The notes under the pieces were generated by a model. The model saw only the letters and a program-made list of their open reading frames with translations. It ran no database searches and was not told the origin of the DNA. The translations under genes were made by a program, and so were the position numbers. From positions 1 to 54,846 of the forward strand of contig CAYFUG010000006.1 in the NCBI GenBank assembly GCA_964346295.1: DNA of 54,846 bases, given 5' to 3'. Source of the stretch: an uncultured Bdellovibrionales bacterium (GTDB lineage: Bacteria; Patescibacteriota; Minisyncoccia; Moranbacterales; DUUL01). Below, piece after piece: positions 1 through 54,846 of this stretch; positions within the stretch are counted from its first letter, which is position 1, and every line of letters begins with the position of its first letter.

Positions 1-1
1 T

Positions 2-55
2 TTTAAATGATTTACCGACTAGGACTTGGGTTAGATTTTGGATGATTTACTTCGC
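2..55. repeat. Left copy of a perfect 54-bp terminal inverted repeat of the window (partner 54793..54846)
   Basis: I reverse-complemented 2..55 by hand. It equals 54793..54846 base for base. Identity ends at the next inward base (56 A versus 54792 C). Confidence 0.9.
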
Positions 56-148
56 AAAATAGACAAAATTTTTTAGATTTGTTACATTTAGAGAGTAAGT
101 TTTTAGAAAGAGAAGTTTGATATCTTACTAATCATTAAAAGTAGGGGA

Positions 149-1288
149 ATGAAACTGGAACGCTCCAATCTAGTTAATTTAGTCAGTATATTTGTAATCG
201 CCATCTCGGTTTCGACATGGTTTTTTTTGCTACCTAAACTTTTTTCTCAAACTGAAGGTCATGAACCAGAGGAATTGATAGGAGCAGCCTTGGGGGGTGG
301 AGAATTATCCGATTCTGAAGTGCTGGTGGCAGGAGAGAATAGCTTCATGAAAGAGAAGTTTTCTCAAACTGGAGAGAGCGAAAACAGCAAGGCTGTGTTT
401 CGTAAGAACTCGGAAGTTTCAGTAACAGAAGTTTTCACTGCCCAGCGAGAGCAGGAACCTCGTAGAAAGCGAGAATCGGAGGATGTTTCTGTGCAAGCCC
501 GAGCTTCTATCTTAATTGACGCTGACACTGGTCAGGTTTTGTATGCTCAGCGACCAGACCAAAGATTAGCAATTGCCTCTCTTACCAAGTTGATGACAGC
601 GGTGGTGGTGCTAGAAGAGGTGGAGAATCTCAATGAATTGGTGACGATTGATCAGGAAGTTTTGGGAATAGAAGGAACTAAGGTGGGTTGTCCTACTTCT
701 TCCTTTTGCAATGCTAATCGCTTGGAATTAGGAGAGAAAGTGCGAGTGCGCAATTTGTTAGAAGTGACGTTGATGAACAGCGCAAATGATGCGGCAGTAG
801 CCTTGGGAAAGCATGTGGGTGGATCTCAGGCGGATTTTGCGGATTTGATGAACGAGAAGGCTCGAGAATTGGGCCTCAAAAATACCAACTTTTGTAATCC
901 TTCCGGCTTGGATGACGATGATAACCCCGGGAGCTGCTACTCGACTGCCCGAGAGTATTCCAAGATCGTGGCTTATTCTATGCAGGCGCACCCTTTAATT
1001 TGGGATATTTTCCAAACCAATGAAAAGTTGTTTACTTCGGCCGATGGCAAGATTTTGCACAAAGCTTCCACCACTCATGCTCTACTGGGGATGATGAATA
1101 ATTGTATGGGTGGCAAGACTGGCTTTACTTACGAAGCGGGGAGAACTTTAATGAGTACGGTTTACCATCCTCAAGATCGGAGTATTCGCTTGGTGGGAGT
1201 GATCTTGGGGAATGAGCATGATTATCCTTGGGATGATATGCGGGGGATGTTGGAGTGGGGATTCACCGCCTACGACTGGGGCTTGTAG
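149..1288 (+). CDS. D-alanyl-D-alanine carboxypeptidase, low-MW penicillin-binding protein (peptidase S11 type)
   Basis: 379-aa ORF with an N-terminal hydrophobic anchor (LVNLVSIFVIAISVSTWFFLL). The three PBP motifs occur in the canonical order: SxxK (ASLTKLM), SxN (NSAND) and KTG (GKTGFT). Confidence 0.85.
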   Translation: MKLERSNLVNLVSIFVIAISVSTWFFLLPKLFSQTEGHEPEELIGAALGGGELSDSEVLVAGENSFMKEKFSQTGESENSKAVFRKNSEVSVTEVFTAQREQEPRRKRESEDVSVQARASILIDADTGQVLYAQRPDQRLAIASLTKLMTAVVVLEEVENLNELVTIDQEVLGIEGTKVGCPTSSFCNANRLELGEKVRVRNLLEVTLMNSANDAAVALGKHVGGSQADFADLMNEKARELGLKNTNFCNPSGLDDDDNPGSCYSTAREYSKIVAYSMQAHPLIWDIFQTNEKLFTSADGKILHKASTTHALLGMMNNCMGGKTGFTYEAGRTLMSTVYHPQDRSIRLVGVILGNEHDYPWDDMRGMLEWGFTAYDWGL

Positions 1289-1291
1289 GGA

Positions 1292-1341
1292 GAACTTCCA
1301 AAATTGGCGAATTTCGTTGTTGCACTCAAAAATGAAAGCCC
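1292..1341 (+). repeat. Short copy of intergenic repeat family A (left end GAACTTCCAAAATTGGCGAATTTCGTTGTTGC joined directly to right end CACTCAAAAATGAAAGCCC)
   Basis: Both halves align by eye with the two ends of the longer element at 36941..37062. It lies immediately after the stop codon of the preceding gene. Confidence 0.6.
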
Positions 1342-1431
1342 TGGGATTTGGTGTAAGTTTGGTCAAAGCTTCTGAAAAGTATTGGGTTTATTAGGATTCG
1401 ATTGAGGTTTAAATTGGTCTTAATTTAGAGG

Positions 1432-1452
1432 CACGCTGTGGGCGTGTTTTTT
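1432..1452 (+). terminator. Rho-independent terminator candidate
   Basis: CACGC-tgtgg-GCGTG hairpin followed by TTTTTT, downstream of the carboxypeptidase gene. Confidence 0.5.
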
Positions 1453-1477
1453 GGTGGGTGAAGTTAGGTTTGTGGAT

Positions 1478-1506
1478 TTGGCGAAAGGGAAGGGGCTTGG
1501 TATAAT
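1478..1506 (+). promoter_or_regulatory. Sigma70-like promoter: TTGGCG, 17-nt spacer, TGG-TATAAT (extended -10)
   Basis: GATTTGGCGAAAGGGAAGGGGCTTGGTATAAT lies 38 nt upstream of the ATG at 1544. The same motif architecture recurs at 2579, 27475 and 49425. Confidence 0.55.
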
Positions 1507-1543
1507 AGGAGTGTTAATTGGATAATTTGGTGATTAAAATAAA

Positions 1544-2530
1544 ATGGAAGAAATTAAAAATTTGGACGAAAAAAGGGGTTCGGGGAGGCTTGAGGGAGGC
1601 GATGAGCAGATTGAAGTACGAGATAAATTTCAAGAACTAGGAGAATTGGAAAAGGAGAAGTTGTTATTGGAATTAGAGCTTAGTATTTTAAAAAAGACTA
1701 AGGAGACTAAAGAACAAGGCATTGAAAAGCCAACAGTGGTGTTTTGCCACGGGATGTTCGCTAACGAGGCTTGTTGGACTAAGATGGCAGATTCTTTAAG
1801 GAAAGTGGGTTATGATTGTGTGGTGCCTAATTTACCTTTTCATGCTCCCCATGAGAAGTCCGAGGGTCAATTAGAAGCCCTGGGTAAGACAAGCTTAGAA
1901 GACTACTACCAATTTCTTTTGGGAGTGGTAGAAAAAATAGAAGGGCCAGTATTGTTAGTCGGTCATAGTATGGGAGGGTTTTTGACGGCCAAAGTTTCCA
2001 CCAATGAAAAGTTGCGAGATAAGGTTTTAGGCGCAGTTTTGTTGACACCGGCTGCCCCCAAGGGAATTCTTAGTCTTTACACCAGCGTAATCAGGGGAAA
2101 TTTAAGCGGGTTTGTTAAGAGCGCTTGGTTAGGTAAAAAGTTTATGTTGACCTTTGGAGAGTTTCGTTATTTATTGAATGGAGTTTCTCCTAAAAGAATC
2201 CAAGAAATGCTAAGAAAAAATCATTTGACGCCGGAATCAGGTACGGCAGCTCGTTCTTTTGCTTTTTGGCTCAAGGATGCTGAAATAGAGGACAAGCTGA
2301 TTTGCCCTACTTTGGTGGTTGGGGCGGAAGAGGATAGATGGGTTCCTCCAAAAGTTACCAGGCAAGTGGCTGAAAAGTTGGGAGCGGAATATGTCGAAGT
2401 TAAAGGATTGGGGCACTGGGTGGTAGAAGATTCTGGGGTGTTAGAAAAGGTCTTAGACTGGTTAGATAAGAGTTATAAAAAATCCCAGGCCAATGAGAAA
2501 GAAAAAGGAGCGGGTAAATTGGACAATTGA
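1544..2530 (+). CDS. Alpha/beta-fold hydrolase with an N-terminal charged coiled-coil-like extension
   Basis: Nucleophile elbow GHSMGG, HG oxyanion motif (VVFCHGMF) and a C-terminal His context (GLGHWV). Confidence 0.75.
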   Translation: MEEIKNLDEKRGSGRLEGGDEQIEVRDKFQELGELEKEKLLLELELSILKKTKETKEQGIEKPTVVFCHGMFANEACWTKMADSLRKVGYDCVVPNLPFHAPHEKSEGQLEALGKTSLEDYYQFLLGVVEKIEGPVLLVGHSMGGFLTAKVSTNEKLRDKVLGAVLLTPAAPKGILSLYTSVIRGNLSGFVKSAWLGKKFMLTFGEFRYLLNGVSPKRIQEMLRKNHLTPESGTAARSFAFWLKDAEIEDKLICPTLVVGAEEDRWVPPKVTRQVAEKLGAEYVEVKGLGHWVVEDSGVLEKVLDWLDKSYKKSQANEKEKGAGKLDN

Positions 2531-2578
2531 GAATTGTTTTAAACCGGTTTCTTGGTAGGCAAAATTGGGGTTTTTGAT

Positions 2579-2607
2579 TTGGTGAAGGGGAGGGGTTTTG
2601 GTATAGT
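2579..2607 (+). promoter_or_regulatory. Sigma70-like promoter: TTGGTG, 17-nt spacer, TGG-TATAGT
   Basis: GATTTGGTGAAGGGGAGGGGTTTTGGTATAGT lies 41 nt upstream of the ATG at 2649 and is homologous to the motif at 1478..1506. Confidence 0.55.
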
Positions 2608-2648
2608 GGAAATTAATAAGGAGAATATAAAAAATTTTAGAAATATGT

Positions 2649-5600
2649 ATGGAAGCGAAACATTTTAATCCCAGTTCCAGCGAGGAAGGCGAGAGAGGGA
2701 AGGCTCCGGGGGAAGGATTTATTAAGGCTGATTCTATGGAATCTCCTAGTGATTTGAGAAAAAAAATCGAGGAGGGACTTGAAAAAATACAGACCATTTC
2801 TGGGATCGATAGTGCTGAGGAGTTTATCGGTTTCAAGGAAGAATTAGGAGGGCTAATTGATTTAATGGAAGCCAAGGAGGAAGTGAAGCTTTTGGCGGGG
2901 CCTTTTTTCAGTTTAATAAAAGAAGAACTGAGAGAGCTTAGTTTTAATGATTTTAGGGATAGAGAAGTAGGAGTCGTTGCCACCATTAATGATTTAGTTG
3001 AAGAGCTAAAACAAGTAATCGAAGCAGAGTTTAATTTTCCTTTAAGCGAGGAGAATAGAGCCTGGATAAAAGATATTTCGAGTAGCCTTCTGAAGGATTC
3101 TCAAGTGGAGGATTTTAGCCATATTAAGGATGTTGTGGAGGTGCTGAATGTATTTTTTAAAAAGAAAGAATCCGGTGAATCCCCGGATAAATTTTTAGAT
3201 ATAATAGAAAATAAAAATTTGGGCAAAGCTCTTGACCAAAAAAGCCTTTTCGAAAGAGTTGTTTTTTGGAAAGAGCTCAATAAAAACGGTCAAAGGAATA
3301 TTGAGCTGCTAAATGAATTAGGTGTGGAATATCAACAGGCTAATCTTGTGAATCAGTTAGAGAGGGATTTTTTGGAAAATTTAAAGAGGTTAAAAGAAGG
3401 AGGTATACTTATAAATAGTTACGATTTAGACGCTTATCGTATTCTTAAATTTCAAGAAAGAATTCTTGAAAAAGATATCGATCTTTACTTAAAATTATGC
3501 TCTGGCTTAAGACAAGAAAAAAAGGTGGACTTAGATGATTTAGAAGGCTTCTCAAGTAAATTCAAAGGAGTCAATGTTGTCACTGAGGATGTGGAGAACC
3601 TGAGAGCAGCTTATGGGAGATTTGGCGAAAGTTTTGAGATTAGCCAGGAAGGTTTAGAAAGAGTAATTTTTGAGTTAAAGGCTATTTCTGAGTTGGGGGT
3701 AGATATCGAAAATCTTAACCCAGAGGAAGCAGAGAGTTCTAACTTGAAGAGTGCCATAGAGGAGGCAGTCTGGGAGAGGATAAAGGGCGGGTATGAAGTT
3801 TATTTTGAGAGTGTTGCTGTGACGAATAAAACAGAGGTCTTTTTAAGAGCCAACAAGAAATTCCTTATTGCTCTAGCGGCTTATCCTGATCATATTCAGA
3901 ATGGTGTTTTGGAATTGATTAGTGTTGTCGCTAAGGAGAAAAAATTTTTTACAAAGGAAGAGGTGAGGGGGTTTGTGGATCTTGCTGAAGGAGGTGGTAC
4001 TAGTGTAATAAGAGAACTTATTAGCTATTTTGATTATAGCTTCAATATCTCAGATAGGATTGGAATTTTAGAGCTAGGGAAGTTAGCTTTCGATGAAAGA
4101 GTGGAGTTTTATGTCAAAATGAAAAGCTTGGAGATAGATGGCTATAGGCTTGATGCTAAGAGCATCGGAAAGATTTTAGAATCAGGCTTATTGAGAGAGG
4201 AGAGGAAAGAATTCTTTAGTTTGGTTAGCAGATTCACACAGCTTGGCTATAGGTTTTCTGCTGATGATTTAGATGAAATTAAACCTATTGTCCGGAAGAA
4301 AGAACTTTTATCTGCCACAAATAAGGCGATTTTCTTCCTGGAAGAGATTAAGTCTTTTAGCGCTGGGGAATTTCAATTTGAAATTCCTGCAATTTCTATT
4401 TTAGAGATAGATTTTTTGCTTGAAGCAGAAGCAATTTTTTCTCCAGAGGATGATCTAGAGAAATTTAAAAATTTTAGTCTGTTTTGTAAAAGTTTTTCGC
4501 CAGTTCAAGCGGGGGATTTGTTTGTCTTAGGTCTTTTTTTTAGCGTTCAGGACAAAGTTGGTTTGGAGACTTTTGTTCATAGCAGGGAAATTTTTCTTGA
4601 TACCAGGATGAGAAGTTTTCTTTTGGGAAATAAGGATAAAGCAGCGATTGTTTTTGGTCTATCTAAGGCCGGATTGTTTCAAGATAAGGAATTGAGTAGC
4701 TCTTCTAAGGATTTCTTTTTTGATAATTTAGAAACTATCTTAGATAGAGAGTCTTCTGAGAGGGAAGCTTTTTTAGAAAATTGGGGCAAGATTGAAGAAG
4801 CAAAATTGCCCAAAGAATTAAACGGTAGAGTCCTAGGGGAGATTTTAATTGGAGAAATTGAAGACGTAGAAGGATATTTAGACGAGGTTGGGATTAGAAG
4901 AGAGTCGATTCAGGGCCCGCTCAAAGTCATTGAGATATTTTCTAGGGCTCTGGATAGCGTTGATTTTGAAGAAATAATCAATCTTGAAGATGAAGATTCT
5001 GGGCTTGGAAGGGAAGAAAAAAATGATATATTAAGGGGACTGAGTGATTTTATGGACAGAATTCCCTACAGAGAGAAGGGGAGAACGATCTTGGTATTGT
5101 CTTTAATGAAGGAGGCGAGGGAAAGCTTTTTTGCAGGCCAGGAAGCAAGCATCTGGCCTTCGTTGGAGAGGACGTTAGAGTTGGTTTCGAATTATGGGGC
5201 TATTATAGAAAAAGGAAATTCAGATCGGATTCCTTCGGGGATAAGAGCATCTATGGGTTTAGAATACGAAGTTACTAGAAGTGTTGGCGAAGATTTTGCT
5301 TTTGAAAATTGCCTAGATTATGTTGATAGTATCAGAAAGTTGACCGAGTGTGCAAAAATTGGACAGGGGGCGGATGGAATTTTTGAGATCAACACCCAAC
5401 CTACAGATAATCCTTACTTAACAATTTTAGAAATGAGCTTACTTCAGGATTTGGGCTTTATTGACTTTAACTTTAATAGATATCCCGAGGCTTCCAGGGG
5501 TTATCATCTAACCTTGGGGGGAGAATTGGGGCTACAACCTGATATGCACACTCATTTTTTAGAAAGCGTTCTTTCTTGTTCTAATTTTATTGGAGTTAAC

Positions 5601-6593
5601 GCTGGTAGTCACATTAGAAGCGTTAAGGAGATTTACGAAAAAGGAGGTGATAGCAATCACAAATCTTTATTTTCAAATGGATTCACCCCAATGACAGAGT
5701 TTAAGGGTTGCTCTTGTGATAAATGGGAAATGTTTGAGAGAGCGATTTTGACTTCTCATAATTCTGCGATAGCGATTCAAGCGGCAGGTGCTTTTACTGA
5801 GATAGCTTCTTTTGATGATATTAGTAAGATGAAACATGATTTTCCTGATTCTGCGGGCGACTTTATGGATTATTTAGAAGAAAAGGATTTATTGAGTCAA
5901 GAGATTAAAGAAGAAAAAATAGGGGAAATTATCTTTTCCTGGATTAAATTGCAAGTGGAGATGCTAAAATTAATCGAGGATCACAATGAAAATTTTTTGG
6001 AAAATGAAGTGCATGGCTACCTTGATGAGGATGGCGATTGGGTCGACGCAATGGATTTTTCAGATAGAAACAACGCGGAAGAGTTTAAGAATTACTTAGG
6101 CAGGATTAATGAAGTTAGAAGGGAGGAGGGGAGGGAGCCTTATAGCAGCTTAGATGATTATTTTGAGAAAAATCAGAGAATTGAAGAAGGTTCTTTTTTC
6201 AACGGGATGACTTCTGAATTAGTGAATGCCTTTATTTCAATCAATAATTTTTCCTTGAAATCAGGTGGTGTTTCTAGCGATAAAAAAGGACAAGGCTCTA
6301 GAGAAAGTGAGGTTGAGGTGGATCGGGCTAATGTAGGGAGCATCTTCAATACAAGGATTGGTCATCAAAAGGAATACCTAGAAGGATTTGATGATAAGCC
6401 GGAAGAGACCTCAATTTTTGAGAGAGGAGGAAAGAGCCGAAAGGGGTATTATTACTTTCAAGGCTTTAGTGAGAGAATGATTTCGCATCAATCCCAAATT
6501 CTGTTGCTAAAGTTTAATGAAGAAATGGAAGATATTTTAAGTCGAGGAGTGTCCGAAGGAGGGAGCCTGGAGAAAGCCAGATTAGCTGCTTAA
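2649..6593 (+). CDS. Giant acidic hypothetical protein (1314 aa) with a possible C-terminal glutamine-synthetase-fold amidoligase-like module (about aa 865-1060, nt 5240-5830)
   Basis: The frame is open for 3.9 kb with no signal peptide or TM segment. The ordered motifs GLEYEV (ExE), FEINTQP, GYHLTLGG and TEFKG resemble the ExE / E / HxH / ExR succession of GS-fold COOH-NH2 ligases, with two substitutions. The rest of the protein is unrecognisable by eye. Confidence 0.8.
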   Translation: MEAKHFNPSSSEEGERGKAPGEGFIKADSMESPSDLRKKIEEGLEKIQTISGIDSAEEFIGFKEELGGLIDLMEAKEEVKLLAGPFFSLIKEELRELSFNDFRDREVGVVATINDLVEELKQVIEAEFNFPLSEENRAWIKDISSSLLKDSQVEDFSHIKDVVEVLNVFFKKKESGESPDKFLDIIENKNLGKALDQKSLFERVVFWKELNKNGQRNIELLNELGVEYQQANLVNQLERDFLENLKRLKEGGILINSYDLDAYRILKFQERILEKDIDLYLKLCSGLRQEKKVDLDDLEGFSSKFKGVNVVTEDVENLRAAYGRFGESFEISQEGLERVIFELKAISELGVDIENLNPEEAESSNLKSAIEEAVWERIKGGYEVYFESVAVTNKTEVFLRANKKFLIALAAYPDHIQNGVLELISVVAKEKKFFTKEEVRGFVDLAEGGGTSVIRELISYFDYSFNISDRIGILELGKLAFDERVEFYVKMKSLEIDGYRLDAKSIGKILESGLLREERKEFFSLVSRFTQLGYRFSADDLDEIKPIVRKKELLSATNKAIFFLEEIKSFSAGEFQFEIPAISILEIDFLLEAEAIFSPEDDLEKFKNFSLFCKSFSPVQAGDLFVLGLFFSVQDKVGLETFVHSREIFLDTRMRSFLLGNKDKAAIVFGLSKAGLFQDKELSSSSKDFFFDNLETILDRESSEREAFLENWGKIEEAKLPKELNGRVLGEILIGEIEDVEGYLDEVGIRRESIQGPLKVIEIFSRALDSVDFEEIINLEDEDSGLGREEKNDILRGLSDFMDRIPYREKGRTILVLSLMKEARESFFAGQEASIWPSLERTLELVSNYGAIIEKGNSDRIPSGIRASMGLEYEVTRSVGEDFAFENCLDYVDSIRKLTECAKIGQGADGIFEINTQPTDNPYLTILEMSLLQDLGFIDFNFNRYPEASRGYHLTLGGELGLQPDMHTHFLESVLSCSNFIGVNAGSHIRSVKEIYEKGGDSNHKSLFSNGFTPMTEFKGCSCDKWEMFERAILTSHNSAIAIQAAGAFTEIASFDDISKMKHDFPDSAGDFMDYLEEKDLLSQEIKEEKIGEIIFSWIKLQVEMLKLIEDHNENFLENEVHGYLDEDGDWVDAMDFSDRNNAEEFKNYLGRINEVRREEGREPYSSLDDYFEKNQRIEEGSFFNGMTSELVNAFISINNFSLKSGGVSSDKKGQGSRESEVEVDRANVGSIFNTRIGHQKEYLEGFDDKPEETSIFERGGKSRKGYYYFQGFSERMISHQSQILLLKFNEEMEDILSRGVSEGGSLEKARLAA

Positions 6594-6603
6594 TAAATCG
6601 AAT

Positions 6604-7053
6604 ATGGTAAAAATTGATCACTTTCCAGTTCAGCCTGCAAGAAAAGCTCCTTGGGAGATGATTCCCAGAGTTAATGAGAGGGTTTTTGATATATTAGAAT
6701 CCTTAATCTTGCATAAGGACAAAAAACGAGAGGATTTAACAGAGGAGCAAAGGGTTGAACTAGAAGCTCTAAAGGATGTTTTTGGAGAATTGTCTACTGT
6801 TAATCATGGTTTGGTTACTGAGATTAGCCTTGCTTGTGGCGTTGGAAAGATTTCTTATCTAGAGAAAGTTTTATTAACAGTTTTACTTTTGAGTGTCCAG
6901 AGGAATGGGCGAGGCATGAGGCTTGTTTTAAGTTTTTTTTCGGGAGATAGTGGCCTGGTTAATGAGGCTAGGAATGAGATAGTTGGAGCAGATTTCTTGA
7001 GCCAGCAAAACCAGAATTTTCTGTTGGCCATGGCTGATAAGATAGTTGATTAG
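6604..7053 (+). CDS. Hypothetical protein (149 aa), probably co-transcribed with the giant gene
   Basis: Starts 10 nt after the giant ORF stop, on the same strand. I recognised no motif. Confidence 0.6.
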   Translation: MVKIDHFPVQPARKAPWEMIPRVNERVFDILESLILHKDKKREDLTEEQRVELEALKDVFGELSTVNHGLVTEISLACGVGKISYLEKVLLTVLLLSVQRNGRGMRLVLSFFSGDSGLVNEARNEIVGADFLSQQNQNFLLAMADKIVD

Positions 7054-7088
7054 TTTAATTAAAATACAAAAGGTAATCACAACTTTCT

Positions 7089-9743
7089 ATGCAAAATTTT
7101 ACTCAAAAATCCATTGAAGCGTTGCAGGGGGCCCAGGAGTTGGCCCAGGCGCGGGGTCAGCAGCAGCTGAGTGAGTGGCATCTATTGCGAATATTATTAG
7201 ATCAGCCGGGATCCACCGTGCCGGCAATCTTAGCGGCTCGTCAGGGGGATGGAGTGGGTTTAATCAATCAGGCTGAGGCGGAGATCGCCAAAATCCCTCG
7301 AGTGGAGATGGGGACTGGTAAGGATTCCCAGGCAGAGGGAGGCGGTTCAAGTTCAGACGAAGAACGGATTTATCCTACTCGAGAATTGGCAAATGGCTTG
7401 CAGGCAGCGGAAAAGCAGATGAAGGCCTTGGGTGATGAATATCTTTCTACCGAGCATTTGCTGTTGGGACTAATGGAGGCCAGCGGTACTATTCGAGAAA
7501 TTTTAGAGAAATCTAACCTTAATCAAGCATTAATTTTAGAAACCATGAAAGACATTCGAGGCGATCAAAAAGTAGACAATCCAGATCCAGAAGGCAAATT
7601 CCAGGTCTTGGAAAAATATACCGTTAATCTGACTCAAGAGGCTCAGGAGGGCAAAATTGACCCGATTGTAGGCCGAGACGAAGAAATTCGACGGACGATG
7701 CAAGTGCTTTCGCGGCGCACTAAAAATAACCCAGTGCTCTTGGGTGAACCCGGCACTGGCAAAACCGCTATCGTGGAAGGCTTGGCGCAAAGAATTGTCA
7801 ACGGAGATGTGCCGGAAAATCTCAAAGACAAGCAACTTTTGATGCTGGATTTAGCCTCTTTGTTGGCCGGAGCCAAATTCCGAGGAGAATTTGAGGAGCG
7901 CCTCAAGGCGGTGATCAACGAGATTGAAAAGTCTCAGGGGCGCTGTATCACTTTTATTGATGAACTGCATACTTTGGTAGGAGCGGGAGCTCAAGAGGGA
8001 GCAATGGATGCTTCTAACATGCTCAAGCCGGCTTTGGCGAGAGGAAAGTTGCGCACCATTGGCGCCACTACTCTCAAGGAGTATCAAAAGTATATTGAGA
8101 AAGACGCGGCTTTAGAGCGGCGCTTTCAGCCGGTAACCGTGGGCGAGCCCAGTGAAGAAGATACTCTGGCAATTTTGCGGGGTATCAAAGAGAAGTACGA
8201 ATTGCACCACGGTGTGAAAATCCGGGATGAAGCCTTGGTGGCGGCCGTGAAGCTTTCTAACCGCTATATCACTGATCGCTTTTTGCCCGACAAAGCAATC
8301 GATTTAGTTGATGAGGCCACTAGCGCTCTACGGATGGAAATCGAGTCCATGCCCACTGAGATCGACAAGTTAGAGCGTCGCAAGCGGCAGCTAGAAATCG
8401 AAGAGCAGGCGATTAAAAAAGAAAAGTCACTTCTGGGAGGCAACGGCGAAAAGAAGGAAAAACTGGCAGAATTAAAGAAGCAAATTGCGGACTTAGAAGA
8501 GCAATTAAAAACCCTCAAAGTGCAATGGCAGGCCGAGAAGGACCTGATTTTAAGCATTCGAAAGAGTAAAGAGGAGATTGATAAACTTAAAGTTGAAGCG
8601 GAGCGGCTGGAGCGAGAAGGAGACTTGAGCAAGGTGGCAGAAATTCGCTACGGACAAGTGCCCAATCTAGAAAAGCAGATCAAAGAAGATGAACAAAAAT
8701 TGGCCAAATTGCAAGAAAAAGGTGCCATTCTCAAAGAAGAGGTAACTGAGGAAGATATAGCTCAAGTGGTGGCCCGTTGGACAGGAATCCCGGTTTCTAA
8801 AATGCTGCAAGAAGAGGTAGCTAAACTGGCCCAGGCAGAAGAGGAACTGCAAAGACGAGTAATTGGCCAAACTCCAGCAGTGGAGGCGGTTGCCAATGCC
8901 ATCCGGCGTTCTCGAGCGGGTTTGAGTGAGGAGAATCGACCGATTGGATCTTTTATGTTTTTAGGGCCGACTGGAGTGGGCAAGACTGAGCTGGCCAAAG
9001 CCTTGGCGGATTTTCTTTTTGACGATGAAAACGCTCTTACTCGAATTGACATGAGTGAGTACATGGAAAGTCACAGTGTGGCCAAGTTGATTGGTTCGCC
9101 TCCCGGTTATGTTGGTTACGAAGAAGGAGGGCAATTGACGGAGCGAGTGCGGCGGCGGCCCTATAGCGTGCTGCTGTTCGACGAGATTGAAAAGGCCCAC
9201 CCGGAGGTGTTCAATGCCCTGCTGCAAATGCTGGATGATGGCCGTTTGACCGATGCCAAGGGGCGAGTGGTAAACTTCAAAAACACCATTGTGATTATGA
9301 CTTCTAATATTGGGAGTGGATTTTTGGTGGCCAATTCTGAAGAAGGTCAGAGTCAGAAGGAAGATTGGGCAAATAAGGAGGCAAAGGTGATGGAGGAGCT
9401 ACGCAATCATTTTAAGCCAGAGTTTCTCAATCGCTTAGATGAGATTATTATTTTTCACGCCCTCACCAAAGAGCAATTAGAGAAGATCATTGGCTTGCAA
9501 ATCGAAAGAGTGAATACTAGGCTGAAAGACAAGGCTATTAGTCTCCAGTTAACTGAGCAGGCTAAAGAATTCTTACTGGAAAAAGGCTATGATCCAATTT
9601 ATGGCGCCCGACCGCTGAAACGAGTGATTCAGCACGAAATTTTAGACCCTTTGGCGTTGGAGTTGATTGGTGGGAAGGTTGAGAAAGGGGAGGTTGAGGT
9701 TGGGTTGGAGAAGAGGGAGATAAGATTTAAATTTAAAGATTAA
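7089..9743 (+). CDS. clpB: ATP-dependent chaperone/disaggregase ClpB
   Basis: 884 aa with two AAA+ modules (Walker A GEPGTGKT and GPTGVGKT). It has a Clp N-domain and a long coiled-coil M-domain ([22 protein letters not shown]...). The sensor region GARPLKR is present. Confidence 0.97.
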
Positions 9744-9753
9744 ATTAATTAAA

Positions 9754-10755
9754 ATGACAGAAGAGAGACTTTTGAAAATTCATGAAAAGTTTCAAACTCC
9801 ATGGAAGCTAATTTTAGCTTCTTTAAAGAAGGAAGCTAAAATTGATGCTGAAAAAGGCGTAAGAATTGTAGCAGGAGAAGCGAACGAGGTTTATAAGGTA
9901 TTTGCTACTCAAGGAATCTTTATTTTAAGGATTGCTTCTTTGAAAGAGGCTGATTTTACTAGAGAACAGTGGGCCAAAGATAGGTGTCAAGAAAAAGGTG
10001 TCCCAATAGCGCCCACCGTTTGTATTTCTGAATTGGAGGATTCAGGGAAAAGAAAAAAATACATGTTAGAGAAATATATAGCAGGTCAACCGGTAGCGCC
10101 TGCGCTTTGGAATGAGGGTGTTGAAAAATGGAAAAATACGATAAGAGAAGCAGGACGGTATTTGAGCCGGATTCATTCTATTTCAACTCATGGATTTGGT
10201 TATATTAACGGAAAAGGAGAGGGAGAAATTTCCACTTTTGAAGATTGGATAAAGAAGGAGAAGATAAATGATTCAGTGGAAAGAGACTTTTTAAGAATTT
10301 CTCACGAACATGGTCTTAGCAGGGAAGATGAACAAGCTGTAGTTGGGGTGGTGAAGGTAATTCAAAATAATTTGCTTTCCTATCCTCCTAAAAAAGCTTG
10401 TTTGCTACATGCTGATTTTGGCCCTAAGCACTGGATTGTAGATGAGGAGCTGAAAATTAGAGCAGTTTTAGATTTTGGAGAATGCGAAGGTGGTGATCCA
10501 GTAAAGGATTTTTCCAGATTGAATTTTTGGAATCGTGATTCCTTGCCATTGAATATTTTGAAAGAGGGCTATGTGGACAAGGCCTTATTTGAAGGAGACT
10601 TTGAGATGAAATTCGAGCTCTATCGACTAATGCAGGGGATGGACTTGGTCTGGTATTACGGAAGAGAATCAACGGATAAAAAGATGTTTATGGGGGTGAT
10701 AGAAAAGATCAAAAAAGATTTGAAATCTTTTGAGAGAGTGAAGGCGGGGGCTTAG
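9754..10755 (+). CDS. Aminoglycoside-phosphotransferase-fold (APH/choline-kinase-like) kinase
   Basis: Brenner-like catalytic loop LLHADFGPKHW and DFG-type motif LDFGECEGGDPVKDF. Starts 10 nt after the clpB stop. Confidence 0.7.
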   Translation: MTEERLLKIHEKFQTPWKLILASLKKEAKIDAEKGVRIVAGEANEVYKVFATQGIFILRIASLKEADFTREQWAKDRCQEKGVPIAPTVCISELEDSGKRKKYMLEKYIAGQPVAPALWNEGVEKWKNTIREAGRYLSRIHSISTHGFGYINGKGEGEISTFEDWIKKEKINDSVERDFLRISHEHGLSREDEQAVVGVVKVIQNNLLSYPPKKACLLHADFGPKHWIVDEELKIRAVLDFGECEGGDPVKDFSRLNFWNRDSLPLNILKEGYVDKALFEGDFEMKFELYRLMQGMDLVWYYGRESTDKKMFMGVIEKIKKDLKSFERVKAGA

Positions 10756-11921
10756 CTCCGCACAAACAAGCCACCACCGATGTTGCGAGCAGCTCCTTGC
10801 AGTTCTAGCATGGAGAGTCGGCCACTGATTTGAGCAGAGTCGGTTTTAATTTTGCCGGCTAACTTGCGGTTGAGTTGATCAATAGTGAGAGGGTCAAAAG
10901 AGAGCGCCTGGTAGATTTGTTTTTCCAGAGGGTCGGTGAATTGAAACTGCTTCTCGGGGGCGGTTGAGGGATCTGAAGAGTTAAAGAGGCTGGCTTGGCC
11001 AGGGTTGTTTCCGTTAGGTGCTTGAGAGGGCAAAGCGAAGTGGAAGGCCTCTAAAATCTCTCGAGCTTGGGTAACAGGGCGAGCCCCTTGGGCAATTAAG
11101 CGGTGAGTGCCCACTGATTTAGGCGAGAAGATGCTACCGGGCACAGCAAAAACTTCTCGATTTTCTTCCAAAGCTTCTTGGGCGGTGATGAGAGCACCAC
11201 TTTTTTCACCAGCTTCGATCACCAAAGTACCCAAGGAGAGACCGCTAATGATGCGGTTACGAGCCGGGAAAGTGTATTTAGAGGCCGGGAAAAGCGGGGG
11301 ATACTCTGAGACAATTAAGCCATTGGACTGGACAATTTCCTGCATTAAACTGCGATCAAATTGGCCACGAGCTTTTTCTAAAATTCCGCAACCCAAAACC
11401 GCAATAGTGGGAATTTGGCTTTTAAGGGCCAGTTTATGGGCGATGGTGTCGATACCTTGAGCGAGGCCACTGGTGACAACTAATCCGCTTCCAGAAAGAC
11501 CAGGGATGATTTTTTCTACCACCATTTTGCCGTAGGCGGTGAAGGCCCGAGTACCCACTACCGCCAGTTGTTTTTGCTTCAGGAGTTCCAAATTGCCTTT
11601 GCAAAAAAGGGCAAAAGGAGCATCCTTGAGCTCCTTGAGTAGCTCTGGGTATTCTGGAGAGTTTTGAGAGAGCAGGTGGATCTGGTGTTTTTCTAAAAGA
11701 GCCCGTTCTTTTTTTAGTCTTTCCGGAGTGATTTGGGGCCGTTTTTCCAAGATAAGATCGGCGGTTTTTTCTTTTAGACCAGCGGCTAACAATTCCCTTC
11801 GGTTGGCTTGCCAAGCTTTTTCTAGTGAATCAAAATGGCGCTTAATTTTAGCAAAGCGGCGAGGGGTAATGTGAGGGAGAAGGGAGAATCGAAGTAGATG
11901 AGGATCGATTTGATTGTTCAT
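10752..11921 (-). CDS. dprA: DNA-processing protein DprA/Smf
   Basis: 389 aa with the Rossmann-like DprA core motifs (VVGTRAFTAYG, SGLAQGIDTIAHKLAL, GALITAQEALE) and a C-terminal winged-helix-like tail. Confidence 0.9.
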   Translation of the reverse strand: MNNQIDPHLLRFSLLPHITPRRFAKIKRHFDSLEKAWQANRRELLAAGLKEKTADLILEKRPQITPERLKKERALLEKHQIHLLSQNSPEYPELLKELKDAPFALFCKGNLELLKQKQLAVVGTRAFTAYGKMVVEKIIPGLSGSGLVVTSGLAQGIDTIAHKLALKSQIPTIAVLGCGILEKARGQFDRSLMQEIVQSNGLIVSEYPPLFPASKYTFPARNRIISGLSLGTLVIEAGEKSGALITAQEALEENREVFAVPGSIFSPKSVGTHRLIAQGARPVTQAREILEAFHFALPSQAPNGNNPGQASLFNSSDPSTAPEKQFQFTDPLEKQIYQALSFDPLTIDQLNRKLAGKIKTDSAQISGRLSMLELQGAARNIGGGLFVRS

Positions 11922-12052
11922 GGGAGGATTTTTTGTTGGGTAATTTTCAATTTCAAATAACTCAATTTTAAATAAACCCCCTAATGTTTTTTTTAAGATA
12001 GATTGTTAGAAGATTTTTGTCGAGTTTTAGTAATTGCGGTTTAGGAGCTTTA

Positions 12053-12080
12053 TTGACTAGATTAAAGATTTTGGTATAGT
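12053..12080 (+). promoter_or_regulatory. Promoter candidate for tRNA-Glu: TTGACT, 16-nt spacer, TGG-TATAGT
   Basis: Near-consensus -35, TG-extended -10, about 100 nt upstream of the tRNA. Confidence 0.5.
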
Positions 12081-12121
12081 TTCTTAAGTTGTCCAAGTTT
12101 TCTTTATTGGCAGAGCTAAGA

Positions 12122-12168
12122 TCCCGGATATTTCTTACAGAAATTCCGGCAGAAATCCCGGAATGACA
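12122..12168 (+). repeat. Degenerate copy of palindromic repeat family C (CCGGATATTTC ... GAAATCCCGGAATGACA)
   Basis: Shares CCGGATATTTC and CCGGAATGACA with 37363..37399, and CGGAATGACA with 44266..44275. Lies in the predicted 5' leader of tRNA-Glu. Confidence 0.5.
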
Positions 12169-12183
12169 TTTGAGTGGTAGCCT

Positions 12184-12255
12184 GGCCCCTTCGTCTAGTG
12201 GTTAGGACATCAGGTTCTCATCCTGAAAACAGGGGTTCGATTCCCCTAGGGGCTA
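12184..12255 (+). tRNA. tRNA-Glu: tRNA-Glu, anticodon CTC
   Basis: I folded the cloverleaf by hand. Acceptor GGCCCCT/AGGGGCT (one G-T pair), D-arm GTCT/GGAC, anticodon stem TCAGG/CCTGA with loop TTCTCAT, 4-nt variable loop, T-arm AGGGG-TTCGATT-CCCCT, discriminator A. No CCA is encoded. Length 72 nt. Confidence 0.9.
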
Positions 12256-12316
12256 CTGAGTTAGTTTTTAGTTTATAGTGTATAGTTTTTAGAAAGATGG
12301 ATAGTTCACTAAACTG

Positions 12317-12338
12317 GGAATCGAACCGGCAGCAGCGA
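12317..12338 (+). repeat. 22-bp direct repeat GGAATCGAACCGGCAGCAGCGA, copy 1 (partner 12985..13006)
   Basis: Exact 22/22 match by eye. The two copies bracket the orphan ORF 12450..12866. Confidence 0.85.
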
Positions 12339-12421
12339 GTGCTGAGCAAAGCGAGGGGCGAGTGCCACTGGAAGCGCCTAGCTTTCAGGGCTGCCGAGGA
12401 CAAGGAACGAAGTGACGCGAA

Positions 12422-12437
12422 ATTCCCCTAGGGGCTA
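12422..12437 (+). repeat. 16-bp duplicate of the tRNA-Glu 3' end (ATTCCCCTAGGGGCTA; original at 12240..12255)
   Basis: Exact 16/16 match 182 bp downstream of the original. This is the pattern left by att-site duplication at tRNA genes. Confidence 0.85.
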
Positions 12438-12449
12438 TATCGTATTTTC

Positions 12450-12866
12450 CTATTTCTTATATAAATGCAAGCTTAAAAACCTCTCTCTATCAATTTTAGC
12501 CATTTTCATCTCCCTTGTTTCATCGGCAAAATGCCTATGCCTTAAATCAGAAGGCATTTCAACAATCTCAAAGCCTAATTTTTGTAGTAAAGTGCCATAT
12601 GTATTGGTGGCCACTAACCATGAAGTCATTGTCACTTCTTCTATTTTTTTATTCTTACTCACAATCAATGCTAATTTTTTCATCGCATCTTCGAACATTT
12701 CAGGCAATTTATCTTTTACCTCATAAGATGTTGCTAGATGGACATGAATGACACTCCTACCAACTCCGTAGGACAATCTTTCGTTTAAAGGGGTGAAGTC
12801 ACTCTCTTTCATTTCTCTTTTTGCTTTCTCATCTTCAGACAAAAAAATTTTTTCTAAGTGGCGCAT
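12450..12866 (-). CDS. Orphan hypothetical protein (138 aa)
   Basis: The only long ORF in the repeat-bracketed segment after tRNA-Glu. No recognisable motif. The overlapping plus-strand ORFs are hydrophobic low-complexity shadows. Confidence 0.5.
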   Translation of the reverse strand: MRHLEKIFLSEDEKAKREMKESDFTPLNERLSYGVGRSVIHVHLATSYEVKDKLPEMFEDAMKKLALIVSKNKKIEEVTMTSWLVATNTYGTLLQKLGFEIVEMPSDLRHRHFADETREMKMAKIDRERFLSLHLYKK

Positions 12867-12984
12867 GGTAAGTAATTGTTTAGCTTATTAGATGTAAGAC
12901 CTTTTACATTCCTAGTATATCATGTGTTAAAGATTTTATCCTATTCCATTTGCATTGCAGAAAATCTAATATTTCAATAAATCA

Positions 12985-13006
12985 GGAATCGAACCGGCAG
13001 CAGCGA
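12985..13006 (+). repeat. 22-bp direct repeat GGAATCGAACCGGCAGCAGCGA, copy 2
   Basis: Exact match to 12317..12338. Confidence 0.85.
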
Positions 13007-13135
13007 ATAGGAGTAGTTTTATTTTTTAAAGACTATGAACTATAAGTTTAGGTAATAAAAGAGATTGGAGTTAGCAGGAAGGGGCGAGAGCCTCTTTTTT
13101 AGTAGGAATTTAGCTGGTAGCGTTTACTTTCTTTG

Positions 13136-13144
13136 TGCTATAAT
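13136..13144 (+). promoter_or_regulatory. Extended -10 element TGcTATAAT
   Basis: Consensus extended -10 lying 44 nt upstream of the ATG at 13188. No clear -35. Confidence 0.45.
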
Positions 13145-13187
13145 CTTTATACTACAATGAAACAAGTTAATCCTTAAAGCTAGTCTT

Positions 13188-14183
13188 ATGAACCAAGTTC
13201 TTTGCCCGGGGGAGTTGCTAATTGATTTTATCAGTGAAGAAAACGGCAAGAGTCTGTCGGAGGTAGCTCTCTTTGGGAAGAAGGCAGGAGGGGCGCCGGC
13301 CAATGCGGCAGCAGCGATCAATAAATTTGGCGGAAAGGCTTTGTTTGCCGGAGCAGTTGGTCGGGATGCCTTTGGTGATTTTTTGATAGATACTTTAAAG
13401 AAGTATAATTTAAGTGGGGAGCTGGTAAAGCGATCGAAGAAGAATACCACTTTGGCGTTTGTTTCCTTGGATGAAAACGGGGAGCGCTCCTTTGAGTTTA
13501 TGAGAGGGGCAGATGAAAGCCTGGATTTAGCGGATATTCCAGAAAAAGTTTCAGGAGAGACGGAAGTTTTTCATTTTGCTAGCGCTACGGCTTTCTTGGG
13601 TGGGAAACTAGAAAAGACCTGTCTCCAGTTGTTGGATCTAGCTAAGCAGAAAAGTAAGTTGATCTCTTTTGACCCTAACTATCGGGAGGCCTTATTTGAA
13701 GGACGAGAGGTGGAGTTCCGGAAAAAATCCAAGGAGTTTGTGGCGGTGGCGGATATAGTTAAAGTTAGCGAAGAAGAGGCGGAGCTACTAACTGAAAGAG
13801 CTGATCCCAAAGAAGCTGCTCAGGAGCTACTTAGGATTGGAGCTAAAAATATTTTAGTAACTCTGGGAGAACAAGGAACCTTGCTAGTAAGTAAAAATCA
13901 ACAAGAAGTCATTCCTTCTATTCAGGTAAAAATGGTGGATGCTACTGGAGCAGGAGATGCTTTTATCGGAGCTCTTCTGGGTCAATTGGCTAGTCAAAAC
14001 CAGAAGAGCTTTTTAGAAGGAGCAGGTAATTTTAACCGAGAACTCTTAAATTTTGAAAATCTTAAGGTGTTAGTGGCTCGGGCTAATGTGGCGGCGGCTT
14101 TAACTGTTACTAAAAAAGGGGCGCTGGAATCAATTCCGAGCGAGAAGGAGGTGAGGGCTAAAATGGGAAATAAGCAGTTTTAG
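13188..14183 (+). CDS. PfkB-family carbohydrate kinase (fructokinase-like)
   Basis: N-terminal GELLIDF...GGAPANAA motif and C-terminal PfkB signature VDATGAGDAFIGALL. Confidence 0.85.
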   Translation: MNQVLCPGELLIDFISEENGKSLSEVALFGKKAGGAPANAAAAINKFGGKALFAGAVGRDAFGDFLIDTLKKYNLSGELVKRSKKNTTLAFVSLDENGERSFEFMRGADESLDLADIPEKVSGETEVFHFASATAFLGGKLEKTCLQLLDLAKQKSKLISFDPNYREALFEGREVEFRKKSKEFVAVADIVKVSEEEAELLTERADPKEAAQELLRIGAKNILVTLGEQGTLLVSKNQQEVIPSIQVKMVDATGAGDAFIGALLGQLASQNQKSFLEGAGNFNRELLNFENLKVLVARANVAAALTVTKKGALESIPSEKEVRAKMGNKQF

Positions 14184-14213
14184 ACAAGTTGGTTTCTTAG
14201 ATAATTTATCAAT

Positions 14214-14480
14214 ATGAATATTTTAATCAAAATCAATCATCCCCAGGTGGTGGTTTGCTTGCGGGATTCAAGTGAAAAAGAGCGAGATCAAACAGCTTGG
14301 GAGGATCAAAACAATCTTTCGGTACGATTACTAGGGGAAATCGACGAATTATTGCGAAAAAATGATCTTTCTGTGCAAGATTTAGAGAAAGTAGAAGTAG
14401 AGACGGAAGAGAAAAGTTTTACTTCTGCCCGGATTGCCCGGGTGACGGCGGCAGGGATTAATTTTTGCCTTTTAAATTAG
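14214..14480 (+). CDS. 88-aa protein resembling only the N-terminal part of TsaB (t6A biosynthesis)
   Basis: The pattern MNILIKIN...L..I.ELL....L...DL..V.V....SFTSARIARVTAAGINF parallels the TsaB N-terminus (ILAIDTS ... GPGSFTGLRIG...A.GLA). This is a by-eye resemblance only. Confidence 0.35.
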   Translation: MNILIKINHPQVVVCLRDSSEKERDQTAWEDQNNLSVRLLGEIDELLRKNDLSVQDLEKVEVETEEKSFTSARIARVTAAGINFCLLN

Positions 14481-14607
14481 GCTTGTTTTGCTTCGTGTTA
14501 ACAATCTGTGGATAAATTTGCCTAGCGCGCTATTTTTTGCTAAACTAAACTCGTCTACTTTTTTCTAAACAAATCAAAAATAAAAACAATTTTTCTCCCT
14601 CAGTAAA

Positions 14608-17600
14608 ATGAAAACCAAAACTTTCTATACTACTTTTACCAAAGTCACTCTGGCTCTTTTTGTTACAGGGGCTGGTTTTGTTTTATCTCCTGACAAGATC
14701 CAGGCGGCTTTTTTATGTGATTCCGGTAGTTTATCTACTACGTGTTATGTTTCGTCTGTGCAAACTCTGGCAGATACGGAGACTATCTCCGGTAGTGGAA
14801 ACCTGATTATCCAAAATGGTGGAGAGCTGACTACTGCTTATAATTCTACTAATCATCACTATGATTCTTTTGTGATTGATATTTCAGGAGATTTGACGGT
14901 GCAGGATGGCGGTAAGATCACCGGTAATGTGGATATTACGGCGGATAATGTTACTATTGAGGGTGATGGTGGGAATGGTGGAGGGAGGATTGATGTGAGT
15001 TATAAAGGATATAAAGAAGGTGGGACTAGAGGGAATGGTTATGGTCCAGGTGGGGGTAGCTACGCTAAAGGCAGAGGAGGTGGTGCTGGATATGGAGGAA
15101 ATGGAGGAAATACTTATTATGGAGGAGCTGGTACTAGCTATGGAATTTTATCTGAACCTAATGATTTAGGTTCAGGTGGAGGAGCAAGTGCTAATGGCTC
15201 TGGTGGCTCAGGTGGAGGAATGATTAAGTTGGTCGTTGGAGGAACTCTAAATCTGGAAGGATCAATTTTAGCTGATGGAGAAAATGGAAATATATCTGGT
15301 GGTCGTGGTTCCGGTGGAGGATCAGGAGGAAGCATTTGGATTAATGCTGGAGAAATACAAGGAAATGGTATGATGTCAGCTGACGGAGGAAGTGGCGGAG
15401 ATACTGGTAACAATTATGCCGGAGGAGGTGGTGCTGGAGGTCGAATTGCCATTTATTTTAATAACGATAATTCTTCACTAACCAAAAAAGTTTATAGTGG
15501 AGTCAATGAAGGCTATCAATATGGGGGTTCTGGAACAATTTATGAAAAAGATAAAAGTCAATTATATGGAGATTTAATCATTGATAACAATGGTAATAGC
15601 GGAGCTATTACGCCTATTACAAGTGACATTAGTATTAATAACTATTCCCAAGGAGAAAATACTCAGGTAGATATTGAAAATGGGGTAACATTTACTTTCT
15701 ATGGCACCAATCTTGTAATACCTTATGGTGCAACTCTTAATAACTATGCTACTTTTAATGCAGCTTCATTAAGTAATGTAGAGATAAATGGAATTTTTAA
15801 TTTAAAGGGGGCGTATTCTTCTAATTGGGGTAATGTCACTATTAATAACGGAGGCATTCTTACTCACGGAGCAAATACAGATACTAAGCAATACTTTATT
15901 GATCTTACCATGGATAATCTCATTATTAATACCGGTGGTCAAATTAATGTAAGCGAAAAGGGGTATGCAGGTGGGGGTAGTCAGAAAGATGGTTATGGTC
16001 CAGGTGGGGGTAGCTACGCTATGGGCAGAGGAGGAGGTGCTGGATATGGAGGAAATGGAGGTGATGGTCGATATGGAAGAGGCGGGAGTAGTTATGGGGT
16101 CTTATCTGAACCTAATGATTTAGGTTCGGGAGGAGGAGGGAGTCATTATAGATCTGGAGGTACAGGAGGAGGAATGATTAAGTTGGTCGTTGGAGGCACT
16201 TTAAATCTGGAAGGATCAATTTTAGCTAATGGAAACAATGGAATATACTACAATAGTCGTGGTTCTGGCGGAGGCTCTGGCGGATCTGTTTGGATTGATA
16301 CTGGAACACTACAAGGAAATGGAACGATTTCTGTTAATGGAGGAATGGGTGGTGAAACGAGTGGCGGAGGCGGCTCCGGCGGCCGCCTCCGTCTCGGAGC
16401 AGTCACCAATAACTTCACCGGCACCTACACCGTAGATGGAGGTACAGGTTATCAAAACGGCGAACAAGGCACCATCTACGGCATGATGTCCAGAGTGACC
16501 AGCATAGCAGATCAAAGTGCCATCTTTGATGAATTAAATCTTACAGGTGATACAGGATCACTGCTTGGTACACCAAACAAAGTAGAAATCTTAATCACAG
16601 ATACTACTAATAACACCTACTGGAACGGAAGCAGTTGGGTAAGTACGGAGCCTGCAGATTGGCCTGATGTCAGTGGTACTTTTTCTTGGAGTTATAACGG
16701 TATTACTCAAAGTAATATGACCAACGGTCATACTTACAATATCAAGACCAAGATGACAGATGAGCATACCACAGAACAACCTACCTCCGGTGTTACTTTT
16801 TCTTATACCAACGGTATCAAAGACTACAGACCGGAAAACGGAATCACTCAGGTGGATTTACCAACTGACACAGGTCAAGTTTCCTTTCCTAATTACATCC
16901 ACACCACCATCTGGGATTCTGACCAATACACCGATCTTTCCACCTCCCTCACCAATAACGACGGCACCACCATCATTGACGGTACCACCGTAGCCAACGG
17001 CTTTCAACTCCTCACCGGCGCCACCCCTTCTGGCTTCCAAGCCACCCAATTCCAACAAGCCACCGGAGCCCCTTCTTCTTACCTGACCTTCTTTGACCAA
17101 AACCAAAACCACTCTCTCCAAATCACTGCCAATACCCGCCTCTACAGTGCTGATACCTTCAACGGAGCATATATTCCCGCCAGAGATTTGGGCACCATCC
17201 AAGTCAATGGCATAAACACCAGCGCCGCCTTCCGAGCTGGACAAGCAGGCCAGTCCCTTCTCTTCAGTGCACCAGCCAAAATCACCCTCAACTCAATCAA
17301 CGGAATCCCTTACTACTCCACTGACTCTTCCACCTGGAACCAAATCAACCAATGCGCTGATGGTTCTTCCACCACACCACCCTCCACCCTCAGCTTTCCC
17401 TCTGCTTGCTACATTCAAACTGACCAAACCTACATCTGGACTTACCACCTCACTGACTTTGGAGTAGTAGCCAACTCCTCTTTTCTAGGAGCAGCTGATT
17501 ATCTTAGTAGCACTATGGAACTTCAAACATCAGGTACCACCCACGAAATCCATTTTCAAACCGCCGAAGGTCTCACCGGAGGATCAGCCAACAACACCCT

Positions 17601-18450
17601 CACCATCCAATTTCCCGATGATGACGACACCCTCTGGTGTAGAACCCCCGGAACCATCACCCCCACCACCACCAACCTCCGAAACTCTGCCACCCCCTTA
17701 CCGGGAACTCCCAGCGCTTCTTGCACCCAAGGCTCCGGAGCCGATAGCTACGACACTATCACCATCTCCAACCTCGACAATCTCACTCCCACCACTCACT
17801 ACGCTATCCGGCTAGAAGAAAACACCGCTCAACTGGGAACTCCCTCTACTGCCACCAACGGCATCATCAATCTCTACACCAATGATGGAACAGAAAATGT
17901 AGAATCCAAAATGATCGATGTCTACATTCTTAACCCCAATACCATCCAAGTCACCGGAAGAGTAGAACCTACTATTACTTTCAACATTGCCAACGATCAA
18001 GTAGGCTTTGGACCAATCACCGCTAGCAATATTCGTTACGCTAACCCTACTCAAACTGGCTCTGACGCTCTCACCACCGCTACCACCCTTACTCTCTCCA
18101 CCAACGCCGATGACGGAGCTATCATAGAAATTAAAGATCTTAATAACGGCCTTCATAACCCTGCTGCCAGTACTACTCTTACCAGTCAAGCTAGTACTAA
18201 CCTTACGGCCGGAACCGAAGGCTTTTCTATCCATGGCCAAAATCCCACTAGCCTCATCATCGCTGAAGGTTTTGACCATGACTCTACCGCTGACCAAGCC
18301 ATCACCACCACCTACCAATCTCTAGCAGAATCTACCGGACCAGTAGAATCCGCTCAAGTAGAACTAGTCTGTCAAACCGCTATCTCTGGCCTTACTCCTG
18401 CCGGAGACTACCAAGACACCCTAACCTTGTTAGCAACCGGAAGGTTTTAG
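14608..18450 (+). CDS. Large secreted Gly-rich / Thr-rich cell-surface protein (1280 aa)
   Basis: Signal peptide (KVTLALFVTGAGFVLSPDKIQA), two Gly-rich modules (GYGPGGGSYA.GRGGGAGYGGNGG...), a long T/S/P/N-rich region and a C-terminal beta-rich domain ending AGDYQDTLTLLATGRF. Confidence 0.85.
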   Translation: MKTKTFYTTFTKVTLALFVTGAGFVLSPDKIQAAFLCDSGSLSTTCYVSSVQTLADTETISGSGNLIIQNGGELTTAYNSTNHHYDSFVIDISGDLTVQDGGKITGNVDITADNVTIEGDGGNGGGRIDVSYKGYKEGGTRGNGYGPGGGSYAKGRGGGAGYGGNGGNTYYGGAGTSYGILSEPNDLGSGGGASANGSGGSGGGMIKLVVGGTLNLEGSILADGENGNISGGRGSGGGSGGSIWINAGEIQGNGMMSADGGSGGDTGNNYAGGGGAGGRIAIYFNNDNSSLTKKVYSGVNEGYQYGGSGTIYEKDKSQLYGDLIIDNNGNSGAITPITSDISINNYSQGENTQVDIENGVTFTFYGTNLVIPYGATLNNYATFNAASLSNVEINGIFNLKGAYSSNWGNVTINNGGILTHGANTDTKQYFIDLTMDNLIINTGGQINVSEKGYAGGGSQKDGYGPGGGSYAMGRGGGAGYGGNGGDGRYGRGGSSYGVLSEPNDLGSGGGGSHYRSGGTGGGMIKLVVGGTLNLEGSILANGNNGIYYNSRGSGGGSGGSVWIDTGTLQGNGTISVNGGMGGETSGGGGSGGRLRLGAVTNNFTGTYTVDGGTGYQNGEQGTIYGMMSRVTSIADQSAIFDELNLTGDTGSLLGTPNKVEILITDTTNNTYWNGSSWVSTEPADWPDVSGTFSWSYNGITQSNMTNGHTYNIKTKMTDEHTTEQPTSGVTFSYTNGIKDYRPENGITQVDLPTDTGQVSFPNYIHTTIWDSDQYTDLSTSLTNNDGTTIIDGTTVANGFQLLTGATPSGFQATQFQQATGAPSSYLTFFDQNQNHSLQITANTRLYSADTFNGAYIPARDLGTIQVNGINTSAAFRAGQAGQSLLFSAPAKITLNSINGIPYYSTDSSTWNQINQCADGSSTTPPSTLSFPSACYIQTDQTYIWTYHLTDFGVVANSSFLGAADYLSSTMELQTSGTTHEIHFQTAEGLTGGSANNTLTIQFPDDDDTLWCRTPGTITPTTTNLRNSATPLPGTPSASCTQGSGADSYDTITISNLDNLTPTTHYAIRLEENTAQLGTPSTATNGIINLYTNDGTENVESKMIDVYILNPNTIQVTGRVEPTITFNIANDQVGFGPITASNIRYANPTQTGSDALTTATTLTLSTNADDGAIIEIKDLNNGLHNPAASTTLTSQASTNLTAGTEGFSIHGQNPTSLIIAEGFDHDSTADQAITTTYQSLAESTGPVESAQVELVCQTAISGLTPAGDYQDTLTLLATGRF
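15037..15400 (+). repeat. Intragenic duplication, module 1 of the Gly-rich surface protein
   Basis: Aligns with 15991..16357 at an offset of 954 nt (318 codons). Several 24-31-nt blocks are identical, for example GGTTATGGTCCAGGTGGGGGTAGCTACGCTA and GGAGGAATGATTAAGTTGGTCGTTGGAGG. Confidence 0.85.
15991..16357 (+). repeat. Intragenic duplication, module 2 of the Gly-rich surface protein
   Basis: See 15037..15400. Confidence 0.85.
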
Positions 18451-18702
18451 GCTATAATCCATATCCATAGCCCATAATTTGTAGGATAGGTAATAGATGG
18501 CAGGTTGTAATCCCTGGATTAGCTCTCAGCCTCTAGATTATCCTAGACCAAAGGCCTTTTAGATTAGTTTGTGACCGGGGAGATTTTAAAAGACACCTTT
18601 CTCCTAAATCTTTTATGTCCGTGATCTGTGATTCTAACGGTAATTTAATAAAACCCTTTTTATTTGGGGTAGTAAGGTAAATGGTTTGTTGTTAAAAAAA
18701 AC

Positions 18703-18730
18703 TTGACAATTTTGAATTTTTAATTACAAT
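18703..18730 (+). promoter_or_regulatory. Promoter candidate: TTGACA, 16-nt spacer, TACAAT
   Basis: Consensus -35 and a good -10, but located 560 nt upstream of rpoB. This implies a long leader or an unannotated transcript. Confidence 0.35.
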
Positions 18731-19290
18731 AGTTTTTAGAAAATAGTTTTAAGAACTACCTGGCAACTAATGAAAGATTTTAGCAATCCCATTTTTTGCT
18801 TGGTAGGAAAATTGAGATAAACTTTACTGATTTTGATGATTAAAAGTAAGCGGTTTTTCTTCTAGGCGGGTTTTGCTGAACCAGTTTTTTGCTGGTTATT
18901 TTTTGTTGCCGCTTCTTTAGGGTTAGAAGGTCAATTTTAGGCCTTAGGAAGGGAGACGAGCTTCGCTGGTTATGTCTTAGGGAGCTCTCTAGCAACTTAC
19001 TTGGAAGCCTAAATCGTAGCTGTTGCAATTTTGGGAAAAAGGATGTTTTCTGCCGGGAAGGCTTATTCTCGGCTTTGTCTTGTTGTTTTTTGGGAGCCTT
19101 TGGGTTAATATCTGCCTCCATAACTTGTCTTGAGTTTGTTTTAATTCACTGGGGAAATTCAGCTTTACCCAGGGAGCTCTGTTGGATCTCTTTATTATTG
19201 TTCTTGATTCGTGGTTGCCTACTAGTCTCTCGTTTTTTATTTTTTTTATTATTTATAAATATATCTAAGCCTTAGCTCTCCTTTACTCTT

Positions 19291-22200
19291 ATGAACAACG
19301 CTCCTAAAGAATTGGTGGTAAAATCTCGCTTCGGATCCAAGTCCAGTCTTTCTAGTCGAAAATTTTTTCGTCGGCAATCCTTGGTTTCCTTGCCTAATTT
19401 GATCGAGCCTCAAATTATTTCTTACAATTGGTTTATGGAAAGAGGCCTTAAGGAATTACTTCAAGAAATTTCTCCGGTAACTGATTTTACGGGGAAAGAA
19501 CTAGAGGTTAGCTTCGGAGATTATTACTTAGATGATCCTAAATATGATGAAGTAACCGCTAAAGAGAAAAATGTTTCTTATGATGCTCCTTTGAGAGTGC
19601 AGGCCAATTTGCTAATTAAGAAAACAGGAGAAGTCAGAGAGCAGGAGATTTTTTTAGCTGATTTTCCCTTGATCACCGATCGAGGAACCTTTATTATCAA
19701 TGGCGTAGAAAGAGTGGTGGTTTCTCAGTTAATTCGGAGCCCAGGAGCTTTTTTCGCTATGGATTATCAGCGAGGAAAGAAATTGTTTGGCTCTAAAGTG
19801 ATTCCTCATCGAGGAGCCTGGCTGGAGATAGAAACAGACTTTAATGGTGCTATTTGGGTGAAGATTGACCGAAAAAGAAAAGTTCCCGTTACTTCTTTGT
19901 TGAGAATTTTTGGCTTAGAAAGTGATAAACAAATTAAGCAGGCCTTTGCTGGAGTAGACTCAGGGGAGACTTCTTATATAGAGGAGACTTTAGCCAAGGA
20001 TCCGGCTAAAACTACCGGTGAGGCTTACAGAGAAGTTTATAAACGACTACGACCGGGGGATTTAGCTACCGAAGAGAACGCTCGGCAAATGATCGACAGC
20101 ACTTTTTTTAGTTTTGAGCGCTATGATTTCGGTAGAGTAGGTCGTCATCGATTGAATTTTCGGCTGGGGCTTAATCGTTCCGAAGAAGATGAGCGGTGTC
20201 GAGTACTAGGGCAAGAAGAATTGCTAGCAATTATCGGAGAAATTATTAAATTAAATAATGATCCTACTGCCCAGCCGGATGATATTGACCACTTGGGAAG
20301 TCGCCGATTGAGAGGAGTGGGGGAGTTAGTGCAAAACAAAGTTAGAGTGGGATTGGCCCGGATGGTCAGAAATATCCGAGATCGGATGAGTACTTGCGAT
20401 GTAGCAACCGTGGTGCATGGACAGATCATCAACCCTCGTCCAGTAGCTGCTTCTATTAAGGAATTTTTTTCTTCTTCGCAGCTTTCTCAGTTTATGGACC
20501 AGGTTAATCCTTTAGCAGAACTAGAACATAAGCGTCGATTGAGCGCGATGGGGCCCGGAGGACTAACTCGAGAGCGAGCTGGATTTGAAGTGAGGGATGT
20601 TCACACTTCTCACTACGGAAGAATTTGTCCGGTGCAAACTCCAGAGGGACCTAATATTGGATTAATCGGGCATTTGGCTTGTTATACTCGTATCAACGAG
20701 TATGGTTTTCTGGAAACTCCCTATAGAAAGGTAAAGAAGCAAGTTGATCTCCGAGAGAGCCAGGATTTGGTGGGGCGAATTTTAAAAGAGAACATCAAGG
20801 ATTCCAAAGGAAGCGTTATTCTAGAGAAGTTTCATCAAATTAGTAATTCAGACTTAGAACTTCTCAAGAATGCCGTTAAACAAAAGGTCAAGGTAGCACC
20901 GTTTGCTACTAATGAAATTGAATATTTAAATGCGATTGAAGAAGAGGGGAAGAACATTGCTCATGCTGGCATTGAGTTAGATAAATTTGACAATATCGTA
21001 GAAGAGGTGATTGCAGCTCGAGTGAAGGGCGAGGCCTCGGAGGTGGAGGTTGAAAATGTCGATCATGTGGATGTTTCTGTTAAGCAATGCATTTCAGTGG
21101 CCACTGGATTGATTCCTTTTTTGGAGCACGATGACGCCAACCGAGCTTTGATGGGTTCTAATATGCAACGTCAGGCAGTTTCTTGTATTACTCCCCAGGC
21201 TCCTTTCGTAGGAACTGGTCTAGAGGATAAGGCGGCTGGGGATTCCGGACAGGTGGTTTTGGCTAAGGCGGATGGAGAAGTAGTTGAAGTCGACGCCAAT
21301 CAGATTGTTGTTAAAGAAAAGCCTACTGGCAAAGCAAAGAGATCCCAGAGAAGAACTTATCGTCTACAAAGCTTTGAGAAATCCAATGCCTTCACCAGCA
21401 TGAACCAAGTTCCTCGAGTAGATAAAGGTCAGGAGGTAAAGAAAGGCGATTTATTGGCAGACGGAGCTTCTACCGAAAATGGGGAGCTGGCTTTGGGCCA
21501 AAATGTATTGGTGGCTTTTATGCCTTGGGAGGGTTACAACTATGAGGACGCTATTATTATTTCCGAAAAATTAGTTCAGGATGACCGTTATAGTTCTATT
21601 CATATTGAAGACTTTTCGGTAGACGTTCGAGAGACTAAATTAGGGCCGGAGGTAGTTACTCGAGATATTCCTAATATTGGAGAAGATCGCTTGCGAAATT
21701 TAGACGAAACAGGAATTGTTCGAATTGGAGCGGAGCTCTCTTCTAAGGATATCATGGTTGGTAAAGTTACTTTAAAGGGAGAGGGAGAGCTAACTGCCGA
21801 AGAAAAGTTGCTTCGAGCAATCTTTGGAGAGAAAGCCCGAGATGTGAAAGACACTTCTTTGTATTTACCTCATGGTAAGAGCGGAAAAGTAGTGGATATT
21901 AAAATTTTCTCCAGAGAACAAGGCGACAAGCTTCCGGCGGGAGTAATTCAGAGAATCCAAATTTCCATCGCTAAGTTACGCAAAATTTCCGTGGGAGATA
22001 AGTTGGCGGGACGACATGGAAACAAAGGGGTAATTTCTAAAATCGCGGCGATGGAAGATATGCCTTATCTTCCTGGTGGAACTCCAGTTGAATTAATCCT
22101 AACTCCTTTGGGAGTACCTTCTCGAATGAACATTGGTCAAATTTTTGAAACTCATTTAGGTTGGGCGGCTGGTACCTTGGGTTACCGAGCGGCCTCTCCT

Positions 22201-22677
22201 TCTTTAGGTGGAGTTACAGAAGAACAAATTAAGCAAGAGCTCAGAAAGGCAGGCTTGCCAGAAGACGGAAAGGTTCAATTAACCAATGGAAAGACTGGGA
22301 AATTCTTTGACGACAAGACCACTGTGGGATATATGTATGTGATGAAACTTAATCACTTAGTAGAAGATAAGATTCACATGCGCTCAATTGGTCCTTATTC
22401 CCTAATTACGCAACAGCCCTTGGGTGGAAAAGCTCAATTTGGCGGCCAACGCTTCGGAGAGATGGAAGTTTGGGCGCTGGAGGGTTATGGCGCGGCTCAT
22501 ACTCTTCAAGAAATGCTGACTATTAAATCGGATGATGTGTTAGGAAGAAGCAAGGCCTACGAAGCAATCATTAAAGGTGAATCAATTAAGCCCCCTAATT
22601 TGCCGGCCTCTTTCCATGTTTTGATCAATGAATTAAAGGCGCTGGCCTTAGAGGTTAACCTAGTTGAAAGGACTTGA
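19291..22677 (+). CDS. rpoB: DNA-directed RNA polymerase subunit beta
   Basis: 1128 aa with hallmark blocks FIINGVERVVVSQL, GPGGLTRERAGFEVRDVH, NMQRQAV, GRHGNKGV and FGEMEVWALEGYGAA. Confidence 0.98.
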   Translation: MNNAPKELVVKSRFGSKSSLSSRKFFRRQSLVSLPNLIEPQIISYNWFMERGLKELLQEISPVTDFTGKELEVSFGDYYLDDPKYDEVTAKEKNVSYDAPLRVQANLLIKKTGEVREQEIFLADFPLITDRGTFIINGVERVVVSQLIRSPGAFFAMDYQRGKKLFGSKVIPHRGAWLEIETDFNGAIWVKIDRKRKVPVTSLLRIFGLESDKQIKQAFAGVDSGETSYIEETLAKDPAKTTGEAYREVYKRLRPGDLATEENARQMIDSTFFSFERYDFGRVGRHRLNFRLGLNRSEEDERCRVLGQEELLAIIGEIIKLNNDPTAQPDDIDHLGSRRLRGVGELVQNKVRVGLARMVRNIRDRMSTCDVATVVHGQIINPRPVAASIKEFFSSSQLSQFMDQVNPLAELEHKRRLSAMGPGGLTRERAGFEVRDVHTSHYGRICPVQTPEGPNIGLIGHLACYTRINEYGFLETPYRKVKKQVDLRESQDLVGRILKENIKDSKGSVILEKFHQISNSDLELLKNAVKQKVKVAPFATNEIEYLNAIEEEGKNIAHAGIELDKFDNIVEEVIAARVKGEASEVEVENVDHVDVSVKQCISVATGLIPFLEHDDANRALMGSNMQRQAVSCITPQAPFVGTGLEDKAAGDSGQVVLAKADGEVVEVDANQIVVKEKPTGKAKRSQRRTYRLQSFEKSNAFTSMNQVPRVDKGQEVKKGDLLADGASTENGELALGQNVLVAFMPWEGYNYEDAIIISEKLVQDDRYSSIHIEDFSVDVRETKLGPEVVTRDIPNIGEDRLRNLDETGIVRIGAELSSKDIMVGKVTLKGEGELTAEEKLLRAIFGEKARDVKDTSLYLPHGKSGKVVDIKIFSREQGDKLPAGVIQRIQISIAKLRKISVGDKLAGRHGNKGVISKIAAMEDMPYLPGGTPVELILTPLGVPSRMNIGQIFETHLGWAAGTLGYRAASPSLGGVTEEQIKQELRKAGLPEDGKVQLTNGKTGKFFDDKTTVGYMYVMKLNHLVEDKIHMRSIGPYSLITQQPLGGKAQFGGQRFGEMEVWALEGYGAAHTLQEMLTIKSDDVLGRSKAYEAIIKGESIKPPNLPASFHVLINELKALALEVNLVERT

Positions 22678-22773
22678 ATTAAGCCAGGGGAGTGATTTAT
22701 CGTGCCTCTCTTTCGGTAACTTAAAGAGCTAGATTAGATTAGCTTCAGATTCTTAAATTTTACTTCAAGTACT

Positions 22774-23739
22774 ATGAATGAGAAAAAAAGATTAATCGAT
22801 GTGGGAGATTTATTGGAAAATTCCTTTCGGATGTACAAAAAGTACTTTCGGATATTTTTGATTGCGGTGGTGGTTTCCTTTGTAGTTAATATGGGAATGA
22901 TTTTTTTTCAATCTCATCTCCAAGAGCGCTTTCAAAAGGAATTTTTGGGTAATCTAGGATTAAGTGAGGCGGAGATTTCTACAGTGAAAGAGGTTTATCA
23001 ACAAGGAGGGGACTGGGAAAATCTTAACGAAGAACAAAAGGAGAAATTAGTTACTGCTATTGGTTCGAATTTCGAAGGAGAGAACCCCCGAGATGTTTTT
23101 AAGGAAACCCTTGCTTCTTTGGGAACTTCGATTATTTTACCGAGTCTGGGGGTAGGGCTGTTGGCTGGACTCATTGTTGCTTTAGTTAATATCGGAATTA
23201 TATTTGCTATCAAGCGAATTGAAAAAGGAAAAATTGTTTCTTTTGAATCCGTCTTTGTTTCCTTTAAAGGCAATTTTTGGTCTTTGTTGTGGGTATTGTT
23301 TCTTAATGTGATACTAGTAATTCTTTGGAGCCTGTTATTAATTATCCCGGGTATTATTATGAGCATCTATTATTCTCTCTCTTTGTACACATTGATATTT
23401 GAGGATAAAAAGGGGATGGAAGCCTTAAGGGAAAGTAAAGCCTTAATCCAGGGTTACTGGTGGGGAGTTCTGGGAAGATATTTGTTTTTGGGTTTACTTG
23501 TAGCAATTACGATGATGGTGTTATCGGCAGTGATCGCCTTGTTATTGTCACTGGGATTCGTTGGTGGTTCCAATTTTAATTTCGAAATCAATCTCGTGAT
23601 GCAAGTATTAGCTAGTTTCTTGGCTCCGTTTTATGTTATTTACCCTTACTTTATTTATAAAGATCTAACGCGAATTAAAAAGCCCTCTTATCAGGAGGCA
23701 GGCGATCAGCCAACCATTGAGCAGCCAGTTGAAATTTAA
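22774..23739 (+). CDS. DUF975-like polytopic membrane protein inserted between rpoB and rpoC
   Basis: 321 aa with at least five hydrophobic spans. The stretch IIPGIIMSIYYSLSLYTLIFEDKKGMEALRESKALIQGYWW resembles the DUF975-type core by eye. Confidence 0.65.
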   Translation: MNEKKRLIDVGDLLENSFRMYKKYFRIFLIAVVVSFVVNMGMIFFQSHLQERFQKEFLGNLGLSEAEISTVKEVYQQGGDWENLNEEQKEKLVTAIGSNFEGENPRDVFKETLASLGTSIILPSLGVGLLAGLIVALVNIGIIFAIKRIEKGKIVSFESVFVSFKGNFWSLLWVLFLNVILVILWSLLLIIPGIIMSIYYSLSLYTLIFEDKKGMEALRESKALIQGYWWGVLGRYLFLGLLVAITMMVLSAVIALLLSLGFVGGSNFNFEINLVMQVLASFLAPFYVIYPYFIYKDLTRIKKPSYQEAGDQPTIEQPVEI

Positions 23740-23813
23740 ACTACTTAGTTGATTTTTTGAGGATATTTTTATCAATTTCTATATAACTTCAATCTCTTAA
23801 ATACTCTACTTCC

Positions 23814-26800
23814 ATGCTAGAAAACACTACTAAAATTTCTGACTTTGACGCTATCCAGCTTAAAATTGCTTCTCCGGAGAGGATCTTGCAATGGTCTTAC
23901 GGAGAAGTGTTGCGGCCGGAGACCATTAATTATCGTACTCAGCGCTTTGAAAAAGATGGCCTTTTTTGTGAGAAAATTTTTGGTCCTGCCAAAGACTGGG
24001 AGTGTTATTGTGGGAAGTACAAGAGAATTCGTTACAAGGGTATTATTTGTGATAAATGTGGAGTAGAAGTTACTCGTTCGATTGTTCGAAGAGAAAGAAT
24101 GGGGCATATTGCCTTGGCAGTGTCAGTTTCGCACATTTGGTTTTTACGAGGAATTCCTTCTCGAATTGGTTTGGCGTTAGATATGTCTTTGCAGCAATTA
24201 GAGAAGGTTATCTATTTTGCTAGTTATATTGTGATAAGTGTAGATGATGAGGCTCGAAAGGCCGCCTTAGAAGACCTCAAAAAGGAATATGAGGCCTCCG
24301 CAAAGGAGGCGGTCGGGAAGCAAAAAGAGGAAGTCAAGGCGGTTTATCAGGCTAACAAGGAATTACTTAAGAATCTCCAAAAGAAAACTATTCTTTCTGA
24401 GTTGGATTATTACAATATTTCTCGTAAGTTCGGGCATGTTTTTACCGCGGCCATTGGAGCGGAGGCAGTCGAGCAAGTCTTGAGGGAGGTTGATCCAGGA
24501 GAGGAGATCACTAAAATCAAAGAAGCCTTAGAATCGGGGGAAAGCGTTGATCGAAAGCGCCTCTTTAAGCGCCTCAAGCTCTTGGCAGGATTTCAGCGAA
24601 GCGGTATTCGTCCCGAGTGGATGATGTTGCGAGTAATCCCGGTCATTCCTCCTGATCTTCGTCCCATGGTTCAATTGAACGGAGGACGTTTTGCCACTTC
24701 TGATTTGAACGATCTTTATCGGAGAATTATTAATCGCAATAATCGCCTTAAGAAGCTAATTGAGCTAGGGGCACCGGAGGTTATTCAGCGAAATGAAAAG
24801 CGAATGCTTCAAGAAGCGGTGGATGCTTTGCTGGACAACAGTTCTCGGCGTAATCAGGTGCAGGTGGCGGCTTCTACTGGTCAGCGTCGAGCTCTGAAAT
24901 CGGTAGCGGATATGTTAAAAGGAAAGCATGGGCGTTTTCGACAAAACCTTTTAGGGAAAAGGGTGGATTATTCCGGTCGAAGCGTGATTGTTATTGGACC
25001 GCAGCTTCAACTTCACCAGTGCGGAATTCCTAAAAAGATGGCCCTGGAGCTTTTTAAGCCTTTTATTATCAATAAACTAATCGAAAAGGAGTTTGCTCAC
25101 AATGTTCGGACGGCTGGCCGAATAGTAGACAGTGAAAAAGAAGAGGCTTATGAAATGTTAGATGAAATTATTGATCATCACTATGTATTACTAAACCGAG
25201 CTCCTACCTTACATCGACTTTCCATTCAGGCTTTCCAACCAGTTTTGATTGAAGGAAAGGCTTTGCAGATTCACCCCATGGTTTGTCCGGCTTTTAATGC
25301 TGATTTCGATGGTGACCAGATGGCGGTGCATGTTCCTCTCACAGCTAAATCTCGTGAAGAAAGCGCTGAGATCATGCTTTCTAGCAGAAATCTTCTGAAG
25401 CCTTCTAGTGGAGAGCCAATCACTACTCCTAGCCAGGACATTGTATTGGGAATTTATTACATGACTACTATCAAGAGTAACCTCAAGGGAGAGGGTATGA
25501 TTTTTGATTCTCTACAATCCTTAATCGGAGCCTATCAAATGGAAACGGTTAATTTGCGCTCTAAGATTATTTTGTACTATAAAGGAGAAAAATTTGAGAC
25601 TTCTGCCGGAAGAGCTCTCCTGAACGATGTTCTTCCTTTAGAGATGCGGTATGTCAACCAGCAAATGACTAAGACCGAGCTCAAGCAACTAGTAAATGCT
25701 TTCATCCAAAAAAGAGGAAGTTTTGAGGCGGCGGGATTTGTTAATAAACTGAAAGATTTAGGTTTTCGATATGTAACTCAGTCGGGAATCAGTCTGGGAA
25801 TGGACGACTTCCGGGAGCCTGACTCCAAAGAGGATATTTTATTAGCGGCCGATGAAAAGGTGGCTGAGGTTCATGAACAATTTGAAATGGGACTTCTTAC
25901 TGACTCCGAGCGACGCACCCAAATTATTGAGATTTGGAACGAAACCAAGAATGAAATTGCCGGAGAGGTGACTAAGGTAATTGATGTAGAGGGACCGGTT
26001 TATGCCATGGTTAATTCCAAAGCTCGAGGCTCAGAGGCGGTAGTAGTTCAGGTAGCGGGAATGAAGGGGTTAGTGGCGGGACCTACCGGGGAAACCATTG
26101 AATTACCTATCAAAGGTTCTTTTAAGAAGGGCTATAATGTATTGGAATATTTCATTTCTACCCACGGTGCTCGAAAAGGAATGGCTGATACTGCGCTAAG
26201 AACTGCTACTGCGGGCTATCTTACTCGACGTTTAGTAGATGTTTGTCAGGATGTGGTAGTCAGGGAGGATGATTGTGGTGACGAAGAAGGGGTTTATATT
26301 TATCGAGAAGATTCTGATTACATTGGCCAGGAGTTTGCTTCTAGAGTAGAAGGTCGAGTGGTGGTAGACGCTGTAATTAACCCTCAAACTGGTGAAGAAC
26401 TGGTGGCTTCAGGAGGGCTAGTGGAAGCCGATCAAGCTATCGTTATTGAGGAAAGTGGCGTGGAGCGAGTAAAAATTAGAAGCTTAGTAACTTGTCGAAC
26501 CATTCGGGGAGTTTGCCAGAAATGTTACGGTAAAGATTTAGGAAGAAACGAAACTATAAATGTGGGTCAGGCAGTGGGAATTGTGGCTGCTCAGGCAATT
26601 GGGGAGCCGGGAACTCAGTTGACCATGCGGACCTTTCATATCGGAGGGGTGGCGGGAACAGATATCACCCAGGGTCTACCCCGTGTTCAAGAGATTTTTG
26701 AAGCTCAAACTCCTAAAGCGGAGGCGGTAGTAGCGGAGTTTGACGGGGTGGTAGAGGAGATCCGAGAAAACCGGAAACAGAAAATTATTCGCATTCAACG

Positions 26801-27386
26801 CAACGAAGAGGATGGTTTAAGCAAGAAGAAGACTGATAGTAAGGAATACATCGTTCCTGGTATTATGAACATGAAAGTTCAGGAGGGAGACTTAGTTACT
26901 CAGGGCCAGGTTCTCTCAGAGGGTCATATCGACCTCAAGAAACTCTTCAAGGTTAGTGGCCGAGATCCTGTTTATCGTTATATTCTCCGAGAGGTCCAGG
27001 AAATTTATCAAACTCAAGGAGAAGGAATTAGTGATAAGCACATTGAGATCATTATCCGGCAGATGCTTTCTAGGACTCAAGTTTTAGATCCGGGAGACAC
27101 TGAACTTTTGGCGGGTGACGTGATTGATTATGTTCAATTCGAGGCTATTAACGAGCAAACTATCCAGCAGGGCGGTAAAGAAGCAGTAGGAGAGCGACTA
27201 GTGTTGGGAATTTCCAAAGTGGCCCTTTCTACTGATAGCTTCCTTTCCGCAGCGTCTTTCCAGGAAACTGCCAAGGTTCTTATCGAGGCAGCTACTCAGG
27301 GAAAGATGGATCATTTGCGCGGTCTCAAGGAGAATGTAATTATTGGAAAACTTATTCCAGCTGGGACTGGGTACAGGAAGAAATAG
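23814..27386 (+). CDS. rpoC: DNA-directed RNA polymerase subunit beta prime
   Basis: 1190 aa with the zinc motif [23 protein letters not shown], catalytic NADFDGDQM, and bridge-helix / trigger-loop regions. Confidence 0.98.
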   Translation: [1190 protein letters not shown]

Positions 27387-27441
27387 TAAATTTTCGATAA
27401 TCGGGGTTATTGCTTACTGTCTTTAGATTTAGTTTTCGAGG

Positions 27442-27472
27442 AAAAGCAGGCTTTTTAGGGCCTGCTTTTTTG
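27442..27472 (+). terminator. Rho-independent terminator after rpoC
   Basis: AAAAGCAGGC-tttttagg-GCCTGCTTTTTT: GC-rich stem followed by a T-run, 56 nt after the rpoC stop. Confidence 0.8.
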
Positions 27473-27474
27473 AT

Positions 27475-27504
27475 TTGGCCAAGAAAGGATAAAAGTGATA
27501 AAAT
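27475..27504 (+). promoter_or_regulatory. Promoter candidate: TTGGCC, 18-nt spacer, TGa-TAAAAT
   Basis: GATTTGGCCAAGAAAGGATAAAAGTGATAAAAT has the same GATTTGG-type -35 context as 1478 and 2579. Lies 50 nt upstream of the ATPase ATG. Confidence 0.45.
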
Positions 27505-27554
27505 GAGGATACTGATTTTAACTGAATGATTTTGATTTAATTAATTTTATTTAT

Positions 27555-30254
27555 ATGGAAAAAAATTGGCACAACTGGAAAATAGAAACTGTTCAAAAGA
27601 AGCTTAAAACTGGGGTCCGAGGCTTAACAGAGAGGGAAGCTCAGAAAAGATTAGAATTACACGGTAAGAATGTTTTGCCTCAAAAAAAGCGGTTCTCTCG
27701 ATTAAAAATTTTTCTTGATCAGTTTACCAATTCTTTGACCTACATAATGTTAGCAGCTACTGGAATTTCTTTTGCTTTGGGGCATTTTTCTGACGCCGTT
27801 TTCATCCTAATAGTGCTCTTGATCAATACCCTGGTGGGGTATTATCAAGAAAATAAGGTTAATAACTCCTTGGAGGCTCTTAACGAGGCGGTTCGCTTGG
27901 AGGCAAGGGTTATTAGAGGGGGTAAGGAAAGAAAGCTTGATAGTGAGGAGTTAGTTCCGGGGGATTTAGTAATTTTGAAGGCAGGAGACAAAGTCCCAGC
28001 TGATGGAAGGATCGTGGAGTTTGATGATCTGAAGATAAACGAAGCTTCTTTAACAGGGGAGTGGTTGGCGGTGAGTAAGGGTTCTCGGAAAGTAGCTGAA
28101 GAGGCAGTGGTGGCGGAAAGAAAAAACATGGCTTTTATGGGCACAGTGGTGGAGCGAGGGCAAGCTAAAATAATAGTTACCGAGACTAGTCTTAGTACCC
28201 AGTTTGGAGAAATTGTTGCTTTGGTGAAAGATACCGTGGAGCCTAAAACCCCCCTTCAGAAGAAAATTGCTAGACTTTCTCAGTGGTTGGCTCTGTTTGT
28301 GGTGTTGGCGATTGGAGTAATCGTCGCAGAAGGGTTTTTGATGGGCAGAGACTTAGCAGAGGTGTTTATCGTGGCTCTAGCTTTAGCAGTTTCAGCAATC
28401 CCAGAGGGCTTACTCCCTGCTACTACGGTAGTGCTGGTTTTGGCGATGCGGAGAATCCTCAAGAATAAAGGAGTGGTTAAGAAATTGACGGCCGCGGAGA
28501 GCTTAGGAAGTGTTACCACGGTTTGTACCGATAAAACCGGCACTCTTACAGAAGGAAAAATGCGAGTGAGCCAAGTGATTGCCGGTAAGAGCCTGGTTTC
28601 CCAAGAACGAGTAATTGCTTCTTTTAAAAATTACAAAAATTCTAAACAGAAAAACACAGGAAGCGGACAATGGAACGAAGGCGAAAAGGAGGCCTTGATG
28701 ATTGGAGGTCTCACCAACGATGCTTTTGTAGAGAACCCAGAAAAGGATTACTCTAAATGGAAAGTTCACGGAGATTTCACTGACAAAGCTCTTTTGTTGG
28801 GCGCCGTGGAGTCCGGTCTCAAATTAAAAAGACTTGAAAAACAAAATCCACTTGTTAAAAAATTTCCTTTTAATTCCCAGGTACGGTTAGCGGCTTCTTT
28901 ACGAGAAAATCCCAATAAAAAGCAACAAGAACTCTTAGTAGTAGGAGCTCCGGAGGAAGTGATGAGTCGTTGTCAGGCAGTAGATTGGCAGACTGGCAAA
29001 AAAGACTCCTTGGACAATAAATTAAGAAATCGTCTGGCTGAAAAACTAGAAGACTTAACTACCCAGGGTTTAAGGGTGGTGGCTTGTGCTCAAAGGAAAG
29101 TGTCACCTCAAACTAAGGTAACGGACATTGATCAATTGGCTCAAGAGTTAACTTTAGTAGGATTTATTGGGCTTAAAGATCCCGTCCGGAAGGAAGTGGT
29201 GGATTCTATGCGCAAAATAAAAGAAGCTGGTATTAATCCGATTATCATCACTGGCGATCATCGCCTAACTGCTAAAGCTGTAGCGCAGGAGTTAGGCTTC
29301 GAGCTTCAAGATGACCAGATTTTAGAGGGTTATCAATTGGCGAAACTAAGTGATAAGCAACTAGAAAAACATTGCCGAAAAGTTTTGTTATATTCCCGGG
29401 CCCTTCCCGAACAAAAATTGCGAATAGTAGAGGCCTTGCACAAAAATAATCAAATTGTGGCAATGTTTGGGGACGGAATTAATGATGCCCCCGCTCTTAA
29501 GGCGGCAGACATTGGAATCGCGGTTGGATCCGGGACTGATGTGGCAAAGGAAGTGGCGGATTTAGTTTTATTGGATGATAACTTTGCTACTGCTACTAGA
29601 GCTATCGAACAAGGGAGGGTGGCTTTTTCTAATATTCGAAAGATATTTATTTTTTTGGTAACAGATACTTTTACGGAAGTGGTGTTATTTATTGGGGCAA
29701 TGGCCTTGGGTCTTCCCTTGCCTCTTTTGGCAGCTCAAATTCTTTGGATTAATTTAGTCAACGATGGCTTTCCAGGGATTGCTTTGACTACCGAACAGGA
29801 AACAAGAGGAGTAATGCAGGAACCTCCTCGTGCTCCTCAGGAACCGATTATCAATAAACCGATTCGGCGTTGGATTATTGCTATATTCATAATTAATGGA
29901 ATCGTAACTTTTGGCTTTTTTTGGCTTTTGATAAAGCTTGGTTGGCCAATTGAGCGGTTGCGTACTGCGGTTTTCGTTTTAACAGCCTTAGACTCTCTAT
30001 TGTTTGCTTATTCGGTGCGATCGCTGAAGCGTCCGATTTTTAGAAAGGACATTTTTTCTAATCGTTACCTCAATTGGTCAATAATAGCTGGGTTTTTGAT
30101 GTTGGTAGCAGCGGTTTATTTGCCTTCTTTGCAGTCATTTTTAGGGACAGTGGCTTTGAGTGGTTGGGCTTGGCTGGCAATTTTCGTGATTACTTTTGGG
30201 GAGTTGGTGATGTATGAAATATTTAGGCAAGTTTTTATGGATAAAAAGAACTAA
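27555..30254 (+). CDS. P-type cation-transporting ATPase (type II, Ca2+/Mg2+-like)
   Basis: 899 aa with TGE-region LTGEW, PEGL motif (IPEGLLPATT), phosphorylation site CTDKTGTLT, and the hinge motifs TGDH and GDGINDAPAL. Multiple TM helices. Confidence 0.92.
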   Translation: MEKNWHNWKIETVQKKLKTGVRGLTEREAQKRLELHGKNVLPQKKRFSRLKIFLDQFTNSLTYIMLAATGISFALGHFSDAVFILIVLLINTLVGYYQENKVNNSLEALNEAVRLEARVIRGGKERKLDSEELVPGDLVILKAGDKVPADGRIVEFDDLKINEASLTGEWLAVSKGSRKVAEEAVVAERKNMAFMGTVVERGQAKIIVTETSLSTQFGEIVALVKDTVEPKTPLQKKIARLSQWLALFVVLAIGVIVAEGFLMGRDLAEVFIVALALAVSAIPEGLLPATTVVLVLAMRRILKNKGVVKKLTAAESLGSVTTVCTDKTGTLTEGKMRVSQVIAGKSLVSQERVIASFKNYKNSKQKNTGSGQWNEGEKEALMIGGLTNDAFVENPEKDYSKWKVHGDFTDKALLLGAVESGLKLKRLEKQNPLVKKFPFNSQVRLAASLRENPNKKQQELLVVGAPEEVMSRCQAVDWQTGKKDSLDNKLRNRLAEKLEDLTTQGLRVVACAQRKVSPQTKVTDIDQLAQELTLVGFIGLKDPVRKEVVDSMRKIKEAGINPIIITGDHRLTAKAVAQELGFELQDDQILEGYQLAKLSDKQLEKHCRKVLLYSRALPEQKLRIVEALHKNNQIVAMFGDGINDAPALKAADIGIAVGSGTDVAKEVADLVLLDDNFATATRAIEQGRVAFSNIRKIFIFLVTDTFTEVVLFIGAMALGLPLPLLAAQILWINLVNDGFPGIALTTEQETRGVMQEPPRAPQEPIINKPIRRWIIAIFIINGIVTFGFFWLLIKLGWPIERLRTAVFVLTALDSLLFAYSVRSLKRPIFRKDIFSNRYLNWSIIAGFLMLVAAVYLPSLQSFLGTVALSGWAWLAIFVITFGELVMYEIFRQVFMDKKN

Positions 30255-30331
30255 ATTTTCAATTTTGAATTGTTAAGCAATTTCTAATAATTCAATGACT
30301 AAATGCTTAATAATAAATTTAGTTTAAGCTA

Positions 30332-30495
30332 AGAAACTGTCTGAAAAGTATTCTCCTACTGCAAATCCCAAATCTCGGCTCTAAATTTATCAAATCTCGT
30401 CACCGTAGCTTAGGCTACAACTTCCTCAATTTTCAAAATTTTCGCACGAGATTATGAAATTTTCGTAGACGAAGAATACTTCTCAGACAGTTTCT
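30332..30495. repeat. 164-bp palindromic (MITE-like) intergenic element
   Basis: Terminal inverted repeats AGAAACTGTCTGAAAAGTATTCT... and ...AGAATACTTCTCAGACAGTTTCT (22-bp core with one mismatch, extendable to about 31 bp with several more). Inner inverted pairs AATCTCG/CGAGATT and GTAGC-ttag-GCTAC. Confidence 0.7.
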
Positions 30496-30598
30496 AAGAT
30501 GAAGCTATGCAATTAAGTAGGGAAGAAGTCAAAAGCTTTATCCAGCGGGATATTGAAAAATAAAAATTTGATTTATAGGGGATTTAAGAAAGGAAATC

Positions 30599-31051
30599 AT
30601 GAAAAAAGAATTTTTAGCTAAAAATCTCAAGGACACAGAAAAAATTGCCAGGGAGGTAATCAAGAAAATGGCCTCTGAGAGTCGAAATGTTTTGTTTTTG
30701 CAAGGCGAATTGGGAGCAGGAAAGACCACTTTTTCTCAGCAAGTCTTGAGGTTTTTGGGGGCGCGGGGGCCTTTTACCTCGCCGACTTTTGTAATCATGA
30801 AAAAGTATCCATTGAGCAAGTCTGGAGAGAGTCAGGGATTTCAGACTGTTTATCACTTAGATTGCTATCGCGTGGAAAGCTCGGATGTGCTAGAGTTGGG
30901 CTGGCAGGAAATCATTGGAGACCCTCGGAATCTAGTTTTAGTAGAGTGGCCGGAGCGGATTGAGGATATTTGGCCAAAGGAAGGGGAATTTTTGAGGGTA
31001 GGGTTTGAGATTTTGGGAGAGGAGGAGCGGAGGATTAGTATGGAATTATGA
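30599..31051 (+). CDS. tsaE: tRNA threonylcarbamoyladenosine biosynthesis ATPase TsaE
   Basis: 150 aa with P-loop LQGELGAGKTTF, SPTF motif (FTSPTFVIMKKY), and HLDCYR and VEWPE motifs. Confidence 0.85.
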   Translation: MKKEFLAKNLKDTEKIAREVIKKMASESRNVLFLQGELGAGKTTFSQQVLRFLGARGPFTSPTFVIMKKYPLSKSGESQGFQTVYHLDCYRVESSDVLELGWQEIIGDPRNLVLVEWPERIEDIWPKEGEFLRVGFEILGEEERRISMEL

Positions 31052-31124
31052 ATTTTAAGTTTCAAATTTTAAAACAATTTCAAATAGTTGAAATAGTTGA
31101 ATATCAAAATAATCTTGAAAGGGC

Positions 31125-31814
31125 ATGGTATCGTTAAAGAATCTATTAAAGAAGGTGGCGTTGCTTGCCAAGAAAGTTTACTGGAGATTTAGGTTATTAA
31201 GCTTGGGTGGAGAGGAATATTTTCCTGGTAGGCATTTAAAAAATACTCGAAAATTTTATCAAGAAAAAGATTTTGGAGCTCCGGACCATGAACTCTATCA
31301 ACTTTGGAAGCAACAAGTTTGTGCAATTGCTTCCTTAAAGATGATTACTGATTATTTAGGCAAGACATCAAGTCAGACGCTTTATCAAATGTCGCAAGAG
31401 AGTCTTGTTTTTGGCACTTTTGAGATCCCCAAGAAAATTGAGCGGCCCGATGATATTAAGGGGATTTTTCATAAAGGCCTAGAAAAGTATATTCAATCTT
31501 TCGGATTAGATGTCTTGAGAGATAGTATGGTGCCGATAGAGAGGGTAATATTCTTTCTCTCTGAGGGGTGGTTATTTTTGGGATCTATAAATTACTATGA
31601 AATGTACAATGAAGTGACAGAAGGCCCGGGTAAACACATTGTTTTAGTAATAGGTGCCAGCAAGGAAAAAGAAGGATGGAAAATCTATTTTAAAGATCCT
31701 TCTTGGGGAAGAGAAAAAGAAACAGAAGCGGTGAGCGAAAAGATATTCCTAGAAAATTTTAATCATAGAGGTTTGTTTATAAAACTTAAAACTCAAAATC
31801 ATGAAAACCAGTAA
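31125..31814 (+). CDS. Peptidase C39-like (papain-fold) domain protein, tentative
   Basis: The candidate catalytic Cys context QQVCAIASLKMITDYLG and His context GKHIVLVIG resemble C39-like domains. Overlaps the next gene by 14 nt. Confidence 0.5.
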   Translation: MVSLKNLLKKVALLAKKVYWRFRLLSLGGEEYFPGRHLKNTRKFYQEKDFGAPDHELYQLWKQQVCAIASLKMITDYLGKTSSQTLYQMSQESLVFGTFEIPKKIERPDDIKGIFHKGLEKYIQSFGLDVLRDSMVPIERVIFFLSEGWLFLGSINYYEMYNEVTEGPGKHIVLVIGASKEKEGWKIYFKDPSWGREKETEAVSEKIFLENFNHRGLFIKLKTQNHENQ

Positions 31815-33171
31815 AATCAACCCCGGAATTTTTAAGGCCTATGATATTCGGGGGCTTTATCCACAAGAACTTGATGGTGAGATGGCTTATCGTTTAGGCC
31901 GGGCGCTAGTTGTGTACACGGGGGCGAAAAAAGTTGTAGTAGGTAAGGATATGCGAGCTAGTTCAGAAATCCTGGAAGATCGTTTAATTGGGGGGATTTT
32001 AGATCAAGGAGCGGCTGTAGTGCGCTTGGGCCTAGCAACTACTCCCATGCTATATTTTGCTAGTGGCAAGTTGGAGGTGGATGCGGGAATCATCATTACG
32101 GCTTCCCATAATCCGGCTCAGTACAACGGTTTTAAGATGTTCTTCAAGGAGGCGGTTCCGATTGGCGAGGGAGCGGGGATGGAGGAGATTCGAGACTTGG
32201 TTTTGAAGAATGACTTTCCAGATTTGAAAGGCGAGAAGTCCAAAGTGGAAGATCGAGAGGATTTTCGAAAGCAATATTTCGAATACATTAAAAGCTTTTT
32301 TAATGCGGAGGTTGCTAAAATTACTCCTCGCAAGATAGTGGTTGATTTTGCCAATGGAATTGGGGCAATTGACAAGCCGATTCTGGAATCTCTAGAAAAG
32401 CGAGGGCACTTAAAAGCCAGTTACCTTTTTGAAGAATTGGATGGAAACTTTCCTAATCACGAGGCCAATCCCCTCAAAACAGAGACTCTCAGAGAATTGC
32501 AAGAGACCGTTAAGGATCAGCAGGCAGATTTGGGAGTGGCTTATGATGGAGATGCGGATCGAGTGGGCTTTGTGGATGAAAAGGGCGAAGTGATACCAAT
32601 GGACTTTATTACCGGCTTAATCGCTCGAGAAGTGCTCAAAAAGCATCCAGGCGGTAAAATATTGATGGATTTGCGTAGCTCTAATGCGGTGAAGGAGTTT
32701 GTGGAGGCGGCTGGAGGGATAGTGAAGCGTTGCCGAGTGGGGCATTCCTTAATTAAAGCTCAAATGAGAAAAGAGGGAGCAGTGTTTGCCGGAGAATTAA
32801 GTGGCCATTATTTTTTTGAAGAAAATTACAAAGCGGAAATGGCTTCGTTGGCAGTGGTGATGATTCTCAATCTTCTTAACGAGACGGGTCGGCCAATGTC
32901 GGAGCTGGTCAAGGAACTGAAAAAGTATTATCATAGTGGGGAGATTAATTCTGAGGTTCAGGATAAGGAGGCGGTCTTTACGAAGCTGAAAAAGGATTAT
33001 ACTGAAGGCGAATTAGACGAGTTGGACGGAGTGCGGATTGACTTTAAAGATTGGTGGTTTAATGTGCGAGCTTCTAATACTGAGTTTAAAATCCGGCTTA
33101 ATTTAGAGGCTAAAACTAAAGAGTTGATGGAGGAGAGAAGGGATGAGGTTCTGAATATCATCCGAAGCTAG
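31801..33171 (+). CDS. Phosphomannomutase/phosphoglucomutase (alpha-D-phosphohexomutase)
   Basis: Active-site loop TASHNPAQYNGFK, metal-binding loop AYDGDADRVGF, and sugar-binding GELSGHYFF. Confidence 0.9.
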   Translation: MKTSKINPGIFKAYDIRGLYPQELDGEMAYRLGRALVVYTGAKKVVVGKDMRASSEILEDRLIGGILDQGAAVVRLGLATTPMLYFASGKLEVDAGIIITASHNPAQYNGFKMFFKEAVPIGEGAGMEEIRDLVLKNDFPDLKGEKSKVEDREDFRKQYFEYIKSFFNAEVAKITPRKIVVDFANGIGAIDKPILESLEKRGHLKASYLFEELDGNFPNHEANPLKTETLRELQETVKDQQADLGVAYDGDADRVGFVDEKGEVIPMDFITGLIAREVLKKHPGGKILMDLRSSNAVKEFVEAAGGIVKRCRVGHSLIKAQMRKEGAVFAGELSGHYFFEENYKAEMASLAVVMILNLLNETGRPMSELVKELKKYYHSGEINSEVQDKEAVFTKLKKDYTEGELDELDGVRIDFKDWWFNVRASNTEFKIRLNLEAKTKELMEERRDEVLNIIRS

Positions 33172-33311
33172 CGGAGTGGGGAGGCGAGAATTTCATTTTT
33201 GGCGCTACATCAGGATTGGATTCTTACTCAGAGCGGGAAAGTTGCTTAGTTGCTCGAGGGTTTTAGTTTTATCCAGAACAAAGCAGTTTCGATTGGCAAT
33301 TAGTGTAAAAA

Positions 33312-33527
33312 ATGAGTAATTTAATTATAATAGAACAATATAATACAAGAATTGAGGCGGAAGTAGATAAAGGCCTACTAGAATCCAATGGAATAAAGGC
33401 TTTGATTTTTGCGGATGATGCCGGAGGGGCAAGACCGCATTTAAATTTGGCTGGTAGAGTAAAACTCCTGATAAGAAAAAAAGATCGAGACAAAGTCGCC
33501 GAATTATTAAAAGGTGGCGTTAAATAA
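33312..33527 (+). CDS. Small DUF2007-like protein (71 aa), tentative
   Basis: The pattern IIEQYNTRIEAEVDKGLLESNGIKALIFADD is typical of small DUF2007-type domains. The overlapping minus-strand ORF is hydrophobic low complexity. Confidence 0.4.
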   Translation: MSNLIIIEQYNTRIEAEVDKGLLESNGIKALIFADDAGGARPHLNLAGRVKLLIRKKDRDKVAELLKGGVK

Positions 33528-33636
33528 AACCAAAGTACTTTGTAATAAATTAGGACGGATGACACCGATAAACTTAAAATCAAGGGAAATATTCCAAAAA
33601 ACAAAAGCAAAAATTAAAAATAGCTAGAAAAGTATA

Positions 33637-36600
33637 ATGAATAAAGAAGACTTAAAAGAGGCTGGCCAATCTCCTGGTTCATCGGGAGTGCGAGGGGAAG
33701 TTGGTCAAAGACAGGCAGCTCAAGCTCAAGCACAGGCAGAGGCTAGTTCTCAGGTGAAGCCTCAATCTCAGATTTCAACAGCCTCCTTGGGAAATGATAA
33801 AAGTAATGGTGATTTGAGTGATGATTCCCAAGATTCCTGGGCTTCTTTTCGATCGGATTCAGAAGGAGAAGAGGAACGATTAGCCGAAGAAGAGCGACTC
33901 AGAGATTTAAAATCTTTACGGAAGGACAATTTTAATGTTGGCAATGATGCTCGCTTGCATCGAACTCTAAAAAAATCTCATCGTAAATCAGAAGAAGAAA
34001 GGGCTTCGCAGTTAGCCAAGCGCATGAAGCTTCCTTACTTAGATCTGAATATCTTTCCGGTGGATCAAGAGAATGTCACAATCATTCCCAAAGAGAAGGC
34101 TCAAAAGTTAAAGCTGGCAATAATCTTTAAAAAAGGGAAAAAGGTTAAAGTAGCCTTGTCGGATCCTGAGGACCCAGCAGCTCGAAGCTTTTTGGAGGAT
34201 TTTCAAAGCCAGCACGGTTATGATTTAGAAGCGTATGTAGTGTCCTATTCTTCTTTAGAGAGGGCCTGGGAGGGTTATGATAAGATTAAGTTGATTGATA
34301 AATTTGATTATCTGAGAATGGGGTTGAGCGGAGAGGATTTGGCAGAGTTCGAGAAAAATCTGAAAGGGCTAGTAGATCTGGAGAAGCGAATTAGTGAAAT
34401 TCCTACCACCGAAGTTTTCAATATGATAACCGCGGGAGCAATGAAGCTGGATGCTTCTGATATCCATTTTGAACCTCAAAAAAACGAGAAGGTTCGGTTG
34501 CGATATCGAATTGATGGAGTATTACAAGATGTAGCGGAATTTCCTATTAATACCTATTCTTCCATTGTTTCTCGAGTGAAGGTATTGGCCAAGATGATGC
34601 TCAATGTGCACGATGCCGCCCAGGATGGTCGTTTTTCGATAAGACTGGATGATAATGAGGATATGGGAGTGCGAGTTTCTATCATTCCCGGGAGCTTCGG
34701 AGAAAGTATTGTAATGCGTCTTCTTAGTCAAAAAATGGATGATTTAGAGTTAAGTAAGTTAGGTCTCCAAGGCATCAATCATGAGTGGCTAATGGACCAA
34801 ACAGAGAAGAAGCAAGGACTGATTATCAATTCTGGTCCTACCGGAAGCGGAAAAACCACCACTTTATATTCTATTATTAAACATCTCAATACTCCGGATC
34901 GAAAAATTATCAGCATCGAGGATCCGGTGGAGTATCAGATTCCAGGAGTAAGTCAAACTCAGGTTAACGAAGAGGAGGGCTACACTTTTCAAGAAGGGTT
35001 AAGAGCGGTGGTGCGCCAAGACCCCGATGTAATTCTAGTAGGGGAAATTAGAGACGAAGAAACCGCTGAGACTGCTATTCATTCTGCTCTTACGGGACAT
35101 TTAGTGCTTTCCACTATTCATGCTAACAGCGCCGCTGGAGTAGTAGGGAGAATCTTAGACCTAGGTGTGAAGCCTTCCTTGATTGGACCGGCGGCTAACG
35201 TATTTATTGCCCAGCGACTTTTGCGGAGATTGTGCCCTCACTGTAAAGAAAAGTATGAGCCAGCGCAGGAGACGGTAGAGGTAATAAAAAAGATGCTTTC
35301 TTTGGTTTCTCCTCATTCCAAGGTAGAGGTTCCTAAAGATATTGAGGCCCTTTGGCGTCCCAAAGGCTGCACTAAATGTCGCGGCTTAGGCTATAAAGGC
35401 CGAGTAGGAATTTTTGAGATTCTCAAAGTGGATAGTGACATTAAGGAGTTGATTGAAAATTTATCTTCAGAAGATGAAATTAGAAATGTTGCCCTGGAAA
35501 AAGGAATGATTACTTTAGAGCAAGATGGAATGCTAAAGTCAATCGCAGGAGAAACCAGTCTCGAGGAGCTGCAACGAGTAGCCGGGAAGGGAGATTATTT
35601 GATCGAGATTTATAATAAATTGATGGTCCAATCCTTGGCGGGTGGGATCTTATTAGAAGAAAAATACTTTAATAACCTAGAAAAAGTCATTAAGAATCGT
35701 CCTTTGATGTCCAAGGTGCTTAGTAAACTTAAATCCACGGGGATGTTAAAAGGCATTATGACCGGAGGAGTGCTGATGAAGGCGGGGGATATTCATATTG
35801 AGCCAGGAGATGGGGAGTTTAAGGTTCGTTATCGAGTAGATGGAGTATTGCACGATATTGTTTCTTTACCGATGGGGGACTTTCTGAGTCTAGTAAACGA
35901 AATCAAGTCTCTTGCGGGCTTTAAGACTGAGTCTCGGGAAGGAGTGATAGATGGCCGTTTCCGCTTGATCCTTCCTGACAGTCTTCATCAGAAAGTCGGG
36001 GAAAAAATCGACATTCGCCTCTCTATTATCTTAGGAGGATTTGGAGATATTATTGTAATGCGGCTCTTGAGAAGTGATTCCTTGAAGCCTAAATTAGAAA
36101 GCTTAGAAATCAATACTCTTAGCTTAGAGCGCATTAAGAGAAACATCGTTCGTCCTAATGGTATCGTAATTAACACCGGTCCTACCGGAAGCGGAAAAAC
36201 TACAACTTTGTATTCTATTCTGGGCCATCTTAATCGTCCGGAGCTGAAAATTATCACTGTGGAAGATCCGATTGAGTATCAAATGGATGGTATTATTCAA
36301 ACTCAGGTTAACGACAAAGAGGGATATACTTTTGCCACCGCGATGCGTTCTCTATTGCGTCAAAATCCCGACATTATGATGATTGGAGAGATTCGAGATG
36401 AGGAAACAGCCCAAATTGCTTATCAGGCAGCTTTGACCGGTCACTTAGTGCTCTCTACTTTGCACACCAATAGTGCGGCGGGTTCTTTTCAGCGCCTTCT
36501 GAATATGAATATGAACATCTCCGATCTTTCTAGCGGCACCAATTGTTTTATGGCGCAACGGTTGATTCGGAAAATTTGTCCTCATTGTAAGCAAAAGCTT

Positions 36601-36936
36601 CCCTTGAAGGGAGAAGACAAGGAACTATTGGAGCAGGTGGTTAATTCTATTTCGCCTAAAGCCAATCTAAATCTAGAGATTCCAAAGGAGATTTACTACC
36701 CGGGTGGTTGTGATAAGTGCTATAATTTGGGTTACGAAGGTCGGGTGCCAGTAGTAGAAGTATTGGAAGTGGGAGAGGCGATGGAGAAGATACTCTCGGG
36801 AATGCCGACTACTAGAGAGATTGAGGACAAGGCAGTGGAGTCGGGAATGTTAACTATGACCCAAGATGGAATCCTAAAAGTGATTGAGGGAGTTACTGCG
36901 CTGGAGGAGGTGTCTCGTATTAGCCGCGAGTTTTAG
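33637..36936 (+). CDS. Tandem-fused double PilB/GspE-family secretion ATPase (two complete ATPase units in one 1099-aa polypeptide)
   Basis: Unit 1 (about nt 33637-35590): disordered N-terminus, T2SSE_N-like segment, Walker A GPTGSGKTT, Asp box SIEDPVEYQ, Walker B DPDVILVGEIRDEETA, His box LTGHLVLSTIHAN, and tetra-Cys CPHC...CTKC. Unit 2 (about nt 35590-36936): GDIHIEP..., GPTGSGKTT, TVEDPIEYQ, NPDIMMIGEIRDEETA, LTGHLVLSTLHTN, and CPHC...CDKC. Confidence 0.9.
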   Translation: MNKEDLKEAGQSPGSSGVRGEVGQRQAAQAQAQAEASSQVKPQSQISTASLGNDKSNGDLSDDSQDSWASFRSDSEGEEERLAEEERLRDLKSLRKDNFNVGNDARLHRTLKKSHRKSEEERASQLAKRMKLPYLDLNIFPVDQENVTIIPKEKAQKLKLAIIFKKGKKVKVALSDPEDPAARSFLEDFQSQHGYDLEAYVVSYSSLERAWEGYDKIKLIDKFDYLRMGLSGEDLAEFEKNLKGLVDLEKRISEIPTTEVFNMITAGAMKLDASDIHFEPQKNEKVRLRYRIDGVLQDVAEFPINTYSSIVSRVKVLAKMMLNVHDAAQDGRFSIRLDDNEDMGVRVSIIPGSFGESIVMRLLSQKMDDLELSKLGLQGINHEWLMDQTEKKQGLIINSGPTGSGKTTTLYSIIKHLNTPDRKIISIEDPVEYQIPGVSQTQVNEEEGYTFQEGLRAVVRQDPDVILVGEIRDEETAETAIHSALTGHLVLSTIHANSAAGVVGRILDLGVKPSLIGPAANVFIAQRLLRRLCPHCKEKYEPAQETVEVIKKMLSLVSPHSKVEVPKDIEALWRPKGCTKCRGLGYKGRVGIFEILKVDSDIKELIENLSSEDEIRNVALEKGMITLEQDGMLKSIAGETSLEELQRVAGKGDYLIEIYNKLMVQSLAGGILLEEKYFNNLEKVIKNRPLMSKVLSKLKSTGMLKGIMTGGVLMKAGDIHIEPGDGEFKVRYRVDGVLHDIVSLPMGDFLSLVNEIKSLAGFKTESREGVIDGRFRLILPDSLHQKVGEKIDIRLSIILGGFGDIIVMRLLRSDSLKPKLESLEINTLSLERIKRNIVRPNGIVINTGPTGSGKTTTLYSILGHLNRPELKIITVEDPIEYQMDGIIQTQVNDKEGYTFATAMRSLLRQNPDIMMIGEIRDEETAQIAYQAALTGHLVLSTLHTNSAAGSFQRLLNMNMNISDLSSGTNCFMAQRLIRKICPHCKQKLPLKGEDKELLEQVVNSISPKANLNLEIPKEIYYPGGCDKCYNLGYEGRVPVVEVLEVGEAMEKILSGMPTTREIEDKAVESGMLTMTQDGILKVIEGVTALEEVSRISREF

Positions 36937-36940
36937 AGGG

Positions 36941-37062
36941 GGACTTTCAAATTTGGTGAATCTCGTTGTTGCCGCCTGCGTTTTGACCTCACCGTACCTC
37001 TCTCAGTACGGCTCAGCCAAAGCCTCGGCGTCGCCTAGAGCTTCACTCAAATTTGAAAGTCC
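36941..37062. repeat. Long copy of intergenic repeat family A
   Basis: 15-bp perfect terminal inverted repeats GGACTTTCAAATTTG / CAAATTTGAAAGTCC enclose 92 nt with an inner hairpin CCGTAC-ctctctca-GTACGG. Starts 5 nt after the stop of the double ATPase gene and is followed by TTTT. Confidence 0.75.
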
Positions 37063-37206
37063 TAGGTTTTGCTGTTACAAGTTGTAGTTTATTGTTAAAG
37101 TTTCCGTGCCTCATTCACTGTACTTCTAGTACTAGTACAGCTCATTTCGGTGCTCAACTTTTCCCTCGCCTTTGCGTAGCCGCTACGGCGGAGCAAGTTA
37201 GAACTG

Positions 37207-37253
37207 CACTCAAATTTGAAAGCCCTAAATTATGAGGATAGTTTCGTTGTTGC
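37207..37253. repeat. Further family A fragments: right-end motif CACTCAAATTTGAAAGCCC followed by left-internal motif TTTCGTTGTTGC
   Basis: By-eye matches to 37045..37062 / 36961..36972 and to 1312..1341. Confidence 0.55.
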
Positions 37254-37362
37254 TGGTTACATTTTGGCACTATTTTTTGGCAGGGGCCCGTCATGGCATG
37301 TCTCCTCGGCGGGGTATCTCAAGAGCGCAGATTAGCAGGTATTTTAGCCTAATTTAGAGTAG

Positions 37363-37395
37363 ATTCCGGATATTTCCGCAGGAAATATCCGGAAT
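37363..37395. repeat. Perfect 15-bp-stem palindrome ATTCCGGATATTTCC-gca-GGAAATATCCGGAAT (repeat family C), 36 nt upstream of fba
   Basis: Exact reverse-complement arms. The following bases complete CCGGAATGACA, which is shared with 12158..12168 and 44266..44275. Confidence 0.85.
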
Positions 37396-37431
37396 GACAA
37401 GATTTTATATAAAACAATTAATATTAAAAAA

Positions 37432-38286
37432 ATGAGAGGAAAAACGATCGAAATTTTAACCAAAGCAATGAAGGGGGGATACGCTGTAGGGGCCTTCAAC
37501 ACCACCAATTTGGAGTTTACTCAGGGGATTGTGCGAGCAGCGAATGAGCTGGAGCGAGATTGTGTGATTCAAATTACCCCTAAAACGATGCGTTATGGCT
37601 GTGCTCCGGTGATGCTAAAAATGATTGAGGCAGTGGTCGAGCGAGAGGGAAATTCTTGTTCCATCGGATTACACTTGGATCATGGCAAGAGCTTTGATGA
37701 TGTGGTGGAAGCGATTGAGGCCGGAGTGGATTCGGTGATGATTGATGCTTCTCGAATGGAATTCAAGGACAATATGGACACTACCAAGCGAGTGGTGGAC
37801 TATGCTCACGAGAAGGGAGTAACTGTTCAGGCAGAGTTAGGGAATGTGCCCTACTTGGGGCAAGAAGAACAGGAAATCAACTGGGAAGAAGTGATGACTA
37901 ACCCCCAACAGGCAGCAGAATTAGTAGAAAAAACTGGCATCGACGCTTTAGCGGTAGGGATTGGTAATGCTCACGGATTTTTTCGGGAGCGAGAGGAGCC
38001 AGACTGGGAGAGGCTGGCTAAAATTCGAGAGCTACTGCCAGATTTGCCTTTGATTATGCATGGGTCTTCCAGCTGGAAGGAGGAGAATGTTAAGAAGGCA
38101 ATTGAGGGAGGAGTTTGCTGCTTTAATATTGACACTGATGTCCGGGTAGCCGCCATGACGGAGGTTTGCAATATCTTGGGAGATCGTTGTGAGGTTAGCG
38201 ATCCGCGGAAAGTTTTTGGTCCCATGCGAGAAGAAATTAGCAAAAAAGTTAAGGAAAAAATCAAAATGTTTGCCAGAAAAAACTAG
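37432..38286 (+). CDS. fba: Class II fructose-bisphosphate aldolase
   Basis: 284 aa with AFNTTNLE, zinc ligand block LHLDHG, IGNAHG and MHGSSS motifs. Confidence 0.88.
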   Translation: MRGKTIEILTKAMKGGYAVGAFNTTNLEFTQGIVRAANELERDCVIQITPKTMRYGCAPVMLKMIEAVVEREGNSCSIGLHLDHGKSFDDVVEAIEAGVDSVMIDASRMEFKDNMDTTKRVVDYAHEKGVTVQAELGNVPYLGQEEQEINWEEVMTNPQQAAELVEKTGIDALAVGIGNAHGFFREREEPDWERLAKIRELLPDLPLIMHGSSSWKEENVKKAIEGGVCCFNIDTDVRVAAMTEVCNILGDRCEVSDPRKVFGPMREEISKKVKEKIKMFARKN

Positions 38287-38321
38287 ATAGTGTATAATCA
38301 ATTCATAATATTGTTTTTTCA

Positions 38322-40425
38322 AATACCAAAACTTAACCAAAAATCAAAACCAATGAAACCACGGACCCTCAAAAAGTCTCTCCGGTGGACTTTGATGAGC
38401 TTAGCTTGTCTTAGTTTACTGGTGACCTACCAACCCTTAGCGGCCCAAGAAGAAGAGCAGCCTCCTCAGCCTCAAATTCAAGCTATTGACGCTGTCTTAG
38501 TCCAACCGCCAGGACAAGTCAATCAAGCAGTTCATCTAACGGCAGAAGCTCAAAACTACTCTCAAACAGGCCTTACGGCTGGAGTAGCCATTTTCCAAAA
38601 CCAAGGAGAAACCAGGCAACTAAAAGACCGGATGACTCTGGATGGACCAGTCTACCTGCCCAAGGAAGAGGCAATTGTAGTTGAAATTCCTTACAGTCCC
38701 GCTCCTTACTTAAACGGAGAATTTGAGGTGGTAGCCTTTCTAGAGACTCCCGGAGGAGATCAAGTAGCATTCAAGAGTTTGGGAGAAATGAATTTCCAGG
38801 GAACTCAACCTTTTGCTCAAATTAAAAGCGAAGAATGTTCTCTAACAGCAGGAGACAATCAATTTTCTCCAGGTCAAGTAGCTCAAACAACTGATTCTCT
38901 TAGTATCTCTTGCCCGGTTCAAAATCAATCCAGCGAGACTCTAACGCTTACTCCTAGCTTTCAAGACCAGCCGCAAGCTGATCAAGAATTTACCCTTAGT
39001 CCCAATCAACAAAAAACAGTTACTTTAGAAGTTCCGGTTCCATCCGATCCGGGTCTTTATCAATCTAAATTAGAACTGCTTAGTCAAAGCCAAGAAGCTT
39101 CCAATGAGGTCCTTTTCAGTTATCACAAAACCGGCAATAGCGCTTTGATTTGGCAAGTTTCTTCTGACGATCAAGGTCAAGTTTTTGTTAATTGGTCTTC
39201 TGCTAAGAGCACTTATCGATTAGACACCAGCCTCACTGAAGAAGAAGCTCCCAAGTTCACTCTAACCGCCAAGGCTTGTGGTAAAGAAGCTACTCAAGAA
39301 GATCCCGCTCTGGGACTGGAGAGGATGAAAATTTCTCCCGAACCTCTCAAGCTTGCTACTAGCTGCAACAATCCAACTTTAAGCCTGACAGTAGAAGATG
39401 ATCAAGGAGAAACTGTTCTAGAAGAAACCTATCCCCTTTATCAAAAACAAGCTGATCAAGCCGCCGGTGATCCAATGCTGGATGCTTCCTTAGAAGGAGA
39501 AGAAGAGGGGTCTTTCAATTGGCTACTAGCAATCGGAGGGGGAATTGCTCTAATTATCATAATTGTAATTCTCATCAAAATCATGAAAGACCGAAAACCC
39601 CCGATGGTAACTCCCGGATCTAGCAACGGCTCCAAACTCTCTGCCTTACTCTTCGCTTTCCTTTTAGCGGGAGGATTGCTAATGAGTGGAGGAGTAGAGG
39701 CAAGAGATGATGGTTTCAGTGGCTACATGAACGACTTTGTTAATCCAGATGGTACGCTTAATTGTCCCCCTGGTAGATTTTGTGAGCTTACGGGTCCCAG
39801 CTCTACTGATAATGTAAAATGCGTCTCCTTGGAATATCATGACGAATATCCCTACAGAGTCCAGTACGATGATTGCAGAGTGTACGATGTTTGTCGGTTC
39901 TGTGGAAGCGGAGATTCCGAAACTGTCTTGAGATCAGAGTGTGCGGGAACTTACATTTGCCATAAAGATGGTCAAGTCACAGCCACCACTGGGCAGGCCT
40001 CGGTTATTAATAGTGGACCAGGTTTTGTCAAGGTTAATTTTAAGAGTGGTATGCTAACTAGGTATTCTGGATTAGGAACTTGCACCGGGAGAGAGTGTAC
40101 ACCGCCCTTAATTTTTGCCAAGGATAGCTGTGACAAAACCTTCACCTTTAGTTACGAGGCGCCCAACCAAGCTCCTTCTGCTTCCATCACCTCTCCTTCT
40201 AGCGGCACTAGCGCTACTACCGGTGAGACTGTTTCCCTTTCCGGGAGCGGCTCCGATCCGGACGGAGATTCTTTGAGCTACACTTGGTATCAATCCTCCA
40301 GCTGCAGCGGAACTGCTATTGGATCTGGCAGGACTGCCAGCACCTCCTTTACAACTGCCGGAACCAAGTATGTTTCTCTTCGGGTCAGTGATGGCAAGGG
40401 AGGAACGGATTGTGCTAGTGTGAGC
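38322..40425 (+). repeat. Tandem direct repeat, copy 1 (2104 bp)
   Basis: Identical to 40910..43013 at every position I compared (offset 2588 bp). The encoded 691 aa and two antisense-frame translations are also identical. It includes 31 nt of 5' leader. Confidence 0.9.
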
Positions 40426-40887
40426 GTGGAGGTGGGTGAAGTAGCAGGAGAATGTGGTCCTTCCGGGAATCCGGGGAGGAATTTCACTAGCGTTAATCAA
40501 TGGGCTTCTCAACTTAGCGATGCTTGCGCTGGCGGTAGTCCTACGAATGTTAAGATGACGGTAGGAGCGAGTGGCGATGCCCAATTAACTTGGAGTTGCT
40601 CTGGAGGGGGGGGTAGTACAGTGACAACTCCAACTCCAACTCCAACTCCAACTCCAACTCCAACGGTAACTTGTCCAGCTGGAACATTTAATATTAATGG
40701 AGCTTGCATTCCCTGTAGTCAGTTAACAAGGAGCCAGTGCCAGGAGGCAAGTGCTCAAGGGAGGCTGGATGATGGTAAGTGGACTACTTGCTTTTATATG
40801 ACTTGTGACCCAGGGGACGATTACGACAACTGGGCATGCCTTGAAAGGCCTACCACGAGTGCTGTTATTGATTGTCATGCCAATTAG
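38353..40887 (+). CDS. Surface protein paralog A (844 aa): signal peptide, extracellular domain, TM hairpin, Cys-rich region, PKD-like domain, TP linker, CPAGTF-type Cys-rich tip
   Basis: I chose the start at ATG 38353 (MKPRTLKKSLRWTLMSLACLSLLVTYQPLAAQ is a signal peptide). TM segments WLLAIGGGIALIIIIVILIKIM and LSALLFAFLLAGGLLMSGG. PKD-like block SGSGSDPDGDSLSYTW...YVSLRVSDGKGG. Unique 153-aa C-terminus. Confidence 0.85.
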   Translation: MKPRTLKKSLRWTLMSLACLSLLVTYQPLAAQEEEQPPQPQIQAIDAVLVQPPGQVNQAVHLTAEAQNYSQTGLTAGVAIFQNQGETRQLKDRMTLDGPVYLPKEEAIVVEIPYSPAPYLNGEFEVVAFLETPGGDQVAFKSLGEMNFQGTQPFAQIKSEECSLTAGDNQFSPGQVAQTTDSLSISCPVQNQSSETLTLTPSFQDQPQADQEFTLSPNQQKTVTLEVPVPSDPGLYQSKLELLSQSQEASNEVLFSYHKTGNSALIWQVSSDDQGQVFVNWSSAKSTYRLDTSLTEEEAPKFTLTAKACGKEATQEDPALGLERMKISPEPLKLATSCNNPTLSLTVEDDQGETVLEETYPLYQKQADQAAGDPMLDASLEGEEEGSFNWLLAIGGGIALIIIIVILIKIMKDRKPPMVTPGSSNGSKLSALLFAFLLAGGLLMSGGVEARDDGFSGYMNDFVNPDGTLNCPPGRFCELTGPSSTDNVKCVSLEYHDEYPYRVQYDDCRVYDVCRFCGSGDSETVLRSECAGTYICHKDGQVTATTGQASVINSGPGFVKVNFKSGMLTRYSGLGTCTGRECTPPLIFAKDSCDKTFTFSYEAPNQAPSASITSPSSGTSATTGETVSLSGSGSDPDGDSLSYTWYQSSSCSGTAIGSGRTASTSFTTAGTKYVSLRVSDGKGGTDCASVSVEVGEVAGECGPSGNPGRNFTSVNQWASQLSDACAGGSPTNVKMTVGASGDAQLTWSCSGGGGSTVTTPTPTPTPTPTPTVTCPAGTFNINGACIPCSQLTRSQCQEASAQGRLDDGKWTTCFYMTCDPGDDYDNWACLERPTTSAVIDCHAN
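40627..40662 (+). repeat. Hexanucleotide microsatellite (ACTCCA)x6 encoding (TP)6 in the paralog A tip
   Basis: Six perfect tandem units counted directly. Confidence 0.95.
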
Positions 40888-40909
40888 TTAAAATCAATAA
40901 TCAAGTGTC

Positions 40910-43013
40910 AATACCAAAACTTAACCAAAAATCAAAACCAATGAAACCACGGACCCTCAAAAAGTCTCTCCGGTGGACTTTGATGAGCTTAGCTTGTCTT
41001 AGTTTACTGGTGACCTACCAACCCTTAGCGGCCCAAGAAGAAGAGCAGCCTCCTCAGCCTCAAATTCAAGCTATTGACGCTGTCTTAGTCCAACCGCCAG
41101 GACAAGTCAATCAAGCAGTTCATCTAACGGCAGAAGCTCAAAACTACTCTCAAACAGGCCTTACGGCTGGAGTAGCCATTTTCCAAAACCAAGGAGAAAC
41201 CAGGCAACTAAAAGACCGGATGACTCTGGATGGACCAGTCTACCTGCCCAAGGAAGAGGCAATTGTAGTTGAAATTCCTTACAGTCCCGCTCCTTACTTA
41301 AACGGAGAATTTGAGGTGGTAGCCTTTCTAGAGACTCCCGGAGGAGATCAAGTAGCATTCAAGAGTTTGGGAGAAATGAATTTCCAGGGAACTCAACCTT
41401 TTGCTCAAATTAAAAGCGAAGAATGTTCTCTAACAGCAGGAGACAATCAATTTTCTCCAGGTCAAGTAGCTCAAACAACTGATTCTCTTAGTATCTCTTG
41501 CCCGGTTCAAAATCAATCCAGCGAGACTCTAACGCTTACTCCTAGCTTTCAAGACCAGCCGCAAGCTGATCAAGAATTTACCCTTAGTCCCAATCAACAA
41601 AAAACAGTTACTTTAGAAGTTCCGGTTCCATCCGATCCGGGTCTTTATCAATCTAAATTAGAACTGCTTAGTCAAAGCCAAGAAGCTTCCAATGAGGTCC
41701 TTTTCAGTTATCACAAAACCGGCAATAGCGCTTTGATTTGGCAAGTTTCTTCTGACGATCAAGGTCAAGTTTTTGTTAATTGGTCTTCTGCTAAGAGCAC
41801 TTATCGATTAGACACCAGCCTCACTGAAGAAGAAGCTCCCAAGTTCACTCTAACCGCCAAGGCTTGTGGTAAAGAAGCTACTCAAGAAGATCCCGCTCTG
41901 GGACTGGAGAGGATGAAAATTTCTCCCGAACCTCTCAAGCTTGCTACTAGCTGCAACAATCCAACTTTAAGCCTGACAGTAGAAGATGATCAAGGAGAAA
42001 CTGTTCTAGAAGAAACCTATCCCCTTTATCAAAAACAAGCTGATCAAGCCGCCGGTGATCCAATGCTGGATGCTTCCTTAGAAGGAGAAGAAGAGGGGTC
42101 TTTCAATTGGCTACTAGCAATCGGAGGGGGAATTGCTCTAATTATCATAATTGTAATTCTCATCAAAATCATGAAAGACCGAAAACCCCCGATGGTAACT
42201 CCCGGATCTAGCAACGGCTCCAAACTCTCTGCCTTACTCTTCGCTTTCCTTTTAGCGGGAGGATTGCTAATGAGTGGAGGAGTAGAGGCAAGAGATGATG
42301 GTTTCAGTGGCTACATGAACGACTTTGTTAATCCAGATGGTACGCTTAATTGTCCCCCTGGTAGATTTTGTGAGCTTACGGGTCCCAGCTCTACTGATAA
42401 TGTAAAATGCGTCTCCTTGGAATATCATGACGAATATCCCTACAGAGTCCAGTACGATGATTGCAGAGTGTACGATGTTTGTCGGTTCTGTGGAAGCGGA
42501 GATTCCGAAACTGTCTTGAGATCAGAGTGTGCGGGAACTTACATTTGCCATAAAGATGGTCAAGTCACAGCCACCACTGGGCAGGCCTCGGTTATTAATA
42601 GTGGACCAGGTTTTGTCAAGGTTAATTTTAAGAGTGGTATGCTAACTAGGTATTCTGGATTAGGAACTTGCACCGGGAGAGAGTGTACACCGCCCTTAAT
42701 TTTTGCCAAGGATAGCTGTGACAAAACCTTCACCTTTAGTTACGAGGCGCCCAACCAAGCTCCTTCTGCTTCCATCACCTCTCCTTCTAGCGGCACTAGC
42801 GCTACTACCGGTGAGACTGTTTCCCTTTCCGGGAGCGGCTCCGATCCGGACGGAGATTCTTTGAGCTACACTTGGTATCAATCCTCCAGCTGCAGCGGAA
42901 CTGCTATTGGATCTGGCAGGACTGCCAGCACCTCCTTTACAACTGCCGGAACCAAGTATGTTTCTCTTCGGGTCAGTGATGGCAAGGGAGGAACGGATTG
43001 TGCTAGTGTGAGC
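40910..43013 (+). repeat. Tandem direct repeat, copy 2 (2104 bp)
   Basis: See 38322..40425. Confidence 0.9.
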
Positions 43014-43679
43014 CTGAGTGTGACAGCCGGAGGTACTGGAGGGACTTGTACCGCTACCATTAACCATCCAATTCTGGGTCCTGGTGGCAGCGGAGGAACT
43101 CCCGTAGGCGGTGGTAGTGTGGTAATTGATGGTGAAAATAACGGAGGAAATATCAGCTTAAATTTAGATGCTACTCCGGATAATGTTAGTTCCCCTGGAG
43201 ACGCTTCTATGGAGTCTACTTTATCGATTAGCGACCCTTCGGTCACGGCTATTTTAGGGCTAGGAGTGACTAATTATGATCTGATCTGCGATAACGGTGG
43301 CCAACAATACGCCCTAGCAGAACAAACTGGCTCGGAAACGCAGCCTTGCGGATATTCAGTAGGAGGGGGTAATGTAATGCAAACTTTTACTCCTCAATCT
43401 ACTCTTACCATTCCAACAGGGACCTATCAAGTGACTTTGCCAGGAGGACAGCCGTATACTGCTCAGTATCAGGCTAAATTTGTTATCCAGGCTAATGAGA
43501 GTATTTTAGCTACTCAATCGGGAGTTTGTGGAAATGGTATTCTGGATAGTGGAGAAGAGTGCGATGACGGGCCTCTTAATGGTACTTGTGCCCAGGGTAG
43601 AACTTGTAGCTCTAATTGCACTGAAAATAATTGCACCGACTTTGAGCAAGGGGGTTCTTATTATGAAGTGAACCCTTAG
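40941..43679 (+). CDS. Surface protein paralog B (912 aa): same 691-aa body as paralog A, with a different 221-aa tip ending in a Myxococcus-type cysteine-rich repeat
   Basis: Start at ATG 40941, equivalent to 38353. The unique C-terminus contains CGNGILDSGEECDDGPLNGTC...C...C. Confidence 0.85.
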   Translation: MKPRTLKKSLRWTLMSLACLSLLVTYQPLAAQEEEQPPQPQIQAIDAVLVQPPGQVNQAVHLTAEAQNYSQTGLTAGVAIFQNQGETRQLKDRMTLDGPVYLPKEEAIVVEIPYSPAPYLNGEFEVVAFLETPGGDQVAFKSLGEMNFQGTQPFAQIKSEECSLTAGDNQFSPGQVAQTTDSLSISCPVQNQSSETLTLTPSFQDQPQADQEFTLSPNQQKTVTLEVPVPSDPGLYQSKLELLSQSQEASNEVLFSYHKTGNSALIWQVSSDDQGQVFVNWSSAKSTYRLDTSLTEEEAPKFTLTAKACGKEATQEDPALGLERMKISPEPLKLATSCNNPTLSLTVEDDQGETVLEETYPLYQKQADQAAGDPMLDASLEGEEEGSFNWLLAIGGGIALIIIIVILIKIMKDRKPPMVTPGSSNGSKLSALLFAFLLAGGLLMSGGVEARDDGFSGYMNDFVNPDGTLNCPPGRFCELTGPSSTDNVKCVSLEYHDEYPYRVQYDDCRVYDVCRFCGSGDSETVLRSECAGTYICHKDGQVTATTGQASVINSGPGFVKVNFKSGMLTRYSGLGTCTGRECTPPLIFAKDSCDKTFTFSYEAPNQAPSASITSPSSGTSATTGETVSLSGSGSDPDGDSLSYTWYQSSSCSGTAIGSGRTASTSFTTAGTKYVSLRVSDGKGGTDCASVSLSVTAGGTGGTCTATINHPILGPGGSGGTPVGGGSVVIDGENNGGNISLNLDATPDNVSSPGDASMESTLSISDPSVTAILGLGVTNYDLICDNGGQQYALAEQTGSETQPCGYSVGGGNVMQTFTPQSTLTIPTGTYQVTLPGGQPYTAQYQAKFVIQANESILATQSGVCGNGILDSGEECDDGPLNGTCAQGRTCSSNCTENNCTDFEQGGSYYEVNP

Positions 43680-43773
43680 TAGCTGGGTTGTGTGTGGTCA
43701 GTCTTCTGAGAATCTCTGAGTTTCTCGATCAATCTAGTTAACGCATCGAGTAGCTTAAGATTAGTTGGAAAAC

Positions 43774-43808
43774 AAAAAACAGTGGGGGCATTTCCTCGCT
43801 GTTTTTTT
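43774..43808. terminator. Bidirectional-type intrinsic terminator candidate after paralog B
   Basis: AAAAAACAGTGGG-loop-CCTCGCTGTTTTTTT: about 9 bp of stem including G-T pairs, flanked by an A-run and a T-run. Confidence 0.55.
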
Positions 43809-43898
43809 AATCTCTAAAAACTTCACAATATTATACATATTAGTTATAGTTAAATCAGTTAGAAATTCCTCCAGTTTTTAGAGGGCTCGCCTCCAGCT

Positions 43899-43928
43899 TC
43901 CCCCTTTATAAAAGAGGTTAGGGGGATT
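43899..43928 (-). repeat. Short intergenic copy of repeat family B (AATCCCCCTAACC ... TTTATAAAGGGGGA on the minus strand)
   Basis: The reverse complement shares AATCCCCCTAACC and CTTT.ATAA.GGGGA with the two in-frame copies inside fpg (46416, 46743). Confidence 0.6.
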
Positions 43929-44056
43929 GAGCAAATCAAGAAAAATGTGACTATTTAGAATGAATTAACTATAAACAAAGGAGCATAAAAAATAAAAACA
44001 AGGATTTTTTAGCAAAAAAATAGGAAGAGAAAGGTGGGTGATTGGAAAGTGAAAGG

Positions 44057-44085
44057 TTGCGTTGGGTGGGATAAGGGGGTAAAAT
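44057..44085 (+). promoter_or_regulatory. Promoter candidate: TTGCGT, 17-nt spacer, TAAAAT, with a G-rich spacer
   Basis: GGTTGCGTTGGGTGGGATAAGGGGGTAAAAT. It sits 380 nt upstream of pyrG and directly upstream of the nested palindrome 44147..44311. Confidence 0.35.
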
Positions 44086-44146
44086 AACTAGGAATAATAA
44101 TTAATCTCCTGGGGATAGCGAATAGCTTGCTATTTAGAAGTTTGAC

Positions 44147-44311
44147 AAAAAAGGCATTGCTAACAAAGTATAGCTCTAAGGTACTCGATCTGTCATCCTG
44201 AGCGAATTCAAGGGATTTTGTATCATTTTTCAGCTAAGATTCCTCCATTTCGCTTTGCTTCAGTCGGAATGACAACGGTTGTGTATTTTTAGTTAGCAAT
44301 ACCCTTTTTTT
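44147..44311 (+). repeat. Nested palindromic element (outer arms AAAAAAGGCATTGCTAAC / GTTAGCAATACCCTTTTTTT; inner arms TGTCATCCTGAGCG / GTCGGAATGACA); possible small RNA
   Basis: Both inverted-repeat pairs were read directly. The outer 3' arm ends in a T7 run, so the element has terminator-like geometry. The inner arm belongs to repeat family C. Confidence 0.6.
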
Positions 44312-44464
44312 GTGCTTTGAGAGGGGAGGTCCAGTTTGTTGTTTTTAGGGATAATCACTTATTGGATTTGAGAAATTTTAAGGGAATTAGAATTGTGAGT
44401 CCGGAAGATTTTTTTAGACAGATTGAAATTACTAGTTAGCTTTTAATCCAATTTTAAATTAGCT

Positions 44465-46105
44465 ATGAAGAAGAACATCAAATACATCTTTGTTTTTGGA
44501 GGAGTGATGAGTGGGATTGGCAAAGGAGTGGCGACTTCTTCGATTGGAAAAATTCTTCAATCAAGGGGTTACAAGGTAACCGCTATTAAAATTGACCCCT
44601 ATGTTAATGTGGATGCTGGAACTATGAATCCTACCGAGCACGGAGAAGTCTTCGTTTTGACTAGTGGGTTGGAGACTGACCAAGACATGGGTAATTACGA
44701 ACGTTTTTTGGAGACGGAACTTCCTGAGGATAATTATATGACCACCGGGAGCATTTATCAAAAGGTTATCCAAAGAGAGCGAAACTTAGAATACAAAGGT
44801 AAGTGTGTACAAATCATTCCCCATGTAACAGATGAAGTAATTCGTACTATTGAGCGAGCAGGAAGACTTAACAAGGCTGATGTAGTGATTACAGAGATTG
44901 GCGGAACTACTGGAGATTATGAGAATGCACTTTTCACTGAGGCGGCTCGTTTGATGCGGCTCAAACACCACGGAGACACTTTATTTGTGATGATTAGTTA
45001 CGTGCCTTATCCGCAAAAAATTGGAGAGATGAAAACTAAGCCCACTCAGCAAGCGGTTCGATCATTAAACGAGGCGGGGGTTCAGCCTAAATTTATTATC
45101 GCTCGGAGCGAAAAGCTAATTGATCAAAAGCGCAAAGAGAAGATTGCTTTGTTCTGCAATGTCAAAAAAGAGGCGGTAATTTCGGCCCCGGATGTGAATT
45201 CTATTTATGAAGTTCCGGTCAACTTCGAAAAAGACAATCTTAGTCAGCTAATCTTAGAGCGCTTGGATTTACCTGTTAAAAAGGCCTCTAAGGATTTAAA
45301 CGGTTGGGTTAAATTTGTTAAAAAAGTCAAAGAATCCAAAGAATCTGTAAGAATCGGAATAGTAGGTAAGTATTTTGGTACTGGTGATTGTGTGCTTTCT
45401 GATGCTTATATTTCGGTAATTGAAGCCATTAAGCACGCCTCTTATACCTTGAATCGCAAACCGGAAATTGATTGGATTAACGCCGAGGAGTTTGAAAAAG
45501 ATCCCGAGAAAGTGAAGGGCCTAGAGCGCTTTGATGGGATTATTGTCCCGGGTGGTTTTGGAGAGCGAGGAATTGAAGGTAAAATTAAAGCCATTCAGTT
45601 TTGTCGAGAAAATAAATTGTCTTATCTAGGTCTGTGTTATGGAATGCAGCTGTTGGTGATCGAATACGCTCGGAATGTTTTAGGAATCAAAAATGCTCAC
45701 ACGACGGAAATTAATCCTAAGGCTAAAGACCCAGTGATCGATTTGATGCCAGAGCAGTACGAGAATATGAAAAAAGGCTCTTATGGAGCGACCATGCGCT
45801 TAGGGAATTATCCGTGCGAGATTAAAAAGGGCACTTTGGCGTATCAGGCTTATGGCAAAAGCAAAATTCAAGAAAGACACCGACATCGCTATGAAGTGAA
45901 TCCTAAATATATCAAGCAACTAAAGGAGGCCGGGTTGGTGTTTTCCGGTACTTCTCCCGATAAGAAGCTGATGGAGATTGCCGAGCTCCCCAAAGACCAA
46001 ACCCCTTTTCATTTAGGAAGTCAGTTTCATCCGGAGTTTACCTCTTGGCCGCTAAGACCGAATCCGTTGTTTTTGCAGTTCATCAAGGTCGCAATTCTGG
46101 AATGA
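44465..46105 (+). CDS. pyrG: CTP synthase
   Basis: 546 aa with the N-terminal synthetase motif FVFGGVMSGIGKG and the glutaminase domain GLCYGMQ plus the HRHRYE block. Confidence 0.97.
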   Translation: MKKNIKYIFVFGGVMSGIGKGVATSSIGKILQSRGYKVTAIKIDPYVNVDAGTMNPTEHGEVFVLTSGLETDQDMGNYERFLETELPEDNYMTTGSIYQKVIQRERNLEYKGKCVQIIPHVTDEVIRTIERAGRLNKADVVITEIGGTTGDYENALFTEAARLMRLKHHGDTLFVMISYVPYPQKIGEMKTKPTQQAVRSLNEAGVQPKFIIARSEKLIDQKRKEKIALFCNVKKEAVISAPDVNSIYEVPVNFEKDNLSQLILERLDLPVKKASKDLNGWVKFVKKVKESKESVRIGIVGKYFGTGDCVLSDAYISVIEAIKHASYTLNRKPEIDWINAEEFEKDPEKVKGLERFDGIIVPGGFGERGIEGKIKAIQFCRENKLSYLGLCYGMQLLVIEYARNVLGIKNAHTTEINPKAKDPVIDLMPEQYENMKKGSYGATMRLGNYPCEIKKGTLAYQAYGKSKIQERHRHRYEVNPKYIKQLKEAGLVFSGTSPDKKLMEIAELPKDQTPFHLGSQFHPEFTSWPLRPNPLFLQFIKVAILE

Positions 46106-46127
46106 TACCTTTTTAAAATTCAATTTT

Positions 46128-47351
46128 ATGCCAGAATTGCCAGAAGTAGAAACAGTAGTGGGGGATTTAAATCGGAGAGTGGCCGGTTGTTATATCAGTG
46201 GCTTTTGGAGTGATTGGGAGAAGGCTTTGAGATCAGAAACAGGATCGGAAACGAGTGCCCAGTATTTTAATCAGAAGTTGGCAGGTGACCGGATTAAAAA
46301 GTTTACCCGACGGGGGAAGAATATTTTGATGCGCTTGGAAAGTGGGCGAGTGGTGTGGATTCACCTCAAAATGACGGGACATTTGTTAGTTAAGACTCGG
46401 AGTCAAAAAAATAAGGAAATCCCGCTAGCCCCCCTGCTTTGCCGGCAGGCAGGCTTTCATAAAGAGGGAACTGGCAAGGAGGATGAAGCTGGAGGCGCCG
46501 ATCAGTATCAAGGAGAAGCTAAAAAAGAGCTCGGAGCTACCTGCCTTCGCCAAGGCTTCGTCGAGGCGAGGGCAAGCACCGACCAGCCTAAAAAAAAGAA
46601 AAAGGGGGAGGTAGCAGGGGGTTATTTTGCAGAAAGAGTGAACCAGTATATTCATCATATTTGGTATTTGAGCGAGATGGTGCAGTCGTTAAAGAGGCAA
46701 GATGAGGTCGGCGGAGTTGAGAATACTGACCAGCAGGAGGTCGAAATCCCCCTAACCCCCCTGCCTTGCCGGCAGGCAGGCTTTCATAAGGGGAGGGCTG
46801 ATAAGGATGCTCCCAAGGATTTTGATTTAACGCTGGAATTTTCGGATCTGCGGAAATTTGGTAAAATCAGATTGTTTGAAAATTATGCTCAAGCAGAAAA
46901 GGAAGTACTGGCGGCGTTAGGGGAGGAGCCATTGTCAAAAGAATTCACTTTTGCTAAATTTAAGGAGATTCTAAAACAAAGCAGGCGGCGCAATTTGCGG
47001 GCCTTGCTTCTAGATCAGTTTCAGATTGTGGGAATCGGTAATATTTATGCCAGTGAAATTCTGTTTGAAGCTGGGGTGAGCCCTTATCGAGCAGTGGGAA
47101 GTCTCCAAGAACAAGAGGCTCGAGCGGTATTTGATTGGACCAAGAAAATTTTGCGTTTGGCAATAAAAGAACGAGGAACCTCCGATAGCGATTATCGGGA
47201 TACGCAGGGAGCACCGGGGAATTATCAAAATTTACTAAAAGTGTATGGCAAAGAAGGCCAGCCTTGTCCGCGGAAGGGTTGCCCAGGAGAGATTCGGCGA
47301 GATAAGATTGGTCAAAGGAGTGCGTTTTGGTGTGAGGGGTGTCAAGGCTAG
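46128..47351 (+). CDS. mutM: Formamidopyrimidine-DNA glycosylase (Fpg/MutM) carrying in-frame repeat-derived insertions
   Basis: N-terminal catalytic MPELPEVE, HLKMTGH, FSDLRKFG, the H2TH block QFQIVGIGNIYASEILFEAGVSPYR, and the C-terminal zinc finger CPRKGCPGEI...FWCEGCQ. At 407 aa it is clearly longer than canonical Fpg proteins. Confidence 0.85.
   Translation: MPELPEVETVVGDLNRRVAGCYISGFWSDWEKALRSETGSETSAQYFNQKLAGDRIKKFTRRGKNILMRLESGRVVWIHLKMTGHLLVKTRSQKNKEIPLAPLLCRQAGFHKEGTGKEDEAGGADQYQGEAKKELGATCLRQGFVEARASTDQPKKKKKGEVAGGYFAERVNQYIHHIWYLSEMVQSLKRQDEVGGVENTDQQEVEIPLTPLPCRQAGFHKGRADKDAPKDFDLTLEFSDLRKFGKIRLFENYAQAEKEVLAALGEEPLSKEFTFAKFKEILKQSRRRNLRALLLDQFQIVGIGNIYASEILFEAGVSPYRAVGSLQEQEARAVFDWTKKILRLAIKERGTSDSDYRDTQGAPGNYQNLLKVYGKEGQPCPRKGCPGEIRRDKIGQRSAFWCEGCQG
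46416..46468 (+). repeat. Repeat family B, in-frame copy 1 inside fpg (encodes EIPLAPLLCRQAGFHKEG)
   Basis: About 47 of 53 nt are identical to 46743..46795. Contains the near-palindrome CTGCTTTGCCGGCAGGCAGG. Confidence 0.8.
46743..46795 (+). repeat. Repeat family B, in-frame copy 2 inside fpg (encodes EIPLTPLPCRQAGFHKGR)
   Basis: See 46416..46468. Confidence 0.8.
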
Positions 47352-47504
47352 TGGTTCGGTGGTTTAGTGATTTAGTTATTGGGGCTTGAGATTCGGTTAG
47401 ATTAGACTACTTCTTTTCTATAATTTCGAGTTCTGCCTGATTTGCCAAAAGTTACACAGTATTTAGGTTTAGACGAAGGAATATAATTTAAGATACAAAA
47501 GAAA

Positions 47505-47951
47505 ATGGAATATAGAACTATTTTTTATGGAGTTAAGCACAAGGGGGTTTTTATTAAGGTAATTCACGCTAGCGATAGTAGAGGAATTAAAAGAAAGTTG
47601 TTAGAAGAATCTAGCTTAATAAGAGGCAGAAGAGATAAAGATGGGGAGTATTTCTTGGTGGAAAATGATGTTGTCGCTGATGAAAAAGAGCAGCTTAAAA
47701 TTTGGAAAAAGATTTTAGCAGGGGAAGAAGGGGTAATTGTAGAGAAATGGAATTATAAGGGATTGATAGAAAAAGAAATAGCGAGGATAGAAAACAATGA
47801 GAGGTTTAAAGAGGAAGAGCGGAAAAAGGAGAAAAGGAAAGAAACAAGAGTCAGGAAAAGTGATTCAAAGGATTCTCAAGACGAGTGGAGAGATGAATTA
47901 AGAAAAAATAAGGAGAGGTCTATTAGAGATGAAGGTTTTGAAATTAAATAA
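47505..47951 (+). CDS. Hypothetical protein with a Lys/Glu/Arg-rich C-terminus (148 aa)
   Basis: ORF only. No motif recognised. Confidence 0.5.
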   Translation: MEYRTIFYGVKHKGVFIKVIHASDSRGIKRKLLEESSLIRGRRDKDGEYFLVENDVVADEKEQLKIWKKILAGEEGVIVEKWNYKGLIEKEIARIENNERFKEEERKKEKRKETRVRKSDSKDSQDEWRDELRKNKERSIRDEGFEIK

Positions 47952-47982
47952 ATAGTTTAAAATAATTTCTTAAAAAGAAAAA

Positions 47983-49251
47983 ATGATTCAAGAGAGCGAA
48001 CTAAAACTTAGTCCACTTTTGAGTAAAGGGGGCAGTTATTTGTACAAACCGGGAGAAGATTCTCCGGCTGATCAGCCGGATTCGGCCGGTAAGGCTGAAC
48101 CAGGGGGAGGAGAAAATCCTCAGTCTGGAAAGAGTAACAAGAATGTGATCATTGGAGTTTTAATAGGTTTAGTGATTTTGGGATTGGGAGGATTTTTACT
48201 TTTAGGCCAGGGAGAAGAGTCCACTCCTGATAACGATCAGTCTCAAGCAGACACGGAGGGTGATAAGCCAGAGGAATATCCCTTGGCCAATACCGGGGAG
48301 GTGAGCCCGATTTCTGGCTTAGAGTGTGAGAACTGGGCCCGGCGCCCAATAGCAGTGATGCACCCCACTGATGTAAGTACGAGACCTTTGGCGGGGCTTT
48401 CTCAGGCCGATATGGTAGTAGAAATGCCGGTCTTAGTTGACGGGAAAACTCGCTTGATGGGGGTCTATGTTTGCGGAGAACCAGAGGAGGTAGGTTCTAT
48501 TCGTAGTAGTCGCCACGATTTTATTAGTCTCGCCAAGGGATTGGATGCCATTTATGTTCACTGGGGCGGTTCTCAATTTGCTAAGGAAAAGCTTAATAAT
48601 GCTACTATTGAGAACATGAACTGCAATAATGACGGAGGAAAATCAGCTGATCAGTGTTGCTTTCGAAAAGAAGGTTTTACTAAGTACGAAGATTCCGGTT
48701 ATGCCAAATTTGATCAATTATTGCAGTGTGCGGAAGATTTTGAATATCGTCTAGAAGGTAAATTTGCCGGTTATCCTCATCAAGGCGAAGCTCCTGTGGA
48801 GGATCGACCTAATGGTGGCTCTTTACGAGTGGGATTTGCTTCCAATAACTCACCGATTTATGTAGAATTTGCTTATGACCAAGAATCCAACTCTTATCAG
48901 CGAATTTGGGGTGGAGTACCGGATAAAGATCGTAACAATGACAAACGCTTAGCACCTAAGAATGTTGTAGTTTTGGTAACCACTCAAGAAAAGATGGTAG
49001 ATGACAATGGTAGTCTGTATAACAATGTGGAGCTGGGAGACCCCTGGTACGATGAAGTAGAAACCGGCAAGGCTTTTTACTACTTTAACGGTCAAGAAAA
49101 AACCGGAACTTGGGAAAAAGATAATACCAGCGCTGATTCTAAATTGAAATTTCTGGATGAAAACGGTAAAGAGATAAAATTTGTTCCCGGTCAAATTTGG
49201 GTAGAAATTTTAGAGCCAGGCAGAGCATTAGAGTGGACTCCTTTTAGTTAG
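47983..49251 (+). CDS. DUF3048-family membrane-anchored protein
   Basis: N-terminal TM segment (VIIGVLIGLVILGLGGFLLL). The block RRPIAVMHPTDVSTRPLAGLSQADMVVEMPVLVDGKTRLMGVY matches the DUF3048 signature pattern. Confidence 0.7.
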   Translation: MIQESELKLSPLLSKGGSYLYKPGEDSPADQPDSAGKAEPGGGENPQSGKSNKNVIIGVLIGLVILGLGGFLLLGQGEESTPDNDQSQADTEGDKPEEYPLANTGEVSPISGLECENWARRPIAVMHPTDVSTRPLAGLSQADMVVEMPVLVDGKTRLMGVYVCGEPEEVGSIRSSRHDFISLAKGLDAIYVHWGGSQFAKEKLNNATIENMNCNNDGGKSADQCCFRKEGFTKYEDSGYAKFDQLLQCAEDFEYRLEGKFAGYPHQGEAPVEDRPNGGSLRVGFASNNSPIYVEFAYDQESNSYQRIWGGVPDKDRNNDKRLAPKNVVVLVTTQEKMVDDNGSLYNNVELGDPWYDEVETGKAFYYFNGQEKTGTWEKDNTSADSKLKFLDENGKEIKFVPGQIWVEILEPGRALEWTPFS

Positions 49252-49298
49252 TTAATCCTTAGCTGTTAGTCCGCAGTAGATAACAGTGGTTTGTGTGG

Positions 49299-49322
49299 GG
49301 GCGACTCTCGTGGTCGCCCTTT
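49299..49322 (+). terminator. Terminator hairpin 1 (GGGCGAC-tctcgtg-GTCGCCC-TTT)
   Basis: Perfect 7-bp GC-rich stem with a short T-run. Confidence 0.55.
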
Positions 49323-49325
49323 AGC

Positions 49326-49356
49326 CTGCCAGGCCTTTCAAGATCTGGCAGTTTTT
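49326..49356 (+). terminator. Terminator hairpin 2 (CTGCCAG-12 nt-CTGGCAG-TTTTT)
   Basis: Perfect 7-bp stem followed by T5. Confidence 0.6.
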
Positions 49357-49424
49357 GGTATAAGGAGATGATTTTCGGCGGTGGTAATTTTAGAAGGCTT
49401 TGGTATAATTGGGCTGTTATCTAT

Positions 49425-49452
49425 TTGACGAAGGAGGGGCTTTTGGTATAGT
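49425..49452 (+). promoter_or_regulatory. Promoter candidate for aspS: TTGACG, 16-nt spacer, TGG-TATAGT
   Basis: TTGACGAAGGAGGGGCTTTTGGTATAGT lies 40 nt upstream of the aspS ATG. Two more TTTGGTATAA-type boxes lie at 49359 and 49404. Confidence 0.55.
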
Positions 49453-49491
49453 TAAGATTGATTTTTATTTTTTATCTTTGATTATTTTTTT

Positions 49492-51294
49492 ATGCTCAGA
49501 ACACATAACTGCGGACAATTAAGAAAAAAAGAAACTGGCCAAAAAGTCCAGTTGGCCGGATGGGTACATAGCTGGAGGGATCACGGAGGGGTAATTTTTA
49601 TTGACTTGAGAGATCGCTATGGTATTACGCAGCTTAAATTTGATCCCAAAGTGGATGCTAAAGTGCACCAAGCAGCGGACAAATTGCGGAGCGAGTGGGT
49701 TATTCAAGTTTTGGGAGAGGTTCGGGAGCGTCCAGAGGAGATGATCAACTCCAAGTTGGAAACCGGAGAGGTGGAAATGGCGGTTAAAGAGTTTAAAGTT
49801 TTAAGTAAGGCCAAAACACCTCCCTTTGAAATTGACGAAGAAAAAAGCCAGGCGGCGGGGGAGCAAATTCGCCTCCAGTATCGTTTTTTGGATTTACGCC
49901 GTAAAAAAGCTCAAGAGATGCTGCAAATTCGAGACCAAATGATTCGCCACATCCGGGCCTATTTTCAGGAGCGGGATTTTACTGAAATCCAAACCCCCAT
50001 TTTGACCAGCTCTTCTCCGGAGGGCGCCCGGGATTTTGTGGTGCCCTCGCGGCTTTATCCGGGAAAATTTTACGCTCTTCCGCAGGCACCTCAGCAGTTC
50101 AAGCAGCTTTTGATGGTGGGCGGATTGGATCGTTATTTTCAGATTGCGCCTTGCTTTAGAGACGAAGACACTCGGATGGATCGGCACTATGGCGAGTTTT
50201 ATCAACTCGATATGGAAATGAGCTTTGTAGAGCAAGAAGACATTTTTGAGATTATGGAGCCGTTAATGATTCAACTTACTGAAAAATTTAGTACCAAAAA
50301 AGTGCTTCAAACTCCTTTTCCGAGGATTCCTTGGCGAGAAGCGATGAATAAGTACGGCTCGGATAAGCCAGACTTGCGTTTTGAGATGAAGATTGAGCCG
50401 ATCACTGATCTGGTTAAGGGCTGTGGATTCAAGGTATTTGGCGAGATGGCTAAAAAAGAGGGTCGCGTAGTGCATGCGCTCAAGATAGAGGGAGGGGCGA
50501 AATTCTCTCGTAAGGACATCGACGAGCTAACTGAGTTGGCGCAGAGTCGGGGTGCCAAGGGGTTGGCTTATATCGTGGTTCGAGAAGATCAGCTGCAATC
50601 ACCAATTGTGAAATTTTTGGGTGAAGAGTTAGCTCAAAAAATCGTCAAAGAAGTTAAGGCTAAAGTGGGAGATATTATTTTCTTTGGGGCGGACAAATGG
50701 CGCACGGTTTGTGAGGCCTTGGGAGCCGTGCGAGATGTTTGCGGTGAGCGTCTGGGGTTGAAAGATTCCAGTAAGGCGGCGTGGCTGTGGGTGACGGACT
50801 TTCCAATGTATAGGGATTTAGAAGCAGAAGGTGAACAGGAATTGGCTCACACCGTCGGTCAAAAGATTGATTTTGGGCACAATCCTTTCTCGATGCCTCA
50901 AGGAGGTCTCAAAGCGTTAAAAGAAAAAGATCCGCTGGAGATTTTAGCTTATCAGTTTGATTTTGTTTGTAATGGCTTTGAACTTACTAGTGGAGCGATT
51001 CGCAATCATGACCCTAAAATTATGTACCGGGCTTTTGAGATTGCCGGCTACAGCAAAGAGCAGGTGGATGAGAAGTTTGGCCACATGTTGCGAGCATTTG
51101 AATACGGAGCGCCGCCCCACGGAGGAAATGCCCCCGGGATTGATCGGCTCTTGATGGTGCTGTTGGAATGCCAGTCAATTCGGGATATTTACGCTTTCCC
51201 CAAGGATGGCTCCGGCCGAGATGTGATGATGAATGCCCCGGGAGCGGTGGAAGAAAAACAGCTGAAGGAGTTGAAAATTAAGATGGCTAAGTGA
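49492..51294 (+). CDS. aspS: Aspartyl-tRNA synthetase (bacterial type with GAD insertion)
   Basis: 600 aa with class II motifs FYALPQAPQQFKQLLMVGGLDRYFQIAPCFRDED and GGNAPGIDRL. Confidence 0.97.
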   Translation: MLRTHNCGQLRKKETGQKVQLAGWVHSWRDHGGVIFIDLRDRYGITQLKFDPKVDAKVHQAADKLRSEWVIQVLGEVRERPEEMINSKLETGEVEMAVKEFKVLSKAKTPPFEIDEEKSQAAGEQIRLQYRFLDLRRKKAQEMLQIRDQMIRHIRAYFQERDFTEIQTPILTSSSPEGARDFVVPSRLYPGKFYALPQAPQQFKQLLMVGGLDRYFQIAPCFRDEDTRMDRHYGEFYQLDMEMSFVEQEDIFEIMEPLMIQLTEKFSTKKVLQTPFPRIPWREAMNKYGSDKPDLRFEMKIEPITDLVKGCGFKVFGEMAKKEGRVVHALKIEGGAKFSRKDIDELTELAQSRGAKGLAYIVVREDQLQSPIVKFLGEELAQKIVKEVKAKVGDIIFFGADKWRTVCEALGAVRDVCGERLGLKDSSKAAWLWVTDFPMYRDLEAEGEQELAHTVGQKIDFGHNPFSMPQGGLKALKEKDPLEILAYQFDFVCNGFELTSGAIRNHDPKIMYRAFEIAGYSKEQVDEKFGHMLRAFEYGAPPHGGNAPGIDRLLMVLLECQSIRDIYAFPKDGSGRDVMMNAPGAVEEKQLKELKIKMAK

Positions 51295-52718
51295 ATAAAA
51301 TGAAAAAGATTGTTATTAAAAAAGCTACGGCTAATAATCTTAAGGGAATTGATTTAGAAATTCCCTTAGAAGGATTGGTTGGAATAGTGGGTCCTAGTGG
51401 GAGTGGAAAATCTTCTTTGATTGAGGGAGTTTTGTTTAATGAAGAGAATCGAAAGCAGTTTGTTCAGAGTAAATTGCCAGGGATACAGCACCTTTCTCAG
51501 CGAGTGGTTTTACCAAGAAATTCCAGGCTTAGCTTGGGTGAATATAACTTGAAGCGTCTAGACAGGAAATTAAAACAGCTAAATCCAGGCGAGTTGCTGA
51601 TTGTGGATGAACCTTGTGCCGGAATGACCGAGCAGGAAGCTAAGGGAGTGGTCGAGAGGCTCCGAAAAGTTGCCAACGCAGGAGTTTCTGTTTTAGTGGT
51701 AGAGCATGCCCGAGAAGTTATCAAGGAGATGAATTACTTGATTGAATTTGGACCAGGTTCGGGGCGTTACGGTGGAGAGGTGGTTTTTCAGGGTGTGAGT
51801 TCGGAATTTAAAAAATCAGGAACTTTGACAAGTCGTTGTGTTTTTGAGGGGGCGAAAATTGAAATAAAAAGAGCGCCTAATGATAAATCGCAAAAATTTT
51901 CTAAATTGGAGTCGGGGATAACAGGAGTCAATCATAGGAATCTGAAGAATTTTGGCTTTAAGTTTCCCTTGGCTAGCTTGGATTGCATTTTTGGCCCTAT
52001 CGGAACAGGAAAGACAGCTCTATTGGATGCAGCTTATCGATCTTTTTTCAAGGGTAAAAATGCTTGGAAGATTAGAGCTGACTTTGAAAAGGCGGCTGTG
52101 AATAAAAATCATGTCAGAAGGAGTTATTTAGTAGAGCAAAGTCCGATTAGTAAAAATCCCCGGAGTTTTGTGGGGACTTACATGGGCTTTTGGGATGAGA
52201 TTCGAAATGTTTTTGCTGATTTACCGGAGGCTAAAAAGTCTAAGCTAACTAAAAGTGATTTTAGCTTGAACACCCCTAGTCATCAGAAAAATAAGCGAAA
52301 AGTGGAAGCGGCTAGATTTTCTAAAAAAAGTATTTTTGATGTTCTCGGTATGACCATGGATGAAGCTTGGGATTTATTTAAAGAGAATGCTTTGATTTCA
52401 AGAAAAATAAATTTTCTAAGAGAGGTGGGCTTGGGATATTTGGTGGTAGGTCAGCCAGCTGCTTCTTTGAGTGGTGGTGAAGCGCAGAGAGTGAGACTGG
52501 CAAAGGTTTTATCTAAAAAATTAAGCGATCGCTGTTTGTATATCTTGGACACTCCTTCGCGGGGTTTGCATTTAAGTGATCTAGAGAGCTTACTAAAGAC
52601 TTTTTATGGGATTATTGATAAAAATAATACCATTTTAATTGCTGACAATAAAAAGGAGTTGATAAATAAGGCCGATTTTGCCTTTGAGGTGAAAGAGCTT
52701 TCTAAAAAACAAAACTAA
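51291..52718 (+). CDS. Half-size UvrA-like tandem ABC ATPase lacking zinc modules
   Basis: UvrA-type N-terminus ATANNLKGIDLEIPLEGLVGIVGPSGSGKSSL. Second unit HRNLKNF...FGPIGTGKTAL, SPISKNPRSFVGTYMGFWDEIRNVFA and LSGGEAQRVRLAKVL. There are no CxxC pairs anywhere. The second Walker B reads LYILDTPSRGLH. Overlaps the aspS stop by 4 nt; an alternative ATG lies at 51300. Confidence 0.75.
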   Translation: MNKMKKIVIKKATANNLKGIDLEIPLEGLVGIVGPSGSGKSSLIEGVLFNEENRKQFVQSKLPGIQHLSQRVVLPRNSRLSLGEYNLKRLDRKLKQLNPGELLIVDEPCAGMTEQEAKGVVERLRKVANAGVSVLVVEHAREVIKEMNYLIEFGPGSGRYGGEVVFQGVSSEFKKSGTLTSRCVFEGAKIEIKRAPNDKSQKFSKLESGITGVNHRNLKNFGFKFPLASLDCIFGPIGTGKTALLDAAYRSFFKGKNAWKIRADFEKAAVNKNHVRRSYLVEQSPISKNPRSFVGTYMGFWDEIRNVFADLPEAKKSKLTKSDFSLNTPSHQKNKRKVEAARFSKKSIFDVLGMTMDEAWDLFKENALISRKINFLREVGLGYLVVGQPAASLSGGEAQRVRLAKVLSKKLSDRCLYILDTPSRGLHLSDLESLLKTFYGIIDKNNTILIADNKKELINKADFAFEVKELSKKQN

Positions 52719-52726
52719 CTTAAAAT

Positions 52727-53323
52727 ATGTTTCCTAAAGCCTTTCAACAGTTAATCGAGCAGTTTGCAGCTTTGCCTTCGGTGGGCCCTAAGATGGCGGA
52801 GCGGCTGGTTTTGCATTTGTTTAAACAAGATGCCGAGCAAGTGAAGCGATTTTCTAAAGATTTATTTGATTTTGCCACTCAGGTCAATTTTTGCTCCCGC
52901 TGTTTTCATATTTCCGAAGAAGAAGGACGCTGTGGGATTTGTCGGGACTCTAAACGGAACCAGGAATTGATTTGTGTTACGGAGGATCCCTTAGATGTAA
53001 TTGCGATTGAGAAGACTCGTCAGTACCAGGGCTTGTATCATGTTTTGGGAGGGAATTTGAGCGTGATGAGTCAAGAGGAGATTAAGAAACTTAAAATCGA
53101 TGAGTTAACTTTGCGAGTGGAGGCGGAAGGCACTAAGGAGGTAATTGTAGCCACTAATCCTACTACCGACGGAGAGACCACGGCGCTCTATTTAGCCCGA
53201 GTGCTGCGGCCCTTAGGTGTATGCGTGACGCGTTTAGGGCGAGGAATGCCGACTGGTGGAGACATTGAGTATGCCGACGAGATTACGCTGTCCAGTGCAT
53301 TAGAGGGCCGCCGCGAGTTATAG
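52727..53323 (+). CDS. recR: Recombination protein RecR
   Basis: 198 aa with the HhH region LPSVGPKMAERL, a C4 zinc finger CSRCFHISEEEGRCGIC, and a Toprim domain. Confidence 0.93.
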   Translation: MFPKAFQQLIEQFAALPSVGPKMAERLVLHLFKQDAEQVKRFSKDLFDFATQVNFCSRCFHISEEEGRCGICRDSKRNQELICVTEDPLDVIAIEKTRQYQGLYHVLGGNLSVMSQEEIKKLKIDELTLRVEAEGTKEVIVATNPTTDGETTALYLARVLRPLGVCVTRLGRGMPTGGDIEYADEITLSSALEGRREL

Positions 53324-53347
53324 CCCCAGGCTCTAACGCTAAAAGTC

Positions 53348-53367
53348 GCACTCAATTTCGAAAGTCT
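53348..53367 (+). repeat. Family A right-end-like motif GCACTCAATTTCGAAAGTCT after the recR stop
   Basis: Resembles GCACTCAAATTTGAAAG(T/C)CC at 37045/37206 and 1322. As with those copies, it lies just downstream of a stop codon. Confidence 0.4.
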
Positions 53368-53416
53368 TAAATCTAAATTGAAGCGTTGAATTTTCTAAAA
53401 TATAAGCCTTAGATAC

Positions 53417-53842
53417 ATGAAAAAGCTTAAAAAAAGCTTAGCAGAATATTTTTTGCGGCCGATATGGCGGGATTTTTTAGAGAAGATGCTCTTAAGTTTG
53501 GGGGTGGCTTATTTGATTTTATTTAGCCTGGAAACCATTCTTCCGGAATTAATAATCAAGGCAATTAATATTAATTTTATTCTAGGAATTATCTTATTAG
53601 ATTTAGCTTTGTTAGTGTTTTTTTACCAGAAGATTCCCCTTGAAAAAGATTGGTTACTAGGGAAAACTTTCGGAGTTAAGAGTTTGGCAACTTCTTTAGT
53701 AGGGATGTTTTTGGTGACGCTATTTTTTAGTTTGTATAAGGTTTCTTTAGTAGAAAGCTTGATCTATATAATTTTAGTAGCAGGGGCTTTTTTCTCTTTA
53801 TTAAAGGAATTTTCCCCTGAAAAAAATCCAGATAGACAGTAA
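53417..53842 (+). CDS. Small polytopic membrane protein (141 aa)
   Basis: Four hydrophobic spans. No motif recognised. Confidence 0.6.
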   Translation: MKKLKKSLAEYFLRPIWRDFLEKMLLSLGVAYLILFSLETILPELIIKAININFILGIILLDLALLVFFYQKIPLEKDWLLGKTFGVKSLATSLVGMFLVTLFFSLYKVSLVESLIYIILVAGAFFSLLKEFSPEKNPDRQ

Positions 53843-53850
53843 ACTAAAGG

Positions 53851-53900
53851 TATATTTTAAAAACTTTGTTAAATACTATTGACAAAGTTTTTAAAATATA
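53851..53900. repeat. Perfect 19-bp AT-rich inverted repeat (TATATTTTAAAAACTTTGT / ACAAAGTTTTTAAAATATA) with a 12-nt loop
   Basis: Arms checked base by base. Lies 8 nt after the stop of the membrane-protein gene. The loop plus right arm contain TTGACA. Confidence 0.85.
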
Positions 53901-53977
53901 TTAAGCTGCTTGTGAAGTTAGTCAATGGTTATTTGGCGATTTCTGAGCAGTTTTTTGATAGGCAAGAGTGAAGAATT

Positions 53978-54071
53978 AAAAGGCACTATTGTGCCAATGA
54001 TAAATTTTCGTTGAGGATCCATTCCCTCCTTAGTCCTTGGCGAAAGTATCATTGGCTCAATAGTGCCTTTT
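53978..54071. repeat. 94-nt long hairpin between convergent genes (25-nt arms AAAAGGCACTATTGTGCCAATGATA / TATCATTGGCTCAATAGTGCCTTTT, one mismatch)
   Basis: Arms read directly. The inner TTCG...CGAA extends the pairing. A-runs and T-runs flank it on both strands, as in a bidirectional terminator or a MITE. Confidence 0.75.
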
Positions 54072-54116
54072 GCTTGGTAGCATCGTTAAGGTCAGGTAGT
54101 GTAAACCAGAAAGATT

Positions 54117-54710
54117 TTAACTATGCTTATTTTTGGCAGTTTCAACTCCTTCGGTCAGGTAGGATTCGAGAGCTTCCAGGCAGAGAGGAAATATTTCTGT
54201 TTGAAGTTTGCCCTTTTCTGGAGCGGAAAATTTCCCTAAGACAAAGTTGCTGGTGTCTGGGCGAAGAGTATGATTTAGCAACTCCGGATCGCTAATTCCA
54301 ATTCGAAGCCGGGTGAATGCTTGGGTCCCTAAGTGCTTAAGGATAGACTTAATGCCATTGTGACCAGCGGGACCAGAATCATAAGAAAAACGGATCTTCC
54401 CCAAAGGAAGGTCTTTTTCGTCGTGGACAATCAAGAGCTTTTCGGGATCTAGCTGATAGTAGTCCAAAAGCGCTCGAACGGCTTGCCCAGATAGATTCAT
54501 GAAAGTTTGAGGTTGAGCTAGAGTCAGGTTTTGATTTTGCCAAGTGACCTTAGTTATAGCGCTTTTGAATTTACTTTGCTGGCTGAATTTCTCCTGCGGG
54601 AATTCTTTTTCTAAAAAATAATTCAAAAAAGCAAATCCGACATTGTGGCGGGTGTTTTGGTATTGAAGGCCGGGATTACCCAGGCCGACGATGAGATGAG
54701 TTGGTTTCAT
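54117..54710 (-). CDS. pth: Peptidyl-tRNA hydrolase
   Basis: 197 aa with the N-terminal LIVGLGNPGLQYQNTRHNVGF motif and the GHNG block (GPAGHNGIKS). Confidence 0.93.
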   Translation of the reverse strand: MKPTHLIVGLGNPGLQYQNTRHNVGFAFLNYFLEKEFPQEKFSQQSKFKSAITKVTWQNQNLTLAQPQTFMNLSGQAVRALLDYYQLDPEKLLIVHDEKDLPLGKIRFSYDSGPAGHNGIKSILKHLGTQAFTRLRIGISDPELLNHTLRPDTSNFVLGKFSAPEKGKLQTEIFPLCLEALESYLTEGVETAKNKHS

Positions 54711-54792
54711 GAGCTAGGTTTTCTGATTGAGTGCAAAACAAGATTTGTCCTTAAAGTGTATTCTAGCAAAAGTTCTGATTTAAGCAAAATTC

Positions 54793-54846
54793 GCGAAGTA
54801 AATCATCCAAAATCTAACCCAAGTCCTAGTCGGTAAATCATTTAAA
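54793..54846. repeat. Right copy of the 54-bp terminal inverted repeat (partner 2..55)
   Basis: See 2..55. Confidence 0.9.

What the first reader, a model, noticed from the sequence alone, without database searches (positions are those of the whole stretch)
38322..43679. Perfect 2.1-kb tandem duplication yields two surface-protein genes with identical 691-aa bodies and unrelated Cys-rich C-terminal tips
Seen: 38322..40425 and 40910..43013 (offset 2588 bp) matched at every position I compared. The match includes 31 nt of 5' leader, the start codon and 691 codons. Identity ends abruptly after ...GGTDCASVS, at the end of a PKD-like domain (SGSGSDPDGDSLSYTW...VSLRVSDGKGG). Tip A (153 aa) has a (TP)6 linker and a CPAGTFNINGACIPC-type Cys-rich module. 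Tip B (221 aa) ends in CGNGILDSGEECDDGPLNGTC..., the pattern of the Myxococcus-type cysteine-rich repeat. The shared body has a signal peptide, a large extracellular domain, a TM hairpin and a second Cys-rich ectodomain. A -10 box (TATAAT, 38293..38298) precedes only copy A. Inference: zero divergence over 2.1 kb in a streamlined genome implies very recent duplication or continuing gene conversion. Unequal or intramolecular recombination between the copies would delete or amplify exactly 2588 bp and change which tip or tips are displayed. That would be a cassette-like adhesin or host-specificity switch not dependent on an invertase or a DGR.
Basis: partly seen in the sequence, partly recalled or inferred. 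Interest (0 to 1): 0.7.

Follow-up and report, generated by a model that had tools for sequence, protein, structure and literature searches.

The report
Tandem twin surface-protein genes, different tails
Two neighbouring genes in an uncultured ultra-small bacterium share a letter-for-letter identical 2.1-kb front part but end in unrelated cysteine-rich tails; this is most likely an ordinary recent duplication, or copy-correction between neighbours, of an orphan surface protein, and nothing shows a purpose-built switch.

Summary
Window 38322-40425 and 40910-43013 are identical over 2104 nt, with razor-sharp edges. This gives gene A (38353-40887, 844 aa) and gene B (40941-43679, 912 aa). They share 691 residues and end in unrelated tails of 153 and 221 aa.

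The window is a metagenome contig (JGI 3300012002) from a Moranbacteria-like Patescibacterium. The shared body has a signal peptide, an all-beta ectodomain, two membrane helices, a 13-Cys ectodomain and one PKD domain. Apart from the PKD domain it has no detectable relatives. Tail B has one relative (76% aa) on a short contig from another metagenome. Tail A has none.

- "Zero divergence" is weak evidence. The contig ends suggest a k=55 de Bruijn assembly, which prints both copies from one collapsed edge.
- Gene B also has a promoter-like site (TTGTCA-18-AATAAT).
- Recombination between the direct copies can only delete or amplify gene A. Tail B always stays, so this is not a reversible switch.

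No recombinase, reverse transcriptase, silent cassette, toxin or immunity gene is present. Verdict: probably real tandem paralogues, a known kind of event in a new orphan family. The switching idea is untested. Interest is modest.

The parts
38270..38298 (+). Promoter-like site before gene A (TTGCCA-17-TATAAT, 11 of 12). It overlaps the end of the aldolase gene.
   Evidence: sequence. This is a consensus match only, and the site count in the region is not above the shuffled expectation.
38322..40425 (+). Repeat copy 1 (R): 31-nt leader plus codons 1-691 of gene A.
   Evidence: 2104 nt, 100% identical to copy 2.
38353..40887 (+). Gene A, 844 aa. Layout: signal peptide, all-beta ectodomain 1, TM helix, about 20-aa basic loop, TM or signal-like helix, 13-Cys ectodomain 2 with a PKD domain, then tail A.
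   Evidence: The start at M1 is favoured by the A/T-rich, Shine-Dalgarno-free leader typical of this genome. IMG called M15.
39514..39696 (+). The two hydrophobic helices (aa 388-413 and 427-448) and the basic loop KIMKDRKPPMVTPGSSNGSK. The second helix, which ends ...GGVEA|RDD and follows an in-frame Met, looks like an internal signal peptide. The same feature in gene B lies at 42102-42284.
   Evidence: Hydropathy; AF2 helices; sequence. The gene-fusion or cleavage reading is inference.
40165..40434 (+). PKD domain of gene A (aa 605-694). It runs 3 residues past the end of the repeat. In gene B it lies at 42753-43022.
   Evidence: PF00801, PF18911, PF22352 and PF17963 are all above their gathering scores.
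40426..40884 (+). Tail A, 153 aa with 11 Cys: a Cys module, a (TP)6 linker and a CPAGTFNINGACIPC... module. It has no detectable relatives.
40625..40664 (+). Perfect ACTCCA hexanucleotide run that encodes the TP linker of tail A.
   Evidence: family D2; sequence.
40872..40901 (+). Promoter-like site before gene B (TTGTCA-18-AATAAT, 10 of 12). It spans the stop codon of gene A.
   Evidence: sequence.
40888..40909 (+). The 22-nt unique junction between the stop codon of gene A and repeat copy 2. This is the only sequence that proves a head-to-tail arrangement.
40910..43013 (+). Repeat copy 2 (R).
40941..43679 (+). Gene B, 912 aa: the same body followed by tail B.
43014..43676 (+). Tail B, 221 aa with 9 Cys. 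Its end, CGNGILDSGEECDDGPLNGTC..., resembles the acidic Cys-rich repeat but scores below threshold. It is 76% identical over 161 aa to a partial gene on contig L002 from another metagenome.
44311..44436 (+). Relic of the C-terminus of a PIN toxin gene, inside the 785-nt gene-free stretch after gene B. In L002 an intact CorA / Phd / PIN set follows the tail-B gene.
   Evidence: 45% over 42 aa, E 7e-10.

Best explanation
**What it is.** These are two real, adjacent, co-oriented paralogous genes in a Moranbacteria-like Patescibacterium. They encode an orphan family of membrane-anchored, cysteine-rich, PKD-containing cell-surface or secreted proteins.

**Origin (inferred).** The 2.1-kb shared part is identical or nearly identical for one of two reasons:
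- the promoter-proximal 2104 nt were copied very recently; or
- the two neighbours are kept alike by RecA-type gene conversion that runs out exactly where their homology ends.

Gene B, with tail B, is probably the resident gene of this locus, because a relative has tail B in the same downstream context. Gene A is probably the newer copy, which carries a different 484-nt 3' end of unknown origin.

**How it works (inferred).**
- Both genes are complete and in frame. Each has a promoter-like site, so the cell probably makes both proteins at once. They have the same body and two different disulfide-rich C-terminal binding modules.
- Homologous recombination between the copies will occur as a by-product. 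It can only remove or amplify the gene-A unit of 2588 nt.
- There is no dedicated switching machinery.

**Shown:** the repeat, the reading frames, the domain layout, the lack of relatives and the taxonomic placement.
**Inferred:** the origin, expression, surface location and recombination behaviour.
For: - **Repeat and frames.** The repeat is perfect with sharp edges, and both ORFs are intact.
- **Head-to-tail arrangement.** The 22-nt junction 40888-40909 links tail A to the start of the second copy.
  - In an assembly graph, an edge that leaves R and re-enters R can only come from a tandem array or a circle. Two strain alleles cannot produce it (inference).
- **Expression.** Both genes have promoter-like sites just outside the repeat.
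- **Surface protein.**
  - A signal peptide, two TM helices and otherwise all-beta content.
  - A PKD domain above the Pfam cut-offs.
  - Cysteine parity: the shared ectodomain 2 has 13 Cys, tail A adds 11 and tail B adds 9. Both totals are therefore even, and each tail has a Cys 10-12 residues past the breakpoint. This fits folded, disulfide-bonded products in both cases.
- **Tail B is the resident tail.** The L002 partial gene is 76% identical. It is followed by a 37-nt stretch that is 89% identical to window 43770-43806, and by a PIN gene whose relic lies at window 44311-44436.
- **Composition.** GC and GC3 of both tails resemble the body and its neighbours, so there is no sign of recent foreign DNA.
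- **No switching machinery.** The window holds no recombinase, invertase, reverse transcriptase or extra cassette.
- **Rarity.** 1.36 Mb from 81 related loci contain no intra-locus repeat of at least 200 nt at 85% identity or more.
- **Precedent.** Large, strain-variable, Cys-rich extracellular proteins with weak Myxococcus-repeat similarity are already described in CPR genomes (PMC4736985).
Against: - **One contig, no reads.** Everything rests on a single short-read metagenome contig.
  - The copy number could be above 2.
  - The exactness of the identity is unverified.
  - The population may be heterogeneous.
- **Origin is not a simple duplication.**
  - A simple tandem duplication would give identical 3' ends as well, so at least one further event is needed (tail replacement or acquisition).
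  - Gene conversion between old paralogues should leave decayed homology beyond the tract. None is detectable.
- **No evolutionary support for the body.** No homologue of it was found. The one exhaustive search listed only its top 150 hits, and these were swamped by PKD proteins, so weak relatives could be hidden.
- **No structure.** The structure predictions were unusable, with pLDDT 42 and 35.
- **Promoters.** The promoter-like matches are no more frequent than in shuffled sequence.
Confidence: 0.6

Rival explanations
1. Assembly construct. The two-copy tandem, or its perfect identity, is produced by the short-read de Bruijn assembler rather than by the genome. One possibility is that the loop edge (tail A plus junction) comes from a minority variant, a chimeric join or an excised circle. 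Another is that the real copies differ at sparse sites that were collapsed. A third is that the real copy number is not two.
For: - The contig ends are exact inverted copies over 54 nt. This indicates a graph with k of about 55, in which a 2104-nt repeat must be a single edge printed twice.
- The population was assembled in only one sample. The protein cluster holds just the JGI and NCBI versions of this one contig.
- The one relative's contig (L002) breaks off inside tail B.
Against: - The junction 40888-40909, running into the first base of R, exists in the contig. Two alleles that differ only in the tail would form a bubble that rejoins downstream, not a loop back to the start of R (inference from graph logic).
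- Both ORFs are intact and in frame, and gene B has its own promoter-like site exactly at the junction. A random chimera would be unlikely to give this.
Confidence: 0.15
2. One reading: a selected, recombination-driven cassette system. Unequal or intramolecular crossing-over between the identical bodies changes which tails are displayed. This would tune host attachment of an episymbiont without an invertase or a DGR.
For: - 2.1 kb of perfect direct homology is an excellent RecA substrate (established knowledge of tandem-duplication instability).
- recR and dprA are in the window.
- The identity ends at a module boundary, in frame.
- CPR surface proteins are known to vary between strains (PMC4736985).
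- The repeat is exceptional for this clade.
Against: - Direct-repeat recombination only deletes or amplifies gene A. Tail B is never lost, and the deletion is irreversible, so this is dosage or loss variation rather than a switch.
- There are only two units and no silent cassettes in the window.
- Both genes have promoter-like sites.
- No relatives carry the same body with alternative tails in any collection searched.
- No population data are available.
Confidence: 0.12
3. A polymorphic-toxin-like or effector locus: a conserved delivery body with exchangeable C-terminal effector domains, as in CdiA-CT, Rhs or MafB loci with orphan modules.
For: The body is conserved and the C-termini become unrelated after a sharp demarcation point. 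Both proteins are predicted to be exported.
Against: - Neither tail matches a toxin or enzyme domain in Pfam or NCBIfam, even at E up to 10.
- No small immunity ORF follows either gene. There are 53 nt between A and B, and no ORF longer than 40 aa in the 785 nt after B apart from a PIN relic.
- The tails are Cys-rich and predicted to be all-beta. This is typical of binding modules, not of cytoplasm-acting toxins.
- The whole body is duplicated, rather than a short homology stub.
Confidence: 0.04

Closest known systems
Unstable tandem gene duplications or amplifications, and concerted evolution of tandem paralogues by gene conversion in bacteria (general mechanism; my own knowledge)
   Same: It has head-to-tail direct repeats of kilobase size, complete identity inside the tract, RecA-dependent loss or amplification expected, and sharp tract edges.
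   Different: A fresh tandem duplication repeats the whole unit. Here the second unit ends in an unrelated 3' module, so a second event or a pre-existing paralogue is needed. No decayed homology is visible beyond the tract.
Large strain-variable cysteine-rich extracellular proteins of CPR bacteria (Peribacteria; PMC4736985)
   Same: The host is a CPR bacterium. The products are exported and Cys-rich, with weak similarity to the Myxococcus cysteine-rich repeat. They are proposed to act in attachment, and strain variation is noted.
   Different: No sequence relationship to those proteins was shown here. The present proteins are smaller (844 and 912 aa) and have two internal membrane helices. The notable feature is a perfect tandem duplication, not allelic variation.
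Campylobacter fetus sap S-layer gene family (my own knowledge, not tested here)
   Same: Paralogues share an identical 5' block that includes the leader and the N-terminal coding region, and diverge completely in the 3' part. Recombination occurs within the shared block.
   Different: The sap system has 8-9 cassettes, a single promoter on an invertible segment and opposed orientations, and it gives reversible switching. Here there are two co-oriented complete genes, each with a promoter-like site, so only deletion or amplification is possible.
Polymorphic toxin loci (CdiA-CT/CdiI, Rhs, MafB with orphan modules)
   Same: They have a conserved body and a variable C-terminus after a sharp breakpoint, with tandem arrangement of alternatives.
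   Different: This locus has no toxin domain, no immunity gene and no conserved demarcation motif, and the full body is duplicated.
Hypervariable PTD-repeat surface protein of a Gracilibacterium (bioRxiv 10.1101/595074)
   Same: It is a CPR surface-protein gene whose repeats confound short-read assembly, and whose copy number cannot be fixed without curation.
   Different: That case is a 9-nt microsatellite array inside one gene, not a 2.1-kb gene-scale duplication.

Membership tests
Tandem segmental duplication / tandem paralogue pair | Two co-oriented adjacent copies of a long segment with high identity | tested here: met
   2104 nt, 100% identical, offset 2588, same strand.
Tandem segmental duplication / tandem paralogue pair | A head-to-tail junction present in real DNA molecules, and twofold read depth over the repeat | not testable with these tools
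   No reads are available. The junction 40888-40909 is seen only in the contig.
PKD domain proteins (Pfam PF00801 / PF18911 / PF22352) | A score above the Pfam gathering threshold | tested here: met
   In gene A: PF00801 30.0 bits against 23.5, PF18911 29.7 against 27, PF22352 31.6 against 27, at aa 605-694. All three also exceed their cut-offs in gene B (30.1, 28.9 and 29.8 bits).
Myxococcus-type cysteine-rich acidic repeat (TIGR02232) | A score above the NCBIfam cut-off (20.8 bits); the repeats usually occur in tandem | tested here: not met
   11.7 bits, E 0.17, a single copy at tail B aa 862-895 of gene B. There is no Pfam DUF4215 hit. The CGNG....GEECDDG motif is visibly present, so the resemblance is real but membership is unproven.
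Polymorphic toxin systems (CdiA/Rhs/Maf type) | A recognisable C-terminal toxin domain | tested here: not met
   Neither tail has a toxin or enzyme family hit at E up to 10.
Polymorphic toxin systems (CdiA/Rhs/Maf type) | An immunity gene immediately downstream of each toxin tip | tested here: not met
   The gap after gene A is 53 nt. After gene B there are only ORFs of 40 aa or less, one of them a PIN relic.
Cassette-type surface variation (sap, pilE/pilS, vls-like) | Several promoterless or silent cassettes plus one expression site | tested here: not met
   There are only two units, both complete ORFs with promoter-like sites. No further tail or body copies exist in 54.8 kb. The rest of the genome was not available.
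Invertase- or DGR-driven variation | A site-specific recombinase or reverse transcriptase nearby; inverted repeats or a TR/VR pair | tested here: not met
   No such Pfam family occurs in any ORF examined in the window. The repeats are direct, not inverted.
Patescibacteria (CPR), Moranbacteria-like lineage | Closest relatives of housekeeping genes | tested here: met
   The best pyrG matches (71-74% aa) are MAGs labelled Moraniibacteriota, Paceibacteria or Patescibacteria. Some carry evidently wrong automatic labels. No rRNA or marker-set phylogeny was done.

The most novel reading that the evidence does not exclude
The two identical bodies are kept identical by ongoing gene conversion, while interchangeable C-terminal binding modules are swapped in after the PKD domain. 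In addition, RecA-mediated loss or amplification of the 2588-nt gene-A unit creates standing cell-to-cell variation in which adhesin tails, and how many, an episymbiotic Patescibacterium displays. This would be a recombinase-free, dosage-type surface-variation locus. It would be the first described for CPR bacteria and would bear directly on host range.
Probability: 0.12. Interest if true: 0.6.

Novelty: new member of a known kind. Interest (0 to 1): 0.3.

Why it matters
How ultra-small episymbiotic bacteria recognise and hold on to their hosts is largely unknown. Exported, disulfide-rich, strain-variable proteins are the main candidates.

A verified tandem pair with one body and two different tails would give two things:
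- a concrete, testable adhesin candidate with a built-in natural domain-swap experiment;
- an example of how a streamlined genome still generates surface diversity.

As it stands, this is one unverified short-read contig. It shows a common evolutionary event (duplication plus 3' module change) in an orphan protein family. Its main value is as a flag for read-level checking and for long-read data from the same site.

Tried and rejected
**Searches for relatives**
- Exact-product look-ups of both genes with the M1 start found nothing. The IMG call of gene B (P0001) identified the source contig.
- Word-index homology searches with gene A, with body residues 1-590, and with tail A minus its TP linker found only self and one PKD protein.
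The only informative hit was P0034. In hindsight the PKD domain should have been removed, so weak relatives of the body may be hidden below the 150 rows shown.
- Metagenome-contig scans with a tail-B alignment and with the body found nothing, not even the source contig, so that collection does not contain it.
- The viral-contig scan and the plasmid blastn found nothing.
- PDB sequence searches found nothing.

**Synteny**
- Anchoring on pyrG in 80 GTDB genomes found no body or tail homologue near pyrG. The aldolase-pyrG neighbourhood is not conserved.

**Structure**
- AlphaFold2 on a single sequence gave pLDDT 42 for gene A and 35 for PKD plus tail B. These are too poor for fold searches, so none were run.

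**Other checks**
- Looked for decayed homology beyond the repeat edges: none.
- Looked for further tail or body copies in the window: none.
- Antisense ORFs in the region have no family hits.
- Literature searches for the sample id and for Patescibacteria tandem duplications found nothing.

**Rejected readings**
- Polymorphic toxin locus.
- Invertase or DGR system.
- Plasmid or phage origin.

Full report
**1. The observation**

A direct comparison shows that window 38322-40425 and 40910-43013 are identical at all 2104 positions. The match cannot be extended by a single base on either side. The repeat finder and a self-megablast give the same result.

The ORFs are gene A at 38353-40887 (844 aa) and gene B at 40941-43679 (912 aa). 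They share their first 691 residues and then diverge into tails of 153 and 221 aa.
- The two tails align only through G/T/P-rich linker segments.
- Neither tail resembles the body or anything else in the window.
- Beyond both repeat edges the DNA similarity drops straight to background. Left flank z = -0.17, right flank z = 0.91, and in-register identity is 4-12 of 30.

**2. Where it comes from**

The IMG gene call for gene B places the window on contig Ga0153774_1000216 (54,849 nt) of JGI metagenome 3300012002. An NCBI copy of 54,846 nt, which is the window, also exists.

The contig carries rpoB, rpoC, clpB, pyrG, aspS, recR, pth, dprA and similar genes, so it is chromosomal.

The closest pyrG genes among GTDB species representatives are 71-74% identical at the protein level. 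They belong to MAGs labelled Moraniibacteriota, Paceibacteria or Patescibacteria. 'Streamlined genome' is thus a fair description.

Almost no gene in the window has a Shine-Dalgarno motif, and leaders are A/T-rich. Both starts lie inside the repeat.

**3. What the proteins are**

The body, in order:
- A classical signal peptide (MKPRTLKKSLRWTLMSLACLSLLV...).
- About 365 residues predicted to be all-beta.
- An acidic stretch.
- A strong TM helix (aa 388-413) followed by KIMKDRK.
- About 20 residues that include an in-frame Met.
- A second hydrophobic helix ending GGVEA|RDD.
- A Cys-rich region with 11 Cys between aa 471 and 593.
- One PKD domain at aa 605-694, with 2 more Cys.

Further points:
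- The PKD domain is the only family match that passes a curated cut-off.
- The second helix looks like an internal signal peptide. The body may be an old fusion of an anchored protein and a secreted one. Ectodomain 2 with its tail might also be released by signal peptidase. Both ideas are inference.
- The PKD match runs 3-4 residues into each tail (VEV and LSV). The breakpoint therefore sits in the last strand of the domain, not after it.
- Shared ectodomain 2 has 13 Cys, tail A has 11 and tail B has 9. Both whole ectodomains therefore have even counts, and each tail has a Cys 10-12 residues after the breakpoint. This fits properly disulfide-bonded products in both genes.
- The end of tail B (CGNGILDSGEECDDGPLNGTC) looks like the acidic Cys-rich Myxococcus repeat. 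It scores only 11.7 bits against a 20.8-bit cut-off.
- Tail A has no family hit.
- AlphaFold2 without an alignment gave unusable models, with pLDDT 42 and 35.

**4. Relatives**

Searches that found nothing:
- Body residues 1-590 and tail A have no detectable relatives in the 5.8-billion-protein word-index search.
- The PDB sequence searches also found nothing.
- Neither metagenome scan found a relative of the body or of tail B.
- The viral-contig scan and the plasmid search found nothing either.
- The 81 related loci fetched contain no homologue.

PKD-repeat proteins dominated the exhaustive phmmer run, and only 150 rows are visible. Weak relatives cannot be excluded.

The run's one informative hit was P0034, on the 2.7-kb contig L002 from JGI sample 3300037274. 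The partial ORF there is 76% identical to tail B over 161 aa.
- It is followed by a 37-nt stretch that is 89% identical to window 43770-43806.
- After that come corA, a Phd antitoxin gene and an intact PIN toxin gene.
- The C-terminal relic of that PIN gene survives at window 44311-44436.

Tail B and its downstream context are therefore orthologous between two populations, which makes gene B the likely resident gene of this locus. The L002 contig starts inside tail B, so the body attached there is unknown.

Synteny around pyrG is not conserved, even in the nearest genomes.

**5. Is it an assembly artefact?**

I could not see reads, but two points bear on this.

(a) The two contig ends are exact inverted copies over 54 nt, window 2-55 against 54793-54846, with the first mismatch at position 56.
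- This is what a de Bruijn assembler with final k of about 55 leaves when both ends of a contig stop at the same vertex.
- In such a graph a 2104-nt repeat is a single edge. The contig prints it twice from one consensus, and sparse differences between copies would be removed as bubbles (my knowledge of these assemblers).
- 'Zero mismatches' is therefore largely guaranteed by the method and cannot by itself date the event.

(b) The 484-nt segment of tail A plus the 22-nt junction leaves the 3' end of R and re-enters its 5' end.
- Two strain alleles with different tails would rejoin downstream and form a bubble. They would not loop back.
- Only a head-to-tail array, or a circle excised from one, gives this topology.
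- The only path using all edges is U-R-tailA-R-tailB-D.

I therefore think the tandem is real in at least part of the population. The copy number and the exactness of identity remain open.

For scale, 1.36 Mb of related Patescibacteria loci contain no intra-locus repeat of at least 200 nt at 85% identity or more. Assemblies tend to break at repeats, which biases this baseline.

**6. How it arose and what it does**

A plain tandem duplication would also duplicate the 3' end, so at least one more step is needed. There are two routes:
- Gene conversion between older neighbours, with the tract ending where homology ends.
- Duplication of R plus acquisition of a new 3' module.

The complete lack of decayed homology outside the tract fits neither route neatly, and I cannot choose between them.

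Composition gives no hint of foreign origin.

Both genes have promoter-like sites just outside the repeat:
- TTGCCA-17-TATAAT at 38270-38298.
- TTGTCA-18-AATAAT at 40872-40901.

The claim that only copy A has a -10 box does not hold, although such matches are no more frequent here than in shuffled sequence. No terminator-like site separates the genes.

The most economical functional reading is co-expression of two surface or secreted proteins with the same body and different Cys-rich binding modules.

**7. The switching idea**

Recombination between co-oriented repeats gives either U-R-tailB (loss of gene A, irreversible) or arrays with extra gene-A units. It never removes tail B or exchanges the tails.

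Some such variants must arise if the repeat is real and the cell has RecA (general knowledge of tandem-duplication instability). That is a by-product, not evidence of a selected switch.

The window contains no recombinase, invertase, reverse transcriptase or additional cassette. There is no toxin domain and no immunity gene. The locus therefore fails the membership tests for cassette systems, DGRs and polymorphic toxins.

If tandem duplications are as unstable here as in model bacteria, persistence of gene A at assembly-dominant frequency suggests either a very recent origin or selection for keeping both tails (inference).

**8. Comparison and verdict**

The event is a known kind: tandem paralogues with a homogenised 5' block and divergent 3' modules. 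Analogues are the C. fetus sap family and polymorphic-toxin loci, but it differs from both in defining features.

The protein type matches what has been reported for CPR genomes: large, exported, Cys-rich, strain-variable proteins with faint Myxococcus-repeat similarity (PMC4736985). Repeat-bearing CPR surface genes are also known to mislead assemblers (bioRxiv 10.1101/595074).

I rate this a new member of a known kind, of modest interest (0.3). The more exciting reading, dosage-type adhesin variation maintained by gene conversion, is neither excluded nor supported.

Noticed in passing
window 2-55 and 54793-54846: The two ends of the contig are exact inverted copies of each other (54 nt inside the window, first mismatch at position 56). 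Both ends therefore stop at the same sequence in opposite orientation. Either an inverted repeat flanks this 54.8-kb segment, or this is an assembler end-effect at k of about 55.
   Followed up: partly
window 43680-44464, especially 44311-44436: This is a 785-nt gene-free, AT-rich (35% GC) stretch between gene B and pyrG. It holds the C-terminal relic of a PIN toxin gene, 45% identical to aa 104-145 of the intact PIN on L002. In L002, corA, a Phd antitoxin and PIN follow the tail-B gene, so a toxin-antitoxin pair and corA appear to have been deleted here.
   Followed up: partly
window 46128-47351 (repeats at 46416-46480 and 46743-46807): The fpg/mutM gene is 407 aa, about 130 aa longer than usual. 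The extra segment is bounded by two 65-nt direct repeats (85% identical), each encoding EIPL(A/T)PL(L/P)CRQAGFHK. It looks like an in-frame insertion of a repeated element in a DNA-repair gene.
   Followed up: partly
window 1315-1350, 37036-37071, 37199-37234; inverted partner 36941-36955: A 36-nt intergenic repeat (core CACTCAAATTTGAAAG(T/C)CCT) occurs three times. Two copies and an inverted partner lie in the 495-nt spacer upstream of the aldolase gene. Its function is unknown, and there is no Rfam hit in the window apart from one tRNA.
   Followed up: no
window 33637-36936: A 1099-aa type II/IV secretion (PilB-like) ATPase with two T2SSE ATPase domains fused in one ORF. The internal DNA repeat 34825-34989 / 36169-36333 is 76% identical. 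It lies two genes upstream of the duplicated surface-protein genes.
   Followed up: no
window 40625-40664: A perfect ACTCCA hexanucleotide run encodes the (TP)6 linker of tail A. It is a likely site for in-frame slippage that would change the linker length.
   Followed up: no
window 14608-18450 (repeat 15035-15395 / 15989-16348): A 1280-aa signal-peptide protein with no Pfam family and an internal 360-nt repeat at 82% identity. It is another orphan surface-type protein on the same contig.
   Followed up: no
whole window: Start codons are almost never preceded by a Shine-Dalgarno motif, and leaders are A/T-rich. This probably explains why the IMG gene caller chose an internal Met after a GGTGG for genes A and B.
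   Followed up: partly
L003, L004, L005 and others: Several of the closest MAGs by pyrG are labelled 'uncultured Bdellovibrionales' or 'Saccharibacteria' in their record titles, although they group with Moraniibacteriota/Paceibacteria genomes. These are probably mislabelled automatic taxonomy in public records.
   Followed up: no
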